Source of the DNA: Bdellovibrionota bacterium
GTDB lineage: Bacteria > Bdellovibrionota_C > UBA2361 > OMII01
Length of the DNA stretch: 64,000 bases
Direction: 5' to 3'
NCBI GenBank assembly: GCA_044345405.1
Contig: JBIJBE010000002.1
Location: 64,001-128,000, forward strand
Part shown: in pieces, positions 1 to 64,000 of the stretch
Layout of the letters: each line of letters begins with the position of its first letter
Numbering within the stretch: position 1 is the first letter of the stretch
Program-made: the position numbers and the translations under genes
Notes under the pieces: model-generated
What the model was told of the DNA's origin: nothing
The model's database searches: none
Seen by the model: the letters and a program-made list of their open reading frames with translations, nothing else

Positions 1-169
1 GGCGTGTCGCCTCCGGTGGCCGCGAAGGCTCCTTGCGCAACCACCTCTCGACGAAGGCGTACGCGTCCAGTCGATTAAACGGGTCACGGAGAAAGCTTCC
101 CATAGTGTCAACAAGAGCCGCCACACCCTCTTGCGACACCATCCGGTGATGGGGGTGTGACTCCTCAAG

Positions 170-679
170 ATGCGTCAGTGCCTCAAGGGCCCGGCGATTT
201 CTCTCGGGTTCGATTCCTCCTATCGTTGCTGCCTTCACGAGAACCGAGGTCACCTCGTTCGAGGCTGCTCGTCGAAGAAGCACAATCGGAAAAAAGAGGA
301 GCTTATCTATCTCACCCTGGTGACGTTCTCGGGTCTTCTCGCTGAAGAAGAGATCGGGATCAACGCACAACTTAGCTATCGCGACCCGCAGGGGTGCCAT
401 ATCAGGCCCGGCGAGTGGCGAGGAGAGGCCGTGGCGAACGGCTTTCAGCTCTCTCGAGACAAGTCCTCGCAGGAACGCGTCCGTACTGAGCAGGGACTTG
501 CGATTGATGAGGTCGACGGCGAAGCCAATATGGGGTGGGCTGAGGACCTTCGCGAGGCGATCACCTATAAAGGTCAGGACCCGACGAGATTCGGTGTCGT
601 AGAGAATTGCTCGAGCCTCTCCGAGATGGACGTCCGTTGGGTGCTCAAGAAGGTGAACGATCTTTCGAGCGTCGCGTGA
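170..679 (+). other. Possible hypothetical protein or gene remnant
   Basis: 169-aa ORF with no recognisable motif; the frame stays open for ~30 codons past the TGA at 677-679, so it may be a decayed gene. Confidence 0.25.
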
Positions 680-961
680 GCCATGGGGCGGGACAAGACC
701 GTCCAGGTCGTGAAGGTCCTTATCGATCTTGTTCGTGCCCTGCGGTACCTTTTTGTTAGATGGGTCTGAATCGTGCGGGGGGATGGCGCCGAATTCCACA
801 ACTGCTCCTTGCTTTCGTATCGACCCTGCAACTAGCTTGAGGCAGGGGACGGCCGAGAGTCTCACGGCCCACGGTGGTCATCAAATCAAACACCGCAATC
901 GGTTATACCTATGCTGATACGAAGTGTGGACCGAACAGAAAGCTACAGATAGCGACAGCGG

Positions 962-3001
962 CTATTCTGGCTCACCTTCCTCGTCGACGATCGTCATATC
1001 CATCGACCGGACGAGTTTGGAAACCCCGAACGGGGGAAGTGCCGCCGCCGGTCGCCCCCAGGTGACGATGCAGAGATTCTCCTCCGCGCGGGTCGTCGCG
1101 ACGTAGAGAAGGTTACGTCCATACTCGTGGGAGCCGTAACTTTGATTGGTTGGATTCCAGAGAAGCACCGAGAAGAACTCCAACCCCTTTACCTGATGCA
1201 CATCGGTTACGAGGATCCCTTCCTCAAATGAGAATGAGTACGCGTCACCGAGCCTTACAAGTTGCCCAAAGGTTGGCTGAAGCATCTTGTACGCGAACTT
1301 CGCCTCCTCAGGGGTCGCGCAGATAACCGCTGTTACCATTGACGGGTAGAGTTCCACCGCCTTGTTGAGCCACTTAAGCATGTGCTCGATGCCGTGAGAT
1401 TCATTTCGGGTCTTGAACCAGATCGGAACACGCCCGTTTCTGCCGGTCTTCACGAGCGAGCGCTGCTGGATATGGTCAGCGAGCTTCATGATAGGGAGTG
1501 TCGATCGATGACTCACCTCAAGCGAGACATACTTCGACATATCGCCACTAAAGTTCCAATGCTTGCGAAGCTTGTCCCATCCGGGGAACGAACCGTGCTC
1601 GTCGATATTTTGGGAGGTATCGCCGACAAGGGTAAGATCTTTGTGGTTCTTTACCGCGCCGATAATAGTTGAGAGCTCTATCGGTGAGAGGTCCTGCACC
1701 TCGTCAACGATCACATGTCCGTACGTTCCGAATTCACCCTTTTCGTTTATCAACCCACCTGTGCGGAGCTGGCACGCCCTAAGGAGGAGCCCGTCATCGG
1801 TCCAGTCGAATACACCTTCGTCGAAGTTTCTTCGCGACCAGTCGTGCGTCTCCCGGACCAGCGCCTCAGAGATCAACCTCGTCTCATCGTGCGCGACGAT
1901 AGCGGATGGGTTCGCAAGCACATCGAGGATATCGCGTTGGAGGCGCTCGATGGTAAGGCCTGTCTCCCGAGGAACTCCCTTCAGCTTCGCCTCAAGCGCC
2001 TTTAACAGCGCCAGAGATCGCTTCACCCGCTGCACGCCAGCAGGGGAAGGGGAGGCGGGGCGGGCGAGCGCGAAATCGGCGCTCGATTGAAGCTTCTTAA
2101 GGGTTCGACCGGCCCACTCATGGTAGGTGCGCACTCCAACCCCCGAGATACCAGCGGAGGGGAGAGAGTTCTCGACGTATCGCCGAAGCGCGGGGCTGAG
2201 CATCAGGAACACACACTCATTCGCCTTAAGGGGCGAATTCTCATGGTGAAGGAGCCACGCGAGGCGATGGAGGGCGACCGTGGTCTTTCCGGAACCCGCG
2301 ACGCCCTGAATCAGGATCGCGGTATCGGCGTCAACGGTGATGGAACGGAATTGCTCGGCGGTAATGAGGGATAGGATCTCGGGAAGATGGCTATCGGTCG
2401 ACTTTCGCCGGTGCATACTTCCAGCGCCCGACTCCCACGTCGCCGTCTTCGCGTTCCAATGAAAGGTGCCGAACCTATTTTGAATCGTCTTCAGATCTCC
2501 ACGCTCGACCTCGACCCGGTTTCGAAGCAGAACCTTCCCAGATCGTTCCCTTCCGAGGATCTCTTCGAGGTAGTCGTCCCCCTCTTTGTATTCATAGTAC
2601 AGCTTCGAAATAGGAGCCTTACGCCAGTCGATAATCCGCAGGTCGGGATTGGCCGCAAAGCCGAGTTTGTACTCAATAATCTTCGTGGAGCCGTTAGCCT
2701 CATCCTCTTCGAGGGAGATGCGGGCGAAATAGGGGTTCTCACGTTGCTTTTTGAGGGTCTCAAGCTCCTCACGCTTGGAGTCCTTGAGGGCGTGGGAGAC
2801 CCCCTCATCTGAGGCGAGCAGGGCCTTATCCTCAACCCGTCGTGTCTCATGAATCTCGGAGGTGATTGCGCGAGCTCGCTGATTTTCGGCGTAGAGGCGT
2901 TGTTCGGCCTTCGCGATCTGCGCCGTAACGCGATCTTTTACGGTCGAAAACACCGCCTGTTCAGCGCTCACACTCTCTTGTTCTTCAGGGCTTAGGCTCA
3001 T
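962..3001 (-). CDS. HelD-like SF1 (UvrD-family) ATPase, RNA polymerase recycling type
   Basis: N-terminal coiled coil, then NPYFARI and IIDWRKAPISKLYY (HelD-like); Walker A GVAGSGKT, VDEVQD, GDTSQNI, KGLEF, LYVATTRA; start set at ATG 3001. Confidence 0.85.
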   Translation of the reverse strand: MSLSPEEQESVSAEQAVFSTVKDRVTAQIAKAEQRLYAENQRARAITSEIHETRRVEDKALLASDEGVSHALKDSKREELETLKKQRENPYFARISLEEDEANGSTKIIEYKLGFAANPDLRIIDWRKAPISKLYYEYKEGDDYLEEILGRERSGKVLLRNRVEVERGDLKTIQNRFGTFHWNAKTATWESGAGSMHRRKSTDSHLPEILSLITAEQFRSITVDADTAILIQGVAGSGKTTVALHRLAWLLHHENSPLKANECVFLMLSPALRRYVENSLPSAGISGVGVRTYHEWAGRTLKKLQSSADFALARPASPSPAGVQRVKRSLALLKALEAKLKGVPRETGLTIERLQRDILDVLANPSAIVAHDETRLISEALVRETHDWSRRNFDEGVFDWTDDGLLLRACQLRTGGLINEKGEFGTYGHVIVDEVQDLSPIELSTIIGAVKNHKDLTLVGDTSQNIDEHGSFPGWDKLRKHWNFSGDMSKYVSLEVSHRSTLPIMKLADHIQQRSLVKTGRNGRVPIWFKTRNESHGIEHMLKWLNKAVELYPSMVTAVICATPEEAKFAYKMLQPTFGQLVRLGDAYSFSFEEGILVTDVHQVKGLEFFSVLLWNPTNQSYGSHEYGRNLLYVATTRAEENLCIVTWGRPAAALPPFGVSKLVRSMDMTIVDEEGEPE

Positions 3002-3106
3002 ACGAGGGGACGAAGAATACCTTACCCACCTCAATCCTTCAAATGATAAACGTCCGTTTCGTTCCGGAGGGACGCAACTATTCCAGGTGCTTACCGATAC
3101 GCATAC

Positions 3107-3775
3107 ATGACATTTTCAGACACCATTCAAACCCTTCAACCCCGGGAGAAGTTAGCCCTGAACGGCCCTCGAGCGCTCTCAGATGAGGAGCTCCTCGCAG
3201 TCATGCTTGGGAGCGGTTCTCATGGGTACAATGTGCGAACAGTGGCCTCTCAGGTCCTTCCGGTCTTGGATACCGACGAGGACGCTAACCTGACTCGCCT
3301 TCAAGAGGTACCAGGAATCGGCCCTTCTAAAGCGTACCTCCTTGCGGCCGCGCTTGAGTTCTCCAGGCGGCGCATTAAGCCGGAGGGGATTCGAATTCGA
3401 AAGGCGAGCGATGTCGTGCCCCTCCTCAACCACCTCCTCGACCGGCCCCAGGAGCACGTCATTAGCATCTCGCTGAGCGGAGCTCACGAGGTGATTAAGA
3501 TTCGCACCGTGTCGATAGGGCTCCTCACAAGCTGCCCAATTCATCCCCGCGAGGTATTCGTAGGACCGATCATGGACCGAGCGTTCTCGGTTATCCTCGC
3601 GCACAACCACCCATCGGGCGATCCGACACCGAGCGAAGAGGATAAAAAGGTTACTCGACATCTCGCGCTCGCCGCGTCCACGCTTGGCATCAAGCTACTC
3701 GACCACATCATCATAGCGCGGCGGGGATTCTATAGCTTTCAAGAGGCGGGGATCTTAACGAGCCGCGAGGGGTGA
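3107..3775 (+). CDS. radC: RadC / JAB-domain protein
   Basis: PREKL..G..ALSDEELLA N-terminus, HhH GIGPSKA, IHPREVF, HNHPSGDPTPSEED, LLDHIII. Confidence 0.93.
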   Translation: MTFSDTIQTLQPREKLALNGPRALSDEELLAVMLGSGSHGYNVRTVASQVLPVLDTDEDANLTRLQEVPGIGPSKAYLLAAALEFSRRRIKPEGIRIRKASDVVPLLNHLLDRPQEHVISISLSGAHEVIKIRTVSIGLLTSCPIHPREVFVGPIMDRAFSVILAHNHPSGDPTPSEEDKKVTRHLALAASTLGIKLLDHIIIARRGFYSFQEAGILTSREG

Positions 3776-4150
3776 ACACCGCTCGAATCCGAAGTTGGTA
3801 AGATACCAATCGAGGTTGTGACCTGGTTGTAGGGCCGACCCTTCAAAGGCGCACGAGACGTACTCCAGAACATCGGAGAAGGCAGCCGTGCACCCCTGTG
3901 CATGTAACCAATCGTACATGCGAGTTACCTGCTCAAGCCACTCCTCAAGGGAGAATTCACTTGCGAGAGCGCGCGCGCAAATCTGAGAAAGGTGTGCCGG
4001 GGCGGCCGGATTATTCTTCCACTCCCTATAAAGGGCGCGCGCTATCGCCGCTGAGCGCTCGGGCGAGAGCTTTGATACCGCCTCTCGATGCTGTTCGCTC
4101 AACGCATTGAGGGAAACGAGGAGGGAGAGGTCATACGCGGGATTTGCCAT
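3755..4150 (-). CDS. Hypothetical protein
   Basis: 131-aa ORF starting 13 bp after the metH stop, GGAG upstream. Confidence 0.6.
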   Translation of the reverse strand: MANPAYDLSLLVSLNALSEQHREAVSKLSPERSAAIARALYREWKNNPAAPAHLSQICARALASEFSLEEWLEQVTRMYDWLHAQGCTAAFSDVLEYVSCAFEGSALQPGHNLDWYLTNFGFERCSPLAAR

Positions 4151-4163
4151 ATGAAAACGGCTC

Positions 4164-7100
4164 CTAGTATCCTAGGTTTGGCGCGAGCCAGCGCTCCGCC
4201 TCCTCGATCGACATACCCTTACGCTTCGCGTATTCGATAACCTGATCCTTATCGATCTTTCCTACGTTGAAATACTTCGACTCCGGATGAGCGAAGTAGA
4301 ACCCCGAGACGCTACTTGCTGGGGTCATGGCGAAGCTCTCCGTTAAGGAAAGACCTATGGACTCCTCAACATCGAGTAGCCTCCACAACTTTCCTTTCTC
4401 CGTGTGGTCAGGGCATGCTGGATACCCGGGAGCTGGGCGAATACCGCGATACTCCTCTCGGATAAGCGCCTCTGACGAGAGATTCTCACCCTTGCCGTAC
4501 CCAAAGAACTCTCGAGCCCGTCTATGAAGGTACTCAGCTAACGCCTCCGCGAACCGATCGCCGAGCGCCTTGACCATGATAGATGAATAGTCATCGCCAG
4601 CGATCTCAAACTCTTTGGCGAATGCCTCAACGCCGTGGCACACGACCGCGAACCCACCCATGTAGTCGGTTATACCCAGCTCTTTCGGGGCGATGAAATC
4701 CGCTAGGCACAGGTTTGGCAGCCCCTGCCGATCTCGCTGTTGCCGTAAGAAGCAGAATCTTCCTTCCTCCGCATGGCCAATTTCGGAATTGCGAACAACG
4801 ACATCATCCCCCTCGGCATGGGCGGGATAGATACCGATCACCCCTTCAAGCCAGAAACGCTTCTCCTCGATAATTCGGGAGAGAAGCTTCTGTCCCTCAG
4901 AGAAGAGCTCCTTTGCTTGCGCGCCATAGGTGCCGTTCTCGAAGATCGTCGGATAGGATCCTTTGAGCTCCCACGTCCAGAAGAAGGGGGACCAGTCGAT
5001 GTACGAGGCTACCTCAGCGAGTGGGAGGTCTCTCACTACGAGGTTCCCAAGTACTGAAGGTGTCTCGATCTCGTAAGGCGCGAACGGTTGCTTTCGCTTC
5101 CGCGCGTCATCGATAGAGATGAACTTAAGCTCGTCACGCCCAGCCGCGAACACGCGCCGCTGCTCGGCCTGATTCTCTTTGAGGTCTTTCACGTACTGCT
5201 TTTTACGCTCCTCGCTCAGGAGGTGCGTGCACACCTCAACTGCGAGCGACGCGTCGGCGACGTGAACAACCGGCCCCGTGTAGTGCGGAGCCAGCTTGAT
5301 GGCGGTATGAGCCCGCGAGGTTGTGGCGCCTCCGATCAAGATGGGGGTGGAAACTCCCTCTCGCTCGAACTCTTTGATGTTGTGCGCCATCTCATCCAGG
5401 GATGGCGTTATCAGCCCGCTCATGCCGATAAGGTCAGCTTTGTGCTCCCGAGCGGCCTTGAAGATATCCTGGAAAGGAATCATCACACCGAGATCGATGA
5501 CTTTGTATCCGTTGCACGCGAGTACGACACCAACGATATTCTTTCCGATATCGTGCACATCGCCCTTCACGGTCGCGATCAGGAAGGTCTTCTGCGCTTC
5601 GGTAGAGCCCTTTGCGGCCTTCTCAGCCTCCATGAAGGGCTCAAGGTAGGCGACGGCCTTCTTCATGACGCGGGCGCTCTTTACTACCTGTGGGAGGAAC
5701 ATCTTCCCGGCCCCGAAGAGATCCCCCACGTGCTTCATACCGTCCATCAGAGGCCCCTCGATCACATCTAGGGGGCGACCCAACTCAACACGCGCCTCTT
5801 CGGCATCCTGTTCAATGAATTCAACGATACCCTTCACCAGGCTGTGGGAGATCCGTTCTCCTAAGGGGAGGTTTCGCCACTCTAGGAGCGCGCTTGAATC
5901 TTTCTCGCTCGTCTTTCCCTTGAACTGCTCAGCGAAGGTTATCAGCTCCTCGGTAGCCTCCGGGTGACGGTTGAGCACGACATCCTCAACACGCTTAAGA
6001 AGTTCAGGCTCGATCTCCTCGTAGACCTCAAGCATCCCCGCGTTCACGATCCCCATATCGAGACCGGCTCGAATGGCGTGGTAGAGGAACACGGCGTGCA
6101 TCGCCTCTCTGACGTGATTGTTCCCACGGAACGAGAAGGATACATTGCTGATACCACCACTCGTCAGGCACCCTGGGCAGGTGGCCTTAATCTCCCGCAC
6201 GGCCTCGATGAAATCGACACCGTACGCGTTATGCTCCTCAATGCCGGTCGCTACCGTGAGAACGTTCGGATCAAAGATGATGTCGTGTGGCGCGATACCA
6301 ACCTCTTCCGTCAGAATCTTGAACGCTCGCTGACAGATTCGAACCTTATCCTCTCTGGTCGCCGCTTGCCCCTTCTCGTCGAAGGCCATGACGACCATGG
6401 CCGCTCCGTACTGATCGACGACGCGGGCTTGCTCCTTGAATTTCTCCTCGCCTTCCTTGAGGCTGATCGAGTTCACGATCGCTTTTCCTTGAACACACTG
6501 AAGCCCCGCCTCAAGCACCGACCACTTTGAGCTGTCGATCATGATCGGAACGCGGGCGATATCAGGCTCGCTCGCGATGAGGTTAAGGAACCTCACCATG
6601 CACCCCTCGCTATCGAGAAGTCCCTCATCAAAGTTCACGTCGATAATGTTCGCGCCATTCTCTACCTGCTGTCGCGCTACGGTGAGGGCCGCTTCGAAGT
6701 TGTTCTCTTCGATTAACTTTCGAAATTTTGGAGAACCGGTCACGTTCGTCCGTTCTCCAACGAGGATAAATGGATTCTCAGGAGCAATAACGAGGGGCTC
6801 AAGCCCTGATAACGCCAAACGACCCTTTACCTTTGGAAGTGGGCGAGGGGGGATGTCGGTAACACGGTCGCGAATAGCGCGGATATGCTCCGGTGTTGTT
6901 CCGCAGCACCCGCCTACGATATTGAGCAGCTTACCGTCGGCGATCTCGCCGAGCGCACCAGCGGTATCGGAAGGCTTTTCATCGTACCCGGTCTCGCTAA
7001 GCGGATTCGGAAGGCCAGCGTTCGGATAGCAACTGATGTAGCAATTCGCGATCGCCGCCAACTCTTGAAGATACGGCCGCATCTCGTGGGCGCCAAGAGC

Positions 7101-7847
7101 GCAGTTGATGCCAACACTCAACGGTCTCGCGTGCTGCACCGAATACCAGAACGCCTGCGCGGTCTGCCCCGACAGGGTACGACCACTCTGATCCGTTATC
7201 GTAACGGACACCATGACCGGAAGTCGCACCCCGGTTTCCTGAAATACACGCTCGACGCCAAAGAGCGCGGCCTTGGCGTTTAAGGTGTCGAAGATCGTTT
7301 CGACGAGAAGGATATCAACGCCTTCCTGGGCAAGGATGAGCGCCTGCTCGTAGTAGGAATCCTCGAGCTGTTTGAAGGTTACCGCTCGGTACGCTGGATT
7401 GTTCACATCAGGAGAGAGCGACGCGGTCCGGTTTGTTGGTCCGATAGCGCCCGCCACAAAGCACCGCCGTTTCGGCTGCTCCGCCATTACCTGTGCCACA
7501 GCTTCCTTTGCTACTCGCACGCTCGAACGATTGATCGCTCCAACCAGCCCCTCAAGCTCATAGTCGGCTTGAGCGATAGTGGTCGAGGAGAAGGTGTTCG
7601 TTTCGATAATATCGGAGCCCGCGAGGAGGTAGTTCTTGTGAATCTCACGAACAATATCTGGTCGGGTGATACTCAGGAGATCGTTGTTACCTTTGAGAAG
7701 CTTCGGGTGGGCCCGTAACCCCTCATCCCGGAAGTCATCCTCTTCGAGCTTATAGGTTTGGATCATCGTACCCATCCCGCCATCGAGAATGAGGTGACGT
7801 TGTCGTAAAAGCTCTGTTATCTCCCCAAAAGTACTAGGTGTTCGCAT
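4164..7847 (-). CDS. metH: Cobalamin-dependent methionine synthase
   Basis: [30 protein letters not shown] pterin domain, B12 motif [14 protein letters not shown]-terminal [12 protein letters not shown]; start set at ATG 7847. Confidence 0.98.
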
Positions 7848-8055
7848 GGCCCAAAGCCTACCACGGGAGATCGGGTCGTTCAACCAACGGAGATGCTATG
7901 ATGCCGAGATTGCGGGGTATTTTGGCTTGAGACCCGCCACTGACCCGAGCACATCCTAAAAAGGAGCGACCAAACGCCACACCCGCGCGGAAACTCCTCA
8001 TACCCTTCGTAACCTCTGGATCGAACATCCTAACTCAGAGCGTATCGGAACCCGT

Positions 8056-10050
8056 ATGTGCCAAGAAGTGACCAAGCACACCCCGGCCTCTCGCAAGGTC
8101 TCGGCGGACAAGCAGCTCGCCCTCAGCATGGAGAACACCGTGCGGCTGCGCCAAATGGTCGATGATTATATCTCGGGGGCGCCGGAGATCCCCGAGAGGA
8201 TGCATCAGGCTACAGCTGAGATACGCTCTCGTATCGATGCTGCCGTGGATCCTCTCCTTTCACTCGGCACCGACAAGCCCATCAGCAACGAAGAGGCCTT
8301 CGCGGCCTTCAATAAACTTCGGGGGGTCTTGCACGGATGCGCCGTAAAAGGAGGAGCTCCTCAATCGGAGGAGGAGAAGCTCGCAAAATCGCTTATGGTG
8401 GACTATCGAAAGCACGCCCAGGACTTCGCTGAGGCGGGACTCGAAGTGTTCTCGGTTCCCACCCGTAGAACGAGCACCGGCGCCCATTTTCAACTAAGTC
8501 AGGAGATTACCGACCAAGCAAAATACGCCCGTACTGATGCGCGTGAGGGATCGTTCGGATTTTCACGATTTCTCATCTCAAAACTTCAAGCGGACTCCAC
8601 CCCGTGGAACCCGGTAAACTTTGTAACGGCGCTCTTCAAGCTGAATGACCTCGACCACGGATGGACGAAACGGAGCTACGCGCCCGAGCTGTGCGAATTG
8701 GTGGTCCGCCGGCTCCATACGATCTCGAACAGGGAGCTCTTCGACGGACGGGCGATCGCCAACCTCGCCAAAATCGCGCCGGGGCTGCTCGAGGCCGTTA
8801 CCCGGATCGAGCCCCGCAGTCCACAGCTTGAAAAGATGCTGTTCAACTCCCTCAGCAAGGCGGTGGAGTATTTGGAGGATAAACCGGATGAACGGTTCGC
8901 GGACGGATCGTTTCTCCTTCCAATGAGAGATATCTCAAGTCGATTCCTGACACCGGAAGGGGCCGGCGCGCTGTGCGCGTACGTCGCGAAGCTTAACCAC
9001 CTCTTCTCCCAGATGTCGTATCGAAATCACCTGCCTACCGTGGCGGCAACTTTTCACGCCATTCACGGAATCAGCTCGTGGGCTCTTACGCCCGATTCGG
9101 AAACGAAGTTGACGGTGATGCTGAGCAATCTGAACGACCGCCTGAGTAGGAATACAGCAAACTTCGACCAGATCGCCGCGGCTTCGATCGTGTATGGGCT
9201 TAAAGGCATAGATTTACCGAACCTCTCCCAGGACGCGCAGCTGGAGGTGTGCCGCACGATTAGGCTCGTTGCTGAAGGGGTCGAGCGAATGCCTCTCGGG
9301 ACGAAACTCAATCACGGCGCAATCTCATCGATCATTCATGGACTCACGGTAGCGCTGTGCGTCAAGGAAGGGGCCGTCGCGAGCGCCACAAAGCGACTGG
9401 TAAGCGCCGTTGAAGCGCGTGTCCCGTTCGATGCAGATAGGATCGACCAACTTGGCATGATTGCGGGCGCGCTCGTTACCCTTTGGCCCCACGCCCAAGA
9501 TCACCCCACGCTGCGACAATCCCTTTTGCAGGCGATCGAGGAGCCGAGCGGGCACCCGCTCACATTTACCCGCTCCAACGATAAAGATATGATCGCGTGG
9601 CAAACCCTCCAGCAGGCGTATAGCCTTTTCTCTCGAACCATGCCCCAGCAGCTCCGGGACTTCGTGACCTCGATAAAGCCATCCGTCGAATCGTTCCGAA
9701 GACCGAGCCTGAGCGAGCAGAGGGTCCGTGGCTACCTCGCGGAGTATCCCAAACTAAGCTTGCTGGCGGTGCCCTATATTGACGGCTTTGAGGTTGACCT
9801 CATGATTCGCAAGGGACCCAAGCTCGTCGACCTTGAGGTCGACGGAGGCTTTCATAACGAACCCGCAAAACGGATCGCCGACGCTCAAAGGGATCTCTTC
9901 CTTCGACAGAAGCTTAAGGATATTACATTTGATATCGTGCGAGTCCCCAGCAACTGCACGAAGAGCGAGCTTTTTGCGGAGCTCGATCGTGTCTTCACGA
10001 ACCCCGATGACGCTTCACATAAACCGATAGACGTCACCGTTTCACGATAG
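8056..10050 (+). CDS. Helical-repeat protein with C-terminal RAP/DUF559-like nuclease-fold domain
   Basis: C-terminal GFEVDL...LEVDGGFH......DAQRDLFL pattern typical of RAP/DUF559; internal helical repeats such as AAASIVYGLKGI and AISSIIHGLTV. Confidence 0.6.
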   Translation: MCQEVTKHTPASRKVSADKQLALSMENTVRLRQMVDDYISGAPEIPERMHQATAEIRSRIDAAVDPLLSLGTDKPISNEEAFAAFNKLRGVLHGCAVKGGAPQSEEEKLAKSLMVDYRKHAQDFAEAGLEVFSVPTRRTSTGAHFQLSQEITDQAKYARTDAREGSFGFSRFLISKLQADSTPWNPVNFVTALFKLNDLDHGWTKRSYAPELCELVVRRLHTISNRELFDGRAIANLAKIAPGLLEAVTRIEPRSPQLEKMLFNSLSKAVEYLEDKPDERFADGSFLLPMRDISSRFLTPEGAGALCAYVAKLNHLFSQMSYRNHLPTVAATFHAIHGISSWALTPDSETKLTVMLSNLNDRLSRNTANFDQIAAASIVYGLKGIDLPNLSQDAQLEVCRTIRLVAEGVERMPLGTKLNHGAISSIIHGLTVALCVKEGAVASATKRLVSAVEARVPFDADRIDQLGMIAGALVTLWPHAQDHPTLRQSLLQAIEEPSGHPLTFTRSNDKDMIAWQTLQQAYSLFSRTMPQQLRDFVTSIKPSVESFRRPSLSEQRVRGYLAEYPKLSLLAVPYIDGFEVDLMIRKGPKLVDLEVDGGFHNEPAKRIADAQRDLFLRQKLKDITFDIVRVPSNCTKSELFAELDRVFTNPDDASHKPIDVTVSR

Positions 10051-10100
10051 ACTTCATGCTCTGTTAGACGAGAGCAATCCACTACGTCCTACAAGAGGCG

Positions 10101-12770
10101 CTAGCTATTCGCCACTTGCTGAACAGCACCCTCGTAAGATGGAGCGCCTCGCTCCATCTCTCTCACAAGGGAGAGAGCCGCCACACCACTGACCGTGCGC
10201 GCCATGCAGATATCTGAGGCCTCAACACTTCGAAGGGGCGGGGTGGTACCGAGCCAAACGATCTCATTGTCAACGACAGCACCACACGGAACCATCGAGC
10301 CCTCCCTTCGAACGGTGATTCCACTAGATTCCAGGATTCGAGCACTGAGCTCGACCTCATCCCTCTCGGACTGATTGGTGGCGGCGCTCGTGATAACCTC
10401 TACTCTGACCCCTCGCGCGGTGGCGGGTTGCAGCACCGTCGCGAACACGTGGGAAGATCGCTGCCCAAGGAAGGGGGACCCAATAACGATAGATGAGCGA
10501 GCTTCGCGCATATCGGTCGTTATCCCCGCAAGAAATGTCTCTCCATCGAATCGTTGGAGAATCGAACAATCGTCTACGCTCGGGGTGCTCGGCGTGATCG
10601 CGTCTGGAAGCACCTCCCGCGCGTCGACAATACCGCCCCGTTGTTCGATATCGGCGAGGATTCCCGTCAACAGATGTCGCTCGGAGAGTTGAGCGCGAAG
10701 GTACGAGAGGTCAGCGACGATAACCAACCGAACCTGAGCGCGACTGAGAGCCACGTTCAGGAGGCGAGAGCCGGCATCTCGGAGCGACGTTCCCGCAAGA
10801 AATGACGAAAGCGTGTGTGGTTCGCTCTCGGTGAGGTCTAGAATAATGGTATCTCGTTCGGCGCCCTGGAATCGGTGGACCGTTCCCACGGTCACGTTGG
10901 AAAGCGAGGCCTCTTCGAGGAGATCCTCAAGAAGGGAGACCTGAGCGCGATAGGGAGCGATAACACCCACGTCGCTCGGCCCCTCCGCCAGACCCGCTCC
11001 GCGGAGAACACCACACACCGAACGAACGATCAGGGCATGCGTTAGGTTGCCCTTCGAGTTGTTTTCGAGATGCCCGCGGGGCTCAATCGAGCTCGAGTCG
11101 ATAAGAGTGACTGAACTGCGGGTCAACCACTCAGGCACACGCATCGCATCAAGAGTGGGGGCCTCCTTCTGTCGGGAAACGAGCTTGCCACCATAGAATC
11201 GATCGTTGATCAGAGTGCTGAGCGCCTCGTGCCCACGGAACTGCGTGGTGAGCATCGCAAGTGATGGATGCTCCTCACCACGATCAACTAGGTCTACGAC
11301 ACCCGCGACCTCAAAGACATCTCGAGCGAACCACTCTCTCGCCTTCGACGAGGACGAGAGCGATATTGGTGGCAACTGGCGGAAGTCACCGCCAATGACG
11401 ACCTTCTCGCGCGCTAGACCCGCCAAAAAGACCACATAGGGGAGGGGGAGCATCGACCCCTCGTCGACGATAACAGCATCGAACTCGCCCAGGTTTTGAC
11501 ATCGAAGAACCGCCTGCGTGGCCGTACACGCCACCACACGCGCGCGCCGCAAAGCGGAAGCGCTCGAATCCTCAACAAGCGACTCAAGGTCCCTAATCGC
11601 CTCAGTGATATCGTCATCCCGGGTTTGGAGATCCTCAACTCGATCGTGAACCTCACCAGCGGACACACCTTCTAGTTCGGTTGCCACCTCGAGGATCTCC
11701 CCCGTTACCACCTTCATGGAGCGTTTGATATCCTCTATCGAAGTCCCTGAACCATCCCCCGCACCGTACCGAATTCGCAGCACGCGGAGCACGGTTGCCA
11801 ACGAGCTCTCTGAGCTCCGAGCGTCAGCGTACAGCTTCTGAAGATTCACGAGCTCTTCCTGGAGCACACCTTGCTTCGCTAGTAAACCTTGCTGGTAGAG
11901 CAGCCCTTCAAGCTCTCGAGCGCACACCTCACGCTCCTTTCGAAGGAGCCCGATCCGTTCCCGAACCTTTCGTTGGTGAGTCTCAGCCAAATGCTCAAGC
12001 GATATCTGAGCACCGAACGCCCCCTGCAGGCCCTTTCGAGAGACCTGACCAACTCGAACGATACTCCCCTCAGGGAGGTTAACGCGCGACTTGCCGACGA
12101 TCCGTTTGCATAAGCCAAGGACGGTCCCATCGACGGCTCTATTGGTGTGGGACACGAGGAGGATGCGCTTATTCTGCGAGAAGAGGTAAAAAGCTATCGC
12201 CGAGAGCGTTACCGTCTTGCCGGTGCCTGGGGGGCCCCAAACAAATGTGGCGTCGTTTCGGATAGCGCGACGAAACGCCTCTTGTTGATCGCCCGTCAGA
12301 TCGTCAGGTGCCCCAATAAATTCACTATCCACCGGCGGTTGAATCGATGAGACGTCGAGCACCTGGGCCGCGCGCCGCTTATTGTAAGGAAAGGGGGGCT
12401 CATCTCCTGACACAGATTCAAGACGAGCCGCTAGGACAGAGAGGAGTTCAGACTTGTCGACCGTAAGGGTAGCTGACTCGATATCATCACCGAGATCGAT
12501 GAACGTTTCTACATCGAGCCCATCGCTTCTTCGGGAGATCACGGTACACTCGACTACGGCGCCCCTGACGGATAGGCGTCCGCGAGCCTCTTCTTGCAGA
12601 CGGGGCGGATTTACGAGATTGAATGAATAGAGGGGGCGTTGTGACGCGGTAGCGATCCGCTCGCCCTTACCCAGAGTGAACGAGGTTGAAACGCTCCTCG
12701 CCTCGCGCGCTTCGTCCTCAACGGCCGCGATAAGGGTCTGTAGAAGCTCTTTTGTGATCGGTTCGGTCAT
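10101..12770 (-). CDS. DNA2/NAM7 (Upf1-like, SF1B) helicase with C-terminal PLD-like domain
   Basis: WGPPGTGKT, SHTNRAVD, VDEGSM, GDFRQLPP, APYRAQ, GTVHRFQGAE, LNVALSRA; C-terminal ARSSIVIGSPFL...RGVRVEVIT PLD-like fold. Confidence 0.85.
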   Translation of the reverse strand: MTEPITKELLQTLIAAVEDEAREARSVSTSFTLGKGERIATASQRPLYSFNLVNPPRLQEEARGRLSVRGAVVECTVISRRSDGLDVETFIDLGDDIESATLTVDKSELLSVLAARLESVSGDEPPFPYNKRRAAQVLDVSSIQPPVDSEFIGAPDDLTGDQQEAFRRAIRNDATFVWGPPGTGKTVTLSAIAFYLFSQNKRILLVSHTNRAVDGTVLGLCKRIVGKSRVNLPEGSIVRVGQVSRKGLQGAFGAQISLEHLAETHQRKVRERIGLLRKEREVCARELEGLLYQQGLLAKQGVLQEELVNLQKLYADARSSESSLATVLRVLRIRYGAGDGSGTSIEDIKRSMKVVTGEILEVATELEGVSAGEVHDRVEDLQTRDDDITEAIRDLESLVEDSSASALRRARVVACTATQAVLRCQNLGEFDAVIVDEGSMLPLPYVVFLAGLAREKVVIGGDFRQLPPISLSSSSKAREWFARDVFEVAGVVDLVDRGEEHPSLAMLTTQFRGHEALSTLINDRFYGGKLVSRQKEAPTLDAMRVPEWLTRSSVTLIDSSSIEPRGHLENNSKGNLTHALIVRSVCGVLRGAGLAEGPSDVGVIAPYRAQVSLLEDLLEEASLSNVTVGTVHRFQGAERDTIILDLTESEPHTLSSFLAGTSLRDAGSRLLNVALSRAQVRLVIVADLSYLRAQLSERHLLTGILADIEQRGGIVDAREVLPDAITPSTPSVDDCSILQRFDGETFLAGITTDMREARSSIVIGSPFLGQRSSHVFATVLQPATARGVRVEVITSAATNQSERDEVELSARILESSGITVRREGSMVPCGAVVDNEIVWLGTTPPLRSVEASDICMARTVSGVAALSLVREMERGAPSYEGAVQQVANS

Positions 12771-12925
12771 CGCCGCGGCACTCTAGCACGATCCTCTCGA
12801 AAAGGATCTAAAACTTCAAAAATCCTCAGATTTTTAGCAGACCTGACCTAAAACCGACACCCTCAAAATGCCCACGACGACCCGGGCTTTGACTAACACC
12901 TAACTCCCATAGATCATGAGCCCTT

Positions 12926-14785
12926 ATGCCAATACCGAACGACACCTCTCTCTCCACGCTCCGCTCGAGATACGATCGGACCGTCTCTAGGGCCGAAAAG
13001 ATCTCATCGGAATCCGAGGCGCCTGTGCTCGATAGGGCGCTCAAGGAGCGCGCGACGTTTGAGAATCTCGTCTCGACCACCCCTCAAATGGAGGTATTTC
13101 GAGAGCAATTCGGTATCGAGTGGGGGGAGCGCTTCACACCCGTCGCGACCTTCGTCAAGCAATCGTTTTTTGGACTCGAGGGAAAGGCTCTCGTTGAGCA
13201 CCTATGGCGACAGCTCCCGAATTCTCGCTTCAAGCGTTTCCAGGAGGCGTTCTGCGATCCCGCTGACTATGCCATTCCGAAGCCGAATCTCCAGGCGCCG
13301 TGCGTGGAGTACCCAACCCGGGAGGTTCTCAACACATGCTCACTCACGGGATGTCTCGTTAGTCCTGCTCGCGTGCCTTTTAAGCTCCTCGTCGACCTCG
13401 GAATCGTCCCCGAACCGGAGGGTAAGATCTCAGACCTTGAGGCGTTGGCGATCAAGTCAGATCCTGGTGTCATTCAGACGCTCAAGGCTTTATGGGCATC
13501 GGCCGAACCCATTGCGCGAAACAATAACCGGTTCGTGATCGTACGCCCACTCCGCGACGACACCTCACGATACTACCCTGAGGCACGAGCGCTTTCGAAC
13601 GGCGTAGTCGGTTCTCTGATATACACCCGAGAGAACGTGGCTATCGACCGATCGAGCGCAAGAAATTCACGGGGTTCGTGGACAGCGCCCCAGATAATCC
13701 CCGCTTTCTTCTCAAACATCTACGCTGCGCGGCGAAAGACTGAGCATCAGAACTCAAGCTATCAGCTTGAGACCACCACCGTGGGGAATCTCGCGGTTGA
13801 GTGGAACGAACTTACAACACGAGCGCGCGCAGAGTGGCGACGAAATGCTCCCCAAGAGGTTAAACAGGAGATTCGCACAGCGCTCGTGAGCCTAGTGGCG
13901 CGCACTCGGCTCGAGCTGAGCTCCGTGAGCCACCACCTTAAGCAGCGCGCCTCCGAAAGGTTCGAGGCTCTTGAGGAACGCCTTAGGAGCGGCTCCAACA
14001 ACATAACAACGCACATAACGGCCGCCAACGCCGCGGTTACTGACCTAGAGAAACGGCTCGTACACGTTCCGTATAAAAGTGGGCACAACACCGTCGACTG
14101 CGAGCAGCTCTCTCGCATTATTAAGGACGGGGAACACGCGTTCGAATTAATGAGAACCTCCCTGTTCGCCGCGGGATGTCGACTACGCGACGAGATGACG
14201 CAGCGCGGCGGGTATTTTAGTCAACGTTCGCTCTCGGTTGAGCAACGCGCAACGCAAGCCAACATCCTCATCTCTCGAATGAGGATCCCATTGGCGGCGC
14301 TTAACAACGTACACCCTGTCCGTCCTTTGCGGGCTTTCGAGATCGCCCATCGAACCGCCTACACCCACCTGCGAAACGCGATACTCACGCAAAACGCTCA
14401 AGCGACTAAGGAGGCGATGGTTAAATTGGTTATCTACTCAAAGCTCCAACGCGCTAACGCGATCTTCGAGATGCTGCGCTCCCTAACAGGCCGTTCAGAT
14501 GCGGTCCCCCTGAAAGAGCTGAAACGGCACGCGAGCGCCCTTCGGGGGCTCTTAGAGGCTCAGTCGGCTTTCCCGTACACGACCGTTCCCGAATTCCACG
14601 AGGTGTATCGAAAGCTTCAACGAACCGTGAGCACGATCGCTAGTGGCCTGGAACGATACGAACAGAAGGGGCTCGATCTCGACCAGCGGTCCCAGATGTA
14701 CTCGCGGTTGCGGGCCTACCTCGATAAGACCGACCTCGAAGCGTACGCCAATGAACTCGTAGTGAAGGATGAGAGCTCCGAGTAA
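12926..14785 (+). CDS. Hypothetical protein, alpha-helix rich
   Basis: 619-aa uninterrupted ORF divergent from the helicase; no motif recognised. Confidence 0.7.
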   Translation: MPIPNDTSLSTLRSRYDRTVSRAEKISSESEAPVLDRALKERATFENLVSTTPQMEVFREQFGIEWGERFTPVATFVKQSFFGLEGKALVEHLWRQLPNSRFKRFQEAFCDPADYAIPKPNLQAPCVEYPTREVLNTCSLTGCLVSPARVPFKLLVDLGIVPEPEGKISDLEALAIKSDPGVIQTLKALWASAEPIARNNNRFVIVRPLRDDTSRYYPEARALSNGVVGSLIYTRENVAIDRSSARNSRGSWTAPQIIPAFFSNIYAARRKTEHQNSSYQLETTTVGNLAVEWNELTTRARAEWRRNAPQEVKQEIRTALVSLVARTRLELSSVSHHLKQRASERFEALEERLRSGSNNITTHITAANAAVTDLEKRLVHVPYKSGHNTVDCEQLSRIIKDGEHAFELMRTSLFAAGCRLRDEMTQRGGYFSQRSLSVEQRATQANILISRMRIPLAALNNVHPVRPLRAFEIAHRTAYTHLRNAILTQNAQATKEAMVKLVIYSKLQRANAIFEMLRSLTGRSDAVPLKELKRHASALRGLLEAQSAFPYTTVPEFHEVYRKLQRTVSTIASGLERYEQKGLDLDQRSQMYSRLRAYLDKTDLEAYANELVVKDESSE

Positions 14786-14959
14786 GGCGAGGGGGCGGGC
14801 AGCCGGGAGTATAAACCCAACCAAATTCCCCTTCGTGGGGACTAAAACACCCAGGTCAACCACCTAAAAGGGTGAAAATAACCAAAAATTTACCCTTAGA
14901 ACGGTTCCTAGCTCGGCCAGATCGTATATATTGAACAGGCCGTTTAACGGGGTCTGTTT

Positions 14960-15943
14960 ATGAAGATTCGTATCACTGGAGTCGCACATCGACTTGGTTC
15001 TGAGGTAGTCCACGCTGAGACCCTTGAGAGCTATTTCAAGAAGGATCCGGGCACGATAGGCCAGGTCTCTGGCGTTACGCGGCTTCACCGCATGGGGCCG
15101 GGCGAGGATCTCGTTACCCTGGCCCGAGACGCGGCGATCGACGCGCTGGCGATGGCAAACGTTCCACTCTCCAAGGTCTCCGGCATCTTCTCATCCTGTA
15201 ATCCTACAACGGACTACCTGATCCCAACCCTCGCTCCGATGGTCGCGTCAAAACTCGACCTAACTCACGTTCTTGCCTGCAACGTCGGCATGGGGTGCGC
15301 GGGGGGCGTGCAAGCTTTGCAAGCGACCTTCAACCAGCTCCTCGCGGACTCAGCTCGCGGAAAGATAAGCACCTACGTGCTCGTGACGGGTGACCACATC
15401 AGCCGGATGATCGATCGTGAGAGCTGGAAGACAGCCATCCTCTTTAGCGACGGCATCTCGGCGGTCGTTGTTACGAACGATCCGGAAGCTACCGGCGGTT
15501 TCGTTATCGAGCACGTCGCCTCAGAGTGCTATGCGGGTGAGAGCGTCGATGTTATCAACCTTCCAAATTCGCTCGCCCATCGAGAGAGCGCGGAGGCAAA
15601 GGTATGCCTCCTCCAGATGCGGGGACGTGGCGTTTTTGAGTTCGGCACGCGAATCGTACCACGCGTTCGAGAGCTCTCGGGGGTCGAGGATTTTTCAAAG
15701 TTTTATATCATCCCTCACCAAGCGAACGTCCGCATGTTGAACGAACTTCCGACCCCGTTCGGAATCCGTGATGAGCAACTCTATACGGACGGTATCACCA
15801 AGATCGGAAACATCTCTGGCGCCGCGTGCTTCCTCGGCCTCGAGGATTGCATGAAGCGTGGGCTCGACGATCAGGCTGAGAAGGTTCTTCTCTGCGCGTT
15901 CGGAGCTGAGCTGCAGGTAGCGGTCGCGGTACTCAGTCGGTAA
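14960..15943 (+). CDS. 3-oxoacyl-ACP synthase III (FabH-like) family protein
   Basis: Catalytic triad motifs GCAGG, PHQAN and GNISGA; ILFSDG. Confidence 0.88.
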   Translation: MKIRITGVAHRLGSEVVHAETLESYFKKDPGTIGQVSGVTRLHRMGPGEDLVTLARDAAIDALAMANVPLSKVSGIFSSCNPTTDYLIPTLAPMVASKLDLTHVLACNVGMGCAGGVQALQATFNQLLADSARGKISTYVLVTGDHISRMIDRESWKTAILFSDGISAVVVTNDPEATGGFVIEHVASECYAGESVDVINLPNSLAHRESAEAKVCLLQMRGRGVFEFGTRIVPRVRELSGVEDFSKFYIIPHQANVRMLNELPTPFGIRDEQLYTDGITKIGNISGAACFLGLEDCMKRGLDDQAEKVLLCAFGAELQVAVAVLSR

Positions 15944-15990
15944 TCGACGCCCGCTTGTTGCGTTACCGCACATCACCTACAATCGCGGTC

Positions 15991-16710
15991 ATGAACGCAT
16001 ACGATATCTTCGCATCTCATTACGACTCCGTTGTTGGCCAACGTGAGGAGGTCGCGACCTTTCTCCAAAAGCTCCTCCGTACCTACTCCCCAAAAGCGAA
16101 AACCCTCCTTGAACTCGGGTGCGGGTCAGGAAGTATGCTGAAGCTTCTCTCGAAGCGATATCAGGCCCGGGGGATCGATCTCTCCGCGAAGATGATCGAG
16201 ATAGCGAAGAAGAAAGCGCCGAAAGCGAAGGTCTCGGTAGGGGACATCACACAATTCTCTTTCGATGAGCGTTACGACGCCATCATCTGCCCCTTCGACA
16301 CGATCAATCACGTCACAAGCTTTCCTGCCTGGAAGCGCGTATTCGCGAACGCTCACAAACACCTCAATCCAGGTGGCGTCTTTATCTTTGACGTGAATAC
16401 CGAGACCAAGATGGAACGGTACGCCACAGAGCCCGTATTCGCCGAGATCATGAAGAATGAGATCTCGATCGTTGATGTGCAACGCGTTCGTCGGTATCGC
16501 TATCTGGTGAACCTTCGATTACTCAGGCGAGAGAAGGGTGAGCTCTACCGCAATCACGAGGTGCTCATTCCGGAGCTTGTAGTCCCCACGCCCCAGATTC
16601 TCAAGGAGCTCTCGAACTACTTCAAGCGGGTAACGCTCGTCGATCCTGACCGAAAGCAGCCCTCTGAAGAGACGGAGGAGTTGTTCTTTGTGTGTCAGGG
16701 GCCGCGGTAG
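15991..16710 (+). CDS. Class I SAM-dependent methyltransferase
   Basis: LELGCGSG motif I, GIDLSAKM, GDI, HLNPGGVFIFD; start set at ATG 15991. Confidence 0.9.
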   Translation: MNAYDIFASHYDSVVGQREEVATFLQKLLRTYSPKAKTLLELGCGSGSMLKLLSKRYQARGIDLSAKMIEIAKKKAPKAKVSVGDITQFSFDERYDAIICPFDTINHVTSFPAWKRVFANAHKHLNPGGVFIFDVNTETKMERYATEPVFAEIMKNEISIVDVQRVRRYRYLVNLRLLRREKGELYRNHEVLIPELVVPTPQILKELSNYFKRVTLVDPDRKQPSEETEELFFVCQGPR

Positions 16711-16795
16711 GCGGGAGGGTCATACCTGTCCGAATCTGTCCCCATCAGATCACCCACTTGATCAACGCCTAAACTTCTGGCAAACATCATAGGGT

Positions 16796-16891
16796 ATGAC
16801 GAAGTCAACAACCCTTCTTAGCCTATCGCTACTAGGGCTCCTTAGAGAGCCCCGTGGGGTTGCTTGGCCTTTCGCCTCTGATCGCTCATAA
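16796..16891 (+). promoter_or_regulatory. Leucine-rich leader peptide (attenuator) upstream of leuA
   Basis: MTKSTTLLSLSLLGLLREPRGVAWPFASDRS*: 7 Leu in 10 codons, three of them CTA; GC-rich hairpin follows at ~16912-16945. Confidence 0.7.
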
Positions 16892-16911
16892 GAGCCGTTA
16901 GAATATCGAAG

Positions 16912-16945
16912 AAGCCGGTAGCCCTGACGAGGGCGGGTTGGCTTT
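16912..16945 (+). terminator. Attenuator-type hairpin with short U tract
   Basis: aagccggtagccct-gacg-agggcgggttggcttt. Confidence 0.45.
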
Positions 16946-17063
16946 GTAGAGATGGCGCTGCTCGTCTCCCTACCTCTCCTCATCACATCTACCCATGGCG
17001 ACCATCGAGTTCTGGCGAGCCATTTGAGCCGTTGGGGAAACTTTTTGGGTTAAAGGAAAGACA

Positions 17064-18770
17064 ATGGAACGCTCCGCTTCTCAGAGAATTATTCTCAATC
17101 AAGACCGTTCACCAACGGCACCACCCCAAGGGAAGTACGTCCCGTACACCGAGCGGTTTCCTATCAAACTCCCTGACCGCACCTGGCCTGACAAACTGAT
17201 CGAAAAGGCCCCCGCATGGTGCGCGGTCGACCTTCGCGACGGCAATCAAGCGCTTCCACGGCCGATGACGGTAGATGAGAAGGCCGGATTCTTTGACGTG
17301 CTCAAGAAGGTCGGATTTAAGCAGATCGAAGTAGGGTACCCCGCGGCTAACCGTGAGGAGTACGACTTCATCCGATTGCTGATCGAGGGGAAACACATCC
17401 CGTCTCACGTTATTCCACAGGTCCTCACCATGGACCGGCCGGACCTTATTAAAAAGACCTTTGACGCGCTCAAAGGGGTACATCAGGCGATCGTACATAT
17501 CTATCGACCGACATCGATCGATCAACGAGAGATCTTCTTCAAGATGACGAAGGAGCAGGTGATGCAAGCGGCGGTGGATTCAACCAAGCTGGTGCGACGC
17601 CTCGCGGCTAAGGTCGATTTCCCGGTACAACTTCAATTCTCGCCTGAGAGCTTTACGGGAACCGAGATGGAGTTCGCTCTTGAGGTCTGTAACGCGGTGG
17701 TTAACGCGTGGGACCCAGGATCCCACGAGCAGGTCATTATCAACTTACCCGCGACGGTTGAACTCTCACGGCCAAACATCTACGCCGACCAGATCGAGTG
17801 GATGAGCCGACACCTCAAGCGACGTGACCAGGTTATCTTGAGCCTTCACAATCATAATGACCGTGGCACGGCCGTGGCGGCTACTGAGCTTGGGATTCAG
17901 GCGGGCGCAGATCGAGTTGAGGGAACACTCTTTGGAAATGGAGAGCGAACCGGAAACTTAGATCTCGTTAACGTCGCTGTGAATCTCTACAAGGAGGGGA
18001 TAGATCCAGGGATCGATCTCTCGAACATCCCATGGATGACGGAGCAGTATGAGAAGTACACGGGCATGAAGGTTCCGCCTCGTCACGTCGTTGGCGAATT
18101 AGCTTTCACCGCCTTCTCCGGTGGGCATCAAGCGGCGATTGCGCCGGGCCTTGAGTACCAGAAGATGGCAAAAGACCCGCTTTGGCGCGTGCCGTACTTA
18201 GGCGTCGATCCTGGCGACTTCGGAATGGAATATGAACCGATACGGCTCAATGCTCAGTCAGGAAAGCACGGCGCAGCGTTCTGCCTGAAGGATAATTTCG
18301 GGTGCGAAGTTCCCCGTGGGATGCTCGGCGACCTCGTCGATATGGTTAAGGAGTGGTGCCACGCCCACAACAAGGAGGAACTCCAGGCCGATACTGTCTG
18401 GAAACTCTTCCACAAGCGATACGTAGAGCCGGCTGGTGAGGTAAGCCTTGAAAATTACACACTCACCCGCGATGGGATGAAGGTAAAGGCGTTTCTGGAG
18501 GTATCTGTGGCCGGTAGCGAAACGAAGACCGTTACGGGAAGCGGTAACGGTCCCATCGACGCCGCGACGAACGCTCTTAAACAACTTGGGTATTCATTCG
18601 ATGTCCAGTCATTCCACGAGCACTCTCGCGGAGAGGGCTCAAGCGCTGAGGCAGTAGCCTACGTTCAGGTCTCCTCAGGTGACCGATCGGTGTTCGGTGT
18701 TGGAATTGACCCGAGCACGGAGCATGCGGCGATTGAGGCGCTTGTGGCGGGGGTGAATCGGTTGACGTGA
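17064..18770 (+). CDS. leuA: 2-isopropylmalate synthase (yeast/actinobacterial type)
   Basis: WCAVDLRDGNQAL, FSPESFTGTE, SLHNHNDRGT, GNGERTGN, TAFSGGHQ, GNGPIDA regulatory domain. Confidence 0.96.
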   Translation: MERSASQRIILNQDRSPTAPPQGKYVPYTERFPIKLPDRTWPDKLIEKAPAWCAVDLRDGNQALPRPMTVDEKAGFFDVLKKVGFKQIEVGYPAANREEYDFIRLLIEGKHIPSHVIPQVLTMDRPDLIKKTFDALKGVHQAIVHIYRPTSIDQREIFFKMTKEQVMQAAVDSTKLVRRLAAKVDFPVQLQFSPESFTGTEMEFALEVCNAVVNAWDPGSHEQVIINLPATVELSRPNIYADQIEWMSRHLKRRDQVILSLHNHNDRGTAVAATELGIQAGADRVEGTLFGNGERTGNLDLVNVAVNLYKEGIDPGIDLSNIPWMTEQYEKYTGMKVPPRHVVGELAFTAFSGGHQAAIAPGLEYQKMAKDPLWRVPYLGVDPGDFGMEYEPIRLNAQSGKHGAAFCLKDNFGCEVPRGMLGDLVDMVKEWCHAHNKEELQADTVWKLFHKRYVEPAGEVSLENYTLTRDGMKVKAFLEVSVAGSETKTVTGSGNGPIDAATNALKQLGYSFDVQSFHEHSRGEGSSAEAVAYVQVSSGDRSVFGVGIDPSTEHAAIEALVAGVNRLT

Positions 18771-18805
18771 TGGGGAACGCTCCCCATCCATTTGAATCCG
18801 CACAC

Positions 18806-18898
18806 GGGAGGGCGACCATTCCTGGTCGCCGTGTTACGAAAACGCAAAGATAGTTTGCCGCGCGAAATAATTCGGCGGCCAGGAATGGCCGCCCTCCC
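18806..18898. repeat. REP doublet (REPIN-like) copy 1
   Basis: gggagggcgaccattcctggtcgccg ... cggcggccaggaatggccgccctccc, inverted pair between convergent genes. Confidence 0.85.
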
Positions 18899-18913
18899 AA
18901 GGCCGCGAGCTCG

Positions 18914-19666
18914 CTAAAACCCCGTAGCCACCACCGAGAACGCCTCGTCAAGCATCTTCTCAACGAACTCCTGGCGAATGAATCCGCCACCGAAGAGGTA
19001 GTCCTGAGGAGTCCATGTTTGTGAGACCTCAGCTTTCCCTTTCTTGAAATTCAATGAGTGTGCGGTCGCGTCAATCTTCTTCACCTTGAAGGTGTAGATC
19101 AACTCCAACGAGTCATCAACGAACCGCACGCCGATCACGATCTCATCGACCAAGGAGAATTTGCGAAGGTCAGGGGCCTTGTACTTTACGTTCGTGTATC
19201 CATCCTTCCACGTTTCGCCTTTGTTGATGAGGCTGAAAACTGTTTCGCACGTATCGAAGACCGCTCTGAGGTGCGGATGCATCTGAACGGTGAGGGGAAT
19301 GTTACCGAGATTAGAAAGCTCTTCGCTGTTGCCGTACAAAAGAAACGGAGTCTGATTTTTATCCGAGACAGGCGCGTTTCGATCTAACTGAAACTCCCAT
19401 ACACTCACGAGCTCTGCACCCGGCGATACGACGTGCGATCGATCGAGCTCAGCACGACTCAAAACCTCAAAGGCATCGTCAGCCTTCGCCTTTACCTTCT
19501 TCAGCACACCCAGACCGAGGACCAGAGAGAATTGGGGAAGGGCGCTTGGCTCCGATCCGTGGTTCTTCACCTTGACGGTACATGGAACCGCTTCGCCCTG
19601 GGTCACGGCCTCCAAAGGAACTTCAAGTCGAAACTCAAGTGGCTTCTGAATGTATACGCTTCGCAT
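18914..19666 (-). CDS. Hypothetical protein (possibly SpoOM/arrestin-like beta sandwich)
   Basis: 250-aa ORF from ATG 19666, beta-strand-rich pattern; family call is tentative. Confidence 0.65.
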   Translation of the reverse strand: MRSVYIQKPLEFRLEVPLEAVTQGEAVPCTVKVKNHGSEPSALPQFSLVLGLGVLKKVKAKADDAFEVLSRAELDRSHVVSPGAELVSVWEFQLDRNAPVSDKNQTPFLLYGNSEELSNLGNIPLTVQMHPHLRAVFDTCETVFSLINKGETWKDGYTNVKYKAPDLRKFSLVDEIVIGVRFVDDSLELIYTFKVKKIDATAHSLNFKKGKAEVSQTWTPQDYLFGGGFIRQEFVEKMLDEAFSVVATGF

Positions 19667-19877
19667 GGGTGACCTTATACATCGATTTGCGGGGTTCCAA
19701 AACCTGCAGCGGATTGGCGGCACGGCGTACCGGTGGTCCTTGCACAATCCCCTTGCCAACCCCGTCTCGATCCCCTATCTCTTACTTTACGAGAACTAGA
19801 AAACTAATAAGCTTTAATTCGTACTTTTGTGGGGGTAAGCAAGGGTTCAGGGTACGGTGGCCGCAACCCAGCACAAC

Positions 19878-20079
19878 GGGAGGGCGGCCATTCCTGGCCG
19901 CCGTGTTGCGTAAAGCGAAGGTCACGTGCGATTCGCGATACTTCGGCGACCGAGGACGGTCGCCCTCCCTTGGTGCGAGTGGTATTCGGGAGGGCGGTCA
20001 TTCCTGGCCGCCGTGTTGCGTAAGGCGAAGGCCACTTGAGATGCGCGATTTTTCGGCGACCAGGAATGGTCGCCCTCCC
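19878..20079. repeat. Two tandem REP doublets (copies 2 and 3: 19878-19969 and 19988-20079)
   Basis: Each starts gggagggcggycattcctggccgccgtgttgcgtaa and ends cggcgacc...ggtcgccctccc. Confidence 0.85.
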
Positions 20080-20310
20080 ATGGTCGCGAGCGAAATGGTC
20101 GATACAAAACAACTAGAGAGAAGAGAGCACCAAACGATCAACCAAGCTCATCAAAACAATAAAGCACACAAAAGGGGACTCTACGCTCCAATCGGACTCC
20201 CCTTCCCCCTCTCCGCCCGCGGCCCCCTCTTCTCAACAGCCACGCCCTCGCCCTATCAATCAATAAAAACGGCACTATTCACGCCCGACTAAAGGCCTTA
20301 CAATTAAAAA

Positions 20311-21420
20311 ATGTCATCACTCGTGCTACGGGGAAAAACAACAAACGCGGAGAAGGTGTGGCTACGCATCTCAGCGTTCCTTTCGCTGAAGTCACCAGCT
20401 ACTCGCGTGACCTACTCAGGAATCATCGCTGAGTGGTGTCGCTTCCTCCGCACCGAACCGGGCACTCCTGAAGCATCTGAAGCGATAATCGAGGCGACCG
20501 ATCTTCACGCTATCGCGTATCGAAAATTCCTTGAGCAGAAACCGGGCGAAAAGCCACGCATGGCTCGGATGGGTGGTAGAGTTTCAGCTGAGCGAGGGAT
20601 TACGCTTGAGCGAAATTCCGGTCGTGGAGTCAAGAAAGATGGATTAGACGCGACCCAATCCAACGCCACCATTCACAAGAAGTTCGCGGCACTCAGGCGG
20701 ATCTATCGCATGCTCGTATCGAGTAATCTCGGTATCGCTGAGAACCCTTTTGAAGCCGATAGGGTACCTCCTCCTCCCAAAGACGCCGGGCGAAAGCGCC
20801 CTACTCAGATGATCGACTTTGAGCTCGTCATGGAGATCGTCTCCATCCCTGACACGAACACACCGAAGGGCCGTCGAGATAAAGCTATCCTCGCGACTCT
20901 CTTCGGAGGCGGACTGCGACGAAGTGAAGTGGTCGGTCTCCGCATCGGGGACATAAAGAAAACATCCTCCGGAACCACCTTTCTCTACCTCCGACACACC
21001 AAAGCCAAGAAAGACGCCGAGCAGGCTATACCCCGATGGGCGGCGGACCCTCTGTGGGAGCTCGTTCGAGAGCGTAAGGCCCAAGGCGCTATGGACGGCG
21101 ACTATCTCTTCGTTGGCTTCACCGGAAAGGGTGGGCAAACGATCACGACCAAGCCGATGTCCGATACCGGGCTCTATCTTCTCTTTAAGCAATACTGCAT
21201 GGCTGCTGGCGCAGGGACCTACGCCACCCCCCACTCGGCTCGCGCCACAGCGATAACGAAACTCCTGGCGGACGGAATACCACACCGTGAGGTTCAGGAG
21301 TTCTCCCGACACTCCAGCATTCAGATGGTAGAATGGTACGATAAGCGACGATTTAGCGTTGAGGAGAGCCCAGCCAAGGAGCTTTCATACGACAAACCAC
21401 GCGGCAAGGGGCGTCGATAA
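20311..21420 (+). CDS. Tyrosine recombinase/integrase (XerC/D-like), stand-alone
   Basis: GRRDKAILATLFGGGLRRSE (Arg box I), TPHSARATAIT (HxxR), SRHSS..MVEWY (His, catalytic Tyr). Confidence 0.9.
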   Translation: MSSLVLRGKTTNAEKVWLRISAFLSLKSPATRVTYSGIIAEWCRFLRTEPGTPEASEAIIEATDLHAIAYRKFLEQKPGEKPRMARMGGRVSAERGITLERNSGRGVKKDGLDATQSNATIHKKFAALRRIYRMLVSSNLGIAENPFEADRVPPPPKDAGRKRPTQMIDFELVMEIVSIPDTNTPKGRRDKAILATLFGGGLRRSEVVGLRIGDIKKTSSGTTFLYLRHTKAKKDAEQAIPRWAADPLWELVRERKAQGAMDGDYLFVGFTGKGGQTITTKPMSDTGLYLLFKQYCMAAGAGTYATPHSARATAITKLLADGIPHREVQEFSRHSSIQMVEWYDKRRFSVEESPAKELSYDKPRGKGRR

Positions 21421-21444
21421 ACTCGCAGACCTCACTTTTGCGGC

Positions 21445-21864
21445 TCATCCACCCATCGAGGCTTTGTCACCTCGGTCGGTATTTCGTTCCAGCAACTTCT
21501 CAAGGTCATCATAATTAACGGGCTTCGTTAGAAAGAGATCAAATTCGATACAATCGCCACACCCGGGATGCATATCCTGGCGCTCCCATCCGGTAACGGC
21601 GACTAAAAGCGGCGCCGCCGCGCCAGAGGACTCCCGAATTCGTCTCGCCACCTCGTGTCCATTTATGTCAGGAAGCCCGATATCAAGAAGCACGACATCA
21701 GGGGTAAAACTCGCGCACTCCCGCAGAGCGGCGATTCCGGTCTCAGCGACCACAACGTTATGCCCAGCCATCTGAAGAAGCATCGCCATCGTTTGCGCCG
21801 AGGCGGCGTTGTCGTCAACGACCAGTATCTTTTGCTGCTGATTTCCCTGACCTGATGGACGCAT
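21445..21864 (-). CDS. Single-domain response regulator (CheY-like receiver)
   Basis: ILVVDD, LLDIGLPDING, VAVTG, FLTKP. Confidence 0.92.
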   Translation of the reverse strand: MRPSGQGNQQQKILVVDDNAASAQTMAMLLQMAGHNVVVAETGIAALRECASFTPDVVLLDIGLPDINGHEVARRIRESSGAAAPLLVAVTGWERQDMHPGCGDCIEFDLFLTKPVNYDDLEKLLERNTDRGDKASMGG

Positions 21865-21960
21865 GGGGCACCACTCCTCTTTTCAGGAAATGGTACCCCA
21901 TGCTTGCGGATTCAGGGTATGCGATGGGGCAGTTCCCTGCCCCTACGCACCCTACTTACC

Positions 21961-24000
21961 CTATCGGTCAAAGGCGCGTCGTGGACCTCGGTCGCGGTTT
22001 CCAGAACGCTGTGGGCGCCCGCCGAAACCACCACGACCCCGAGGGGCGCGCGAACCACGGTCCGCTCCTCGTGGAGCACGTTCGCGCTTCTCGAGAACCT
22101 TAAGCGCGTCTACCTGGCTCATGTCTGGCCCCTCAAGGGACTCGAAGCGATCCCGAGGCTGTCCACGACGGTTAGCGGACTCGCCACCACGCTCGAAGTT
22201 AGAGCGCCCACCTAACCGGTCGTTACGTCGCTCAGAACCACCGGTACCACGATCGTTAGAACGTCCACGCGGCCGACTGCCACGCTCGTCACGGTTAAAT
22301 TGCGGCCGTGGGCTCCGACCTTCACTCTCCGGTCCGTATGCGTAGCGAGGTCCACGCTCACCACCCTGGCGCTCCCGTCTGTCATTAAATCGTTGTCGGC
22401 CTGGGCTATCGCCACCTTCGCGCTGCTTGCGCTGATCTCCGTCGAAGCGTTCACGCCGTCCGAATCCACGGTCATCCCGATTGCCACGCGCCTCACGTTG
22501 AGGACGGTCGGTTCGATCACCACGCTCGCGCTGAGGTCGATCTGAACGGTCCCGCTGAGGGCGGTCGCCGCGCGGATTTCGATCTCTACGGTCTCCGAAA
22601 CGTTTAGCCGGGCGCTCCGAACGATCTGACCGCTCTCGGCGCTCACGACGTGGCTCTGACGCAGAGTCGCTGCCAGTTACCTCGGTATTCTCAACCGCGC
22701 CATCCTCACGAGGAGCTCGCTCCTCGCGTGGAGGACGAGCCGTTCGCTCGCTACGCTCTCGCCGGCCTGGGCGCTCACGACGAGCGTTTCGTCCCGGACG
22801 AGCACGACGACCACCTCGCTCCGTATCGACCTCCTCCTCCTCAACACCGTCAAGGTTTGGCGTTTCGAGTCGAGCTACCGGCGCCTTGAGCCATCGCTCG
22901 ATATTCCGAAGAAGGGAACCGTCAGCCTTCGTGACGAAAGAGACAGCCTCTCCAGTCGCCGACGCGCGACCAGCGCGACCGGTACGGTGAACGTAGGCAT
23001 CGAGATTCTCAGGCATGTCGTAGTTCACAACGTGCGTAATTCCCTTCACGTCGATACCGCGCGCGGCGATATCGGTCGCGATCAGCACTCGGTAACGACC
23101 ATCCTTAAAGCCGTTCAACGCCTGCTGGCGCTTCCCTTGCGAAAGGTTTCCGTGCATCGAGGTTACATGCTGCCCCTTGCGCGCGAGCTGCTCAGCGAGA
23201 CGCTTCGCGGTGTGCTTCATCTTCGTGAACACCACAACGAGAGCCTCTCGGTTCTCTTGAAGCCAGTGCGCTAAGACGTGTGGCTTTGAGGCCTGCGCGA
23301 TCTGGTACATCGAGTGCGACACGGAAGCTTTAGCCTCTTCCATCTTTACTCGAACAACCGCCGGGTCATTTTGAATCCCGCGGGTGAGCTCACGAATCTC
23401 GTCAGGCATCGTCGCCGAAAAGAGAAGGGTCTGACGCTCGGTTGGGAGCTTCGAGATGATCTTCTTGATGTCTGGGAGGAACCCCATGTCACACATGCGG
23501 TCCGCCTCATCGAGTACGAGGTACTCGATCCCCTTAAGGTCGAAGGTGCGCGCGCTTAGATGATCGAGCAAGCGACCTGGGCACGCGACGATGATCTGTG
23601 GCTTACCACGGAGCTCAGATACCTGACGACCGTGAGAGACACCGCCGTAAATCGTGATGCTCTTCAAGCCAGTTCGTGGCGCGAGCTCTTTAATAACATC
23701 ATTAATCTGCTCTGCGAGCTCACGGGTCGGAGCGAGGATAAGCGCCTTAGCGCCCTTCTCTTTTGAACCACTAAGCTTCTGGAGGATTGGAAGAACGAAC
23801 GCCGCCGTCTTTCCGGTACCCGTCTGGGCGAGTCCGACCAAGTCGCGCCCCTCTACCACGAGAGGGATAGCTTCCGCTTGGATTGGGGTGGGATGGGTGT
23901 AGCCGATCGCCTTGATCGTCTCCTGAAGAAAAGGAGCCAATGGAAGATCGTCAAAGGTAAGCGTGCGGATCTCTTCCGCAGCTGATGTATCGCTGTGCAT
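21961..24000 (-). CDS. DEAD-box RNA helicase with long Arg/Gly/Asp-rich C-terminal tail
   Basis: PTPIQ, AQTGTGKT, PTRELA, DEAD, SAT, ARGID, HRTGRAGRA; low-complexity tail of ~290 aa. Confidence 0.95.
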   Translation of the reverse strand: MHSDTSAAEEIRTLTFDDLPLAPFLQETIKAIGYTHPTPIQAEAIPLVVEGRDLVGLAQTGTGKTAAFVLPILQKLSGSKEKGAKALILAPTRELAEQINDVIKELAPRTGLKSITIYGGVSHGRQVSELRGKPQIIVACPGRLLDHLSARTFDLKGIEYLVLDEADRMCDMGFLPDIKKIISKLPTERQTLLFSATMPDEIRELTRGIQNDPAVVRVKMEEAKASVSHSMYQIAQASKPHVLAHWLQENREALVVVFTKMKHTAKRLAEQLARKGQHVTSMHGNLSQGKRQQALNGFKDGRYRVLIATDIAARGIDVKGITHVVNYDMPENLDAYVHRTGRAGRASATGEAVSFVTKADGSLLRNIERWLKAPVARLETPNLDGVEEEEVDTERGGRRARPGRNARRERPGRRERSERTARPPREERAPREDGAVENTEVTGSDSASEPRRERRERSDRSERPAKRFGDRRDRNPRGDRPQRDRSDRPQRERGDRTDRPQREARGNRDDRGFGRRERFDGDQRKQREGGDSPGRQRFNDRRERQGGERGPRYAYGPESEGRSPRPQFNRDERGSRPRGRSNDRGTGGSERRNDRLGGRSNFERGGESANRRGQPRDRFESLEGPDMSQVDALKVLEKRERAPRGADRGSRAPRGRGGFGGRPQRSGNRDRGPRRAFDR

Positions 24001-24253
24001 TACTAGCCTATTTTACAGAGAAGTGGTGATGCCGGTGTCACACTACTTCGAACGTTGTATTTGGTAGTAAAGCCCGAATGTGCTCTCTGATGGCACCCGG
24101 CGCCCAACGATGTGGATGTAAGAACTTCACTAATGTTGGGGGACAGTACCATGTATGGGGGGATTAAGGAAATTTAGGGGGTAAGCCCGCCGAATACGGC
24201 CAGTTTTCGACTATGAAAGCACTGAAAATGCCGTATATGGGAACCCGTGACAT

Positions 24254-24348
24254 GGGAGGGCGACCATTCCTGGTCGCCGGAATGTCCCATATCGCAAAAG
24301 ACCTTCACCACCGATTGCAACGCGGCGGTCAGGAATGACCGCCCTCCC
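24254..24348. repeat. REP doublet copy 4
   Basis: gggagggcgaccattcctggtcgccg ... cggcggtcaggaatgaccgccctccc between the two helicase genes. Confidence 0.85.
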
Positions 24349-24407
24349 GGATCCCGGGGCGTAATAATGCGAGCGATCTCGCTCGCCGAACAGACAGCGT
24401 CACACCC

Positions 24408-25586
24408 CTACGCCACCTGAGCCGCCTTCGGCTGCGGTACCTGTACCTCAACCGGCGTAGCTGGGAGCTTCTTCTGAAGCCCGTAGAAAAGTGGGAAGTC
24501 CTGCGGAGCAACGAGAGAAAGCGCCCTACCCGATTTACCGGCCCGCCCTGTTCGACCGGTACGGTGTACGTAGGTCTCGGGGGTATCGTGCATCGCGTAG
24601 TTCACCACGAGGTCGAGGTCCTTCACGTCGATACCGCGCGCTGCGACATCGGTCGCCACGAGAACCTTCACCTCACCAGAACGGAACTTATTCATGGTGC
24701 GCTCACGCTCCTTTTGAGAGAGATCGGAATTGAGCCGCTCGCACTCGATGCCACGCTTGCGGAGAAGGATCTGTACAAGCTCCGTGTCAGATTTGAGGTT
24801 GCAGAACACGATCGCTGCCTTTGGCTGATACTCCTGGAGGAAGGCCGCGAGGGCGGTCGCCTTACTCGTGAGACCAGCATCTACCCTGCAGAAGAGATGC
24901 TCAATAAGCTGCGAGGTCTCCTCTACGGGCTCAAGCTCAACACGGAGTGGCTTCTTCAAGAATGACTCGGCCAGCTGACCCACACGTGGAGTCATTGTTG
25001 CGCTAAAAAAGCATCCCTGTCGCTCACGAGGGAGCTTAGACAAGATTGCTCGCACCTCTTCAACAAACCCCATTGAGAGCATCTCATCGGCCTCATCGAG
25101 GACGAACATCTTGCAATGACGAAGGTCGAGCTTTCGCTGATCGATCAGGTCCTGAATACGTCCAGGGGTACCAACAACGATTCGAGGATCGTTACGGAGG
25201 TCACGGATCTGCCCCTCCTGCTTGGCACCACCGATAATGCACGCGGGGCGAAGATCCTCAACCACCGAGACGATAACGTTACGCACCTGCATCGCGAGCT
25301 CTCGCGTCGGGCAGATAATCAAACCGAACGTTCCATCAACCGGCGACGCGTCGATGAGACGAGCGAGCATTGGAAGAACGAACGCGAGGGTCTTGCCACT
25401 TCCGGTCTGTGCCTCAACGATACAATCCTGTCCGGTAAGCACCGCGGGAATAGCGGCGCGTTGAACGGGGGTCGGAACTGTAATCTTAAGGGCTTTAAGC
25501 TGCCCACGGATACTTGGATGTTTAACGAGATCAAAGAAGGACGCCTCGGCCTGAGGAGCCTCTACACTACTACTGTCAGTTGTCAT
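24408..25586 (-). CDS. DEAD-box RNA helicase (core only)
   Basis: PTPVQ, AQTGSGKT, PTRELA, TPGR, DEADEM, SAT, HRTGRTGRAG. Confidence 0.95.
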   Translation of the reverse strand: MTTDSSSVEAPQAEASFFDLVKHPSIRGQLKALKITVPTPVQRAAIPAVLTGQDCIVEAQTGSGKTLAFVLPMLARLIDASPVDGTFGLIICPTRELAMQVRNVIVSVVEDLRPACIIGGAKQEGQIRDLRNDPRIVVGTPGRIQDLIDQRKLDLRHCKMFVLDEADEMLSMGFVEEVRAILSKLPRERQGCFFSATMTPRVGQLAESFLKKPLRVELEPVEETSQLIEHLFCRVDAGLTSKATALAAFLQEYQPKAAIVFCNLKSDTELVQILLRKRGIECERLNSDLSQKERERTMNKFRSGEVKVLVATDVAARGIDVKDLDLVVNYAMHDTPETYVHRTGRTGRAGKSGRALSLVAPQDFPLFYGLQKKLPATPVEVQVPQPKAAQVA

Positions 25587-25930
25587 ACGTACGATTCATC
25601 TATTGGGGATCGCAAACACTATGCGAGGCGATCCGGGTTTACATTGCGCCAGCTTTTCCGCACTACGAGGGCCTTCTCATCTACAAGTTTCACAAGAGGA
25701 TGGGGAAACTTGGCCCTTGCACCGCTACGATCTTTTCTTCTTTGTTGCGGCGCCAGCGCGATGCCACAACCCTTACATACGTATAAGTATGCCATACTTC
25801 ATGGCGTTGAGACACCCAGAACGTAACGCACTGAAGATTCAACGCTTTAAACGCAGCAACGCACCGGACCGGAACGCGGGAGGGCGAGCGTCCTCGCTCG
25901 CCGGGTTGCATGCGGCAAAGGGAGTTTGGC

Positions 25931-26311
25931 TTACTTCGCCGGCCCCATCAAATGCTTCAACGGCGTCGCGCACTCAGGGGTCTTCACCTCACCGTAACCG
26001 TACTTCCGCATGAACTCTTGGTTAAAACACCCCAAGAGCTGTCCGACCGGGTGGACCGTCGCATCCTTCGAGGCGTTCGCCGATACCTTCTGTACGCACG
26101 GCTCAACAAAGGAGGTGGTTATCGACGTGCACTCTGAGGGCTCGAGCGAATAACACTTGAGCCACTGGCCCCCATCAGAGCATATCTGCTCGACCACCTT
26201 GTGGATGGATGCTTTATCGGGCGCCTGCCCGCGAGGCGACGATTGAGCGCTCAAAAGCTCGACCCTAAGAAGAGACACAGAAAGAAACACCATCGCCGCT
26301 ATAAACCTCAT
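25931..26311 (-). CDS. Hypothetical secreted Cys-containing protein
   Basis: Signal-peptide-like N-terminus, six Cys, GAGGTG ribosome-binding site upstream. Confidence 0.65.
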   Translation of the reverse strand: MRFIAAMVFLSVSLLRVELLSAQSSPRGQAPDKASIHKVVEQICSDGGQWLKCYSLEPSECTSITTSFVEPCVQKVSANASKDATVHPVGQLLGCFNQEFMRKYGYGEVKTPECATPLKHLMGPAK

Positions 26312-26687
26312 CGCTCACCTCGCGTCATTTCACAGCCGAATTATAGTGAGAAGCGCGGCATACGGGAACAGGGTATATCAGCCCCTCTGTGAATCCTTCG
26401 CTCGAGGCCACCTGTTCCCACCTGTCGCCATCCGGCGTCATTAAGGGCGGCGGTAGGTTGCGCAATGCGGAAAAACGAGCACTTTTCCTTTTCTTATTGT
26501 AAGCCGACCCCACGTTCTATAATCTCCAAGGTCCCCTCCACAATTGCTCTCTTTCATCTTCATACGGGTAGTGCCACAGGACACAAGGTTTTTTCCATGT
26601 CTCGTACTACCTCCTACGTGCTCCAACCTCCCAACTCTCCACGCCAATGTGGACAGTTGTATCGGTTGGAGACGAAAGGAGGATGGT

Positions 26688-27176
26688 ATGACTGGTCGAA
26701 AGGCGCTTATGACGACCCTGAGAGACGCAGTCTCCAGGGTGGAGGTGAAGTTAGGCAGAGTTTCCCTCGCGCGGTGCAAGAAGGGAGCCCAGCGAGATTT
26801 TCTCGCGCGGGAGTTCATCAAGCGCTTCAAGGGGGTGGCGGCCGACGACTTCGACGAGATGCTCGACGACTGGATGGCGAATGATCGGCCGGACCCGTTG
26901 AGCGTACAATCGGTCCTTCAAGTGATGATCGAGACGGGAAACACCCGCTCAATCGACACGATCTTGGACAGTATCGAGGTGCGTATCGCTGGAGGAATAC
27001 CTCCCACCGAGCGCGGCTTGTCTGAAACAGAGAGAAGAGTCCGAGACGGTTGGTGGGGGGATTGCGTACTCGAGCCGTTCGAGAACGCCTTCCACACAAC
27101 TCCTCGACTTCGACGCCGGGTCAAACATCTGATGGATGAGGTTCAAAAAGTCACAGCCCCAGAACTAAGGAGGTGA
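26688..27176 (+). CDS. Hypothetical protein
   Basis: AGGAGG Shine-Dalgarno before ATG 26688; 162 aa. Confidence 0.65.
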   Translation: MTGRKALMTTLRDAVSRVEVKLGRVSLARCKKGAQRDFLAREFIKRFKGVAADDFDEMLDDWMANDRPDPLSVQSVLQVMIETGNTRSIDTILDSIEVRIAGGIPPTERGLSETERRVRDGWWGDCVLEPFENAFHTTPRLRRRVKHLMDEVQKVTAPELRR

Positions 27177-27437
27177 CAGACAACATGTTGTTGGGAGTTA
27201 CGGTTGCGCATCGCGTACCTGCTCTCACGGTTTTACAAAACCTGAGGCACTCCCAACCTATTCTCGCGTGGCGCTGGCGGCACAAAATCACCGCAGAACA
27301 TTTTACAACGCGAACCGAGAGAGTGGAGAGAGGCAGATCCTCTCATAGAAAGAATAGATGTATCCCCTAACAGTCCTGGCGGCTCTCTTTGTGAGTTCTT
27401 AGTTTGCGCGGCTAGTGACAAAGCTGCGATGAGATCT

Positions 27438-29393
27438 CTAAACCCCGCGCGACTCCTTCACCCGCTCAATAATCTGCTCAACCACTGAAGGCTCAGCGAG
27501 GGTTGTGGTATCACCAACAGCGGAATACTCCCCCTCACCTATCTTGCGCAAAATACGGCGCATAATCTTTCCAGATCGAGTCTTCGGAAGCCCCGGCACA
27601 AACCAGATCGCGTCAGGGGTCGCAATCGGTGAGATAATCTCTCGCACGGAGTGGATGATCTCCTTCGTTACATCGATCCCAGCACCCACATCCCCACGAA
27701 GCACGCAGAACGCGCCGATCCCCTGCCCCTTAATATCGTGAGGAATACCGACAACCGCGGCCTCAGCAACGACACCAGAGCGTACAATCGCGCTTTCGAC
27801 CTCCGCAGTTCCGAGCCTATGCCCCGCCACGTTCAGAACGTCATCGACACGCCCCGTAATCCAGTAATACCCATCCTCATCACGACGACATCCATCACCG
27901 GTGAAGTAGAGCCCCGGATACATAGAGAAGTAGGTCTGGACAAATCGCTGATGATCACTGTACACCGTTCTCATCATGCCGGGCCACGGATACTTGATGC
28001 ACAGCCGTCCCGTGATACCGTTGCCCTCGATAACCTTTCCCCCTTCATCCACGACGACCGGCTGCACACCGAAGAATGGTCGTGTGGCGGAACCCGGTTT
28101 TGTCTCCGTAGCACCCGGAAGGGGCGAGATGAGCACGCCTCCCGTTTCCGTCTGCCACCATGTGTCCACGATGGGACAGCGCCCCTCTCCGACGATGTTA
28201 TGATACCAGAGCCACGCGTCCGGATTGATCGGCTCCCCCACCGTACCCAAGATACGCAGAGAGGAACGGTCGTAGCGCTTCACATGATGATCGCCCTCTT
28301 TAGCTAAGGCGCGAATCGCGGTAGGAGCGGTATAAAATATCGTGACCTTGTGTCGCTCAACGGCGTCCCAGTACCGTCCAGCGTCCGGATAGGTCGGAAT
28401 CGATTCAAACATCACCGTGGTCGCGCCGTTCGAGAGCGGTCCGTACACAACGTAGGAGTGGCCCGTTACCCACCCAACATCAGCGCCGCAAAAGAAGATA
28501 TCATCATCCTTAATGTCGAAGATGTATTTGTGGGTCGCGGTTACGTGCAGAAGGTAGCCGCCCGTTGTATGGAGCACACCTTTCGGCTTCCCGGTGGAAC
28601 CGCTCGTGTAGAGGATAAAGAGTGGGTCCTCAGAATCCATACTCTCAACGCTTGTGTCGTAAGCGTCACCGATCTTTGCAAGCTCATCTTCGTAGGCGAG
28701 GTCGCGGCCCGGGGTCATCGGCACAGGGGTGTCCGTTCGTCGCACAACGAGGATATTTTTAATCGACGGACACTCCGCGACCGCTTCATCGCTCGTCTCT
28801 TTGAGGGGGATCGCTTTGGGACCACGCAAACCCTCATTCGCGGTGATTAGGAGCTTACACCCACAATCGTTAATGCGATCGCGCAACGACTCCGACGAAA
28901 ACCCCGCAAACACAACGGTATGGATAGCTCCGATACGGGCGCACGCAAGCATCGATATCGCTGCCTCAGGGATCATCGGAAGATAGATCGCGACCCGATC
29001 TCCCCGCTTAACGCCGAGCTTCTTGAGAAGGGTCGCCGTCTTGCACACCTCACGGTGTAGTTCTCGGTAGGTGACTCGCCGCACCTCCTCCGGATCGTTT
29101 CCTTCCCATAGGATCGCCACCTTGTCGCCCCGATGAAGGAGGTGCCGATCGAGGCAGTTCTCACTCACGTTAAGCTTGCCGCCAACGAACCACTGCACGT
29201 TCGCCTGCACAAAGTCCCATGACACCACCTTGCTCCAAAGAGAGTGCCACTGAACGAGTGAACGAGCCTGCTGATCCCAAAACTTTTCTGGGTGCTCAAC
29301 GGAAGACCTGTAGAGCTCCTCGTACGAGTCAGCGGTAATATGCGCCGTCGAGGCGACTGTAGCGGGAACAGGGAAGCGGGCGTTGGCGGTCAT
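27438..29393 (-). CDS. acs: Acetyl-CoA synthetase
   Basis: [50 protein letters not shown]. Confidence 0.97.
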
Positions 29394-29504
29394 GAGAGAA
29401 ACTCCAAGGGGCACAGCTTAAGACGCCGTTACGATAGCCCAAGCCGCCTCCTGGGAGAACTCAAAAAAAACACTTTTCCCCCCGCTAATCCCCTACAAAA
29501 AACA

Positions 29505-29542
29505 CGTGAACGTGCTCGTAAACGTGAACGTGAACGTACCCG
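29505..29542. repeat. CGTnnn hexamer microsatellite, intergenic
   Basis: cgtgaa cgtgct cgtaaa cgtgaa cgtgaa cgtacc; related tract at 38484-38516. Confidence 0.6.
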
Positions 29543-29597
29543 CTCCGAACCACGATTACCCATGCGCCTCCACCCCTACCCATGATATCCTGCCCCT

Positions 29598-30992
29598 ATG
29601 GCCAACCACCGTACCATCATCGAACCGTTCAAGATCAAGGTGGTCGAACCCCTCACGATTATGAAACGCGAGGAGCGCGAGCCTATCCTGCGTCAAGCTG
29701 GATACAACCTCTTCTTGGTTCCAGCAGCGGCGGTGACCTTCGACTTCCTGACCGATTCGGGAACCACAGCGATGAGCGCCAATCAGTGGGCGGCGATGAT
29801 GGTCGCGGATGAGTCGTACGCCGGATCTCGCAGCTTCGCGAAGTTCGAGAAGGTCGTCAGAGAGCTCACAGGGTACGATTTCGTGATACCGACCCATCAA
29901 GGTCGAGCCGCCGAGCGGCTCCTCTTCGAGGCGGTACTCAAGCCCGGCATGAAGGTTCCCTCCAACAACCACTTCGACACAACTCGAGCGAATATCGAAC
30001 ACCTCGGCGCGGAGGCGGTTGACCTTGTTATCGCGGAAGGACGGGACCCGGCGCTAAATCATCCCTTCAAGGGCAACATTGATCTCGAACGCCTCGCGAC
30101 CTTTTGCGAGGAGGAGCGCGCATCGATCCCGCTCGGTATGATCACGATCACCAACAACACCGGAGGAGGACAACCGGTCTCCCTTGAGAATATCCGCGGC
30201 GCCTCAGAGATCTACAAGCGGCACGGAATCCCGTTCATCATCGACGCGTGCCGCTTCGCTGAGAACTCTTTCCTTGTTAAGACACGTGAGGCTGCGCAGG
30301 CTCACCGAACCGTTCGCGAGATCGCTCGTGAGACCTTCTCGCTGGCGGATGGTTGCATGATGAGCGCCAAGAAAGATGGTCTGGTGAATATCGGTGGTTT
30401 CATCGCTCTCCATGATAAGACGTGGGTCGAGTCGCTACGCTCTCTCCTTATCCTCACCGAGGGTTTTCCGACCTACGGAGGACTCGCCGCGCGGGATCTA
30501 GAGGCGCTCGCGGTTGGCCTTGAGGAGGTGCTCGATGAGGATTACCTCGAGTATCGAACCGCGGTGACCCGCTATATGGCTGAAGGCCTTAACAATGTCG
30601 GAATCCCGACCGTACAGCCCCCCGGCGCTCACGCGGTCTACATCGATGTAAAGCGGTTCCTTCCTCACATCCCTCCGCACGAGTTTCCGGGACAGGCACT
30701 CGCGTGCGAACTCTACCTTCAGGAAGGGATCCGGTCATGCGAGATCGGCTCAGCGATGTTCGGCCATTATACCGACCCATCCCACGACCCTAAGAGCTTT
30801 GTACCTTCACAGATGGAGCTGGTGCGCCTCGCGTTTCCACGCCGCGTGTATACTCAGAGCCACTTCGATTACATCCTTGAAGGGATGACGGAGATCGTTC
30901 AGCGCAAAGAATCCCTGCAGGGTATGCGCCTCACCTACGATCCACCATTTCTTAGACACTTCACCGCACGATTCGAGCCGATCCCGCGGTAA
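29598..30992 (+). CDS. tnaA: Tryptophanase (PLP beta-eliminating lyase)
   Basis: DFLTDSGT, THQGRAAE, NHFDTTR, PLP lysine in MSAKKDGLVNIGG; C-terminal LRHFT favours tryptophanase over tyrosine phenol-lyase (LRFFT). Confidence 0.85.
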   Translation: MANHRTIIEPFKIKVVEPLTIMKREEREPILRQAGYNLFLVPAAAVTFDFLTDSGTTAMSANQWAAMMVADESYAGSRSFAKFEKVVRELTGYDFVIPTHQGRAAERLLFEAVLKPGMKVPSNNHFDTTRANIEHLGAEAVDLVIAEGRDPALNHPFKGNIDLERLATFCEEERASIPLGMITITNNTGGGQPVSLENIRGASEIYKRHGIPFIIDACRFAENSFLVKTREAAQAHRTVREIARETFSLADGCMMSAKKDGLVNIGGFIALHDKTWVESLRSLLILTEGFPTYGGLAARDLEALAVGLEEVLDEDYLEYRTAVTRYMAEGLNNVGIPTVQPPGAHAVYIDVKRFLPHIPPHEFPGQALACELYLQEGIRSCEIGSAMFGHYTDPSHDPKSFVPSQMELVRLAFPRRVYTQSHFDYILEGMTEIVQRKESLQGMRLTYDPPFLRHFTARFEPIPR

Positions 30993-31038
30993 TGCCGATT
31001 AAGCTTTAATGCCGATTCGAATGTAAGATCGATTTACA

Positions 31039-31269
31039 TTACGGAGCGGGACAGGTCGAGGGTCCCGGCTGCGTGCAAGGATGAGTCGCTGGGTCCGGAG
31101 AGCGCCCTGGGCGGACCGGCTCGCGAGGTTCCGGGTCAGGTGTCTGTGGCGCCGGAGTCTTGCTCGGCGCTGGTTTAGTAGGCGCTGGTTTCGTCGGCGC
31201 CTCCGGAGCGGCGAGCTGACCCAAATCCATCGCCAAAGGATCGTGACTTGATTGGACTGTGTGCATCAT
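31039..31269 (-). CDS. Small Pro/Thr-rich peptide with two C-terminal Cys
   Basis: 76-aa ORF 3 bp after the upstream stop; TKPAP repeats, ends HPCTQPGPSTCPAP. Confidence 0.5.
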   Translation of the reverse strand: MMHTVQSSHDPLAMDLGQLAAPEAPTKPAPTKPAPSKTPAPQTPDPEPREPVRPGRSPDPATHPCTQPGPSTCPAP

Positions 31270-31272
31270 ACG

Positions 31273-33489
31273 CTAGTTCCTCTTGATGTCGTTCTCACCG
31301 ATTATTACCAACTCATGCGCCCCCTCGAAAGTCCCCCCGCGTTTGCTTCGGACCTCAATAAGGGGCGCCACATGCCGTCGCCACGCCGCCTGTTCCACCG
31401 CACCCCTTCCATCACCTCGCTTAGGGAGGGGTGTCTTATAGGTTAGATGACGACTAGAGAGCTCAAGCGTGAAGCAGTTGAGTAAAGGAATGGGGTCGAA
31501 GTCGGGACGTGTGCGATCCACCGCGCCGATGTAAATGGTCTCATCACCCCTACCACTGGCGCCCCTCTCGAGGTGCTCACGATAGATCTCATAGGCGCGC
31601 ACGAGAAGCCTCGGCGGCTCCACATCTCCAGGGGTGAGATCGTTCTTCCACGCCCCGTACCTATGTCGGAACGCCTCGAACAACTTCTGCCCCGAAACGG
31701 CGAATTGACGAATCTCCCGATCGGCTTTCGCGAGCGGCCGCACCGTTTCCTCTACACGGGAGCGATCGTCGCGATACGAGTGTACTAACCAAGGCCAGTG
31801 GACGTGACCATAGACGTCCCTCCACGCGGTCGATTGATGTTGCGCCTCCCAGGTAAATACCGGTTTCGAGCCGACCGGCAGCGCGTTACACATCCCTCCA
31901 AAAAGTGGGGACATGTGCCCAAGCACAAGGTGATTCTTACCCGCTTCTCGACACCCTTCGATTAGGTCGGGGATCGACAACTTCGCCGCGTTCGCGTCAA
32001 GAGCGATATGAGGACCCTCATCGAGTCCGAACGAGGCATGTCGCAGTTTGGCGTTCACAACCGAGACCGGAATGCCGTAGGCGAATCCGTACGAACCACT
32101 AAAATGATCGTTATCGATGATGTAGTAGTAACGGTCGTTGAAGAGCGTGAAATCGTCTGAGGGCGCGCTTACCCCGATCCATTGACGAAGCGCCACGATG
32201 GAAGCCATCTCTAGATTGTCGAGCTGGTCCGCGAACCAGAGCCCCTCATCCTTACGATACTCATGAAGAACTTCACGGTCGGGATTCAAGCCATGGAAGA
32301 GCTTATCGAGAATAGCTCCCGACATGAACGTTCCTCGACCGGGAGGGAGATCTCCATTGTCGCACCGAATAAATCGGACATCTTCAAAACACTCCATCGC
32401 GAACTCTCGAAACAACGGGAGTTTACCGGCAAGGGACCGATTCTCCATCCGCAAACGACCGAAGGAGTGGTACGCCTGGTGACGGGCTCGCATCACGATC
32501 CTGAAAGACTCTTCGAAACACTCCTCCTTCGCTTTCGGTTGCCAGCTCGGAAAAGGCACAGAACCATGTTGCCCCTCATCCCATCCTTGCAGCCATTTAT
32601 AGGCTTCCTGATGTCGATTGAGTTGCGCTTTTGTGAGAGCGCCAGCCAGGTAGGTGTCGACGTGCCCTTCGGCCAGGATCCGCTTCGTGCGCTCAACGAA
32701 ATCCTCGCGAGAGAATGAGAGCTGCCCCTCAAGGATCGCGACTCCGAGCTTGCGAAGATGTCGATTGAACGATTGTAGCCGAAGCGCGCGAGTTGGCTGA
32801 GTCTCTCCAGCGATATCCCATAGGTCTGAGATATGCTCGACGATCGGTCGTCGATACACCTTCCCGACCGCGTCCTCCGCTCGTAATACGATCCTGAAGA
32901 TCTGAGCGCCGGTCTCAATTGGCTTATTGTGGATGAGAGGGATAAGGACTTCGCCAAAATCGGTCGCGCGCATGCGACCCTCGGGTACCATAATTCCTCT
33001 AAGGCTCCGCCGTCTCAAGCCATCGAACACGTCATCTATCCCTCGCTCAACCGCGAGGAGCGCCATGCCGTAACTCGTTGGGGTGTTCGGGTGGATCGGC
33101 TCGGTGTGAAATGTCCCTTTAAACGGATCGCCCTGCGACTGCGCTCGCTTAAGGCGTACGTACTCTCGCTCGAGTCGAGCCATCTCATCGTGACGGGACC
33201 TGTCGCCCGGAAAGTACGGAAAGGAACGCGCGCGAAGATCGTCCGGATACGGTTCGCTCCACTCAAAGATGTCGAGGTCGCGCACCGCCTCTCTCGCCTT
33301 CTCATCCATGAGAACAATTCGACGAGCGTTTACCATGAGCGAGATACTCACGAGCGCCTTTACGTACTCGTGACTACCTCGATCGACGCCGGCGAAAGAC
33401 ACCCGATCAACGCCGCTCAGGGAACGCCCCTTGAGTGGGTTTTCGTGGGAATGCTTCTCTGGAGAATCGTCGGGTTGAAAGTGCGGCAT
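31273..33489 (-). CDS. Large hypothetical protein
   Basis: ~740-aa uninterrupted ORF; no recognised motif; start uncertain (33489 or 33510). Confidence 0.7.
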   Translation of the reverse strand: MPHFQPDDSPEKHSHENPLKGRSLSGVDRVSFAGVDRGSHEYVKALVSISLMVNARRIVLMDEKAREAVRDLDIFEWSEPYPDDLRARSFPYFPGDRSRHDEMARLEREYVRLKRAQSQGDPFKGTFHTEPIHPNTPTSYGMALLAVERGIDDVFDGLRRRSLRGIMVPEGRMRATDFGEVLIPLIHNKPIETGAQIFRIVLRAEDAVGKVYRRPIVEHISDLWDIAGETQPTRALRLQSFNRHLRKLGVAILEGQLSFSREDFVERTKRILAEGHVDTYLAGALTKAQLNRHQEAYKWLQGWDEGQHGSVPFPSWQPKAKEECFEESFRIVMRARHQAYHSFGRLRMENRSLAGKLPLFREFAMECFEDVRFIRCDNGDLPPGRGTFMSGAILDKLFHGLNPDREVLHEYRKDEGLWFADQLDNLEMASIVALRQWIGVSAPSDDFTLFNDRYYYIIDNDHFSGSYGFAYGIPVSVVNAKLRHASFGLDEGPHIALDANAAKLSIPDLIEGCREAGKNHLVLGHMSPLFGGMCNALPVGSKPVFTWEAQHQSTAWRDVYGHVHWPWLVHSYRDDRSRVEETVRPLAKADREIRQFAVSGQKLFEAFRHRYGAWKNDLTPGDVEPPRLLVRAYEIYREHLERGASGRGDETIYIGAVDRTRPDFDPIPLLNCFTLELSSRHLTYKTPLPKRGDGRGAVEQAAWRRHVAPLIEVRSKRGGTFEGAHELVIIGENDIKRN

Positions 33490-33686
33490 TGCTCTGAAGG
33501 GCTCCAACAAATCGCGGCAACTTCCTGGACTAACACCGAATTAGCTTCCTGACACCGGCAAAATGCGCACGACCCTCAATTGAGCGCTCGCGCACTATCT
33601 CTCTCGACCTATCTGTTTTCTATTTGGTATAATTTAAGAGCATTACCGACCAAAACCGACAGGCGCCCGGGCGTAAAAATAGCACC

Positions 33687-34595
33687 ATGTTTCTCAACCT
33701 CTCTTCCTTTGAGCATCGATTGAAAAAAGAGAACCTCGTGCTCGTCGCCGTATTCACAACCTTCCTCTCGCTCCTTCCCACGGCATACGCCGCGCTCATC
33801 TCAAACTCAACGACCCTCTTCGCTGACCTCCTTCGATGCCTCGGCGAGTTCTTCGCGATCGTCGCATCGTGGGTAGTGCTTCTGAAGATGTCTCGCAACG
33901 ATACCACGCGTTTTAATTACGGATACGGAAAGCTCGAGCAGCTCGCGGGCATCGCCGTAGCCGCCGCGCTCTTTCTCACGTTCCTCGTATCGCTCACGTC
34001 GGGTATTCGCGGACTGATCGTCCCAACAAAACTGGAGAACGCCGAATTCGGATTTATCTTCGCGCTCCTCTCGGTTGGCGGAAACGCCTTCCTCTGGACC
34101 TCTAATTACATCGCCGATGCCCGCTCGCCCTCTCCGATCGCGGAATCTCAGTGGCGACTCTTTCGCGCGAAGACATGCGCCACGATGGTAGTTGTGACCT
34201 CGCTTGGTGTCGCGCTCGCCTTCGCCGATAGTCAAACGAGCGTCTACGTGGATCCCCTCGGGTCTATCGCCCTCTCCCTCTTTATGTTGTGGCAATCGTA
34301 CACGTTGGTTTCCGCTTCGGTTCCCGACCTCATCGACTACGCTATCGAGGAGTCGTTGCAGAAAACCCTCGACACTATCCTCGCCGATCATCGAGAGGAT
34401 TATTCACACGTTGAGAAGGTTCGATCCCGACGCACGGCGCGACGGGTCTACCTTGAGCTCTTCCTCTCCTTTCCCGCCGACCTTCCCTTTGGAGAGGTTC
34501 ACCGCCGCGTGATGCTCCTTAAGCACTCCATCGAGGAGCGCTTCCCGGGGGCCGACACAACCGTCATCCCCTCGCTATCCCAGCTAAACCCTTAA
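33687..34595 (+). CDS. Cation diffusion facilitator (CDF) family transporter, atypical
   Basis: Six hydrophobic segments, FNYGYGKLE signature, VDPLGS, C-terminal dimerisation-domain pattern. Confidence 0.85.
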   Translation: MFLNLSSFEHRLKKENLVLVAVFTTFLSLLPTAYAALISNSTTLFADLLRCLGEFFAIVASWVVLLKMSRNDTTRFNYGYGKLEQLAGIAVAAALFLTFLVSLTSGIRGLIVPTKLENAEFGFIFALLSVGGNAFLWTSNYIADARSPSPIAESQWRLFRAKTCATMVVVTSLGVALAFADSQTSVYVDPLGSIALSLFMLWQSYTLVSASVPDLIDYAIEESLQKTLDTILADHREDYSHVEKVRSRRTARRVYLELFLSFPADLPFGEVHRRVMLLKHSIEERFPGADTTVIPSLSQLNP

Positions 34596-34711
34596 AACTA
34601 CAGAACCTATCGCGAGCCGCCCCAACTATTTCCGACCAATAGGAGCCATTTCCGACCGGTGTTGCCATAACCCTCATGAGTGATCGATAGTTCGGATCGC
34701 GCTACTACGGG

Positions 34712-34927
34712 GTGTGCATGGATACTCAAACATTTGTCCTCAAGATCTTCCTCATCTACATCTTCATCAAGGCGCTCGTGCTCTGTCCCCTTGGATGGAT
34801 AACCCTGTGCGTGTGGTGGAACGATCGACAAGAGGCGAAGCGCACAGCTCAAGCCACACAGCAACCTCTTTCAATCCCAGCTAACCGCGACACGGTGATA
34901 CTGATCCCCCAAACCGACGTGGCCTAA
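34712..34927 (+). CDS. Small membrane protein
   Basis: Single hydrophobic stretch; fills the gap between the CDF gene and bioA. Confidence 0.45.
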   Translation: MCMDTQTFVLKIFLIYIFIKALVLCPLGWITLCVWWNDRQEAKRTAQATQQPLSIPANRDTVILIPQTDVA

Positions 34928-36192
34928 CGACGCGTCGCGATATACTCACTGACCGCATCGTAGACCATCGCGAGTTCAGCGTCGCTGACGCAGTACGGCG
35001 GCATACAGTACAAGACATCACCCAGCGGTCGAAGAAGCACACCTCGATCGACAAAGAACTCGCGAGCGTGATGCGCGGTGTTGTTCAGATATCCTCCGAC
35101 CCCGTCGTTCCTAAGATTACACGCCAGGATCGTTCCCTTAACCCGAGGGTGGTCAACACCTGACATATCACGAAGACGCCCCACGAAGGCCTCATGCGAT
35201 GAAGATATCCGTGCGCGTGACGCACAGCACTCCGCTGACGTTGTAAGGTCAAGACTTGCAAGAGCGACCGCGCACGCTATCGGATTAGCGGTATAGGTGT
35301 GCCCATGGAAAAAGGTTCGAGAGTGATCGGGAGAGATAAACTCCGCAAAAAGATCCTCTCGGCACATCGTCACCGCAAGCGGAAGCGTTCCACTCGTCAA
35401 CCCTTTCGAGAGACAGATAACGTCAGGAGCTACCGTCATCTCGCTGGTGGCGAACAGGTTGCCCGTTCGTCCAAACCCCGTCATCACTTCATCCGCGATG
35501 ATCAGTCCACCATGCCGTCGTACAAGCGAGGCGTACCGATCGAGCACCGAGGCTTCATACATCCGCATGCCGCCAGCGCCCTGCACGAGGGGTTCGAAGA
35601 TAAAACCAGCGACATCGCCACCTCGACACGCGAGCTCTGCCTGCTCCATGTCGCGGTCGCTCCCTTCAAGGGAGAGAAACTCAACCGAGAAGAGCATCTC
35701 ATCGAAAGGAGCCGAGAAGATCGATCGTGCCCCCACCGCCATCGCCCCGAAGGTGTCTCCGTGATACGCCCCCTCAAGGGCCAAGAACTTCACCCTGCGC
35801 TCACCGCGGTGACGGGCACGCTGGACGGCGAGTTTTATCCCCACCTCTACCGCCGTTGAACCGTTGTCGGAATAAAAGACCCTTTCAAATCCGTGGGGGA
35901 CCACCTCACACAGTCTCTCGGCGAGCCTCACCGCGGGTTCATGGGTAACGCCCGCAAATATGACGTGGTCGAGCTGCTCGAACTGCTCCGTGGCGGCGCG
36001 AGTGAGGGCCGGATGACCATGCCCGTGGAGACAACACCACCAGGACGAGATCCCATCGAGAATCCTCTGTCCATTCTCGAGAGTAAGGAAGCCACCCTTG
36101 GCGGAAACGACAGGGAGCGGCTCTTTTGAAAAGCCAGCTTGGGTATAGGGGTGCCACACAACGCGCGCGTCACGCACGACAAGCTTGCTCAT
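34924..36192 (-). CDS. bioA: Adenosylmethionine-8-amino-7-oxononanoate transaminase
   Basis: VWHPYTQ, DGISSWW, DNGSTAVE, AYHGDTFG, DEVMTGFGRTG, CLSKGLTSG, HGHTYTANP. Confidence 0.96.
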   Translation of the reverse strand: MSKLVVRDARVVWHPYTQAGFSKEPLPVVSAKGGFLTLENGQRILDGISSWWCCLHGHGHPALTRAATEQFEQLDHVIFAGVTHEPAVRLAERLCEVVPHGFERVFYSDNGSTAVEVGIKLAVQRARHRGERRVKFLALEGAYHGDTFGAMAVGARSIFSAPFDEMLFSVEFLSLEGSDRDMEQAELACRGGDVAGFIFEPLVQGAGGMRMYEASVLDRYASLVRRHGGLIIADEVMTGFGRTGNLFATSEMTVAPDVICLSKGLTSGTLPLAVTMCREDLFAEFISPDHSRTFFHGHTYTANPIACAVALASLDLTTSAECCASRARISSSHEAFVGRLRDMSGVDHPRVKGTILACNLRNDGVGGYLNNTAHHAREFFVDRGVLLRPLGDVLYCMPPYCVSDAELAMVYDAVSEYIATRR

Positions 36193-36824
36193 ACGTTCCA
36201 ACCGCACTGCGCGGCGAATTCAGAGATAGAGGACTGCGAAACCTCACCGAAAGAGGGAACCCTTCCGATCACCGAAACGTCCCCCATCGTTGTAATGATC
36301 CGCTCCGTATCGGGGAGCTCCTCTCCATTAAACACGATCCCCTTTACGGGTATATCGTGGGCGCGAAGGGCGAAGAGAGTTAGGAGGGTGTGATTGATAC
36401 TGCCGAGGTAGTGACGAGAAACAACCACAACGGGAAGACCGAACCGCTTCATAAGGTCAAGGTTGGTGGCACGATCGTTAAGTGGAACCATCACACCACC
36501 AGCAAGCTCCACGACCAAAGGAGCGTCACACACCGGGAGCGTAAACTCATCGAGACTCACCTCGACCCCTTCAAGGGCCGCTGCGATATGGGGCGAGAGG
36601 CTCTTTCGAAGGAGATATCGCTCGCTAAAAATGCGCTGGGCGCCGTACTTGAGCAGTCTCGAAACCGCGACACTTTCCGCCGGTCCATCATCAGAACCGC
36701 TTGCTATCGGTTTCCAGTACCGAGCGCCCATGACCTCACAAAGAATGGCTGAGACGACTGTTTTCCCAACCTCAGTCCCTATGCCCGCGACGAAGACACC
36801 TCGGTGCCCCATAGAACGCCCCAC
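36189..36824 (-). CDS. bioD: Dethiobiotin synthase
   Basis: GIGTEVGKTV, ELAGG, LGSINHTLLT; stop overlaps the bioA start. Confidence 0.94.
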   Translation of the reverse strand: MGRSMGHRGVFVAGIGTEVGKTVVSAILCEVMGARYWKPIASGSDDGPAESVAVSRLLKYGAQRIFSERYLLRKSLSPHIAAALEGVEVSLDEFTLPVCDAPLVVELAGGVMVPLNDRATNLDLMKRFGLPVVVVSRHYLGSINHTLLTLFALRAHDIPVKGIVFNGEELPDTERIITTMGDVSVIGRVPSFGEVSQSSISEFAAQCGWNV

Positions 36825-37699
36825 TATTGCGCGATATATTTCATGGTTGGAATGCGAGCCGCCTCAAGCATCGACGGAAGAGACGAGGTGCCCTCGAACG
36901 CTCGCTGGAGGAATCCCTTCTTCTGATTCACGAAAATCAGGTTCGGAACCTCGTCAGGCTTAAGCTCGATCTTGGCTAGCTTCAGAGCCGCTCGCCCAGC
37001 GTCATAGACGTCGCCGAACTCATCGACGAGCCCCAACTCTTTAGCCTCCGAACCCAAGAGAACCCGCCCATCGGCGAAGCTCCGCACCTTTTCCTCGGGG
37101 ATATTCCGCCCTTCAGAGACCGCCTTAATGAATCCCGCGTGAACCTTTGCGGCGGTTTCCTCGAGGAATCGACGCTCGACCTCGGTCATCGGGCGAAACT
37201 GATTACCAGCGTCCTTCAACGCCCCACTCTTGACCGTGATCATATCAAAACCGACCTTGTTCGCGATCGTCGTGAAGTTCGGTATCTGCATCACAACACC
37301 AATAGAGCCGGTTTGCGTGCCAGGTTGACAGAAGATACTTGAGGCACCAACGGCGGAATAAAGACCACCAGAAGCCGCGAGCGACCCCATCGATACAACG
37401 ATCGGCTTCTCAGCTTTGAGGCGTTTCACCGCGCTGTATACCTCCTCAGATGGAGCAACCGCGCCGCCCGGAGAGTCAATCCGAAGGACTACCGCCTTCA
37501 CGTCCTTATCGCGAACCGCGTGATAGAGTTCCTTCAATACATCCGAGGAATCCTCGATAACACCGGTCAACTCAATCACCGAAACCGCGGGGCCAAGCTT
37601 CTTGGCGACCGAACTAAGGCCAGCGACTATAGGAATGACAATGAAGGTTAACAGAACGATGGTAACGATCTTCGCGAGCCAGAGTTTATATTCTCTCAT
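36824..37699 (-). CDS. sppA: Signal peptide peptidase SppA (S49, short type)
   Basis: LRIDSPGG, SMGSLAASGG, TGSIGV, KSGALKD; N-terminal TM anchor. Confidence 0.93.
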   Translation of the reverse strand: MREYKLWLAKIVTIVLLTFIVIPIVAGLSSVAKKLGPAVSVIELTGVIEDSSDVLKELYHAVRDKDVKAVVLRIDSPGGAVAPSEEVYSAVKRLKAEKPIVVSMGSLAASGGLYSAVGASSIFCQPGTQTGSIGVVMQIPNFTTIANKVGFDMITVKSGALKDAGNQFRPMTEVERRFLEETAAKVHAGFIKAVSEGRNIPEEKVRSFADGRVLLGSEAKELGLVDEFGDVYDAGRAALKLAKIELKPDEVPNLIFVNQKKGFLQRAFEGTSSLPSMLEAARIPTMKYIAQ

Positions 37700-37885
37700 G
37701 AACGTAGAGGCCTTTTCTCAATGGGGGTGCTATCCGAAAACGTAGTCTAGTTAATCATTTGAGCCGTGGCTATAACTGTTTTTCCTCACGGCCCGGCCCC
37801 TTTCGGAGAGGCCCATCCCTTGACTTCCCCTTTCGACAGGCATGTACGATACTTGGCCAGCGACGTACGCATACTGGGCACCTCT

Positions 37886-38461
37886 ATGAACACGACCATC
37901 GCCTCACTTCTATCCGAATCGGCCACCCTCAAAGCTACGCTCGCCAAGGACTCTGCATTTGTAGCTTCTCTAAACGACTCGGCCACTCGACTCGCGAACT
38001 GCGCCAAGAGCGGAGGTACGATCTTCGCATGCGGTAACGGTGGCTCCACCTGCGACGCTATGCACCTTTGCGAGGAGCTCGTCGCTCGGTACAAGCGCAA
38101 TCGACCAGGGATCAAGGCGATGCACTTTATGGACCCGGGGGTCCTTACCTGCTGGGGCAATGATATCTCATTCGATAACGCGTTCGCTCGGTATGCAGAG
38201 ACCTTCTGCACCCCTCAGGACGTCCTCGTTGCCATCTCCACCTCAGGGAATTCTAAGAACGTGCTTGCCGCTGTCGAAGCGGCTAAGGCCAAGGGAACAT
38301 TCGTTATCGGCCTCGCCGGAAAAGATGGTGGCAAGCTTTCACAGCTCGCCGACCTCTGCGTGGTCGTTCCCTCTCAAGCGACAGAGCGCGTTCAAGAGGT
38401 ACACATCACTTGCATCCACATATGGTGCGAACTGATGGAGACTATCCACGGATTGGCGTAG
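37886..38461 (+). CDS. gmhA: D-sedoheptulose-7-phosphate isomerase (SIS domain)
   Basis: CGNGGS, ISTSGNSKNV, TERVQEVH; start set at ATG 37886. Confidence 0.9.
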   Translation: MNTTIASLLSESATLKATLAKDSAFVASLNDSATRLANCAKSGGTIFACGNGGSTCDAMHLCEELVARYKRNRPGIKAMHFMDPGVLTCWGNDISFDNAFARYAETFCTPQDVLVAISTSGNSKNVLAAVEAAKAKGTFVIGLAGKDGGKLSQLADLCVVVPSQATERVQEVHITCIHIWCELMETIHGLA

Positions 38462-38702
38462 TCGCGCGGTTTGTCCGCACCAACGTGAACGTGCTCGTGC
38501 CCGTAAGCGTGGACGTCTCCGAAACAACTGTTTGTATTCAGGTCGCTTTTCCTTGCCGTAGCCCTATTGGAAACCGGTGACGCCGCTTATCCCTCGGCGA
38601 GATGATTTTGTAATGTCACATCCACCGCGCTTCAGGCCATATCGTGACCTATGAGGGGTGTACGAAGGATCTATCCCTCAACGATACGTCCAAGGAGGTT
38701 TT

Positions 38703-39149
38703 ATGCGCATATCCGTCACCTGCATCATCGCACTCAGTATGCTTGCCTTAGGCGCCCGCTCGGCCAGAGCGGAGGATAACATAGCCTGCATCGCCGTACC
38801 CTACCAGGCGACACGTGTCGCCCTTCGATCGGATGGCGCAATCGGATACGCCGGGGCTAAGTTTTGGGGCCAAAAGGACGCAGACTATGGCATTGTCTAC
38901 AACTGGTCAGAACTTGAAGATTACAAACCGGGCGGCTTTTGCCAGCCATTCGGTGTAGAGCAAGACGTAATCAAGATGTGCCAGGAATTTCTAGCGGCCA
39001 ACGCCCCAGATGATTGTTCAAGCGAGCTTGAGGACAGTAAGAAAACGGTCATCAACCAAGCTAAACAGATCCGCCGTCTCGCGCAGGACAACAAGCGACT
39101 CAGGGATTTGTTGAAGCGCCCTAGACCGGTCGGCGAAGCGAGGAAATAA
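38703..39149 (+). CDS. Hypothetical secreted protein
   Basis: GGAGG before ATG 38703, signal peptide ending ARA, Cys residues, C-terminal coiled coil. Confidence 0.65.
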   Translation: MRISVTCIIALSMLALGARSARAEDNIACIAVPYQATRVALRSDGAIGYAGAKFWGQKDADYGIVYNWSELEDYKPGGFCQPFGVEQDVIKMCQEFLAANAPDDCSSELEDSKKTVINQAKQIRRLAQDNKRLRDLLKRPRPVGEARK

Positions 39150-39188
39150 GCCAAGAGCCCACACAGGTCGCCACGTATGCGCGGGTCG

Positions 39189-40223
39189 CTACGACTTCGC
39201 GTGGCTCAACAGCGAAGCAACCCGCTCAGCGGTCATCGGAAACGCCACCTGAATCGCCTTGGCGCGGCGGAGGAAGAGGTGAAGGTCGTACTCCCAGGTA
39301 AATCCGATACCGCCATGCACCTGGATAGCTGCCTCGCACACGCTCGGTCCGACCTCCGCGGCGTGAGCGATAGCTGCCCTCGCCGTGAGGGGTCGCTGCT
39401 CAGGTGAGCTTACAACGCTCCACGCGGCGAACCGACAGAGCGCCCCGAGCGACTCACTTGCGGCGTAGGCGTCAGCGATCCGTTGTTGCACGGCTTGGAA
39501 AGCCCCAACGGGAACACCGAACTGCTCCCTCGTTTTGAGGTACTCAGCGGTCATCTCAACCACCCGAGCGGTCACCCCGTAGACCTCGCAGCCCTTCAGA
39601 ATAGCGATCGCGTCGAGAATGGCACTCGATTCCTGCTCAGAGAAGATGATGGTCGGCACATCCTTGAGAGAGAGAGAAGCCAACGAGGTCGTAGAGTCGA
39701 GAGATGCCTGTGGGGTCACTACAACTCCGGGCTGTGAGATCGAACAGGCGAACACACGGGCCTCCCCCTTCTGTTTCACCACCCCGAGAAGACGGCTAGC
39801 CCCTTCGACTCCCCACGCCCACGGAATTTCACCCGATAGCTTCTTTGACTTGGCCGCTACATCACCGCAACAGGACGCGGAAGCGACGGCCGTGCCCGTT
39901 CCGAGCGCTTCATACCCCTTTCTCGTTTCAGCTCCGAGGAGACCAGGCACCACACCATCGCCAAGGAGTCGCTCAATAAGCGGCTCAGGGAAGAGCGCCC
40001 GCCCCACCTCCTCAGCGACGAGGCCCAAATCAGCGAAGGTAAACATCCCTCCATCAGGGCTAAACCCCTCTTCAAGCCCAAGCCCCTTCACCGACTCAAT
40101 CAGCGCCTCATCTCGACGGAGGAGTGAGGTGATCCTCTTTCGCAGATACTCAGAGGGAACGGCCTCAGCGAAAAAACGCCTAACGAGATCCTGCAACTCG
40201 CGCTGATCTGACGTTATCTGCAT
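39189..40223 (-). CDS. Acyl-CoA dehydrogenase family protein
   Basis: REQFGVPVGAFQAVQ, AIQVHGGIGFTWEYDLHLFLRRA. Confidence 0.92.
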   Translation of the reverse strand: MQITSDQRELQDLVRRFFAEAVPSEYLRKRITSLLRRDEALIESVKGLGLEEGFSPDGGMFTFADLGLVAEEVGRALFPEPLIERLLGDGVVPGLLGAETRKGYEALGTGTAVASASCCGDVAAKSKKLSGEIPWAWGVEGASRLLGVVKQKGEARVFACSISQPGVVVTPQASLDSTTSLASLSLKDVPTIIFSEQESSAILDAIAILKGCEVYGVTARVVEMTAEYLKTREQFGVPVGAFQAVQQRIADAYAASESLGALCRFAAWSVVSSPEQRPLTARAAIAHAAEVGPSVCEAAIQVHGGIGFTWEYDLHLFLRRAKAIQVAFPMTAERVASLLSHAKS

Positions 40224-40233
40224 ACGCTCCTCC

Positions 40234-40548
40234 TTAGAGCATGCCCAACATCCCCTTCACCTCCTCAGAGGCCTCCCACGGGGGATTGAAGGTAATCTGA
40301 ACGATCGACTCCTTAACACCAGGAATCGCGCCGACCTTGGTCTGCACCTCGTGCTTAAGCTGCGGACCGGCCGGACACATCGGAGAGGTGAAGGTCATGT
40401 CGATAATCACACGCCCTTCGTCGATGGCGATATTGTAGATCAAACCGAGGAACCAGATATCGAGAAAGAGCTCAGGATCCTCGACCGTTTTGAGGACCTC
40501 TATGACCTGTTCCTTAGTGGGTTCGGATGGTGGTGGGGTTTCGTTCAT
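40234..40548 (-). CDS. DUF59 / MIP18 (SufT-like) Fe-S maturation protein
   Basis: VEDPEL..DI..LGLIY, MTFTSPMCP, FNPPW. Confidence 0.9.
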   Translation of the reverse strand: MNETPPPSEPTKEQVIEVLKTVEDPELFLDIWFLGLIYNIAIDEGRVIIDMTFTSPMCPAGPQLKHEVQTKVGAIPGVKESIVQITFNPPWEASEEVKGMLGML

Positions 40549-40608
40549 GGGCGGGATAGTAGCCCCTTTTTCGAACGGTGGGAAACCCTTACTGCGACCC
40601 GGCACCAC

Positions 40609-40703
40609 CGGAGGGCGACCATTCCTGGTCGCCGAAATGCCAAGAACTCCAAATGGCCTTTGCTCCTTTCTACCATGTGGCGCTCAGGAATGAGCGCCCT
40701 CCG
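40609..40703. repeat. REP doublet copy 5
   Basis: cggagggcgaccattcctggtcgccg ... ggcgctcaggaatgagcgccctccg. Confidence 0.85.
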
Positions 40704-40754
40704 AAATCACAGGGCGCACATCTGAGAAATCGCGAGCTGTCGTATTTTTGGGCC

Positions 40755-40791
40755 AAAAAAAAAGGCGCGAAGCCTTTCGACCTCGCGCCTT
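40755..40791 (-). terminator. Intrinsic terminator of the HU gene
   Basis: Minus strand aaggcgcgaggtcgaaaggcttcgcgcc followed by a long T run. Confidence 0.85.
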
Positions 40792-40815
40792 CACCTGAGC
40801 ACAGCTCAGAGAGAA

Positions 40816-41265
40816 TTAGAGAACTCTCTCCTTAAGTGCCTTGGCTGGGGTGAAACGAACCTTCTTCCGCTTTGGAATGTGGATCGTCTCGCCTGTAGCT
40901 GGGTTACGTCCCATGCGAGCCTTGGACTCACGAACGTAGAGCTTGCCAAGTCCCATGAGAGGGATCTTGTAACCCTTACGAAGGGACTCAGTTACGAAGA
41001 GAGCGATATCATCGATAACCTCGCGAGCCTGTGAACGCTTTGGAAGTCCGCAGAAAGCGCGAACGTTCTCAAGGAACTCTGATTGAGTGTAGCTCAAAGT
41101 TGAGGTGTTGCGTGGCTTGGTAGCTACACGAGCCTTTGCTGATCCTGCAGCAGTAGCCTTTGCGCTCTTAGCTGGAGCAGCCTTGATTGCCTTAGCGGCC
41201 TTCTTAGCTGGCTTTACTACTTTCTTGGCGCTCTTCTTTGCTGCCTTTGCTGGCTTCTTTGCCAT
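40816..41265 (-). CDS. HU-family DNA-binding protein with Lys/Ala-rich N-terminal extension
   Basis: GLGKL..RESKARMGRNPATGETIHIP...VRFTPAKALKE; N-terminal AKK repeats. Confidence 0.92.
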   Translation of the reverse strand: MAKKPAKAAKKSAKKVVKPAKKAAKAIKAAPAKSAKATAAGSAKARVATKPRNTSTLSYTQSEFLENVRAFCGLPKRSQAREVIDDIALFVTESLRKGYKIPLMGLGKLYVRESKARMGRNPATGETIHIPKRKKVRFTPAKALKERVL

Positions 41266-41628
41266 GTTAGTTCTCCTAAAGTTAGTTGGTATTAAATACC
41301 CTAGTCACTCGTTTCTCCCTAGCAGGGGCACCTTACGATTCAGATTCACCCTTCGGGGATTCAAAACCGTCCTGCTGCCCTCGTCTAGTTCGGTGAAAGA
41401 ACTCGAACGGCCGCTGTTTGAGCATATCGACCAGTTCGATTTTTCCGACCACAACGAGCGCCGCCCCTCTATCTCATCCTTCAAAATAAGCCGTTTTTAC
41501 GGGCTAAAAAAGAAGGTTCTTAATATCGGAAGCGAACAATCTGGGATATTAGTTACACTTTCATTGATAGATCAATACAAAATGTGAATAGCCATTTCGC
41601 AAAATGAGCCGTTTTTTCAGGGAATTTT

Positions 41629-42312
41629 ATGCGGGTCACTCTCACTTACTCTCTTGCGCTTATCGTTACCTTGGTATGGCAGACCTGTTTTTCATCACAT
41701 TCCGCGAGCGCCGATGAGCCACACACCCCAACGGCGCCGTTGACGTCGGAGTGCGCCCTAGGCGTCCCGTTGCGCGTGCCCATCACTGCCGAATTTGAGC
41801 GCCTCAAGAGCGAGACACCCTCTGTTTTATGCGTTTTTCGCCATAAAACGAGCGGTTTCCCAACCCTTAACATCGTTGAGGAGGTGGGGGTGGATGGCAG
41901 CAACCCTCCCAGCCTTGAGGAGTATCAGCAGGGCGTTGCGCAGGGATACCGAGCGGTAGGCTTGTCCGACGCCACCCTCTCGGATTCCATGGTCGGTGAG
42001 AGTCACGGACTCCCGTTCTTTACCACCGAGGTTACCTTTTCAAACAAGGGAACCCCGATGGTCGCGAGGATCCTCGTCGTGCAGTACCATGACATAACGT
42101 ATACGGCGAGCGCGATCGCGGAGGCTAAGCCTCTTGAGGCTGGGCGAGCAAGCATCGCCCCCCTCATCGAAGGGATAGAGGTGGACGGAAACCTCGTACA
42201 AAATACCCGCGGCACCGTGAACCCCTGGACCCTACTCGGAGCGACCCTGGCGGCTCTCCTCTTGGTGTACGTAGGATTTCGAAGTGCTCGGCCGCGCCTA
42301 GCCAGGAAGTAG
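41629..42312 (+). CDS. Hypothetical exported, membrane-anchored protein
   Basis: Signal peptide ending ASA and a C-terminal TM helix with basic tail. Confidence 0.65.
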   Translation: MRVTLTYSLALIVTLVWQTCFSSHSASADEPHTPTAPLTSECALGVPLRVPITAEFERLKSETPSVLCVFRHKTSGFPTLNIVEEVGVDGSNPPSLEEYQQGVAQGYRAVGLSDATLSDSMVGESHGLPFFTTEVTFSNKGTPMVARILVVQYHDITYTASAIAEAKPLEAGRASIAPLIEGIEVDGNLVQNTRGTVNPWTLLGATLAALLLVYVGFRSARPRLARK

Positions 42313-42314
42313 CT

Positions 42315-43256
42315 CTAAGCGTTCAGGGACCACGCCAGAACCGCCTTAGCCACATGGAGACGACTCTCGGCCTGGTCAAACACCACTGATTGCGGCCCAT
42401 CCATAACCTCATCCGTTACCTCCTCTCCGCGATGCGCGGGGAGACAGTGCATGAACTTCACATGAGCCGGAGCTTTCGCCATGAGTGCTCCATCGACCTG
42501 ATACCCAGCAAAGGCCGCGACGCGTTGAGCGTGCTCATGCTCCTGCCCCATCGAGACGAAGGTATCGGTGTACACGATATCGGCGTCAGCAACCGCCTCA
42601 ACGGGGCTCGTGATAAACTCAATAGACTGCCCTTTTGATACCCGCAGCGCGTTGGCGACCTTTTGCTGCTCCTCAGGAACTTCATACCCTCGGGGACTCG
42701 CCACAACCACGTGATGTCCCCGCATTGCGCATGCCTGGACCAGCGAGGTGGCCACGTTGTTACCATCCCCAACGTAAGCGACCTTAAGCTCCTTCGAGCC
42801 CCGTGGAGCCAATCGCTCCATCGTTAGCACATCAGCGATCGCCTGACACGGATGGTGCTGATCACACAAAGCGTTAAGGATCGGAACTCGAATGACCGAC
42901 CGAAGGGTTGAGATGGTGGCGTGATTGTATACACGAGCTACGATGATGTCGCAGAACCGCTCAAGGTTCCGACCGATGTCCGGGATCGACTCCCTCCCCG
43001 ACTGATTCGCCCCGCTGGCGAAGATCTGACCACTCGAAAGGAATACCGGATGACCGCCGAGCGACACCGTCGCAACCTCAAAGCTCACCTTGGTGCGCAG
43101 CGATGGCTTCTCAAACACAAGGGCAACGAAGCGACCAGTGAGGGGCTTATCTCCCGGATCGCCGTTTACCCGCTCCACGCGATACCGCTCAGCCAAGTCG
43201 ACGATAGCGTTAAGGTTATCAACTGAGAGGTCGGCGATCTTGGTTAGGCTTCTCAT
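42315..43256 (-). CDS. argF: Ornithine carbamoyltransferase
   Basis: FEKPSLRT, HPCQ, GDGNNV, YTDTFVSMG, FMHCLPAHRG. Confidence 0.93.
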   Translation of the reverse strand: MRSLTKIADLSVDNLNAIVDLAERYRVERVNGDPGDKPLTGRFVALVFEKPSLRTKVSFEVATVSLGGHPVFLSSGQIFASGANQSGRESIPDIGRNLERFCDIIVARVYNHATISTLRSVIRVPILNALCDQHHPCQAIADVLTMERLAPRGSKELKVAYVGDGNNVATSLVQACAMRGHHVVVASPRGYEVPEEQQKVANALRVSKGQSIEFITSPVEAVADADIVYTDTFVSMGQEHEHAQRVAAFAGYQVDGALMAKAPAHVKFMHCLPAHRGEEVTDEVMDGPQSVVFDQAESRLHVAKAVLAWSLNA

Positions 43257-43358
43257 AGTCCTCCGGGAAACGGGCCAGACACCACGATACCTGTAAAAGA
43301 TTGGGTGACAATGGAATTTTTAGTGAGGATTCAGAAAGGAGACAGCGCCCCCTGCCCC

Positions 43359-43453
43359 CGGAGGGCGCTCATTCCTGAGCGCCACTTCACTGCGTTCGGC
43401 AAAGTTCGCTTGCGACCTGCGGTATTCCGGCGACCAGGAATGGTCGCCCTCCC
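43359..43453. repeat. REP doublet copy 6
   Basis: cggagggcgctcattcctgagcgcc ... cggcgaccaggaatggtcgccctccc. Confidence 0.85.
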
Positions 43454-43481
43454 GAGGCGCGAGTTTGGGGGAATGCGGCAC

Positions 43482-44183
43482 CTAAGCCGCCACCGACCTA
43501 AGAAACGGCTCTAATCCAGTAGCTCCGCCAACAAATCCGGTCAGCGTCTCAACAGCCCGCTCAGGATGCGGCATGAGGCCAACCACATTCCCCTCTTTGT
43601 TGCACACGCCAGCGATAGCGTTGCACGAGCCGTTCACGTTCGACGAGCGGTCAGCTGCGGCGACAACGCCCGCGGCATCGCTGTACCGGAACACCACCTG
43701 CCCATTCGCCTCAAGTTCAGCGAGGGTAGCCGGATCCGCGTAGTAGTTCCCCTGAAAATGAGCGATCGGGCAGGTAATCACCTTCCCCGCTTCCATCCCA
43801 CTCGTAAAGAACCCTACCGACTTTTCGGTTTTGATATGAACGAACCGTGAGAGGAACCGCTGCCCAACGTTCTCAAGGAGCGCCCCCGGAAGGAGCCCAG
43901 ACTCGCACAGGATCTGAAACCCGTTACAGATACCAAGTACCTTTCCACCACGACCAGCGAACTCCTTCACCGCCTGCATCACCGGCGAGAGCTTTGCGAG
44001 CGCTCCGGTGCGAAGGTAATCCCCGTACGAAAACCCACCGGGCAGCACCACGAGGTCAGCCTTCTGCAGATCGGTATCCCGATGCCACACCGGAAACGCC
44101 TCGGCGTTAAGAAGCTTACCGAAGACGTGCACCACGTCCTGGTCACAATTCGTACCTGGGAAGACGACGACAGCGACTCGCAC
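43482..44183 (-). CDS. purQ: FGAM synthase glutaminase subunit
   Basis: FPGTNCD, PGGFSYGDYLR, GICNGFQIL, MPHPERA. Confidence 0.97.
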   Translation of the reverse strand: MRVAVVVFPGTNCDQDVVHVFGKLLNAEAFPVWHRDTDLQKADLVVLPGGFSYGDYLRTGALAKLSPVMQAVKEFAGRGGKVLGICNGFQILCESGLLPGALLENVGQRFLSRFVHIKTEKSVGFFTSGMEAGKVITCPIAHFQGNYYADPATLAELEANGQVVFRYSDAAGVVAAADRSSNVNGSCNAIAGVCNKEGNVVGLMPHPERAVETLTGFVGGATGLEPFLRSVAA

Positions 44184-44422
44184 TAGGCCTCCTTGATTTC
44201 GTACTGCTCGATAACTGGGTTAGCGAGGAGGAGCTTACATACCTCTTCAACTTGGGCGCGAGCCTCAGTCGCTGAAACCCCATCAACATCGAGCTCGATC
44301 ACACGACCGACCCGAATGTTTTTGAAGGCGTTAAATTTCTTGTCTTTGAGTCCGGTCTCTATCGCCTTCCCCTGAACATCGAGAACGCCACCTTTGAGTC
44401 GAACGAGCACCTGAAATCGCAT
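44183..44422 (-). CDS. purS: FGAM synthase PurS subunit
   Basis: LKGGVLDVQG, LLANPVIE; lies between purB and purQ. Confidence 0.94.
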   Translation of the reverse strand: MRFQVLVRLKGGVLDVQGKAIETGLKDKKFNAFKNIRVGRVIELDVDGVSATEARAQVEEVCKLLLANPVIEQYEIKEA

Positions 44423-44443
44423 AGCACCATCTCCCTTCGTATC

Positions 44444-45736
44444 TTACACCAACGCCCTGTCGACGATCCTATCAACTTCCTTCAGATGTCGCGCCAAACT
44501 GAACACCTCGCCGATCTCTCCCTTGGTCATTACCTTGGACACAGCCGGATCCGCGATAACCCGCTCCTGAAGTGGAGCGCCACCATCAAAGGCCGCAAGC
44601 GCGTGTTGCTGCACGAGCTTGTAGGCGTCCTCTCGGCTCATCCCCTTATCAACGAGCGCAAGCAACAGATGCCCAGAGAACACCGTGCCCCGTGTGAGCT
44701 CAAGGTTCTCCATCATCTTCTCAGGGAACACCACGAGGTTCTTTACAACACCCGTGAATCGCCGAAGCATGAAATCAAGCGCGATCGTCGCGTCTGGAAC
44801 AGCAACACGCTCTACCGACGAGTGGCTAATATCACGCTCATGCCACAGAGCTACGTTCTCAAAGCACGCCTGCGCGTAGGAACGAACGAGACGCGCGAGA
44901 CCACACAGGTTCTCGGTCAAAATCGGATTACGCTTATGCGGCATCGCGGACGACCCCTTCTGTCCCGGAGTGAACCCCTCCATCGCCTCACGCACCTCGG
45001 TGCGTTGCAGGTGTCGAATCTCAACCGAGAAGCGCTCAATAGAGCCAGCGATACCAGCGAGGCACGCCATGTAGTTCGCGTGACGATCGCGAGAGACAAC
45101 TTGGGTTGCAACCGTCTCACCGGCAAGCTCAAGCTTCTCCATCACGAGCGCCTCAACACTCGGGTCGATCCCAGCGTAGGTACCGACCGCTCCAGAGAGC
45201 TTTCCAACCGAGATATCCTCGATTGCGAGATCAAGTCGCTTGAGGTGACGCTTCATCTCAGCGTACCACCCGGCGAGCTTAATGCCGAAGGTGGTCGGCT
45301 CAGCGTGAATACCGTGCGAGCGACCGATCGTTGGAACGTGCGCAAACTCACGGGCTCGCTCCTTGAGCGTTCCCATCAATCCCTCTACATCCTTTTTGAT
45401 GAGCAGACCTGCTCGTCGCATCTGCACCGCAAGGCAGGTATCAACGACATCACTCGAGGTCATTCCCCGATGCACGTATCGTGAGAGCGGCCCAACGTAC
45501 TCAGCCACGTTCGTCAGGAACGCGATCACGTCGTGCTTAACCTCCTTCTCGATCTCGAGCACTCGCTCGGATGAGAACTTCGCTTTCTCGTTGTATGCCT
45601 GAAGCGCCTCAGCCGGAGCCTTGCCGACCTTTACGAGACCTTCTAACGCGTAACGCTCGATATCGAGCCAGATCTGATAGCGGGCATCATCTGTCCAAAG
45701 CGCCGCCATCTCGGGGTGGGTGTAACGTTCAATCAT
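44444..45736 (-). CDS. purB: Adenylosuccinate lyase
   Basis: MIERY, KHDVIAF, TSSDV, GRSHGIHAEPTTFG, GSSAMPHKRNP. Confidence 0.97.
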   Translation of the reverse strand: MIERYTHPEMAALWTDDARYQIWLDIERYALEGLVKVGKAPAEALQAYNEKAKFSSERVLEIEKEVKHDVIAFLTNVAEYVGPLSRYVHRGMTSSDVVDTCLAVQMRRAGLLIKKDVEGLMGTLKERAREFAHVPTIGRSHGIHAEPTTFGIKLAGWYAEMKRHLKRLDLAIEDISVGKLSGAVGTYAGIDPSVEALVMEKLELAGETVATQVVSRDRHANYMACLAGIAGSIERFSVEIRHLQRTEVREAMEGFTPGQKGSSAMPHKRNPILTENLCGLARLVRSYAQACFENVALWHERDISHSSVERVAVPDATIALDFMLRRFTGVVKNLVVFPEKMMENLELTRGTVFSGHLLLALVDKGMSREDAYKLVQQHALAAFDGGAPLQERVIADPAVSKVMTKGEIGEVFSLARHLKEVDRIVDRALV

Positions 45737-46539
45737 GCTGCGATAATTACCCTGCCTTGGTGTGGTTCATCAAGGCAAAGGCTCGGTAAACTCTCGTAAA
45801 CATTTCCGCACAGAAGGGTTCTTAAGCCCTGGCTCCGGTCGGTACACCGTTCCAGATAGCGGCGCATGCACTCAAGCGCGAGGGTCGGGGTGTTACTGTT
45901 CTCACTTAAGTGCCCCAAAACGATGTGGAAGAGCTCGGGATGCATAATATCCTCGATGAGCTGTCCGGCGGCCTCGTTGCACAGATGCCCGTGGGTCGAG
46001 GAGATCCGCTGCTTGAGCTCCCAGGTGTAGCTACACCCTTGAAGCATCTCCTGGTCGTGATTCGATTCGATGATAATCGCGTTTGAACCGCGAACGTGCT
46101 CCTGAACGAGGGTCGTAACACGCCCGAGATCGGTAACAACCGAGAGCTTCAGCCCCTCGGCTCGCAGCCCGAACCCAACGGGATCGACAGCGTCATGCGC
46201 GATGCTAAAGGGGGTGATATCAACTCCACCAATAGAGAAATCCTCTCCGGTTGTGAACACCTCCCGCCGCTTCGGCTTGGAGATGTACTCCATCGTGCCC
46301 TCATTCGCGTACACCGTCATACCGTACCGACGGCTCAAAGTGGGCACCCCATGAATGTGGTCGGAGTGTTCGTGCGTTACCAAGATCGAAGTGATCGTGG
46401 CAGGGTCGATACCGTGCTCGACAAGGCGCTCCTCGACTTTCTTTCCGGAGAGACCGCAGTCGATAAGGATCCGCTGTCCCGCCGCTTCGACGAAGGTACT
46501 GTTTGCTTTGCTGCCTGAGGAGAGAGAGATGAACCGCAC
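45733..46539 (-). CDS. MBL-fold metallo-hydrolase (YycJ/WalJ-like)
   Basis: SGSKAN, THEHSDH, HDAVDP, TDLG, ESNHD, GHLSENSN. Confidence 0.92.
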   Translation of the reverse strand: MRFISLSSGSKANSTFVEAAGQRILIDCGLSGKKVEERLVEHGIDPATITSILVTHEHSDHIHGVPTLSRRYGMTVYANEGTMEYISKPKRREVFTTGEDFSIGGVDITPFSIAHDAVDPVGFGLRAEGLKLSVVTDLGRVTTLVQEHVRGSNAIIIESNHDQEMLQGCSYTWELKQRISSTHGHLCNEAAGQLIEDIMHPELFHIVLGHLSENSNTPTLALECMRRYLERCTDRSQGLRTLLCGNVYESLPSLCLDEPHQGRVIIAA

Positions 46540-46582
46540 CCCTGGACTAAACCAAATTCAACTCAGGTAAACAAGGTTGTAG

Positions 46583-47716
46583 TTACCAAAAACGCTCCGA
46601 TAGACTTAAGATAATCTCACCCATAATCAGAACGATAATAACCCATTCAAGGGTCTCCGAACGCCGCTGGGCTGATTGATCCGAGAGCTTCTGGTAGATG
46701 CTGTCAAGCGTGTCGAGCTTACGACGGATGCTCGAGTGCCACTCAGGAAGATGGAATCGGCTTGAGGCGAGCGAATACACCCGGGCTAGATATTGGTCAC
46801 CCAAGAGCTTGAGCGCGTTCTCAACCGCCTCGTACAGGATAGCTGAGTCGACCTGCAGCCGAGCGACCTTGCGAAGGTCCGCCTCGCCCTTTTTACCTTT
46901 CGTCAACACATCATAAGCTCGTTCAAGGTACGCATCGAGCTGTTCATCAAGGAAGCGCATCTCAAGAAGCTCAACGTTACAGAAATCGAGCACCGCGACG
47001 ACGTCCTCAACGTTTGAGCCGAAGAAGAGCGAGCTGTTCCAGTCCATCACGGCGATATCAGAGTTACCGTATGAGGTCCGGATGCCGAGTGCGTCACGGA
47101 CCTCCTCGTCTCCAAGGTCTCCGCTCTCCGCGCGAAGAAGGCGCGCGAACTCAACCGGGAACGCGTCGAGGATGTCCTTCGCCTTAAGATCTCCCTCGAA
47201 TTCCTCGAAATGGAACACCGCGAAATCCTCGAACGTATCGCCGAGGCCCGGTCTCTGAATCGCATCCCTCGCCTGATCGACGAATTGCCGCACACGCTCG
47301 CGAGCGTCGGCCAGGAGAGCGGCGTTGTCGCAGAGAACCTCGCTCAATTCGATCAGGTGGCTGACCGGGCCGGATATATCGACAGCATAGGTAACAGAGC
47401 ACGCTCCGAAATCGAACACCGTGAGTTCAGCCTGGGGCTTGGTGAAGAACTTGGCGACGTTCAACTGCTGACACCCCTGGGAGATTCGTAGAGGGGGCGG
47501 ATCGTAATCGAAATACTTAGGGGACCGACGATTACGTCGGAACCGGGTTCTCTCGACCCCACCCTCTTTAATGCTCTCCGCGGCCTTATCAAGGTTGACG
47601 GACATTCCCAATTCGAACGCGAACATGACGTAGCACGTGCCCCGCTTTAGGTGAGGCACAAGCGGTCGAATGACCGTGCGAATCGGGGGCACGTCACGAG
47701 ATTCTTTGGTACTCAC
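46583..47716 (-). CDS. Hypothetical membrane protein (RMD1/DUF155-like C-terminus)
   Basis: C-terminal SETLEWVIIVLIMGEI TM segment after a helical region. Confidence 0.7.
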   Translation of the reverse strand: MSTKESRDVPPIRTVIRPLVPHLKRGTCYVMFAFELGMSVNLDKAAESIKEGGVERTRFRRNRRSPKYFDYDPPPLRISQGCQQLNVAKFFTKPQAELTVFDFGACSVTYAVDISGPVSHLIELSEVLCDNAALLADARERVRQFVDQARDAIQRPGLGDTFEDFAVFHFEEFEGDLKAKDILDAFPVEFARLLRAESGDLGDEEVRDALGIRTSYGNSDIAVMDWNSSLFFGSNVEDVVAVLDFCNVELLEMRFLDEQLDAYLERAYDVLTKGKKGEADLRKVARLQVDSAILYEAVENALKLLGDQYLARVYSLASSRFHLPEWHSSIRRKLDTLDSIYQKLSDQSAQRRSETLEWVIIVLIMGEIILSLSERFW

Positions 47717-47908
47717 AAAACTCTCCTAGTTTTCCGTATGATTTCGGCTCATTTGATAGCTTTTTACAACGCCGAACAGTCCCCCAAGTATACCCAAAAA
47801 CACCCCCTCAAGCGAACCTGAAACTAGCTAAGTGAGGGTTATCTTTTACATTGATTCTAAGTATTTAGCCGATTGACGGCCGATACGGTGTTCTCTAATC
47901 TGCTAACT

Positions 47909-49513
47909 ATGCAGATAGGCTCTCGACCCCCTGTAACCCCCTCCTTTGAGGCCAACACCAAGGCCTTCGAAGAGCATCTTCAACGGTTGATCACTGAGCG
48001 AACAAGCTCCCGCCCACTTCCGACCGATCCGGCCTATAAGAAACACTGCGACCGTGGAAAGCTCTTCGTGCGTCAACGGATCGAAGCGCTCATTGATCCG
48101 GGCACAACCTTCCTCGAGGTAGCTCAGCTCGCCGGCGCCGGCCTCTACGATGGCGTGCGACCGGGCTCAGGGATGATTACCGGTATTGGCATCGTTGAAG
48201 GCACACCCTGCATGATCATCGCCAACGACGCCACGGTGAAGGGGGGCACCTACTTCCCGATGACGGTTAAGAAACACCTCAGGGCGCAAGAGATAGCGCT
48301 CGAGAACAAACTCCCCTGTATCTACCTCGTCGACTCCGGAGGGGCCTTCCTTCCCCTCCAGGACCAGGTATTCCCCGACCGAGAGCACTTTGGCCGCCTC
48401 TTCTTCAATCAGGCACAGATGAGCGCTCGAGGGATTCCACAGATTGCGGTGGTCATGGGTTCCTGCACCGCCGGAGGTGCCTACGTCCCCGCGATGAGCG
48501 ATGAAGCGATCATCGTTCGCAACCAAGGGATGATCTTCCTCGGAGGCCCACCCCTTGTGAAGGCCGCGACCGGACAGGAGGTCACCGCCGAGGAACTTGG
48601 CGGAGGAGATGTCCACTCCCGCATCAGCGGCGTTACCGATCACCTCGCTGAGTCTGACGCTGAGGCGCTCCTCATGGCGAGAAAGAGTGTCGCGACCCTT
48701 GCGAACATCACGCCGAAGCGACTTACGAGATCCACACCACTCCCTCCGCGCTTCGACGCCAACGAGATCCCCGGCCTCATACCGGCAGATCCGAAGCAGT
48801 ACTTCCCAATCCGCGAGATCATCGCCCGCATCATCGATGATAGCGAGCTCGATGAGTTCAAGGCGAACTACGGCGAGACGATCATCTGCGGCTTCGCTCG
48901 GATCGATGGGTACACCGTTGGCGTTATCGCGAACGACGGGATCCTCTTCTCAGAGAGCGCACTCAAAGCGGCCCACTTCATCCAGCTGTGCGAGCAGCGC
49001 CGCGTTCCCCTCGTATTCTTCCAGAACATCGTCGGCTTCATGGTCGGGAAGGAGTACGAGCACAAAGGGATCGCAAAAGACGGAGCAAAGCTCGTCACCG
49101 CGGTCGCCTGCGCATCCGTTCCAAAGTACACCGTAATAGTCGGCAACTCGTACGGCGCCGGCAACTACGCCATGTGCGGACGGGCATACCAACCACGTTT
49201 CCTCTGGAGCTGGCCACAATCGCGCATCGGCGTTATGGGGCCAGACCAAGCGGCAGGCGTTCTTACACAGGTAAAACGTGACAGCGCAGCAGGTCGTGGA
49301 GAGACCGTCGATGAAGCGGCGCTCGCGGCCTATCACGAAAAGATAAAGGCGAACTACCAAGAGCAAACGACTGCGCTCTTTGCGACCGCTCGCCTCTGGG
49401 ATGACGGTATCATCACACCGAACGAGACACGCAGTGCCCTTTCGCTCGCGCTTTCCCTTGCGGATCTCGACACCCCGCAAGAGCACCGCGTATTCGGCAC
49501 CTTTAGGATGTAG
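47909..49513 (+). CDS. mccB: Methylcrotonyl-CoA-type carboxylase beta (carboxyltransferase) subunit
   Basis: [66 protein letters not shown]. Confidence 0.92.
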
Positions 49514-49523
49514 GTAACGCCTC

Positions 49524-51542
49524 ATGGCTGATACGCGGGCAATCACTAGGGTCCTGATCGCAAATCGCGGCGAGATCGCGCGAAGGATCGTTCGCACCTG
49601 CACTCGTCTTGGAATCGAGACCGTCGCGGTGTACACCGATGTCGACGCTCATGCGCCGCATGTTCGTGAAGCGACCTTTTCTGAAGCTCTCGGCACACCA
49701 GAGTCATACCTCTCGATTGAGAAGATCCTCGAAGCAGCGAAGCGCTCCAAGGCCGATAGCGTCCACCCCGGTTACGGCTTCCTCTCCGAGAACCCCGACT
49801 TCGCCGCCGCCGTGCGAGACACCGGACTCACCTGGATCGGCCCTACAAGCGAAACAATCCGGAAGCTCGGAAGCAAGACCGCGGCGAAAGAGTTGGCTCG
49901 CCAGGCAAACGCCCCAACATCTCCAACACTCATTCTCCCCCCTGGCTCCACCGCCGACCGCGCGAGCGCCATAGCGAAATTCGGCGAGTCCGTTGGGTTC
50001 CCACTAATCTTAAAAGCGGCAGCGGGAGGTGGAGGTCGCGGCATGCGCTTCATCAATCCCGAGAGCGACATCGCCATGGAGCTCGACAGCGCGCAGCGAG
50101 AATCGCTCAAAGCGTTCGGAAGCGATGAGGTCTTCGTTGAGAAGTGCATCACCCCCGCTCGGCACATCGAGGTGCAGATCGTAGGTGACACACACGGGAA
50201 CGTGGTGGCACTGGGGACTCGCGATTGCTCGCTGCAACGAAGTAATCAAAAGATCATCGAGGAGGCACCGGCCGTACATCTCGCACCGGGAAGCGAAGCG
50301 AAACTCCTTGAGGCGGCGACGAACCTCGCTCGCGCGGCCGGATACACAAGCCTCGGCACCGTTGAGTTCCTCTACGGGCAAGATGGGTCACCCTATTTTC
50401 TTGAGGTAAACACACGACTTCAGGTTGAGCATCCCGTCACAGAACTCGTCACTGGGCTCGACCTCGTGGAGCTTCAGCTCCGCATCGCAGCCGGCGAGAC
50501 CCTCGCGGCGTGCGGCGTCACCCACACACCGGAACCACAGGGGCACGCCATCGAGGCGCGATGGTGCGCTGAGGAGTTCACCGACCGATTCACCACAGCG
50601 ACCGGCATCGTGCTCGATATCGAGGTACCGCAGCCAGCGGCCCGCGGCACGATGGTGCGTGTCGATAGGGGCGTTGAGCCGTGCTCGGAGGTTACCCACT
50701 ACTACGATTCACTCATCGGGAAAGTTATTGTCTACGCCCCCTCACGAGATCGCGCGATTGAGGCGCTCGATGACGTGCTCTCACGTTCCCGACTCAGTGG
50801 CGTTCGAAACAATCGCAACCTCCTCTTGCATCTCCTTCGAACGCCAGAGTTTAAGGCGCTTCAGCACACCGTACAGGGAACGAAGCTCCTGCTCCCTTCA
50901 AGTGAGCAAAACTCAGCGATCGTTCGTGAGGCGCACGTTATCGCGGCGGCGGTTCGATGCGCGACACCAAACTCCGCGTGGGCGTCGCAGGGACCATGGT
51001 CCTCGACGACAGCGCCCGATGCACACATCTCCTATCCATGGACAACGAGCGAGCACGGGAACGCTCTCTCAAGCACAACGAGACAAGACGGAAATTCATT
51101 CGTCGTGTCGGTAGACGGGCATTCCGAAACCATTACTTTCACGGAAGGGCCATTCCTGAACGGACTCGGCACCACAGCGACCCTTTCTCTCAACGGAGGA
51201 GCACCAAGCTCCGTATCGCTCTACCGCGACGGAAATGACCTCTGGGTTCATTCGAACCGAGGAACGGTCGTGCTCCACCAACCAGCGATCGGCGAACGCT
51301 CAGGCGGTGCCGGTAGTAGCTCAGCAAACGAGATCCGCTCAACGATCCCCGGTAAGGTCGCCGCGGTTCTCGTCAAAGAGGGAGATACCGTCGAGCAAGG
51401 AGCTACCCTGCTCGTGCTTGACTCTATGAAGATGGAGCATCCGATTCGCGCGACGATGAATGGAAAGGTGGCAAGCTTGCCGCTGCAGGTCGGCACGATC
51501 GTACACGCGGGAGCCCTGCTCGTGTCGCTAGAACCACATTAA
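49524..51542 (+). CDS. mccA: Methylcrotonyl-CoA-type carboxylase alpha subunit (biotin carboxylase plus biotinyl domain)
   Basis: IANRGEIA, HPGYGFLSEN, GGGGRGMR, EVNTRLQVEHPVTE, biotin motif DSMKME. Confidence 0.9.
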   Translation: MADTRAITRVLIANRGEIARRIVRTCTRLGIETVAVYTDVDAHAPHVREATFSEALGTPESYLSIEKILEAAKRSKADSVHPGYGFLSENPDFAAAVRDTGLTWIGPTSETIRKLGSKTAAKELARQANAPTSPTLILPPGSTADRASAIAKFGESVGFPLILKAAAGGGGRGMRFINPESDIAMELDSAQRESLKAFGSDEVFVEKCITPARHIEVQIVGDTHGNVVALGTRDCSLQRSNQKIIEEAPAVHLAPGSEAKLLEAATNLARAAGYTSLGTVEFLYGQDGSPYFLEVNTRLQVEHPVTELVTGLDLVELQLRIAAGETLAACGVTHTPEPQGHAIEARWCAEEFTDRFTTATGIVLDIEVPQPAARGTMVRVDRGVEPCSEVTHYYDSLIGKVIVYAPSRDRAIEALDDVLSRSRLSGVRNNRNLLLHLLRTPEFKALQHTVQGTKLLLPSSEQNSAIVREAHVIAAAVRCATPNSAWASQGPWSSTTAPDAHISYPWTTSEHGNALSSTTRQDGNSFVVSVDGHSETITFTEGPFLNGLGTTATLSLNGGAPSSVSLYRDGNDLWVHSNRGTVVLHQPAIGERSGGAGSSSANEIRSTIPGKVAAVLVKEGDTVEQGATLLVLDSMKMEHPIRATMNGKVASLPLQVGTIVHAGALLVSLEPH

Positions 51543-51563
51543 ACAACCTATGAATTGATAATT

Positions 51564-52209
51564 ATGAAGCTCGGAACAATCAGCATTGTACTCGTGCTCC
51601 CGGCTCTACTTGGTGCGCTTGCGTGGCATTCTTATGTTCTATTTCTCTATCGGGTTGCCTATCGGTTGGCTTGGGTTGAAGAGAATCTTATCCTCTCGGG
51701 AATCCTCGGTTGTACCTATCTCTTCCTAGGCCTCTGCGCCCTTGCACTCACGAGCTATTACGCGGTCCGCACAGCATCTAAGTGGCTAATCGTGAAGATG
51801 GGGCTGTCAGCACTACTCACACTATGCTCGGTCGCATCGTTTTTTGTAGGCGCGTACCTTGGCGAGCTCTGGGCCGTTACTGGCGCCAAATCATATTTGG
51901 ACGGCGTTGTTCGCTCCGCTAATGACTATCTGCAAAAAAAATGGGGAATATCCCGAGTCCTTAGATAAGCTCGACCTCCCTGCGATGCCGCGCTTAATAA
52001 TGGAATCAGCAGACAGCAACAAAAAGCAAGAGCACAAGTCTTTCACTGTGCCGTACCAACGAATTGATGGTCGATCAATCATAGTGGGCTTCGAATACAG
52101 GAAGGGTTTCAGCAACGACGACTGCGCAAGTTATAAATGGACCACAAATAACCCGAGGTGGGTGTGCACATGCCACGGCTGTCTTACCGACAATCCGAAT
52201 CGACGATAA
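51564..52209 (+). pseudogene. Membrane protein gene split by a frameshift in an A8 run (or a sequencing indel)
   Basis: Removing one A from 51934-51941 joins ORFs 51564-51968 and 51859-52209 into ...ANDYLQKNGEYPESLDKL... Confidence 0.65.
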
Positions 52210-52276
52210 GCTCTCTGGCAATAACCCCATCCCGGGATCTGGATTCAGGTTGCCTCGATAAACCGCGGCAAGGCGA

Positions 52277-52645
52277 TCACTGGTAGATCGTTTCCTTCAG
52301 CCGCTTCAACAACATCAACATAAAGCCAGATGAACAGAGGTGAGGAAAGAAGCTTTGATTGAGCTTTTCAGCGTTGACTGCCACGGCAACAAGCTTAGTG
52401 ACGGTCGCCGCATCTGCTGAAAGGATCTTCTCCGGAGACTGAAGAAAGGGCCTCAGCTCCTCAATCCAGCCCATCCAATCAACATCCTCGGAGCACAGAC
52501 CGCTCCCCTTAATGCACTCTTGCAGATCTCTCACCTGCGGAGAGTATTCACCGGTAGTGATATACACTGAATGTGCGTCACGTAATCCGTCAGTCTCAAG
52601 GAGTGGAATAAAATCGAATAATCGCGTCAACGCCGCCTCGTCCAT
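52277..52645 (-). CDS. Hypothetical protein (DUF6508-like, tentative)
   Basis: ATG at 52645; DW..W...ILSAD...LV pattern; the longer ORF-track start lies inside the duplicated fragment. Confidence 0.6.
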   Translation of the reverse strand: MDEAALTRLFDFIPLLETDGLRDAHSVYITTGEYSPQVRDLQECIKGSGLCSEDVDWMGWIEELRPFLQSPEKILSADAATVTKLVAVAVNAEKLNQSFFPHLCSSGFMLMLLKRLKETIYQ

Positions 52646-52739
52646 TTTCTCGGTATACCACACGAGAGCGTGTTCGACTATGACACAGAGAAGCCTTCCT
52701 TGCCCCTGAGCAGACCGCGGGCGACGTGAGAGGTGAAAA

Positions 52740-52920
52740 TCACCGAGCGTCGTTACAGAGGTCAGTAAGGAGCGATACAACGTTAGCGTTAAACTCGCGT
52801 TGATTCCGCAACGCTGGACCGAACACGGCGTTGATGACCGGTTGAAGCATCCGCTTACCGAACACGATAAACGGCCCAATGATCTTACGGTGCGAGGTCG
52901 GAGTCTGGGGCCGAACATCG
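52740..52920 (-). repeat. Orphan 3' fragment of the gene at 62902-63315 (left att-like direct repeat)
   Basis: 181 bp matching 62902-63082; 52864-52920 is identical to 63026-63082; encodes DVRPQTPTSHRKIIGPFIVFGKR...LTDLCNDAR*. Confidence 0.93.
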
Positions 52921-53173
52921 AAGGACCTCCCGCATCGCCTTTATAAGCGCACAGGAGGGAAGATCATCGAAGCGTAGAGTCGCTGATTCCAACCCCTGCC
53001 CCACAGCGCATACTCGGGATCTGCCGAGGAATTCTCAAAAGACACGCCTGCTGCGGCGGAGTCGATTTTTCGAACACTCCAAGAGGCTGGGAGGCGGTAC
53101 CCGATATACATACAGGAAGAATAAAGAAACCGCCGCCCTACTCATCCCTACCTCAGGGCTCATCCCTGGCGCA

Positions 53174-54175
53174 TCACCGCCGCGCAACGGCCCTCTCGAT
53201 TGGATAGAAGGAGAACGAGTATTCCTTTAAAACTGCAATCACCGCCCAGTCCCTAAGGACGTGCCCGAATGCCTCTTGCAGCGAATCGGTAAGCTCTCCT
53301 ATCTGCTCGGGGCTCTCCACTTCACAACGCATGATATAGTCCCAGACACCGACGAGTCGCATCATACTCACAATCGAACGCTGCTGTTGGCACCATCGCA
53401 AGATACTCTTGTGCATCTCAGCAGAGAGTGTATTGCTTGCAATCTGAATTCGGTATACTTGCATGCCAAGGCGAGCCGGCGAGACGAGATACGGAAAACC
53501 TGTTATAACCCCACTCTTAGTCAAAGCCTGTATTCGATAACCAATAGTAGACGAAGGGAGTCCGGTAGCGGAGCTTATATTTCTTAGCGATTCCGCGCCG
53601 CGACCACCTAATACTCGCAATATAGCGTGGTCGACCTCGTCGATGCTGACGATCCCAGACCCCGGCAGCGCCTCAAATCTTCGGCTATGCTTCACGCCCT
53701 CCGGGGCGAGGTATTTCCTCCCGAACCACCAGTATCCGATCGAGAGGCACGAATCTCTCGTATCGAACATGCCCGGCGCGCGAGCGTCGAGCTCCTCTAG
53801 GCGCCGAGCCACGTCAAGCGTATTCATCGCCTCAATACCGATATGATAGTCATACTTACCGGCCGTGCGATAAAACCATCTGATCCCGGGGGATTCCGTC
53901 ACAGCCTGGGTAAGTCTTGCGCTGAGACTCTTTTTATCCTTCGCTGGAGAGAAGAAAACCTCAAGCTCGGTCGCCCCGAGCCGGTAGGTGTCGACAAAGA
54001 CAGCCTGCGAGACAAGCCCCTCCTTGGCCCAACGGCTCATCTTCCCCTGGAGAGCGCTCTCTTTTATCCCTAGAGATTTTGCGAGCGAGCTCAACGGCTC
54101 GTTACCATGGAACTGAAGCGAGTACAGCAGGAACTTGTCTACATCTGAAATTTTTTGAATTTGTTGTCTTTTCAA
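53174..54175 (-). CDS. Tandem (double) Lrp/AsnC-like transcriptional regulator
   Basis: Two wHTH plus RAM-like halves: DKFLL...SLAKSLGI and DEVDHAIL...ISSATGLPSSTIGYRIQALTKSGVI; GKYDY and GVWDY motifs. Confidence 0.8.
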   Translation of the reverse strand: MKRQQIQKISDVDKFLLYSLQFHGNEPLSSLAKSLGIKESALQGKMSRWAKEGLVSQAVFVDTYRLGATELEVFFSPAKDKKSLSARLTQAVTESPGIRWFYRTAGKYDYHIGIEAMNTLDVARRLEELDARAPGMFDTRDSCLSIGYWWFGRKYLAPEGVKHSRRFEALPGSGIVSIDEVDHAILRVLGGRGAESLRNISSATGLPSSTIGYRIQALTKSGVITGFPYLVSPARLGMQVYRIQIASNTLSAEMHKSILRWCQQQRSIVSMMRLVGVWDYIMRCEVESPEQIGELTDSLQEAFGHVLRDWAVIAVLKEYSFSFYPIERAVARR

Positions 54176-54279
54176 TCGACTCTCTACTTACAAAAGACGT
54201 CAATAACTAGCGCTCTAAACTAAAAACCGAAGCCCGACAAGAATAAAGGATGCCAGAGGATTTGTTATAAAACCGATAC

Positions 54280-54320
54280 GAGAGAGAAGAAGGGAAGTGA
54301 ACCCCATGGCTCACTTCCCT
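54280..54320 (-). terminator. Probable terminator after csrA
   Basis: Perfect 10-bp stem agggaagtga / tcacttccct (54291-54320) followed on the minus strand by a pyrimidine tract. Confidence 0.6.
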
Positions 54321-54325
54321 GCTGG

Positions 54326-54493
54326 CTACCGTCCTGCGTCAGGGCGCGTTCTGGTCTCCTGCCTGAAAACTGGAACATTCCTTGGCGCTTCGATTCCAAG
54401 TTTAACCCTTCCGCGTTCAATTTCTAACACGGTAATTTTGATGGAATCACCAATGACTATTACCTGATCACTACGCCGCGCAAGAACCAACAT
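54326..54493 (-). CDS. csrA: Carbon storage regulator CsrA/RsmA
   Basis: MLVLARR..Q.IVIGDSIKITVLEI..GRVKLGIEAPRNVPVFRQE; start ATG 54493. Confidence 0.93.
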   Translation of the reverse strand: MLVLARRSDQVIVIGDSIKITVLEIERGRVKLGIEAPRNVPVFRQETRTRPDAGR

Positions 54494-54510
54494 TAGACTA
54501 TTCTCCCAAA

Positions 54511-54655
54511 AAAACTTCAAAGGCCCTCTGAGAAACCGTCGTCCCTCCTCTGGCATAAGAGTCAGAGCGACATACCGTTAGAGATAGAGAAAGTACAACC
54601 GTCAGTCAAACGACATGAACGGTGACCAACAATCGGCTCGAATATTGGACAAATA
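54511..54655 (-). promoter_or_regulatory. Conserved csrA upstream module, copy 1
   Basis: Palindrome TGACCAA-N15-TTGGACA (54623-54651), TTGACT-17-TATCTC (54609 to 54581), leader core 54524-54566. Confidence 0.75.
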
Positions 54656-54717
54656 CAGAGGCCTCGCCAACGAATATCTCAGGAGAGTGCGTAGCGAGAA
54701 TAAACGTAAATCAGACA

Positions 54718-56958
54718 TCACTCAATTCTCTCCGCCACCCAGTTGTACTCAAACACGCCACTCCGAGAACTAGATGAGCCGGTGACAACGGTTTTTCCAG
54801 ACAGCGCAGAGCCGTCCGCGGACAGAACTGCAGAGCTACTCAGAGTGGCTCCGTTGATGGACTTCGCAAGCAAGTTTACGTCAAAGCCGTGTTCCCGAGG
54901 CGTAACCGAGACCGATTCAAAGTGAGTAAAGAGAACCTCGCCGCTCAACCCCGATATACCCGTTACGCCAACCAGAGTGATAGAAGAGCCAATGAATCCT
55001 CTTTGGCTCTCGTCGAATATGAAATAACCCTCCCCCTCGGCGGGCGCCGTAAGGGACCATTTCCAAACCCCGGCCAAGTGAGAAGGAGTTGATGCGGAAT
55101 TGGACTTGCCGGCTGATAGCGGAGGATTCTGCTGCGGACCGGCGTCGACACGCGGAGTATCTGCTTGCTCCATCAACGGCTGGAGTGGTTCTGCCACAGT
55201 ATTCTCGAGCCAGTCGACTGAGCTGTAGGTTCTTAACTGACCGTCCACTAATCGCTCAAACCCTTTCGTCGCTACCAGCGCCCCCGGTTCGGTCTTATCC
55301 GCAATGTAAAACAGGGCGGTGACTGAAACATCAGAGAGTCGCCGCACCTCGCCTTCTTGCGACACGCCATCTCTATTCGCGTCGAACCACAGGCCCAATT
55401 TGTCGAGTTCGATGCCGTCTATCTTTCCATTTCTATCAGTGTCCATGGTCGCGAGCGCTTCGTACCCATCTTTCCACGGAATGGCGGTGTGTTGGTTGTC
55501 CGAAGCGGGCTGCTTTCCGCCGAAGGTCCAACTGCCGAATAGCTGTTCGGCCGAGGTGATTGAACCGGTGTGTTCAGCGTCAAAAACAAGGACAGGGAGA
55601 GACGCTGAACCTCTCCACAACCACGTATCCTGCTTCGAGTGAGGGTTAAGCTTGAATGACACCATCGTGCTCGGAAGCAGAGAGTAGTCACCAGCCCATA
55701 CCAGGGAGATCGGCGTAGCCATTTCAGCGTAGTAAGAGATAGATCCGCACGACATTTTGTCGGGCGTGATCGTCGAGACTGGAATCAGCTTGCAATTTTG
55801 ATCAATGTAGAGAGAGCCCGCCTTACACCCCGGCTCTTTGTCCTCTTTCGAGCCTCCCCCGATCTGTGCCTCACCTGCATGACCCAGGGAGTTCGCGGCA
55901 CCGTAACCTCCGAGGCAGTTGATGTACTGTTTATTTTGCTCGTAACTGTCTCTTGTCCGCTCGTTCTTCTCGAGAAGGTGTATCCAGAGGTAGCTGGTAA
56001 AGCACGTGGCGTACTTCTCCATCATTTCCTTGCCGGCCAGATCTACGCCCTTGGCCTGGGTGTATCCGAAATCTTGGTTATGACAGGTCTCGAACGCTTT
56101 TCTAGCAACGTCTTCGAAACACTGCAATGATTGCGCGCCCTCACTTGGTGATATCTTCAGATCTCCCAACTTGTGCGTGCTTCCGTGCTTGAAATTAAGT
56201 CCGTAGTAGCTGCAACTAGGGGTTGGAGTAGCCGTGCTTGTCGCCGTCGCCGTTCGAGTGGGTGTGAGCGTCGGAGTCCGGGTAGGAGTTCTCGTAGGCG
56301 TCGCCGTTCGAGTGGGCGTAAGCGTCGGAGTCCGGGTAGGAGTTCTCGTAGGCGTCGCCGTTCGAGTGGGTGTAAGCGTCGGAGTCCGGGTAGGAGTTCT
56401 CGTAGGCGTCGCTGTTCGAGTGGGTGTAAGCGTCGGAGTCCGGGTAGGAGTTCTCGTAGGCGTCGCTGTTCTAGTTGGGGTAGGCGTCGAGGTTGGTGTT
56501 TTCGTCCCCGAGCATCCGACTCTTCGGAGGTAGTTCAAGATGACTGCAGAATCGAGGGGCGTTACACTGCCATCCCGGTTTACGTCTAAAGCTCTCGAAC
56601 TTTCACTAACGGGGCCTGGCCCCTTCTTGATGAGAAACAGGTCGATCGCTTGAGCGTCCGTTTCATTAACCACGCAATCCTGATTGACATCATAGGTTGA
56701 TAAGACTCTGTCGCCGTTACAATCCAGCGGCGCGCAAGGCTTCGCTGTCGCCGAGCGGGTAGGAGTTGGGTCGAGCCGTGAGGGCGCATCCTCTGGGCTG
56801 CGAACGACCGGCGAGGCGTTACAAACCCAAGTCACGGGGTATGATACGGCCAAAAGACACGCGATCCCTAGGGCGCACAGGCGACTGCTGCAATAAAGAA
56901 CAACATTGGCGACCGCACCGATTAAGCCTTCAGCGAAGTCGTTCAGCTTGATCACCAT
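54718..56958 (-). CDS. Secreted protein with dockerin-like EF-hand pair, Pro/Thr linker and Ca-binding-loop C-terminal domain
   Basis: [12 protein letters not shown] and [12 protein letters not shown] dockerin-type loops; TPISLVW...EQLFG...[18 protein letters not shown]...[15 protein letters not shown] pattern seen in large secreted RTX-associated proteins. Confidence 0.75.
56245..56471. repeat. 54-bp coding tandem repeat, four copies plus a partial
   Basis: Units start at 56245, 56299, 56353 and 56407; encode [18 protein letters not shown]. Confidence 0.95.
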
Positions 56959-57559
56959 CCCCTATTCTCCTCTAAGGCGTATAGCAGCCAAGGATCCCTC
57001 GTGCACCTCCCTAAACATCACGGAAGAAGAATGCAAAAAACTTCCGAAAACCATCCGCGACCAGAGGGAACGGCAAATGCCGGGCGGTGGCCACGGCACC
57101 ACAAAATACGCGAGTCGGCTCGCCCTCCCGATGCTAGCCATACCATACTAACTGTTGGGGGCTGTCGTCCGTTCTCGGACGAAACTTTACGTTTACAGCC
57201 AGTTTTGAGAAAGACCAAAAAATAGGAAGATTTCGGGTGCAAGAATGGGTAATGCGAAGGCACCGAACACATGGTCACCTTGTTTCAGCACCATACATCC
57301 TCAGGGAACCTTGCCTGCGGACTACGTTCATACCAGTGAGAGTAGCGGGCTTCCTTACCCAGGTTTCTCAGGGCTTTGAGAACGATCCCAGTGGGCAAGG
57401 TCATGCTGGAGGGGATTCCGAACGACTTTGCCCTTTACCGCGGTCAAACTAGCGGCGGCGGTCGCTTCTTGTGAGGGAAGGTATTTAAAGAGCTGTGGAT
57501 TAAGGGCGGTGCGTTAGCACTAGGTATTTGATCAGTCCGCCTGGTGTTCATGCGCCGGA

Positions 57560-58232
57560 AACACGAAAGCCCTCAGTGATTGTGGAGTTCAGACCGGAGC
57601 GGTCTTGAATGGACTGCCGGTCTCTGACGTGAAAGCGCTAACTGAACTGTCAGTTAACTGTTAATGCGCGTCACTTCCTTGGCTGGTAGAGCTGGGTTCG
57701 TCAGCCGCTGCCTCGCACCAGAAAACTGACCTTGCCATCAAAAGAGCCCCTTACCAGTTTGCCCAGGGCCGGCAATGCCCCTCAAAGATCCCGGTGTCGG
57801 CGCTGATCGGGTTTGTGGCTCTCGACGGAACGCTTTCCGCCAAACTGGAGGAGGGGGTGACGGTATACTGCGATGTCCTTGAGGAACTCAGAAACCATAC
57901 TCGCCGCACTAACGCGAACCTCAGTGTCTATTCTTGTTGGACATCCAAGTGAGCGCTGCGCAACTAACGCGGTACAAAATGAATCAAACTCCGAAAGCCA
58001 TTTGGAGGCAGATACTTCCGCTAATAACAAGGGGTCGAGCACCGAAAGTTCGATTGCAACGAACGACTGCTGGCACTCCTTGACAAGACTGGCCTGCGAC
58101 AAACCCGACACTCCATCGTCTTGCGTTATCAATCACGGCGAACACTCGGATAGCTCTGCCGTCGATGTTCCGGTGCTATTTTTTGGGGGCAGCAGAACAG
58201 GCGCCTCCGATCTTCAACACAAACCGCTCACT
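57560..58232 (-). pseudogene. Decayed paralog of the double Lrp/AsnC regulator
   Basis: Collinear fragments ERFVL...PKKIA, GLSQASLV...IELSV, EVRVSAASMVSEFLKDI, FGGK, ALP, SGLNSTI resemble DKFLL...PLSSLA, GLVSQAVFV...TELEV, GIEAMNTLDVARRLEEL, FGRK, EALP, TGLPSSTI of 53174-54175; several stops and frameshifts. Confidence 0.5.
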
Positions 58233-58301
58233 TCTTATTAAATCAGCTATCAGGATTACGTCGCCAGCTTTTCGGTTCAGACCTAATAGTCCTATTTTCA
58301 T
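58233..58301 (-). pseudogene. Truncated csrA remnant (copy 2)
   Basis: LLGLNRKAGDVILIADLIR aligns to the CsrA N-terminus MLVLARRSDQVIVIGDSIK, at the same position relative to the upstream module. Confidence 0.6.
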
Positions 58302-58307
58302 CCTCAC

Positions 58308-58452
58308 AAACACTCGAAAACCCTCTGAGAACCGTAATCCCTCCTCTTGCATAAGAGTCAGACCGACACACAACTTGGAGCTAGAGAAACCCAAGATCTC
58401 TCGCAAACTACGTAAAGTGCATACAACTAATAGCCCGAACATCGGTCAAACG
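58308..58452 (-). promoter_or_regulatory. Conserved csrA upstream module, copy 2
   Basis: ccctctgagaaccgtaatccctcctcttgcataagagtcaga (58321-58362), TTGCGA-17-TAGCTC, degraded palindrome. Confidence 0.75.
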
Positions 58453-58513
58453 TGAGTCAGGACCAAACCCGAGCGGAACTCCCAGGAGCACCCCCCTCAG
58501 TTTGACAGGGGCA

Positions 58514-61500
58514 CTAAGAACACTGACTGTTAAAGCGAGGAAGCTGCGTTGATACCTCCAGAGTTCGATTATACAAGGTTGTTCCCGTGGCAGCACGGGC
58601 CGCATCGCTTGAACTAAGGCTACGGCGCCGTGCTTTCTTAAGTGTCGACGCCGCTCGCTTCGTGAGGCGGTGAAGCTGCTTCGCGCGACCGGTTATCTCA
58701 GTGATATTTGATGAAGTCTGAATGGCCGCGCATCCAACGCATGATTTAGTCACCAGCGGGAAGCTCGACCATATGCTTTTCCATTGCGCAAGGTAGAGGT
58801 CCTGGGCCTCCTCCTCGTATGAAGCAGCGAGGTCCAAAAAGGTTGACGCGTTCGATACGCGTCTGATGCGACTCGCTAAATAGCGCACGGCAGACCGCTG
58901 TCGCGAGGCGAGATTATCGAGCTGTGACAACGTATCTTTGTTGTCGGCTTCGTTACACGAGATCTCTTCAACGGTACATCGCTGAGTCTGCGCCGAGGCC
59001 TCGACGGCGGCACTACCTAATGTCCACGTGATCACACTCGACGAGCTGGTGTTGTCACTTTCCGGAGTCGCGAAAGGGACAACCATCGTGAAGACATTAC
59101 TAAACGCGCCTCGAAAGAAGGTCGTCGGTTGACCCGGATTCGCCACGCCTGGATCCACGGAATTCCGCGGGCCATAAGGAATTGCAACAGAGGATAGTTC
59201 ATCACTCCTGTAACCGAAGTGTGCTAACAGGCTCCCGTCTTGCAGGACATCCACACACTCGGCAATCGGTGTTACCTTGTATTGTGTGTCAGTTTGAGTC
59301 TCTGTTGCTGACGTTGTCGCCGTAGGCGTCGGTGTCTTTGTCAGCGCTATGACCTCGCATGTTGCCGACGGTGTCGCCGTGGGTGTCGGTGTCTTCGTCG
59401 GCATTATGACCTCGCATGTTGCTGAAGGTGTCGCCGTAGGTGTCGGTGTCTTTGTCGGCACCACCTCGTCGCACTCGACATTGTCTTTTGGTGAGGAACA
59501 TCCCGGATCCAATCCATCAATCAGACCATCTCTGTCGTCATCAACGCCGTTCTGACATTGAGAGGTGCCATCAGCCTCATTAGTATCTTGAGAACTTGAG
59601 CATCCTGGGTCAGCCAAATCGATAAGGCCGTCTCGATCATCGTCCGTACCGTTTTGGCACTGAGAGGTTCCGTCACCCTCATTATTGTCTTGAGGGCTTG
59701 AGCATCCTGGGTCAGCCAAATCGATAAGACCATCTCGATCATCGTCCGTACCGTTCTGACACTGAGCAACTGGCGATGCCTCGTCGCTATCATCAGGTCC
59801 ACTACAAGCGAAGTCCTGCAGGTCGATCGCACCGTCTCTGTCGTTGTCCACACCATCCGAGCACTGACTCGCAATTTGGAAGCGATACGCGACCTTTGCG
59901 GCCTGCCACGGACCCTTCTGGCCACCTTGCCCGATTCCTCGTACGAACCACTGGTACTGCCCTCGCGGCAAAACCGTTGTTGGCGTGTAAGAAGTTGACG
60001 TCAGGCTTGCCTGCCTAATGACCACCTGGCCGTTCGCGGGGGAGATTTGTCTAACCACGATCTCGTAAGTTTTTGCCCCGGCAGCGGCCTTCCAGCGAAA
60101 AGCTACTTCAGGAGCTGAAATTACTCCGTTCTGAGGAGGGAATACCTGCGTTGGTAAGCCGATAGGTTGCGCACGAGCCTCGTTGTTGAGGGTACGGTCG
60201 TATGTCGCACTGCTCGTGAGGTCACGCCAGCATCCGGGGTCGGACGCGTCCGTCACTCCGTCAGAATCGTTATCCGAGCCATCCTGACACTGTGAGGTGC
60301 CATCAGCCTCATTAGTATCTTGGGGACTTGAGCATCCTGGGTCAGCTATATCGACAAGGCCATCTCGATCATCGTCCGTACCGTTCTGACACTGAGCAAC
60401 TGGTGATGCCTCGTCATTATCATCAGCTCCACTACAAGAGAAGTCCTGCAGGTCGATTACACCGTCACCATCATTGTCTAATCCGTCCGAGCACTGGCTT
60501 GCAATTTGGAAGGTAAACGCGACATTTTCGGACTGCCAAGGACCTTTCTGGCCGGCTTGACGGACTGCTCGTACAAACCATTGGTACCTCCCCCGCGGCA
60601 AAGATACCAGTGGCTTGTAAAACGTCGAGGTTATGTTTGCCGTTCTTATGACCTCCTGGTTTGCTTGAGGAGAGACCTGTCTGACCGAGACCTCATAAGA
60701 TTGCGCTCTAGCAACAGCCTTCCAGCGGAAAGCTAATTCGGGCGCCGTAATCACAGCGTTCCGAGGTGGAAACACCTGGGTTGGTATCCCTAGTTCTGGT
60801 TGCGAGCGAGCTTCGTTGTTGAGGGTACGATCGTAGGTCGAGCTGTTCCCGACGTCACGCCAGCACCCAGGATCTGCCGCATCGACCACTCCGTCGAGGT
60901 CGTTATCTGAGCCATCCTGACACTGAGAGGTTAGTAGACCTTCGTCGTTTAGGTTGGGGTCATATGAGCTAGGGTTTTCAGGGTTAGCCCAGCATCCGGG
61001 GTCATATCGGTCAGACAGGCGATCCCCATCGTTATCGAGACCATCGTCGCATTCCGTCCCACCTGAGCACAGATACGAGAAGTAAGCGTTTACACATCCA
61101 TTATTAAAGCCAAGAACCGCCTGGCCGGTGGTGGGATCATACAAAGCTCCCTGGATGCTCGTGGAACTGCACTTAGAAGAGAACGTGTTAGTACCGGCGG
61201 CACACCTTCGATTTCTTCCGATAGTTTGACTTCCAGACGCTTGAGTTGATTTGAAAGAAGTTAGATGAGCGGTCGTCGCTGTTCCCGGCTGGGCGCATAT
61301 ATATCCACATTCCGAGATTCGGCCAGCTCCGCTTTGGGACGCGGTAATAACCCCATCCTCCCTGTTGTAGGAACATTCTACCGTTCCAGTACCGGCGCCG
61401 CCCTGTCTGACCTTTTGGAAATTTGCCACACTGACGACGCAAGTGAGACCAGCACCAATTGAAGTACCAGAGGAAACATATCCTGCCGTAAATTTTTGAC

Positions 61501-61825
61501 TTGCTCCTCGAGAATTATGGCACACATATACGCCCTTTCCGTCGGCGTATCGATTGCTGGCAATGGAGACACGGTTATTAGCAAGGCGTACCTGGAAGAA
61601 CGGCTCCTGATTCGCGGAGTTGTCGGATCGAACCCAAAGATAATTCCCCACAGAGGTAAAGCACTGGTCATAACCATCAGTGGACACGCTTTCTGTTGCC
61701 GAGATGTAGCCCATCTTAACGCCGCTATCCCGATATATCTCCTGGGCATTGATAACCGCCCCCCCAAGGAAGACTGACAAAAGTGAACAGAGCGTTGCGA
61801 TTCGAAGAGATAATCTTGTTTTCAT
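58514..61825 (-). CDS. Large secreted Cys/Asp-repeat surface protein with two FN3/Ig-like domains
   Basis: Signal peptide; about nine C.[DN]G.D[ND]D.DG..D..D..C repeats; duplicated PTQVFPP...FRWKA...YQWFVR domains; PT linkers; C-terminal helical region with CxxC. Confidence 0.82.
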   Translation of the reverse strand: MKTRLSLRIATLCSLLSVFLGGAVINAQEIYRDSGVKMGYISATESVSTDGYDQCFTSVGNYLWVRSDNSANQEPFFQVRLANNRVSIASNRYADGKGVYVCHNSRGASQKFTAGYVSSGTSIGAGLTCVVSVANFQKVRQGGAGTGTVECSYNREDGVITASQSGAGRISECGYICAQPGTATTAHLTSFKSTQASGSQTIGRNRRCAAGTNTFSSKCSSTSIQGALYDPTTGQAVLGFNNGCVNAYFSYLCSGGTECDDGLDNDGDRLSDRYDPGCWANPENPSSYDPNLNDEGLLTSQCQDGSDNDLDGVVDAADPGCWRDVGNSSTYDRTLNNEARSQPELGIPTQVFPPRNAVITAPELAFRWKAVARAQSYEVSVRQVSPQANQEVIRTANITSTFYKPLVSLPRGRYQWFVRAVRQAGQKGPWQSENVAFTFQIASQCSDGLDNDGDGVIDLQDFSCSGADDNDEASPVAQCQNGTDDDRDGLVDIADPGCSSPQDTNEADGTSQCQDGSDNDSDGVTDASDPGCWRDLTSSATYDRTLNNEARAQPIGLPTQVFPPQNGVISAPEVAFRWKAAAGAKTYEIVVRQISPANGQVVIRQASLTSTSYTPTTVLPRGQYQWFVRGIGQGGQKGPWQAAKVAYRFQIASQCSDGVDNDRDGAIDLQDFACSGPDDSDEASPVAQCQNGTDDDRDGLIDLADPGCSSPQDNNEGDGTSQCQNGTDDDRDGLIDLADPGCSSSQDTNEADGTSQCQNGVDDDRDGLIDGLDPGCSSPKDNVECDEVVPTKTPTPTATPSATCEVIMPTKTPTPTATPSATCEVIALTKTPTPTATTSATETQTDTQYKVTPIAECVDVLQDGSLLAHFGYRSDELSSVAIPYGPRNSVDPGVANPGQPTTFFRGAFSNVFTMVVPFATPESDNTSSSSVITWTLGSAAVEASAQTQRCTVEEISCNEADNKDTLSQLDNLASRQRSAVRYLASRIRRVSNASTFLDLAASYEEEAQDLYLAQWKSIWSSFPLVTKSCVGCAAIQTSSNITEITGRAKQLHRLTKRAASTLKKARRRSLSSSDAARAATGTTLYNRTLEVSTQLPRFNSQCS

Positions 61826-62126
61826 GACGATATTTGGACCTTTGTAGTCATCCTTTGCCGAGTTTCACTGTTTAGTGGCACCAATCTTTCTTAAGAAGGT
61901 CGACAAGTCGTTAACCCGACCTTCCCACACACCTTCCGTAAAACCCGCCAATCCCTTCTCCGTTGTTCGGCACATCGACATATGAGGGGCTCCGGGCCCA
62001 GCTACACGCCGATTCCCTTGAGAGACGAAAGAACGAAGCATTCTGGAGGACCTGCTCAAACAACCTTTTTTTGAGACTCAAAGGGAACGCACACCCGTGC
62101 CCCCCGCTGCTAGCTGACGTCCCCAG

Positions 62127-62280
62127 TCAGAAGTCCTTTTCCCCCTGCCTGACCACGGGAACATTCCCTTGGGCTCTGGATGCCCAATTACATTCTGTCG
62201 CCCTTGACGTTTAAAACCGTAACTCCGACGCTTCAACGAACAAGAATTGCCTCATCATGTTTCCGGGCTATCGCCAATCT
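62127..62280 (-). pseudogene. Full-length csrA pseudogene (copy 3)
   Basis: LAIARKHDEAILVR*SVGVTVLNVKGDRM*LGIQSPR(+1)NVPVVRQGE: two in-frame stops, one frameshift, no ATG at the expected start. Confidence 0.85.
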
Positions 62281-62296
62281 GTGCGCACTCTTCTTA

Positions 62297-62442
62297 AAAA
62301 CGTCAAAAGCCCTCTGAGAAACCGTCGTCCCATCTCCGGCATAAGAGTTGAATCGACCTACAGAACGGAATTATAGAAAACAAAAATCTCTGTCAAACGA
62401 CGTAAGGTGTGACCAATTAACGGCACGGATCTTGGTCAAAAT
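62297..62442 (-). promoter_or_regulatory. Conserved csrA upstream module, copy 3
   Basis: Perfect TGACCAA-N15-TTGGTCA (62410-62438), TTGACA-15-TATAAT (62396 to 62370), leader core 62310-62352. Confidence 0.78.
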
Positions 62443-62499
62443 AGTATTCCGCCCTCCCCACAGCGACTCGCGCATGAACAGTTGCGATTGGCTTCACAA

Positions 62500-62901
62500 A
62501 CTCAGTTTTTGGGTTCTATTTCGGTTACCATCACATCGTTACTCAGCAAGCACGAAACACTACCAACCCTTTTTCCCATCCACCGTGACGGATACGACCT
62601 CGGAATGCACTCCGAGCGAGGACCGGTAATTCTTAACAAAGCGACGACCGAGGAGCTCACGGGGGACGCGCAAGCGACACAGCGAACAAGATCCGATCCA
62701 CGCTCCCCGAGAAAGTTGCGGCGATGCTCGTTAATGCTGGAGATATCGTTGAACACTGCGCGATACTGCTCGTGCTCGACTCGATGAGGATGGAGTACCC
62801 GATTTGGACGTCGGTACGTGGGAAGATCTCGACTCGTTAAGCTTACACCTGGAACGGTCGTGCAAACGGGGTTGCCTCTTGAGGCAGTTGAACAGGAATA
62901 A
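62500..62901 (+). pseudogene. Decayed 3' fragment of mccA (biotinyl domain)
   Basis: HRDGYDLGMHSERGPVIL..(fs)ANKIRSTLPEKVAAMLVNAGDIVEHCAILLVLDSMRMEYPI..GK(fs)..GTVVQTG...EQE* aligns to the C-terminus of 49524-51542; left boundary approximate. Confidence 0.85.
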
Positions 62902-63315
62902 TTACCGCGAGTCGTTACTCAGGTCGGTCAACAGCGACACCACATTAGCGTTAAACTCACGCTGATTACGGAGCGCAGGACCAAACACCGCGTTAATAAC
63001 CGGTTGAAGCATTCGCTTCCCGAGAACGATAAACGGCCCAATGATCTTACGGTGCGAGGTCGGAGTCTGGGGCCGAACATCGGCGGAATAGATCTGACAG
63101 AGCCGTCTGAGAAGCTCAACTCGCTCTGGCGTCGCGGTGAATCCATCTCGGGTCACTGAGAATGAGAGCTGTGCGATATGGCGCTCATCCGCCTCGCTGA
63201 ACTTACCAGCGGCGCGCAGGTCGGCCACCCGTCGGGCGAGCGCATCGCGAACATCGGTGTTATTCTCCCCCGCGACGGAGAGCCAGTTTGACTGTGGTGA
63301 TGTAGGAGCTGCCAT
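62902..63315 (-). CDS. Hypothetical protein (integration target gene)
   Basis: 137 aa from ATG 63315, 13 bp after the upstream stop; TSHRKIIGPFIV...NQREFNA segment resembles helical regions of surface-polysaccharide methyl/glycosyltransferases. Confidence 0.75.
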   Translation of the reverse strand: MAAPTSPQSNWLSVAGENNTDVRDALARRVADLRAAGKFSEADERHIAQLSFSVTRDGFTATPERVELLRRLCQIYSADVRPQTPTSHRKIIGPFIVLGKRMLQPVINAVFGPALRNQREFNANVVSLLTDLSNDSR

Positions 63316-63328
63316 AGCGGCGAGCGTA

Positions 63329-64000
63329 TCACAAGAACCGGTGGCGATGAAGCTCCACAAAACGGAGGCGGTGGAACTCCTCCCTTTTGGTGATATATCC
63401 GGCATCTAGCCCCGCCATCGCGGATACCAACATCCCGGCCCCCTCAAGCAAACCAGCCCCCGTTTGGTAGATCCGGATACCATCAGCGAACACCACTTCC
63501 CCCCGCTTTACCGCCGGTAAGGAGTCCCATTGGGGCGCATCCTCAAGCTTTCGAAGGTACCGGACGCTCTCTTCCAGCGTCTTCCCGCGCGGGGCAACCA
63601 TAATCGCGTCAGGGGCGAATGCCGCCAGCTCCTCCCATGTGGTCGGCTTGCTGATTTCGCGCTGCTCCGAATTCATTGTGCGGCCCGACACAAGTCGAAT
63701 AATATCAGGGATCCAACATCCCGCGATCTCCAAGGGCTCAACGCTTGAGAGCACAACCGTTTTCTTGTTTCGCAACCGCTCGTAGAGGTTCCGCCCCCAA
63801 TCAAGGAGCTGCGATTTTAGGCGCTGCGCTCGATCACGTCCGGTTGGCCCCATGCCGATAAGCGTTCCCAGATCACCGTAGGCATCAAGGAGATCGTTAA
63901 GGCTCGCGATATCAACGGACTTTACCCGAACGTTCTTCATCCAGTGGTGCTGGAAATATTCCTGCGCAAACCCGCAGAAGTCGTCGGGGTTATCAGAAAC
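63329..64000 (-). CDS. ABC transporter substrate-binding protein, BtuF/Fe-siderophore (TroA-like) family, 5'-truncated by the window edge
   Basis: PL..AGCWIPDIIRLVSG, TWEELAAFAPD, WDSLPAVKRGEV..ADG; frame open to the window end. Confidence 0.75.
   Translation of the reverse strand, partial: VSDNPDDFCGFAQEYFQHHWMKNVRVKSVDIASLNDLLDAYGDLGTLIGMGPTGRDRAQRLKSQLLDWGRNLYERLRNKKTVVLSSVEPLEIAGCWIPDIIRLVSGRTMNSEQREISKPTTWEELAAFAPDAIMVAPRGKTLEESVRYLRKLEDAPQWDSLPAVKRGEVVFADGIRIYQTGAGLLEGAGMLVSAMAGLDAGYITKREEFHRLRFVELHRHRFL

Follow-up and report, generated by a model that had tools for sequence, protein, structure and literature searches.

A 10-kb island lacking an integrase gene within the 3′ third of a conserved gene in an uncultured Bdellovibrionota bacterium from fresh water

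The stretch of DNA analysed here, 64,000 nucleotides of contig JBIJBE010000002.1 (assembly GCA_044345405.1, positions 64,001 to 128,000; hereafter the window), comes from an uncultured Bdellovibrionota bacterium and contains an island in the 3′ part of a gene for a 137-aa protein (62902-63315, minus strand) that is nevertheless open for all 137 codons. The island is probably an element integrated in Campbell fashion and now devoid of an integrase, similar to the elements known as CIMEs. A circular foreign element of 10,162 bp would have recombined with the 3′ third of the gene through a crossover presumably located inside a 57-bp block of identical sequence. The element would have carried about 0.5 kb of the chromosome of a related former host, namely the last 181 bp of the target gene and about 320 bp from the end of a convergent carboxylase gene. 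After insertion, the target gene would continue from its resident 5′ part into the end brought by the element and remain intact, and the native end (52740-52920) would be left at the far side of the island, still beside its native DUF6508 neighbour. The first-pass annotation had likewise read the region as an element in a coding gene that supplies the 3′ end; this topology stands, whereas the special recoding that it ascribed to the new end does not.

The island is bounded by a direct repeat of 181 bp (52740-52920 and 62902-63082; BLAST E-value of the pair 1.5e-54), both copies of which lie on the minus strand and end exactly at the stop codon. Alignment, base-by-base counting and translation agreed with what had been read from the letters alone: 57 bp are identical (52864-52920 = 63026-63082), the other 124 bp differ at 26 positions, including the stop codon, which reads TAA in the full gene and TGA in the fragment, and only three residues change (L/F, S/C and S/A). 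Nei-Gojobori counting on the 124-bp tail gave about 19 synonymous steps and no more than 5 non-synonymous ones, a dS of about 1.4 and a dN/dS of 0.04-0.06, so that this ratio, proposed earlier as a check, came to about 0.05. With a tail diverged to this extent, the probability of 57 consecutive identities is about 1.5e-6, and the 3.59-Mb genome has just these two occurrences of the core. Its right copy (63026-63082, minus strand) is the putative crossover region on the attR side. The adjoining tail (62902-63025, minus strand) is the gene end now in use, probably supplied by the island, and abuts a carboxylase pseudogene fragment. On the putative attL side, core (52864-52920) and tail (52740-52863) together make up what would be the displaced native 3′ end of the target gene (minus strand). 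Its frame is open for 66 codons only and the ORF list contains no ATG-, GTG- or TTG-started ORF of at least 50 aa in it; thus, it looks like a displaced piece and not like a second gene. The 253 bp next to this core (52921-53173) are non-coding, gave no ORF or Rfam match and would form one arm of the attachment region in the circular form.

The target protein belongs to no Pfam or NCBIfam family. It matched residues 29-139 of a 499-aa Methyltransf_23 protein (BLASTP, E=4e-10) and, as judged from its sequence, is homologous, as a protein on its own, to the non-catalytic N-terminal region of SAM methyltransferases of 470-500 aa. The gene is present in 38 of 41 genomes and, within the order, in 81 of 91. 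Its end is doubled in the genome studied here (G000) only; none of the 90 other genomes of the order has a second copy. Both copies in all relatives, the result named earlier as speaking against an insertion, is thus not what was observed. Two matches were also obtained in G025 and G065, the second one lying inside methyltransferase paralogues of 481-507 aa. In G020, the contig ends are non-overlapping, with dispersed small repeats.

An empty site, anticipated as the target gene followed directly by the DUF6508 gene, exists in one relative, G044. Here, the gene order is carboxylase (ACC), DUF6508, target and binding-protein gene, and the DUF6508 gene, which in the window is the native downstream neighbour outside the island (52277-52645, minus strand; Pfam DUF6508, E=5.6e-12), occupies the same position with the same spacing. 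Compared with G044, the window contains a clean 10,162-bp insertion at the core, and homology to G044 stops at 52920. When the three sequences were aligned together, G044 corresponded to the right copy upstream of the core, and past the stop on the downstream side to the left copy. Identity to G044 is 84% over 8100 bp of the left flank, 83% over the 647 collinear bp of the DUF6508 gene and the fragment, and 77% over 3152 bp of the right flank. The contig, 171.6 kb long, extends 43 kb past the target gene. The exact empty-site arrangement was found in G044 only, i.e. in 1 of the 90 other genomes; in most relatives, the carboxylase gene comes directly after the target gene.

The origin of the end now in use is suggested by the DNA beside it. 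The resident intact ACC gene (49524-51542, plus strand) converges directly on the target gene in most relatives, and a decayed 3′ fragment of such a biotin-carboxylase/carboxyl-carrier gene lies at about 62578-62901 (plus strand), detected as direct repeat D4 with 73% identity to 51322-51467. Its stop abuts the target stop with zero spacer, an arrangement also seen in G010. The alignment revealed a frameshift and a change of SMKM to SMRM, and 28 of the 148 columns invariant in six intact genes are altered, compared with 1-18 in leave-one-out controls. We therefore read the fragment, on the strength of these comparisons, as a fossil of a former host's chromosome at the island end. As the in-use gene end adjoins it, the end described as synonymously recoded in the first-pass annotation would instead be part of about 0.5 kb of a related host's chromosome: an orthologous end from a related species, accompanied by a decayed fragment of that host's next gene, and not a product of designed recoding. 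The displaced gene end, in contrast, is undecayed, with all three variant residues occurring in relatives, and the core is identical at 57 of 57 positions. This suggests that the ACC piece was already old and without use when a recent insertion took place, which fits DNA carried on the element.

The same fragment bears on the question of which side is native. Distances between the tails were too weak to settle polarity and were rejected as an argument on their own: the nearest sequence to the displaced tail is that of G044 (16 of 124 differences) and the nearest to the in-use tail is that of a metagenome contig, L039 (19 of 124), but the two copies differ from G044 at 16 and 23 of 124 positions, a gap that is not significant, and the in-use tail resembles L039 (105 of 124) to an extent comparable to the 5′ part of the gene (189 of 231). 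The latter similarity, the duplication of the ACC 3′ end as well, and the position of ACC directly beside the target gene in most relatives, as on the right side here, would all suit a mirror-image history in which the right block (carboxylase fragment, in-use end and gene 5′ part) is native and the ACC 3′ part, orf137/116, the DUF6508 gene, the fragment and the island are foreign. Such an arrangement might have come about by homologous exchange in or upstream of ACC and an illegitimate join at about 62578, with the 57-bp identity arising later by gene conversion. We consider this very improbable. The donor would have needed a conserved target gene already broken exactly at the core edge, and the conversion is an extra event. 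Furthermore, decay has gone much further in the ACC fragment than in the gene-end fragment, even though the two would have lost their use together, and the left flank is collinear with G044 through ACC, the DUF6508 gene and the fragment at a uniform 83-84%.

Insertion of an element with a foreign in-use end raises the question of the enzyme. Six-frame searches of the whole genome with PF00589 and PF00239 (E ≤ 1) gave no match in the island (C85:116921-127082), and comparison of the island ORFs with Pfam, NCBIfam, PHROGs and PADLOC revealed no integrase, resolvase, phage or transfer gene; a decayed int, relaxase or transfer gene was not detected in the island either. The earlier statement that the element has no intact integrase was thus borne out. 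Of the features expected of integrative elements in gene 3′ ends, the duplicated gene end and a precise empty site are present and an encoded integrase is absent. A tyrosine recombinase gene 31 kb away (window 20311-21420) was rejected as the island integrase, since it is part of the syntenic core of the genus (32 of 35 genomes); the two other recombinases of the genome lie on other contigs, and neither this genome nor 90 relatives yielded a helper element of the same site specificity. With no recombinase today, the island appears to be stranded or, at best, mobilisable in cis or in trans in the manner of a CIME. Other classes of elements were considered as well. A prophage was rejected because PHROGs yielded only a CsrA-like regulator and weak HTH, low-complexity or Ig-domain matches, and an anti-phage defence island because the only PADLOC signal was a weak winged-helix similarity of an Lrp-type regulator to the HTH parts of Csa3/CasR. 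A transposon or IS was dismissed because the scanned ORFs include no transposase family, no inverted repeat pairs the island ends, and the repeat at its flanks is a diverged gene sequence of 181 bp and not a short target-site duplication.

The predicted cargo consists of regulators (tandem Lrp/AsnC and CsrA) and two large secreted proteins. Adjoining the core is a gene for a 333-aa tandem Lrp/AsnC-type regulator (53174-54175, minus strand; Pfam AsnC_trans_reg and HTH_AsnC-type), a family with matches in 65 of the 91 genomes and up to 15 per genome, the nearest at about 50% identity. It is followed by an intact csrA gene (54326-54556, minus strand; Pfam CsrA, E=9.8e-21), whose start is likely at 54493 because the Pfam match begins at residue 22. 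The 746-aa dockerin-domain protein (54718-56958, minus strand; Pfam Dockerin_1, E=4e-11) has EF-hand-like sites and TPTRTP tandem repeats (repeat family D1). A secreted 1103-aa protein with acidic double-disulfide repeats (58514-61825, minus strand; NCBIfam NF033662, E=4.4e-54, nine stretches) has paralogues at other places in the genome and within the genus. Two further csrA relics are present: a diverged csrA-like N-terminal piece with the same leader (58233-58389, minus strand), which is a weak call with no Pfam match at E ≤ 1, and a csrA pseudogene with a conserved leader and two in-frame stops (62167-62440, minus strand), recognised by tblastx and blastn against the intact csrA module (repeats D6, D10 and D12). 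Ten stop-to-stop ORFs in the gaps 56959-58513 and 61826-62577 gave no Pfam match at E ≤ 1, Rfam gave nothing in 51000-64000 at E ≤ 0.1, and the window has no tRNA gene. The GC content of the island is 0.50-0.55, as against 0.57-0.62 in the ACC gene and the right flank, and is also low (0.50-0.52) in the 1.2 kb between ACC and the fragment. A DNA search of 35 genus genomes found no second island copy or junctions, only pieces of paralogous cargo genes, and IMG/VR contained no exact match to the 57-bp core. As the cargo families are typical of the lineage, the island might simply be chromosomal DNA from a relative and not a dedicated mobile element.

In the latter case, no dedicated recombinase would be required. 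Circularised DNA of a relative, taken up by transformation or through a gene-transfer agent or a transducing-type particle, could integrate by a single RecA-mediated crossover in the longest identical stretch of about 0.5 kb of homology, and heteroduplex repair would make the sequence identical up to the edge of the homology. RecA integration of such a circle gives the same structure as that observed. The missing recombinase gene, the lineage-typical cargo and the long homology borne by the element, about 505 bp (62578-63082), are all in line with this route, and 57 identical bp would exceed the minimal processing segment for RecA exchange. Heteroduplex repair would also explain why the tract of identity stops exactly where homology stops; site-specific recombination itself does not account for it, as a tyrosine integrase needs few identical bases only, and under such an enzyme the 57-bp identity needs an extra step of gene conversion or heteroduplex repair. 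However, the remainder of the homologous segment is diverged by 21-36%, and such divergence strongly depresses RecA exchange. Moreover, the crossover sits at the very margin of the homology, which is expected of an attachment site and would be one of many places for RecA. A hint of site preference comes from a second lineage: in L039, whose target gene shows 91% identity, 46 bp left over from a displaced gene end lie 886 bp downstream of the intact gene (nhmmer, E=5.9e-6). Taken together, we see the RecA route as a serious but rather unlikely alternative and favour a site-specific enzyme, which we judge to be about twice as likely. Within the window, an nhmmer profile of ten gene ends detected no third, native gene end near ACC and no further remnant in 49000-64000, and tandem accretion was rejected for this region.

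As the genome was binned from a metagenome (85 contigs, 3.5% contamination), the join itself has to be considered. The 57-bp block might have connected non-contiguous DNA, either an empty site and a free 10-kb circle or DNA of co-occurring strains or species. In all four public runs examined, k=31 contigs end inside both cores (ends 52893 and 63055; starts 52891 and 63053) and none bridges them, and runs X9 and X12 show a second strain on the left flank. Because the contigs stop in both cores, the integrated and excised forms would give the same graph, and these contigs, among which no circle, restored site or excision joint appeared, speak neither for nor against excision; a minor-variant contig of X12 (62980, 63066; depth 2.1), which reaches about 14 bases past the core, was not counted as a bridge. 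Nevertheless, an artefact is improbable. Homology of the fragment ends at the core and runs into island DNA instead of the 5′ part of a second gene, and even a chimera of two strains would still need a molecule in which the core lies next to the island, that is, an integrated or circular element. The bin contains no contig with an alternative junction, the core being restricted to its two occurrences, and reads longer than 57 bp would normally be expected to resolve such a repeat. Flank and island depths, coarse as they are, track each other in four runs: 27.7/28.6 in the flanks against 20.4-26.5 in the island for X1, 10.5/11.1 against 6.3-9.6 for X8, and 5.75/5.89 against 4-6.9 for X12. The island has about 0.6-0.95 of the flank depth, figures too coarse to be ranked and hence to permit a conclusion on island-free cells.

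A real insertion of this type resembles several known systems. The cryptic prophage e14, which undergoes SOS-induced excision and is grouped with prophages carrying site-specific recombination systems, lies between icd and the C-terminal pseudogene icdC (PMC13626634). The island and e14 in Escherichia coli share the location in the 3′ part of a protein gene, the element-borne end with mostly synonymous differences and, with icdC at the far end of e14, a displaced fragment ending at the stop. Unlike e14, the island has no recombinase or phage genes; it also carries a fragment of the next host gene, which is not known to us from e14. Phage 21 likewise integrates in icd of E. coli. CIMEs are described as having lost integration and transfer genes while keeping attL and attR, as often located at the end of a target gene and as prone to accretion; some elements integrate in the 3′ ends of housekeeping genes without disrupting them (PMC5704250). 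As products of the decay of an ICE or IME, they can be mobilised when a related element integrates alongside. CIMEs such as those related to ICESt1 and ICESt3 share with the island two flanking repeats (putative att sites) and the lack of integration and transfer genes. In contrast to CIMEs, the island shows no decayed int, relaxase or transfer gene of an ICE or IME ancestor, and its repeats are 181 bp long with a diverged part. IMEs and ICEs with tyrosine integrases target the 3′ ends of guaA, rplL, rpmG, rpsI, trmE and yicC, whereas the target here encodes a 137-aa protein of no named family; the island also differs from them in having no integrase, relaxase or replication gene and in its host, a member of an uncultured freshwater lineage.

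The attached carboxylase piece is best compared with defective specialised transducing phages of the lambda dgal or lambda bio type, in which imprecise excision exchanges the phage's own end for adjacent host DNA and which can then insert through the captured host DNA. By analogy, host DNA would have been picked up by imprecise excision in an earlier host, an event that could also have removed the integrase end of the element. This likeness would account for the carboxylase fossil as well as for the missing integrase; unlike those phages, the island has no phage genes, and the capture event is our reconstruction.

That an element brings a spare copy of its target's end is already known, and the island is a further case. 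It is a clear and well-polarised one outside the model organisms, in an uncultured freshwater lineage and at an apparently new target gene, with the unusual feature that a decayed piece of the neighbouring gene is still attached to the replacement end. It thereby shows where a replacement end came from, a former, related host, and contains an internal clock, the old fossil set against the undecayed displaced end. For annotation, it means that a conserved gene can look intact and yet be a chimera, native in one part and imported in another, and that integrase-less islands are recognisable from duplicated gene ends alone. More tentatively, the 3′ end of this gene may be a recurrent attachment site in the freshwater lineage for a family of small islands with cargo, whose movement would depend on a recombinase provided in trans by an unseen element or by the host; the attachment region of the present island would then keep, as a fossil, half a kilobase of a former host with part of the next gene. 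If so, the sequence of the island would show directly that gene-targeting elements acquire their replacement ends when an imprecise excision captures flanking host DNA, and that an element can lose its integrase in the process.

The 3′ end of the target gene (62902-63315, minus strand, 137 codons) occurs twice in the window. The end in use (62902-63082) and a displaced fragment (52740-52920) align without gaps, and a base-by-base count in the orientation of the minus-strand gene found 57 of 57 bases alike in a core shared by both copies (52864-52920 and 63026-63082), followed by a tail that differs at 26 of 124 positions. The last of these differences is the stop codon itself (TGA vs. TAA). 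The translated tails differ at only three residues (L/F, S/C and S/A). The first-pass annotation, which had described a repeat with 57 identical bp, about 26 differences in 124 bp and three residue changes, was correct in every detail. The dN/dS analysis it had proposed (Nei-Gojobori) yielded 0.04-0.06 at a tail dS of about 1.4. At the divergence of the tail, 57 identities in a row have a chance of about 1.5e-6, and the core is present in exactly two copies in the 3.59-Mb genome. Given the low dN/dS and the high dS, the two gene ends are old, separately evolved and selected versions of one coding sequence, joined to a block free of differences.

The target gene is located downstream of a periplasmic-binding-protein-like gene and was found in 38/41 and 81/91 genomes sampled from its order. 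It matches no family in Pfam or NCBIfam. Its product is homologous (27% identity, E=4e-10) to a non-catalytic N-terminal part, 110 residues in length, of SAM-dependent methyltransferases from the same order, which are 470-500 aa long. The target protein is a stand-alone form of the N-terminal region of 468-499-aa Methyltransf_23-type enzymes (loci compared: 62902-63315 and L042-L044), and this shared domain is without a family name in either database. The public runs containing the DNA are lake-water metagenomes. Closer relatives of the target gene are present on four metagenome contigs (78-92% identity).

The first-pass annotation had also predicted an empty site, in which the target gene is followed directly by its native neighbour, the DUF6508 gene (52277-52645, minus strand). 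The eight relatives examined first did not reveal this arrangement. In six of them, a biotin-carboxylase/carboxyl-carrier (ACC) gene converges on the target gene, the two stops lying 0-450 bp apart; in G020 the contig ends 207 bp past the target stop, and G024 has no ACC gene within the 12 kb examined. The predicted site is present in G044: when all 35 genomes of the genus were searched at the DNA level, this one proved to have a single 647-bp stretch matching the DUF6508 gene and the fragment contiguously (83%). Its genes are arranged as ACC, DUF6508, target gene, binding-protein gene. Three-way alignment showed that G044 agrees with the right-hand copy of the window as long as the sequence lies upstream of the core; from the tail onwards, across the spacer and as far as DUF6508, it agrees with the left-hand copy. 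Compared with G044, the window thus differs by a single clean 10,162-bp insertion located at the core. Flank identity to G044 is 84% over 8.1 kb on the left and 77% over 3.2 kb on the right. Nor do all relatives possess both copies, an outcome the first-pass annotation had considered: a second target-gene end was found in 1 of 91 genomes of the order, this genome alone, and in the other two genomes with two matches the second lies inside methyltransferase paralogues. The sequence after the target gene differs in nearly all relatives examined.

The origin of the end in use is indicated by its neighbour. A repeat finder detected a second long-range direct repeat (51322-51467 vs. 62680-62825, 73%), and when this region was aligned with the 3′ ends of the ACC genes from five relatives, approx. 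62578-62901 (plus strand) proved to be a truncated ACC gene of which only 3′ sequence is left. This piece is frameshifted, and its SMKM motif, whose lysine we take to be the biotin attachment site, is changed to SMRM. Six intact genes share 148 invariant columns, and the piece is altered at 28 of these; leave-one-out controls over the 148 columns gave 10, 15 and 18 changes for three independent lineages, one for the resident ACC gene (49524-51542, plus strand) and one for each of a near-identical pair. Its stop abuts the target stop with zero spacer, as arranged in G010. The approx. 505 bp at 62578-63082 thus represent chromosomal DNA of a related organism having ACC and target gene abutting. 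The end described earlier as a synonymously recoded replacement is indeed a replacement, but instead of a special recoding it is simply the orthologous gene end of that organism, attached to an ACC fossil. The mirror image of this scheme, import through the ACC gene, we consider extremely unlikely.

Which end is native is not decided by tail distances alone. The fragment tail is nearest to G044 (16/124 differences) and the tail in use to the metagenome locus L039 (19/124), and all these distances lie inside the spread of the species group. Synteny and decay do decide it: the fragment is collinear with the chromosomal neighbourhood in G044, and the end in use is attached to a truncated, decayed piece of the ACC gene, of which an intact copy exists at a distance of 11 kb. 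No decay is seen in the displaced gene end, since all three variant residues occur in relatives and the core is unchanged. Such a contrast with the eroded ACC piece would be odd if both had become useless simultaneously. It is what one would predict for an ACC piece that had been useless ballast on an element for a long time before the recent insertion of that element at this site.

The island begins with a non-coding end of 253 bp, followed in order by genes for a tandem Lrp/AsnC regulator (333 aa, 53174-54175), an intact csrA, a dockerin/EF-hand protein of 746 aa containing TPTRTP repeats, a 116-aa ORF without family assignment, a diverged csrA-like N-terminal piece, a secreted protein of 1103 aa containing acidic double-disulfide repeats, a csrA pseudogene interrupted by two in-frame stops and finally the ACC fragment. 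The three csrA modules (intact at 54326-54653, diverged at 58233-58389, pseudogene at 62167-62440) share a conserved leader of 70-145 nt. The Lrp-type gene is found downstream of the intact module, and the two degenerate modules are located just upstream of the 116-aa ORF and the 1103-aa protein gene. Judged from its sequence, the island looks like a series of repeated leader-csrA-cargo cassettes. Tandem coding repeats comprise 54-nt TPTRTP units in the dockerin protein gene (56219-56488) and, in the gene for the 1103-aa protein, 57-nt units (59303-59473) and 630-nt duplications. The ACC gene and the right flank have a GC content of 0.57-0.62, compared with 0.50-0.55 in the island; a low value (0.50-0.52) also characterises the 1.2 kb that separate ACC from the fragment. 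Matches to the Lrp-type protein occur in 65/91 genomes of the order with up to 15 per genome, so that such tandem Lrp/AsnC proteins (about 330 aa) are a paralogue family that is strongly expanded there. The large island proteins also have paralogues in this genome and in the genus, and the cargo families are thus typical of the lineage. In agreement with the first-pass annotation, which had noted no intact integrase, six-frame family searches, scans of all larger ORFs and of ten stop-to-stop gap ORFs, and Rfam revealed no integrase, resolvase, transposase, phage, transfer or defence gene in the island.

In the Campbell model, direct repeats of a gene end around an insert together with a reconstituted gene are the mark of one reciprocal crossover that joins a circle to the chromosome. 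We favour, with some reservation, an integrated element made by a site-specific enzyme that has since been lost or acts in trans. The circle would measure 10,162 bp from core to core, its attachment region being ordered as non-coding arm, core, gene end and ACC fossil. The carried host DNA would stem from imprecise excision in a former host; in defective transducing phages, such excision can swap the integrase end for host DNA. If the same happened here, replacement of the integrase end of the element would explain an island without integrase. RecA could produce the same topology, and half a kilobase of homology, the missing recombinase gene and an identity tract ending exactly where homology ends, as heteroduplex repair would leave it, are in its favour. 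We nevertheless regard RecA as rather unlikely, because the exchange sits at the outermost margin of the homology and a second lineage was affected at this gene end too, both of which speak for a site-specific recombinase. Conversion or repair is needed under either mechanism, as neither type of exchange requires 57 identical bases.

The sole tyrosine recombinase of the window (369 aa, 20311-21420) was rejected as an island integrase. It is a syntenic core gene found at 72-93% identity in 32/35 genomes of the genus, in three of them on one contig with the target or ACC locus, and is apparently housekeeping-like. A 342-aa tyrosine recombinase encoded elsewhere in the genome (contig C49, 17633-18661; L060 2134-3162) adjoins a 179-aa zinc-ribbon-like ORF, and its N-terminal region may resemble integron integrases.

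The other lineage is represented by L039, where an intact target gene is followed by 886 bp with a 146-aa ORF, then by a 46-bp gene-end remnant (1391-1436) and then by a 205-aa ORF. The decayed remnant derives from the extreme 3′ end of the target gene (nhmmer E=5.9e-6) and, with 9-13 of 46 differences from the tails of close relatives, is too decayed for assignment. It points to an independent or older displacement. The target gene end has thus undergone at least two displacements, or a single ancient one in a common ancestor. The overlapping orf137 and orf116 of the window (51555-52209) jointly match the 205-aa membrane-protein ORF of L039 (1573-2190) and are thus probably its frameshifted homologue; the entire 715-bp segment is absent from G044. 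Within orf137, a 59-bp stretch (51832-51890) constitutes a small dispersed repeat, which has a 95% match on contig C82 of this genome and gives rise to loose ends in the contigs of three runs. ACGT-rich small repeats that look like miniature dispersed elements are present in the spacers following the target gene of G020 (L014 2889-3095) and of the metagenome locus L038 (501-811). Those of G020 match eight contigs of the present genome (74-88%) and are probably the cause of the G020 contig break.

The contig of 171.6 kb extends 43 kb past the target gene, and the stretch is present in 20 public runs. In the four runs examined, one of them marked as a possible source, k=31 contigs stop inside both cores, with no bridging record and no joints reported. 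As the integrated element and an empty site plus circle share one k=31 graph, the contig data confirm the pieces and not their order. Island and flank depths track each other over the four runs, the island being slightly lower, although the depth figures are coarse. Even a two-strain chimera would need a molecule joining the core to island DNA, and we consider an assembly artefact very improbable.

The structure is of a known type. In the description of e14 given in PMC13626634, icd runs into the prophage and the C-terminal pseudogene icdC lies at the opposite end; likewise, the target gene continues into an element-borne end with the displaced fragment on the far side. Many IMEs and ICEs, including entries in Table 1 of PMC5704250, integrate at the 3′ end of a housekeeping gene and leave the gene functional, and the island resembles them in this respect. 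With no integrase found, it does not belong to the integrase-bearing element families, but by definition it fits as a CIME, of possible ICE or IME descent. The island reveals no new principle; the ACC fossil is an uncommon and informative detail, and both the target gene and the host lineage are new.

Follow-up and report, generated by a model that had tools for sequence, protein, structure and literature searches.

Why does one short non-coding module, each time followed by the start of a csrA gene, stand three times on the same strand of a bacterial chromosome, and is the array that results a cassette system for secreted proteins or the private property of one lineage? The question is posed by a stretch of 64,000 nt from a Bdellovibrionota bacterium (contig JBIJBE010000002.1), the whole of which we refer to as the window. 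A first-pass annotation had read the locus as a triplicated operator–promoter–csrA–(Lrp) cassette, and suspected a new cassette system behind it. Our reading is different. With a probability of about 0.6, we take region 52926–62578 to be a private, strain-variable islet, inserted in one lineage between a gene we call o167 and a DUF6508/biotin carboxylase pair, in which recombination took place at the csrA unit and redundant copies of that unit are decaying. On present evidence we are dealing with a one-off, private to its lineage, rather than with a cassette system that recurs.

The repeated unit

The array comprises the following features, all on the minus strand:

53174..54175, minus: tandem (fused double) Lrp/AsnC-type regulator, 333 aa, single copy (Pfam, NCBIfam, PDB, ESM Atlas)
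54291..54320, minus: terminator-like hairpin of 13 pairs, immediately 3' of the csrA stop codon
54326..54493, minus: intact csrA, third paralogue of the genome, 55 aa (Pfam CsrA, 3.6e-21)
54494..54653, minus: module 1 (H1), non-coding leader 5' of intact csrA (repeat search, alignment, profile)
54718..56958, minus: cargo 1, 746 aa; calcium-binding region of dockerin-like and EF-hand-like type; C-terminal domain found in multiple copies in the genus
56959..58175, minus: gap of ~1.2 kb with no recognizable gene, between the csrA stub and cargo 1
58176..58450, minus: module 2 (H2, ~58450–58300) and csrA stub, ended by a stop codon at 58176
58514..61825, minus: cargo 2, 1103 aa, with a signal-peptide-like N-terminus, nine acidic double-disulfide repeats and internal 630-nt repeats
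62161..62440, minus: module 3 (H3, ~62440–62285) and csrA pseudogene, the latter containing two stop codons (TGA, TAA)

A repeat search of the window returned two families, D6 and D9, and alignment confirmed that these are the three module copies: ~150 nt of non-coding DNA plus the csrA start, diverged, and 70–74% identical. In an alignment of 158 columns, all three agree at 84 of the 152 that are ungapped. When a profile of the module was run against the 3.59-Mb genome, only the three array sites matched (E <= 1e-45; next best, 0.82). The triplication is far beyond chance, and on this point the first-pass annotation was right, as it was about the two long open reading frames between the modules and about the ~65 bp that separate modules 1 and 2 from the preceding cargo stop codons (63 and 62 nt, respectively, as measured). 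The order reads H3–cargo 2–H2–(1.2 kb)–cargo 1–H1–Lrp, and this H–cargo–H–cargo–H–Lrp array is itself nested within a second pair of direct repeats. The modules are about equally diverged, with 16, 24 and 20 private changes, and by these counts the live copy is not clearly slower-evolving than the dead ones.

What is repeated is less than had been proposed. Local alignment detects no significant homology among the three units either 5' of the module or 3' of the csrA stop codon; an apparent 64% identity of the ‘post-csrA’ stretches, obtained by global alignment, was not borne out, the local alignment scoring below shuffles. Judged from these alignments, H, the unit that is repeated, consists of csrA and its leader, without Lrp. 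The module and the csrA start are repeated, as claimed, but the Lrp gene is single-copy and lies outside the repeat; no second Lrp copy or Lrp remnant was found within the array.

The ‘operator–promoter’ label has not worn well. Module 1 contains an inverted repeat seen by eye, a -35-like TTGACT and a conserved hairpin core, but a sigma-70 promoter scan called zero sites in any module, and the TTGACA and the 7-bp inverted repeat TGACCAA-N14-TTGGTCA behind the label are by-eye features. When the three leaders were folded as RNA, none stood out as stable (z = +0.6 to +1.2), and alifold returned a covariation term of about 0. GGA motifs, at 3, 3 and 2 per leader against 1.7–2.3 expected, are not enriched, and an Rfam 15 covariance-model search of positions 50000–64000 produced no match at E <= 1.

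The regulatory pair

At copy 1 both regulatory genes are intact, as annotated. CsrA scores 75.3 bits against Pfam PF02599 (cut-off 27), which places it in the CsrA/RsmA family, but 63.2 and 64.1 bits against NCBIfam TIGR00202 and NF002469, below their equivalog cut-offs of 70.1 and 73. The longest open reading frame, from 54556, would encode 76 aa. Its identity with the C45 csrA of this genome is 48%, and with no other csrA does it exceed 57%; on these figures the island CsrA ranks as a divergent paralogue, and a short one at 55 aa. By eye, the protein has counterparts of L2, L4 and R6/R7 and of the VxVxRxE segment, residues that would be relevant to binding GGA motifs in RNA.

The other two csrA copies are dead. 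That of copy 3 (62277–62161), rightly called a pseudogene, still scores 31.9 bits against the CsrA HMM. The stub of copy 2 proved harder to see: the CsrA HMM does not match it, and it is recognizable over roughly the first 19 codons only, where 30 of 57 nt are identical without gaps. Three of 27,888 sliding positions in the region reach that level, namely the query's own place and two others; we take the latter to be the copy-2 and copy-3 places, though the scan did not list them. The module was said to remain recognizable where csrA has decayed, and so it does, but the leader is only somewhat better kept than the pseudogene (115/156 identical positions versus 99/163). Fisher's test of the leader against csrA pooled with the post-csrA stretch gave p = 0.016, a figure that includes post-csrA homology later found insignificant by local alignment. 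Given this difference between leader and pseudogene, some constraint or gene conversion acting on the ‘dead’ copies is possible.

The Lrp regulator (54175–53174) shows, in Pfam, an AsnC-type helix-turn-helix at residues 178–218 (2.7e-9) and a RAM domain (AsnC_trans_reg) at 86–139 (5.5e-10), both over cut-offs. NCBIfam LysM-like matches fall in two stretches, and Lrp/AsnC chains from the PDB match residues 175–299. Together these matches indicate two fused Lrp/AsnC units. The family is expanded in the genus: it occurs in 34 of 35 genomes, with up to 18 matches in one and 9 in this genome. That tandem-Lrp paralogues as a rule adjoin large secreted proteins is not evident at the 9 copies here. 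Neither csrA nor the module lies beside the nearest relatives of the islet's Lrp regulator (~50% identical) at the four genome and five metagenome loci inspected.

A leader hairpin shared with the genus

Two csrA genes are conserved in the genus, and the islet's csrA belongs with the second type, which elsewhere sits in the context MazG–csrA–AdoHcy hydrolase. The best-conserved 50 nt of the module, the hairpin core, are invariant in all three copies at 37 of 49 positions, and they resemble a hairpin 5' of the genus's second csrA. A GGCGGAG-type motif occurs 105–116 nt before the start codon in 15 of 16 second-type leaders. A 7-bp helix around this motif pairs in 72% of cells, against 54–60% when it is slid, a value reached by 1 of 500 shuffles. 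Module 1 and the second-type leader of one congener have CTCTTATGCCAGAG in common. Rfam searches of three congener second-csrA loci gave no match at E <= 1.

Cargo, distribution and mobility genes

The two cargo genes belong to multi-copy families, with relatives in 11 and 31 of the 35 genus genomes and up to 19 matches per genome. The best ESM Atlas score for the C-terminus of cargo 1, 0.78 to an SPM domain, is a lead only.

The module is private to this genome in everything searched: a sequence model found it in 0 of 34 congeners, BLASTN in 0 of 40 relatives, and a scan with its core pattern in 0 metagenome and 0 viral contigs. The first-pass annotation had itself named a module confined to this place as grounds against its proposal, and within these searches that is what is seen; the proposal of a new cassette system finds no support here. 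Pfam scans of the main open reading frames of 52277–63940, of two small ones in the gap and of the flanking genes revealed no recombinase, integrase or transposase, and plasmid and phage collections matched only the low-complexity acidic repeats of cargo 1. An integron-like or other site-specific cassette system would be expected to have an adjacent recombinase and to recur elsewhere with varying cargo; the scanned reading frames hold no recognized recombinase, and no such recurrence was seen. Neither mobility genes nor similarity to mobile elements appeared in the searches made, as they should for an ICE, a prophage or a plasmid-derived island.

An islet inserted in one lineage

The islet is framed by diverged duplicates of its target:

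52738..52925, minus: D3 left copy, a fragment of the 3' end of o167 that directly adjoins the DUF6508 gene
62579..62804, plus: carboxylase 3'-end remnant, ~70% identical to 51220–51446, forming the inner portion of the target duplicate on the right
62900..63087, minus: D3 right copy, the 3' end of intact o167

Identity is 86% between the D3 copies (183 nt) and 70% between the carboxylase 3' ends (228 nt). Within D3, a run of ~58 nt is identical in repeats that are otherwise 78–90% identical. No donor can be named for the carboxylase remnant, which is 66–77% identical to every relative compared, G020 included. This last is the closest relative (its carboxylase is 86% identical), and both its contigs end at the islet's intergenic site.

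Seven relatives with carboxylase-adjacent DNA were compared, and six (G044, G011, G015, G010, G014 and G013) display an empty site: biotin carboxylase, then o167, PBP203 and x311, with zero matches to island genes. G044 differs in having DUF6508 between its carboxylase gene and o167. On the 5.1 kb compared from the seventh relative, G024, only the carboxylase gene was seen. An empty site also turns up much nearer home. Among lake metagenomes, in which 20 runs contain at least 64% of the island's words, run X20 has a 2,074-nt contig, with ~3% differences, that joins 52815 to 62978. It skips 10,162 nt—exactly the spacing of the D3 repeats—and the strain that it represents carries the hybrid D3 repeat expected from a single crossover. 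At the crossover point only 5 letters are shared, despite the ~58-nt identical run nearby. Empty and filled alleles of the islet co-exist in natural lake populations. The filled layout is not an artefact of assembly, because contigs identical to the window in other runs bridge its joints, from module 1 to cargo 1 and from module 3 through the carboxylase remnant to o167.

There is a further genotype at the locus. Runs X15 and X20 have contigs in common that part from the reference at two points, one precisely at csrA codon 2 (54489) and one within cargo 2 (61021), and that continue into DNA absent from this genome; the 30-mers at their loose ends are absent from window and genome alike. On variation between strains, the first-pass reading is borne out in part: the locus does vary among co-occurring strains, as the empty site attests.

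How the array may have grown

From the sequence alone, the array seems to have been built up through recombination at the csrA unit common to its parts, much as had been suggested. The H–cargo–H–cargo–H–Lrp layout inside direct repeats is in keeping with this, and it is from that layout that we infer the direction and the mechanism of the events. The working part of the islet would be a regulatory pair: a third csrA, with its leader and terminator-like hairpin, and a tandem Lrp/AsnC gene with its own upstream region. The module leader probably stems from that of the second csrA conserved in the genus, the hairpin being its best-kept part. Each cargo gene may have arrived, or moved in, via single-crossover or unequal recombination at H, an event that would duplicate H; afterwards one csrA copy would have been kept while the other two decayed into pseudogene and stub. 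The diverged target duplicates that flank the whole islet would be the same signature one level up. Module 1 would drive, and probably autoregulate, csrA. Modules 2 and 3 would survive as the upstream or 5'-UTR DNA of two secreted-protein genes, which may or may not make use of them.

Could H instead be a working exchange handle, with circles of cargo plus H looping out and integrating among co-occurring strains to form a secreted-protein cassette array, the retained leaders placing every cargo under the one intact CsrA? The layout invites the thought, with its equal gaps of 62–63 nt from cargo stop to H and a hairpin core conserved even in dead copies. So do the co-occurring empty-site strain, the alternative junctions in two runs, one of them exactly at the csrA start, and the target repeats around the whole islet, which fit the same single-crossover mechanism. 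We consider it unlikely, nevertheless. The module is missing from the 34 congeners and, by core-pattern scan, from metagenome and viral contigs; the contigs of four runs include zero module-to-module joints, the sole joint seen being the whole-island skip; copies 70–74% identical make a poor substrate for homologous recombination; the leaders have neither GGA enrichment nor a fold signal; and csrA is missing from beside the relatives of the Lrp gene that were inspected. More doubtful again is the claim in its fullest form, that co-occurring lake strains use the csrA leader/5' unit as a handle for recombination, adding, swapping or dropping secreted-protein genes with no recombinase, and that retained leader hairpins keep whatever is newly added under the control of the one CsrA (and the Lrp) in the islet. 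Were it true, we would be looking at a homology-driven, self-regulated cassette array.

Tandem duplication in situ of a whole unit—leader, csrA, Lrp and cargo—followed by decay is improbable. It is implied by the Lrp remnant that the first-pass annotation placed in 58452–57560, and it would suit the fact that the three leader–csrA copies are each other's closest relatives, and that the gene-free 1.2 kb past the copy-2 stub would accommodate roughly one Lrp gene with its spacers. But no such remnant was found: tblastn with five orthologues as queries gave a best E of 0.24, a 21-sequence family HMM run against six-frame pieces a best E of 5, and local DNA alignment of the Lrp gene with the gap scored below shuffles. 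Moreover, homology ends at the csrA stop codon, and the cargo proteins show no similarity to each other by tblastn at E <= 0.01. Nor did tblastx of the gap match anything in its own genome.

Short-tract gene conversion from the live copy, which would keep the modules similar with no need for selection on, or function of, copies 2 and 3, we rate just as poorly: high identity comes in patches (modules 1 and 2 agree at 84% over a 70-nt core but at about 70% over their whole length), as it does in D3 with its ~58-nt run, but the core is identical in no pair of copies, private changes are spread across all three, and constraint on an RNA hairpin, conserved also at the genus's second csrA, would explain the patchiness equally well.

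If our preferred reading of a private islet is correct, the locus illustrates clearly how one chromosomal site gathers a small regulatory pair together with genes for surface or secreted proteins, with no recognized recombinase, and how redundant regulator copies then decay. Should different cargo, attached at the csrA unit, prove to lie behind the alternative junctions, the locus would be a genuine cassette system that works without a recombinase. Two by-products may outweigh the array in worth: the strong expansion of tandem Lrp/AsnC regulators in the genus, and the conserved, unannotated hairpin in the leader of its second csrA, genus-wide.

Comparison with known systems

The diverged direct target repeats around the islet, and the hybrid repeat in the empty-site strain, resemble the outcome of additive (Campbell-type) integration or unequal crossing-over; the islet differs in the mere five letters shared at its crossover point, and its mechanism is our reading of the layout. 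In E. coli, CsrA autoregulates through csrA's own leader. The islet csrA likewise appears to have a conserved GGA-containing leader, with one GGA at the Shine–Dalgarno site, but the islet leaders are not enriched in GGA, and the hairpin loop, by eye, has no classical GGA-in-loop. In architecture and length the islet's other regulator fits ESM Atlas clusters of tandem Lrp/AsnC proteins of ~325 aa (0.94–0.97, mostly archaeal), and each half of it resembles archaeal Lrp/AsnC structures such as PH1519; it differs in scoring under every NCBIfam equivalog cut-off, and in belonging to a family so expanded in its genus.

The closest parallels are accessory CsrA/Rsm paralogues on acquired DNA: CsrT of Legionella, on integrative conjugative elements, Legionella csrR, and the Rsm proteins of Pseudomonas plasmids, prophages and islands (PMC7366521, PMC4471563). 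They share with the islet an extra csrA in strain-variable acquired DNA, beside genes that it possibly regulates. The islet differs in that its scanned reading frames include no recognized conjugation, phage or integrase gene. Its partner is a tandem Lrp/AsnC regulator, its csrA front end is present three times, two of them dead, and its host is an uncultured freshwater bacterium.

Organization of the islet

The islet at window positions 52926-62578 is laid out, on the minus strand throughout, as H3-cargo 2-H2-(1.2 kb)-cargo 1-H1-Lrp, where H is a repeat unit in three copies, cargo 1 and cargo 2 are ORFs of 746 and 1103 aa, and Lrp is a tandem regulator gene. With a probability of roughly 0.6, we regard it as private and strain-variable, carrying no recombinase gene that we recognize, and built by recombination at H, with its redundant csrA copies decaying.

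Features of the islet and its borders (window coordinates; modules located by repeat search and alignment)
Start 54653, minus, module copy 1, ~150 nt, non-coding
Start 58450, minus, module copy 2, ~150 nt, non-coding
Start 62440, minus, module copy 3, ~150 nt, non-coding
54493-54326, minus, intact csrA of copy 1 (Pfam CsrA, 75 bits)
52738-52925 and 62900-63087, duplicated 3' end of o167, 86% identical
51220-51446 and 62579-62804, duplicated 3' end of the carboxylase gene, 70% identical

The three minus-strand, non-coding modules described in the first-pass annotation are real: they are 70-74% identical pairwise, 84 of 152 ungapped columns are invariant, and a module profile matches the 3.59-Mb genome at these three places only (E <= 1e-45; next best 0.82). 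As had also been proposed, modules 1 and 2 begin shortly after the cargo stops (63 nt from cargo 1 and 62 nt from cargo 2, respectively), and copy 1 alone keeps an intact csrA, followed by a 13-bp terminator-like hairpin and then a 333-aa protein of two fused Lrp/AsnC units. The csrA of copy 3 is a pseudogene, with one TGA and one TAA. The alleged stub in copy 2 survives in part: its first 57 nt match csrA, gap-free, at 30 positions—a level attained across the region by just 3 windows in 27,888, namely the query's own place and two others taken to be those of copies 2 and 3—but the CsrA HMM gives no match to it. The label 'operator-promoter' is unsupported: none of the modules contains a promoter called by a sigma-70 scan, and both the -35-like TTGACA and an inverted repeat, TGACCAA-N14-TTGGTCA, whose only perfect version is in the dead copy 3, were picked out by eye.

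The insertion site

The islet is an insertion among housekeeping genes, with carboxyltransferase and biotin carboxylase on one side, and a periplasmic-binding-like ORF, YaeQ, an Mrp/ParA-type ATPase and a radical SAM protein on the other. The carboxylase was found in 33 of 35 genomes of the genus (E <= 1e-150), and the adjoining DNA was compared in seven relatives. In six (G044, G011, G015, G010, G014 and G013) it is followed directly by the ORFs o167, PBP203 and x311, save that a DUF6508 ORF precedes o167 in G044 alone, and none of the six has a match to island genes at this site; in the seventh, G024, the 5.1 kb fetched show nothing but the carboxylase. Diverged duplicates of the target lie on either side of the island, whose G+C content is 53% versus 56-57% in the flanks. 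In the nearest relative, G020, both contigs end at the carboxylase/o167 site, within 121-210 nt of the intergenic site (L122:1-125 and L123:2886-3095); the contig tails have no match in the window, so another insertion may occupy the site in G020.

The longest DUF6508 ORF overlaps the 3' end of o167 by ~176 nt in another frame (window 52738-52925; L069:2863-3038 in G044), and translation of DUF6508 probably begins beyond the o167 stop. Between the biotin carboxylase and DUF6508 stops, the window has ~734 nt (51543-52276) where G044 has 27 nt. This stretch includes an ORF of 137 aa to which Pfam gives no match and, because the empty-site strain has it too, represents a separate indel.

Strain variation and recurrence of the module

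Each of 20 lake-water metagenome runs contains 64% or more of the words sampled from the island, and the contigs of four of these runs were compared. Contigs identical to the window span csrA-module 1-cargo 1 (54215-55390) and module 3-carboxylase remnant-o167 (61860-63055 and 62206-62917). The islet is polymorphic. A 2,074-nt contig from run X20, differing by ~3%, joins 52815 to 62978 and so skips 10,162 nt, the exact spacing of the o167 repeats. Offsets 1-77 of this empty allele correspond to the left repeat and those from 78 onward to the right, the pattern that a single crossover gives in either direction; the empty state is ancestral for the genus, since the outgroups have it. A third genotype is present in runs X15 and X20, which share contigs that depart from the reference at 54489 (csrA codon 2) and 61021 (inside cargo 2) and run on into DNA absent from the genome itself.

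Such alternative junctions, together with the conserved core of the module, might signify a working, homology-driven exchange of cassettes, as the first-pass annotation imagined. We consider this unlikely. Contigs of the four runs contain no module-to-module joins, and the module was found only here in the data searched, the outcome that the annotation had itself set against its reading. Beyond the three copies in its own genome, BLASTN found the module in 0 of 40 relatives; a sequence-only covariance model gave no credible match in 34 congeners (the best, E = 0.016 per genome, is taken as noise over so many genomes); and an exact degenerate core pattern hit no metagenome or viral contigs. Each species is represented by a single genome in the collections searched, from which close kin of this strain may be missing, so recurrence at the strain level is gauged by the four lake runs only.

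The extent of H and the tandem Lrp regulator

The annotation's observation was largely right, the Lrp remnant at copy 2 excepted. This was not found by tblastn using the protein together with four orthologues (best E 0.24), by searching six-frame pieces with a family HMM built from 21 members (best E 5), or by local DNA alignment, which scored below shuffles. Nor, in local alignment, does significant homology extend 5' of the modules or past the csrA stop, and H is therefore leader plus csrA. Tandem duplication of the whole unit, followed by decay, is accordingly improbable: Lrp remnants are missing, and the cargo genes are unrelated to each other.

Tandem Lrp/AsnC proteins of ~325 aa are a known architecture. 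The family occurs in 34 of 35 genomes of the genus; the maximum is 18 matches in one genome, and this genome has nine (contigs C4, C18, C22, C40, C47, C50, with two copies, C60 and C85). The closest relatives of the islet regulator are ~50% identical, and neither csrA nor the module was found near them. These fused double regulators (~330 aa) are strongly expanded genus-wide, and lie within ~9 kb of csrA in 6 of 20 fetched csrA neighborhoods (L081, L085, L090, L094, L098 and L099), above the expectation from copy number alone, though close kinship among several of these genomes means that they are not independent.

Conservation and origin of the leader

That the module stays recognizable where csrA has decayed was correctly noted: copies 1 and 3 are identical at 115 of 156 positions in the module versus 99 of 163 in csrA. 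Compared with csrA and post-csrA sequence pooled, the difference gives a Fisher p of 0.016, although local alignment later failed to confirm the post-csrA homology. Private changes in copies 1, 2 and 3 number 16, 24 and 20, respectively, of which the hairpin core accounts for 1, 4 and 6. Such a pattern is compatible with mild constraint or patchy gene conversion and is no proof of function in copies 2 and 3; to gene conversion alone we give little credence. Fold energies and GGA counts lend no support to a structured or CsrA-binding RNA in the leaders.

Of the two csrA genes conserved in the genus, the first encodes MLILTRKPGESLYIGD... (contig C22 in this genome) and the second (MLVLSR..., contig C45) lies between genes for MazG and S-adenosylhomocysteine hydrolase. 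The islet's csrA belongs to the second type, as a third copy, and is 48% identical to that on C45 and at most 57% to any other. Fifteen of 16 second-type loci have a GGCGGAG-type motif 105-116 nt 5' of the start codon, within a pyrimidine/purine hairpin. Its putative 7-bp helix has moderate support: 72% of cells are paired versus 54-60% with the partner slid, a level reached by 1 of 500 shuffles. Modules 1-3 all bear a version of this hairpin and derive from a leader of this type; the 14-mer CTCTTATGCCAGAG is common to module 1 and the leader in relative G002, and the 50-nt hairpin core is the best-kept part of the module (37 of 49 columns invariant). The hairpin occurs at L093:9031-9102 (C45) and at 14 congener loci (L040-L061), and Rfam has no family matching core or leader; it is a candidate for a new csrA leader motif.

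The cargo genes

Cargo 1 has dockerin-like and EF-hand-like regions. Its C-terminal domain was found in 31 of 35 genomes, a single genome carrying as many as 19 copies, and the nearest of all, 70% identical, is in G002. The N-terminus of cargo 2 resembles a signal peptide, and the protein carries nine acidic double-disulfide repeats; a vertically inherited paralogue on contig C44, 58-60% identical, lies in a locus syntenic with G010. Both genes are internally repetitive: cargo 1 has 54-nt tandem repeats (56219-56488), and cargo 2 three 57-nt tandem units (59303-59473) and repeats of ~630 nt, 75-81% identical (59497-60931). Loose ends of lake-run contigs at 59581, 59743 and 60369, inside the cargo 2 repeats, may reflect variation in repeat number or ambiguous assembly.

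Assembly and comparison with known systems

In the reading we prefer, recombination at H, putatively by single crossovers, would have assembled the islet; the order of events we infer, as we do any regulatory role. Acquired DNA carrying an additional csrA is well documented (PMC7366521): CsrT of Legionella sits on integrative conjugative elements, and Rsm paralogues of Pseudomonas on plasmids, prophages and islands. Another extra paralogue is csrR of Legionella (PMC4471563). A limited literature search found no report of csrA paired with an Lrp-type regulator, which leaves its absence in print unproven. The islet differs from CsrT and the Rsm paralogues in having no recognized mobility gene, in the triplication of the csrA front end, and in its partner, a tandem Lrp.

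Follow-up and report, generated by a model that had tools for sequence, protein, structure and literature searches.

A decayed mccA 3' end beside a small conserved gene at the inner edge of a strain-variable island

Introduction

How did the dead 3' end of an mccA gene come to lie stop codon against stop codon with a small conserved gene, 11 kb away from the intact mccA of the same chromosome? The question is raised by a 64,000-nt stretch of DNA (hereafter the window; G000:C85:64001–128000) from a metagenome-derived assembly of 3.59 Mb in 85 contigs. A first-pass annotation, made from the letters of the window, had proposed that an element took up flanking chromosome from a relative in which the two genes were adjacent, and that the mccA piece is a fossil of this previous host. 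We find that the piece belongs to a discrete island with gene-end repeats at its borders, and that it has an ancestry and a degree of decay of its own. It may have come in with the island or stayed behind in place, and the two possibilities are weighed below.

Results

The mccA remnant

The stretch 62473/62524–62901 of the plus strand is a nonfunctional copy of the mccA 3' end, covering the last ~130 codons. A blastn search with positions 62300–64000 against the remainder of the window gave two strong matches, one between the remnant and the 3' end of the resident mccA (62579–62804 vs. 51220–51446; 70.2% over 228 nt, E=2e-22), and the other between two copies of the small gene's 3' end (62900–63082 vs. 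52738–52920; 85.8% over 183 nt, E=4e-57). In the 3.59-Mb genome, mccA 3' sequence occurs in the resident gene and in the remnant, with no further copy.

Comparison with mccA proteins divides the remnant into three frame segments (about 62473/62524–62664, 62661–62837, and 62821–62898), and it thus has undergone two frameshifts. There is also an internal TAA at 62838–62840. The biotinyl motif, which is DSMKME in all functional mccA orthologs, is DSMRME in the remnant, with AGG at 62787–62789 in place of the lysine codon. Further replacements occur at residues that do not vary among functional orthologs (PGK to PEK, EHG to EHC, MEHP to MEYP, and IRA to IWT). The middle segment resembles Pfam Biotin_lipoyl (E=7e-4) with a score of 19.8 bits, under the 22.1-bit cutoff. 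A functional biotinyl (BCCP) domain in the alpha subunit of methylcrotonyl-CoA carboxylase has an open frame and the lysine of the M-K-M motif; the remnant, with two frameshifts, an internal stop, and MRM, has neither. The blastn match, the reading of the frames, and the AGG codon bear out the first-pass description of a diverged, twice-frameshifted mccA end in which MKM had become MRM.

The extent of decay was gauged from columns that are invariant across 11 functional mccA ends. The remnant is altered at 16 of 104 such columns. By the same count, eight controls that group with G000 in the tree have 0–4 changes, and the two most divergent mccA sequences have 12 (G014) and 20 (G013).

At its end the remnant meets the small gene. 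Its TAA (62899–62901) touches the TTA (62902–62904) that is the stop of this minus-strand gene, exactly as had been read at first pass. The small gene, whose ORF stays open up to 63405, has a homolog in 38 of the 41 genomes searched in the order, and no family match to it was found in Pfam or NCBIfam. The features of the locus are collected in Table 1.

Table 1. Coordinates of features at the two ends of the island and within it (positions in the window)
Feature	Position	Strand	Remarks
Resident mccA, intact	49524–51542	+	672 aa; biotin carboxylase and Biotin_lipoyl (Pfam)
Membrane-protein gene, frameshifted	51555–52209	+	two overlapping ORFs, 51555–51968 (137 aa) and 51859–52209 (116 aa)
DUF6508 gene	52277–52645	-	Pfam; G044 ortholog lies between mccA and small gene
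Displaced small-gene end, left copy	52740–52925	-	last 61 codons and TGA stop; no 5' part
57-nt core, left copy	52864–52920		100% identical to 63026–63082
Island cargo	52926–62472		~9.5 kb
Tandem Lrp/AsnC-like regulator	53174–54175	-	cargo
Secreted dockerin/EF-hand protein, 746 aa	54718–56958	-	cargo
Repeat-rich secreted protein, 1103 aa	58514–61825	-	cargo
mccA 3' remnant	62473–62901	+	codons about 533/548 to 672; start confident from 62524
Abutting stop codons TAA/TTA	62899–62904		zero spacer, as TAG/CTA in relative G010
Small conserved gene, intact (the "target gene" of the first-pass annotation)	62902–63315	-	137 aa from ATG 63313–63315
57-nt core, right copy	63026–63082		identical to left core
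Peripla_BP_2-like gene	63329–64000	-	upstream of small gene; syntenic in relatives; runs off window

The mccA/small-gene site in relatives

The proposal of a relative with adjacent genes implies that genomes with mccA directly convergent on the small gene exist, and such genomes were found. Within the sequence available, the two genes are convergent in 16 of 25 loci examined, and in seven of the 25 the spacer is at most 45 nt (0 nt in G010, -4 in G019, 8 in G001, 12 in both G011 and G015, 23 in G014, and 45 in G012). Stop-to-stop adjacency of mccA and the small gene is thus common in the genus and represents its ancestral state. The remnant records this former stop-to-stop placement of two genes that now lie 11 kb apart.

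At least nine different states of the site occur among the loci examined. A DUF6508 gene lies between mccA and the small gene in G044, three other genes do so in L055, and an MBL-fold gene is found at the site in L056. In L054 the two stops are separated by a spacer of about 305 nt, and the same holds by inference for G020, whose contig tail beyond the small gene has no similarity to the window and is accounted for by an L054-type ~305-nt spacer. The G020 assembly is interrupted on both sides of this spacer, which in the G020/L054 lineage holds repeated ACGT-rich motifs (L054:500–806, the tail of L005, and the head of L033). L057 has an mccA 3' remnant of its own (L057:884–1278), 40 codons in length and ending in VQAGELLVPLEPQ before its stop, like G011 and G015. 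This remnant sits between the small-gene stop and a functional mccA end whose allele type is not the same. The site is a recombination hotspot in this uncultured freshwater genus labeled Bdellovibrionota. The relatives' records are MAGs from rivers, ponds, and lakes, labeled Pseudomonadota or Bdellovibrionota.

The island and its direct repeats

The remnant occupies the right inner margin of a strain-variable island of 10,162 bp. Direct repeats of 186 nt, which consist of the small gene's 3' end (52738–52925 and 62900–63087, exactly 10,162 nt apart), form the borders of this island. Repeats derived from the target gene thus stand at both ends, as in an integrative element. The end sequence of the small gene is found in these two copies only in the genome, and the left fragment has no start codon apart from an internal Met.

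The repeat is a mosaic. The core has 0 of 56 differences, as compared to 26 of 124 in the 3' part (Fisher p=4e-5), which extends for 124 nt from the core to the stop at 79% identity (98/124). Between the left and right copies there are 25 nucleotide differences before the stop, and at only three of these does the amino acid change. A core without differences beside a 3' part with 26 is the trace expected of a crossover within the core.

The affinities of the two copies are not the same. The 3' part of the left fragment matches the G044 ortholog at 108 of 124 positions, as against 98 of 124 for the right copy, and the left fragment continues into the DUF6508 gene, as the G044 ortholog does. The right copy is evenly L054/L055-like along its length (87/82% in the 5' part, 88/95% in the core, and 82/85% in the 3' part), and a breakpoint marking an imported 3' end was not detectable in it with 124 nt.

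The resident mccA locus

The gene order at the resident locus, from left to right, is mccB, mccA, the membrane-protein gene, the DUF6508 gene, and the small-gene end fragment. The membrane-protein and DUF6508 genes are the two extra genes that, as reported in the first-pass annotation, part mccA from the small-gene 3' end. In metagenome locus L055 the membrane-protein gene is one uninterrupted ORF of 205 aa, and the G000 gene therefore carries a frameshift. A variant that is 1 nt shorter at 51934 makes up all of the depth in metagenome run X20 and is minor in run X9; judged by its position, it may restore the membrane-protein frame. A 213-aa ORF at 52277–52918 was dismissed as an artifact. Its first ~90 codons read the left small-gene fragment in another frame, and the real DUF6508 start is near 52645.

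The resident mccA is itself a mosaic, with a breakpoint at about 50800–50870 as located by sliding-window identities (150-nt windows). The 5' two-thirds of the gene, up to about 50720–50800, has 86–98% identity to L055, 83–95% to G020, and 73–87% to G044. From about 50870 on (the 3' ~700 nt), G044 is closest at 70–79%, and L055 and G020 drop to 55–73%; the identity range extends to the last window before the gene end. The DUF6508 region is 81.6% identical to the G044 spacer over 488 nt. Together, the mccA 3' windows, this DUF6508 identity, and the 108/124 match of the left fragment show one contiguous G044-like block, which takes in the 3' end of the resident mccA along with the DUF6508 gene and the left small-gene fragment. 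The resident gene thus has a replaced 3' part, as would be expected under C-terminal displacement. The 3' end of this housekeeping carboxylase gene has been swapped at least two times, in G000 and in L057.

Phylogenetic placement of the remnant

Raw nucleotide identities between the remnant and the first ten orthologs were nearly flat (55–61% among the six nearest) and gave no placement, which became possible only once metagenome loci were added. In a maximum-likelihood tree of mccA 3' ends (12 sequences, 314 aligned columns, HKY+F+R2), the remnant pairs with L057 (aLRT 87.6, UFBoot 89). The pair falls within a clade that also holds G020, L054, and L055 (95.7/95), apart from the resident mccA end. 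Monophyly of the remnant and the resident end was rejected by the AU test (p=0.0009 and 0.002 in two runs), as was a grouping of the remnant with the resident end and G044 (p=0.0017 and 0.0015). A remnant that is sister to L055 (p-AU 0.13) or lies inside (L055, G020, L054) (p=0.14) was not rejected. The 5' two-thirds of the resident mccA belongs to the same clade as the remnant.

The remnant is thus not closest to this genome's own mccA end, and this bears on its origin. A local tandem duplication of the mccA/small-gene region as it now stands, with later decay of whatever was redundant, accords with the same order and orientation of the two pieces and with the occurrence of each only twice in the genome. 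Such an origin is nonetheless very improbable, given the rejected monophyly (p-AU 0.0009–0.002), the two genes that intervene at the present locus as against a remnant-to-gene gap of 0 nt, the left fragment that is nearer to G044 than to the right copy, and the unequal decay of the two pieces described below. A local duplication of the present gene end is ruled out by the tree and the AU tests.

Unequal decay of the two dead pieces

The left small-gene fragment has 0 of 88 changes at columns that are invariant in 11 other small-gene copies, all apparently functional, and 0 of 57 in its diverged part alone. The 16 of 104 changes in the remnant differ significantly from both counts (Fisher p=3e-5 and 7e-4, respectively). 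Leftovers of one displacement event would be of equal age, which is not what the counts indicate (16/104 vs. 0/88). The unequal decay (p=3e-5) therefore rejects a single-event model, in which both pieces became useless at once in this chromosome, barring selection on the left fragment, for which no support was found. The difference is consistent with the remnant having been old by the time the present junctions arose.

An in-place origin in two steps is the main rival to arrival with the island. The remnant would be the lineage's own mccA 3' end, left in place by C-terminal displacement. In the first step, an old event, the island and a replacement mccA end would have inserted into mccA near codon 533, anchored by homology at one border and joined illegitimately at the opposite one; the native mccA end would have stayed beside the native small gene, stop against stop, and degenerated. 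In the second step, an island-free conspecific strain would have donated a G044-like block, in which the membrane-protein and DUF6508 genes lay between an mccA 3' end and 186 nt of the small gene. The foreign hitchhiker would then be the left gene fragment and not the mccA remnant. The mosaic resident mccA argues for this sequence of events, with its breakpoint at about 50800–50870 between an L055-like 5' part and a 3' part closest to G044, as do the place of the remnant in the L055/G020/L054/L057 clade (sister to L055 at p-AU 0.13), the right small-gene copy without a breakpoint, and an island without a recombinase gene. L057 provides an independent case, in which a 40-codon, G011/G015-like remnant lies between an imported-type functional mccA end and the small gene. 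The cost is two rare illegitimate joints, along with a donor fragment that must stop just past a core identical to that of the recipient. Moreover, the nearest of the relatives sampled (L055, L054/G020, and G044) do not have the island, and the single-event version fails on unequal decay (p=3e-5). We consider the two-step origin possible, with a probability clearly short of even.

Natural polymorphism in lake metagenomes

Island sequence is present in 20 lake-water metagenome runs, eight of which may be source samples. Contigs were compared at 90% likeness from four (X1, X9, X13, and X20) of 23 runs listed. A 2,074-nt contig from X20, at depth 7, joins 51438–52815 to 62978–63674 and omits exactly 10,162 nt. 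Its two pieces differ from the window at 36 and 22 letters, or 58 of 2,074, so that the flanks are ~97% identical. This contig is the island-free allele of a close strain.

The joint in the X20 contig is 76 nt from the stop, within a 5-nt window between two sites that distinguish the copies. The allele is a hybrid, being left-type near the stop and right-type beside the core, and because of this it may be a deletion derivative instead of an ancestral empty site. It arose either through deletion, when the two repeats recombined, or as a recombinant in its own right, and does not indicate the direction of the event. Empty sites are thus represented by the X20 contig, which is possibly secondary, and by G044, L055, and L054, all of which are without the island.

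The X1, X9, and X13 contigs end within the core, at 52891–52893 and 63053–63055, and the connectivity of the arms consequently rests on the original assembly. These ends would suit either pairing of the arms, and the genome is an 85-contig metagenome assembly. The assembly might therefore have taken a path through the 57-nt repeat, with the real molecules being an island-free chromosome and a separate 10.16-kb circle that bears the gene end, core, and remnant. We regard this as improbable. In X1, the depth of the island (12.1–14.2) equals that of the flanks (12.2–13.7), the cargo has no replication gene, and the 57-nt repeat is shorter than usual reads, such that the original assembler could bridge it.

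Island cargo

The Lrp/AsnC-like regulator and the 746-aa dockerin/EF-hand protein belong to large lineage-specific paralogous families, with 8 and 7 matches, respectively, in G000. Most genomes of the genus have many paralogs of both. The best matches of the two (53% for the regulator and 71% for the 746-aa protein) are both on unrelated contigs. No second copy of the island or its junctions was found among 35 genus genomes and 4 metagenome loci, and no island gene occurs at the same site in the relatives G044, L055, and L054/G020, which lack the island.

A Pfam scan of the island ORFs identified no recombinase domain. In a search of the genome by family, for PF00589, the three matches are all outside the island (C49, C7, and window positions 20815–21345). 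The island accordingly does not have the site-specific recombinase of its own that is expected of an integrative element. The Pfam scan of ORFs likewise identified no replication gene in the cargo.

An intergenic repeat is present in three copies (54340–54653, 58306–58450, and 62126–62440; 68–85% identical). It has a conserved core and is found in the genome only inside the island. Two of its copies are located upstream of the Lrp-like and 1103-aa genes and may constitute a shared regulatory region. An Rfam scan of 51500–63400, which included this repeat, gave no match. Each of the two large secreted proteins has a Pro/Thr-rich linker encoded by in-frame tandem repeats (56219–56488 and 59303–59473; periods of 54 and 57 nt), and contig depth in run X1 doubles at these repeats. 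The ~1.5 kb at 57000–58500 within the island has no ORF above 122 aa and could hold a decayed gene.

Discussion

Origin of the arrangement

We favor, at slightly less than an even chance, a model in which the remnant was carried in with the island. The remnant would be a nonfunctional, hitchhiking piece of mccA kept at the genus-ancestral stop-to-stop junction. It would have been born earlier, in a closely related chromosome in which mccA adjoined the small gene, and would have decayed because only the gene end was needed. The moving unit was most likely the 10,162-bp block that runs from the 57-nt core through the cargo and the mccA remnant to the final 124 nt of the small gene. This block would have entered an island-free conspecific chromosome, already ordered mccA, membrane-protein gene, DUF6508 gene, and small gene, as a circle and through a single Campbell-type event of homologous recombination within the 57-nt core. 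The crossover would move the chromosome's own gene end (52740–52863) to the far side of the island, and the block-borne end would now complete the small gene. A recipient with a G044-like gene end and a block with another allele would yield the identical core beside the diverged 3' part. A homologous crossover requires no recombinase, and none is present. We infer a circular intermediate, recombination of the RecA type and not of the integrase type, and insertion as opposed to retention as the direction of the event.

Several observations count against carriage with the island. The island has no integrase or mobility gene, and neither it nor its junctions have another copy in the 35 genus genomes and 4 metagenome loci. 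The right small-gene copy is evenly L054/L055-like and shows no import breakpoint. The clade of the remnant is that of the resident mccA 5' part, with a sister relation to L055 unrejected. The island-free X20 contig, being a hybrid, is possibly a deletion derivative, and the X1, X9, and X13 contigs break in the core, leaving the connection of the four arms unconfirmed by them.

The first-pass scenario of an element that took flanking chromosome from a relative with adjacent genes is partly supported. It is strengthened by the separate ancestry of the remnant and the resident mccA end, the discrete, repeat-ended unit, the island-free allele, the unequal decay, and the ancestral adjacency. Two of its terms are weakened. 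The island contains no integrase or other mobility gene, and the word "element" is accordingly an interpretation. The "previous host" may have been a close relative or the lineage's own earlier chromosome, the latter because the resident mccA is a mosaic, the remnant shares a clade with the 5' allele of the resident gene, and the AU test did not reject the remnant as sister to L055 (p-AU 0.13).

Carriage with the island has a broader implication, which we put forward a little more tentatively. A recombinase-free 10-kb cassette may move between strains solely by host homologous recombination, through the portable end of a host gene, and carry along a decaying piece of that gene's neighbor. If so, the decaying mccA piece would be a datable record of the chromosome in which the cassette was first assembled. 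Gene-end fossils of this kind make the history of an island legible from sequence alone, including its former neighbors and a rough age. For models of island growth through carriage of flanking DNA from earlier chromosomes, the locus supplies a concrete example that can be tested.

Comparison with known systems

Islands and integrative elements located in the 3' ends of tRNA, tmRNA, and protein genes bring with them a replacement gene end. Islands in tRNA and tmRNA genes were reportedly treated by K. P. Williams in 2002–2003. The present island resembles these in its gene-end direct repeats, the copy on the island side that keeps the gene intact, the original end displaced to the far side, and its presence or absence between strains. 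It differs in having no recombinase, in having an identical core 5' of a diverged 124-nt stretch, and in containing a dead piece of a convergent neighbor gene inside the unit. In specialized transduction by phage lambda, gal or bio is captured. The likeness is that chromosomal DNA flanking the attachment site ends up in the next host; unlike in lambda, no phage genes are found here.

In the tycheposon model of island growth in Prochlorococcus, elements are proposed to take up flanking DNA "from other hosts" through imprecise excision, a process likened to specialized transduction, and to leave it beside the attachment site (bioRxiv 10.1101/2020.12.28.424599). The mccA remnant would correspond to such captured flanking DNA. 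Tycheposons have tyrosine recombinases and tRNA-gene targets, whereas the present island has no recombinase and a repeat from a protein-gene end.

In Rhs, CDI, and T6SS effector loci, 3' ends orphaned by C-terminal displacement have been described, and the displacement is ascribed to homology-facilitated illegitimate recombination (PMC5361080). As in that description, the conserved 5' part stays, a new 3' part and cargo arrive, and the old end persists downstream as an orphan, a pattern seen here in the mosaic resident mccA and independently at locus L057. Unlike the polymorphic toxins of that description, mccA encodes a housekeeping carboxylase subunit, and the mccA orphan is decaying and has no immunity partner. 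The locus reveals no new kind of system.
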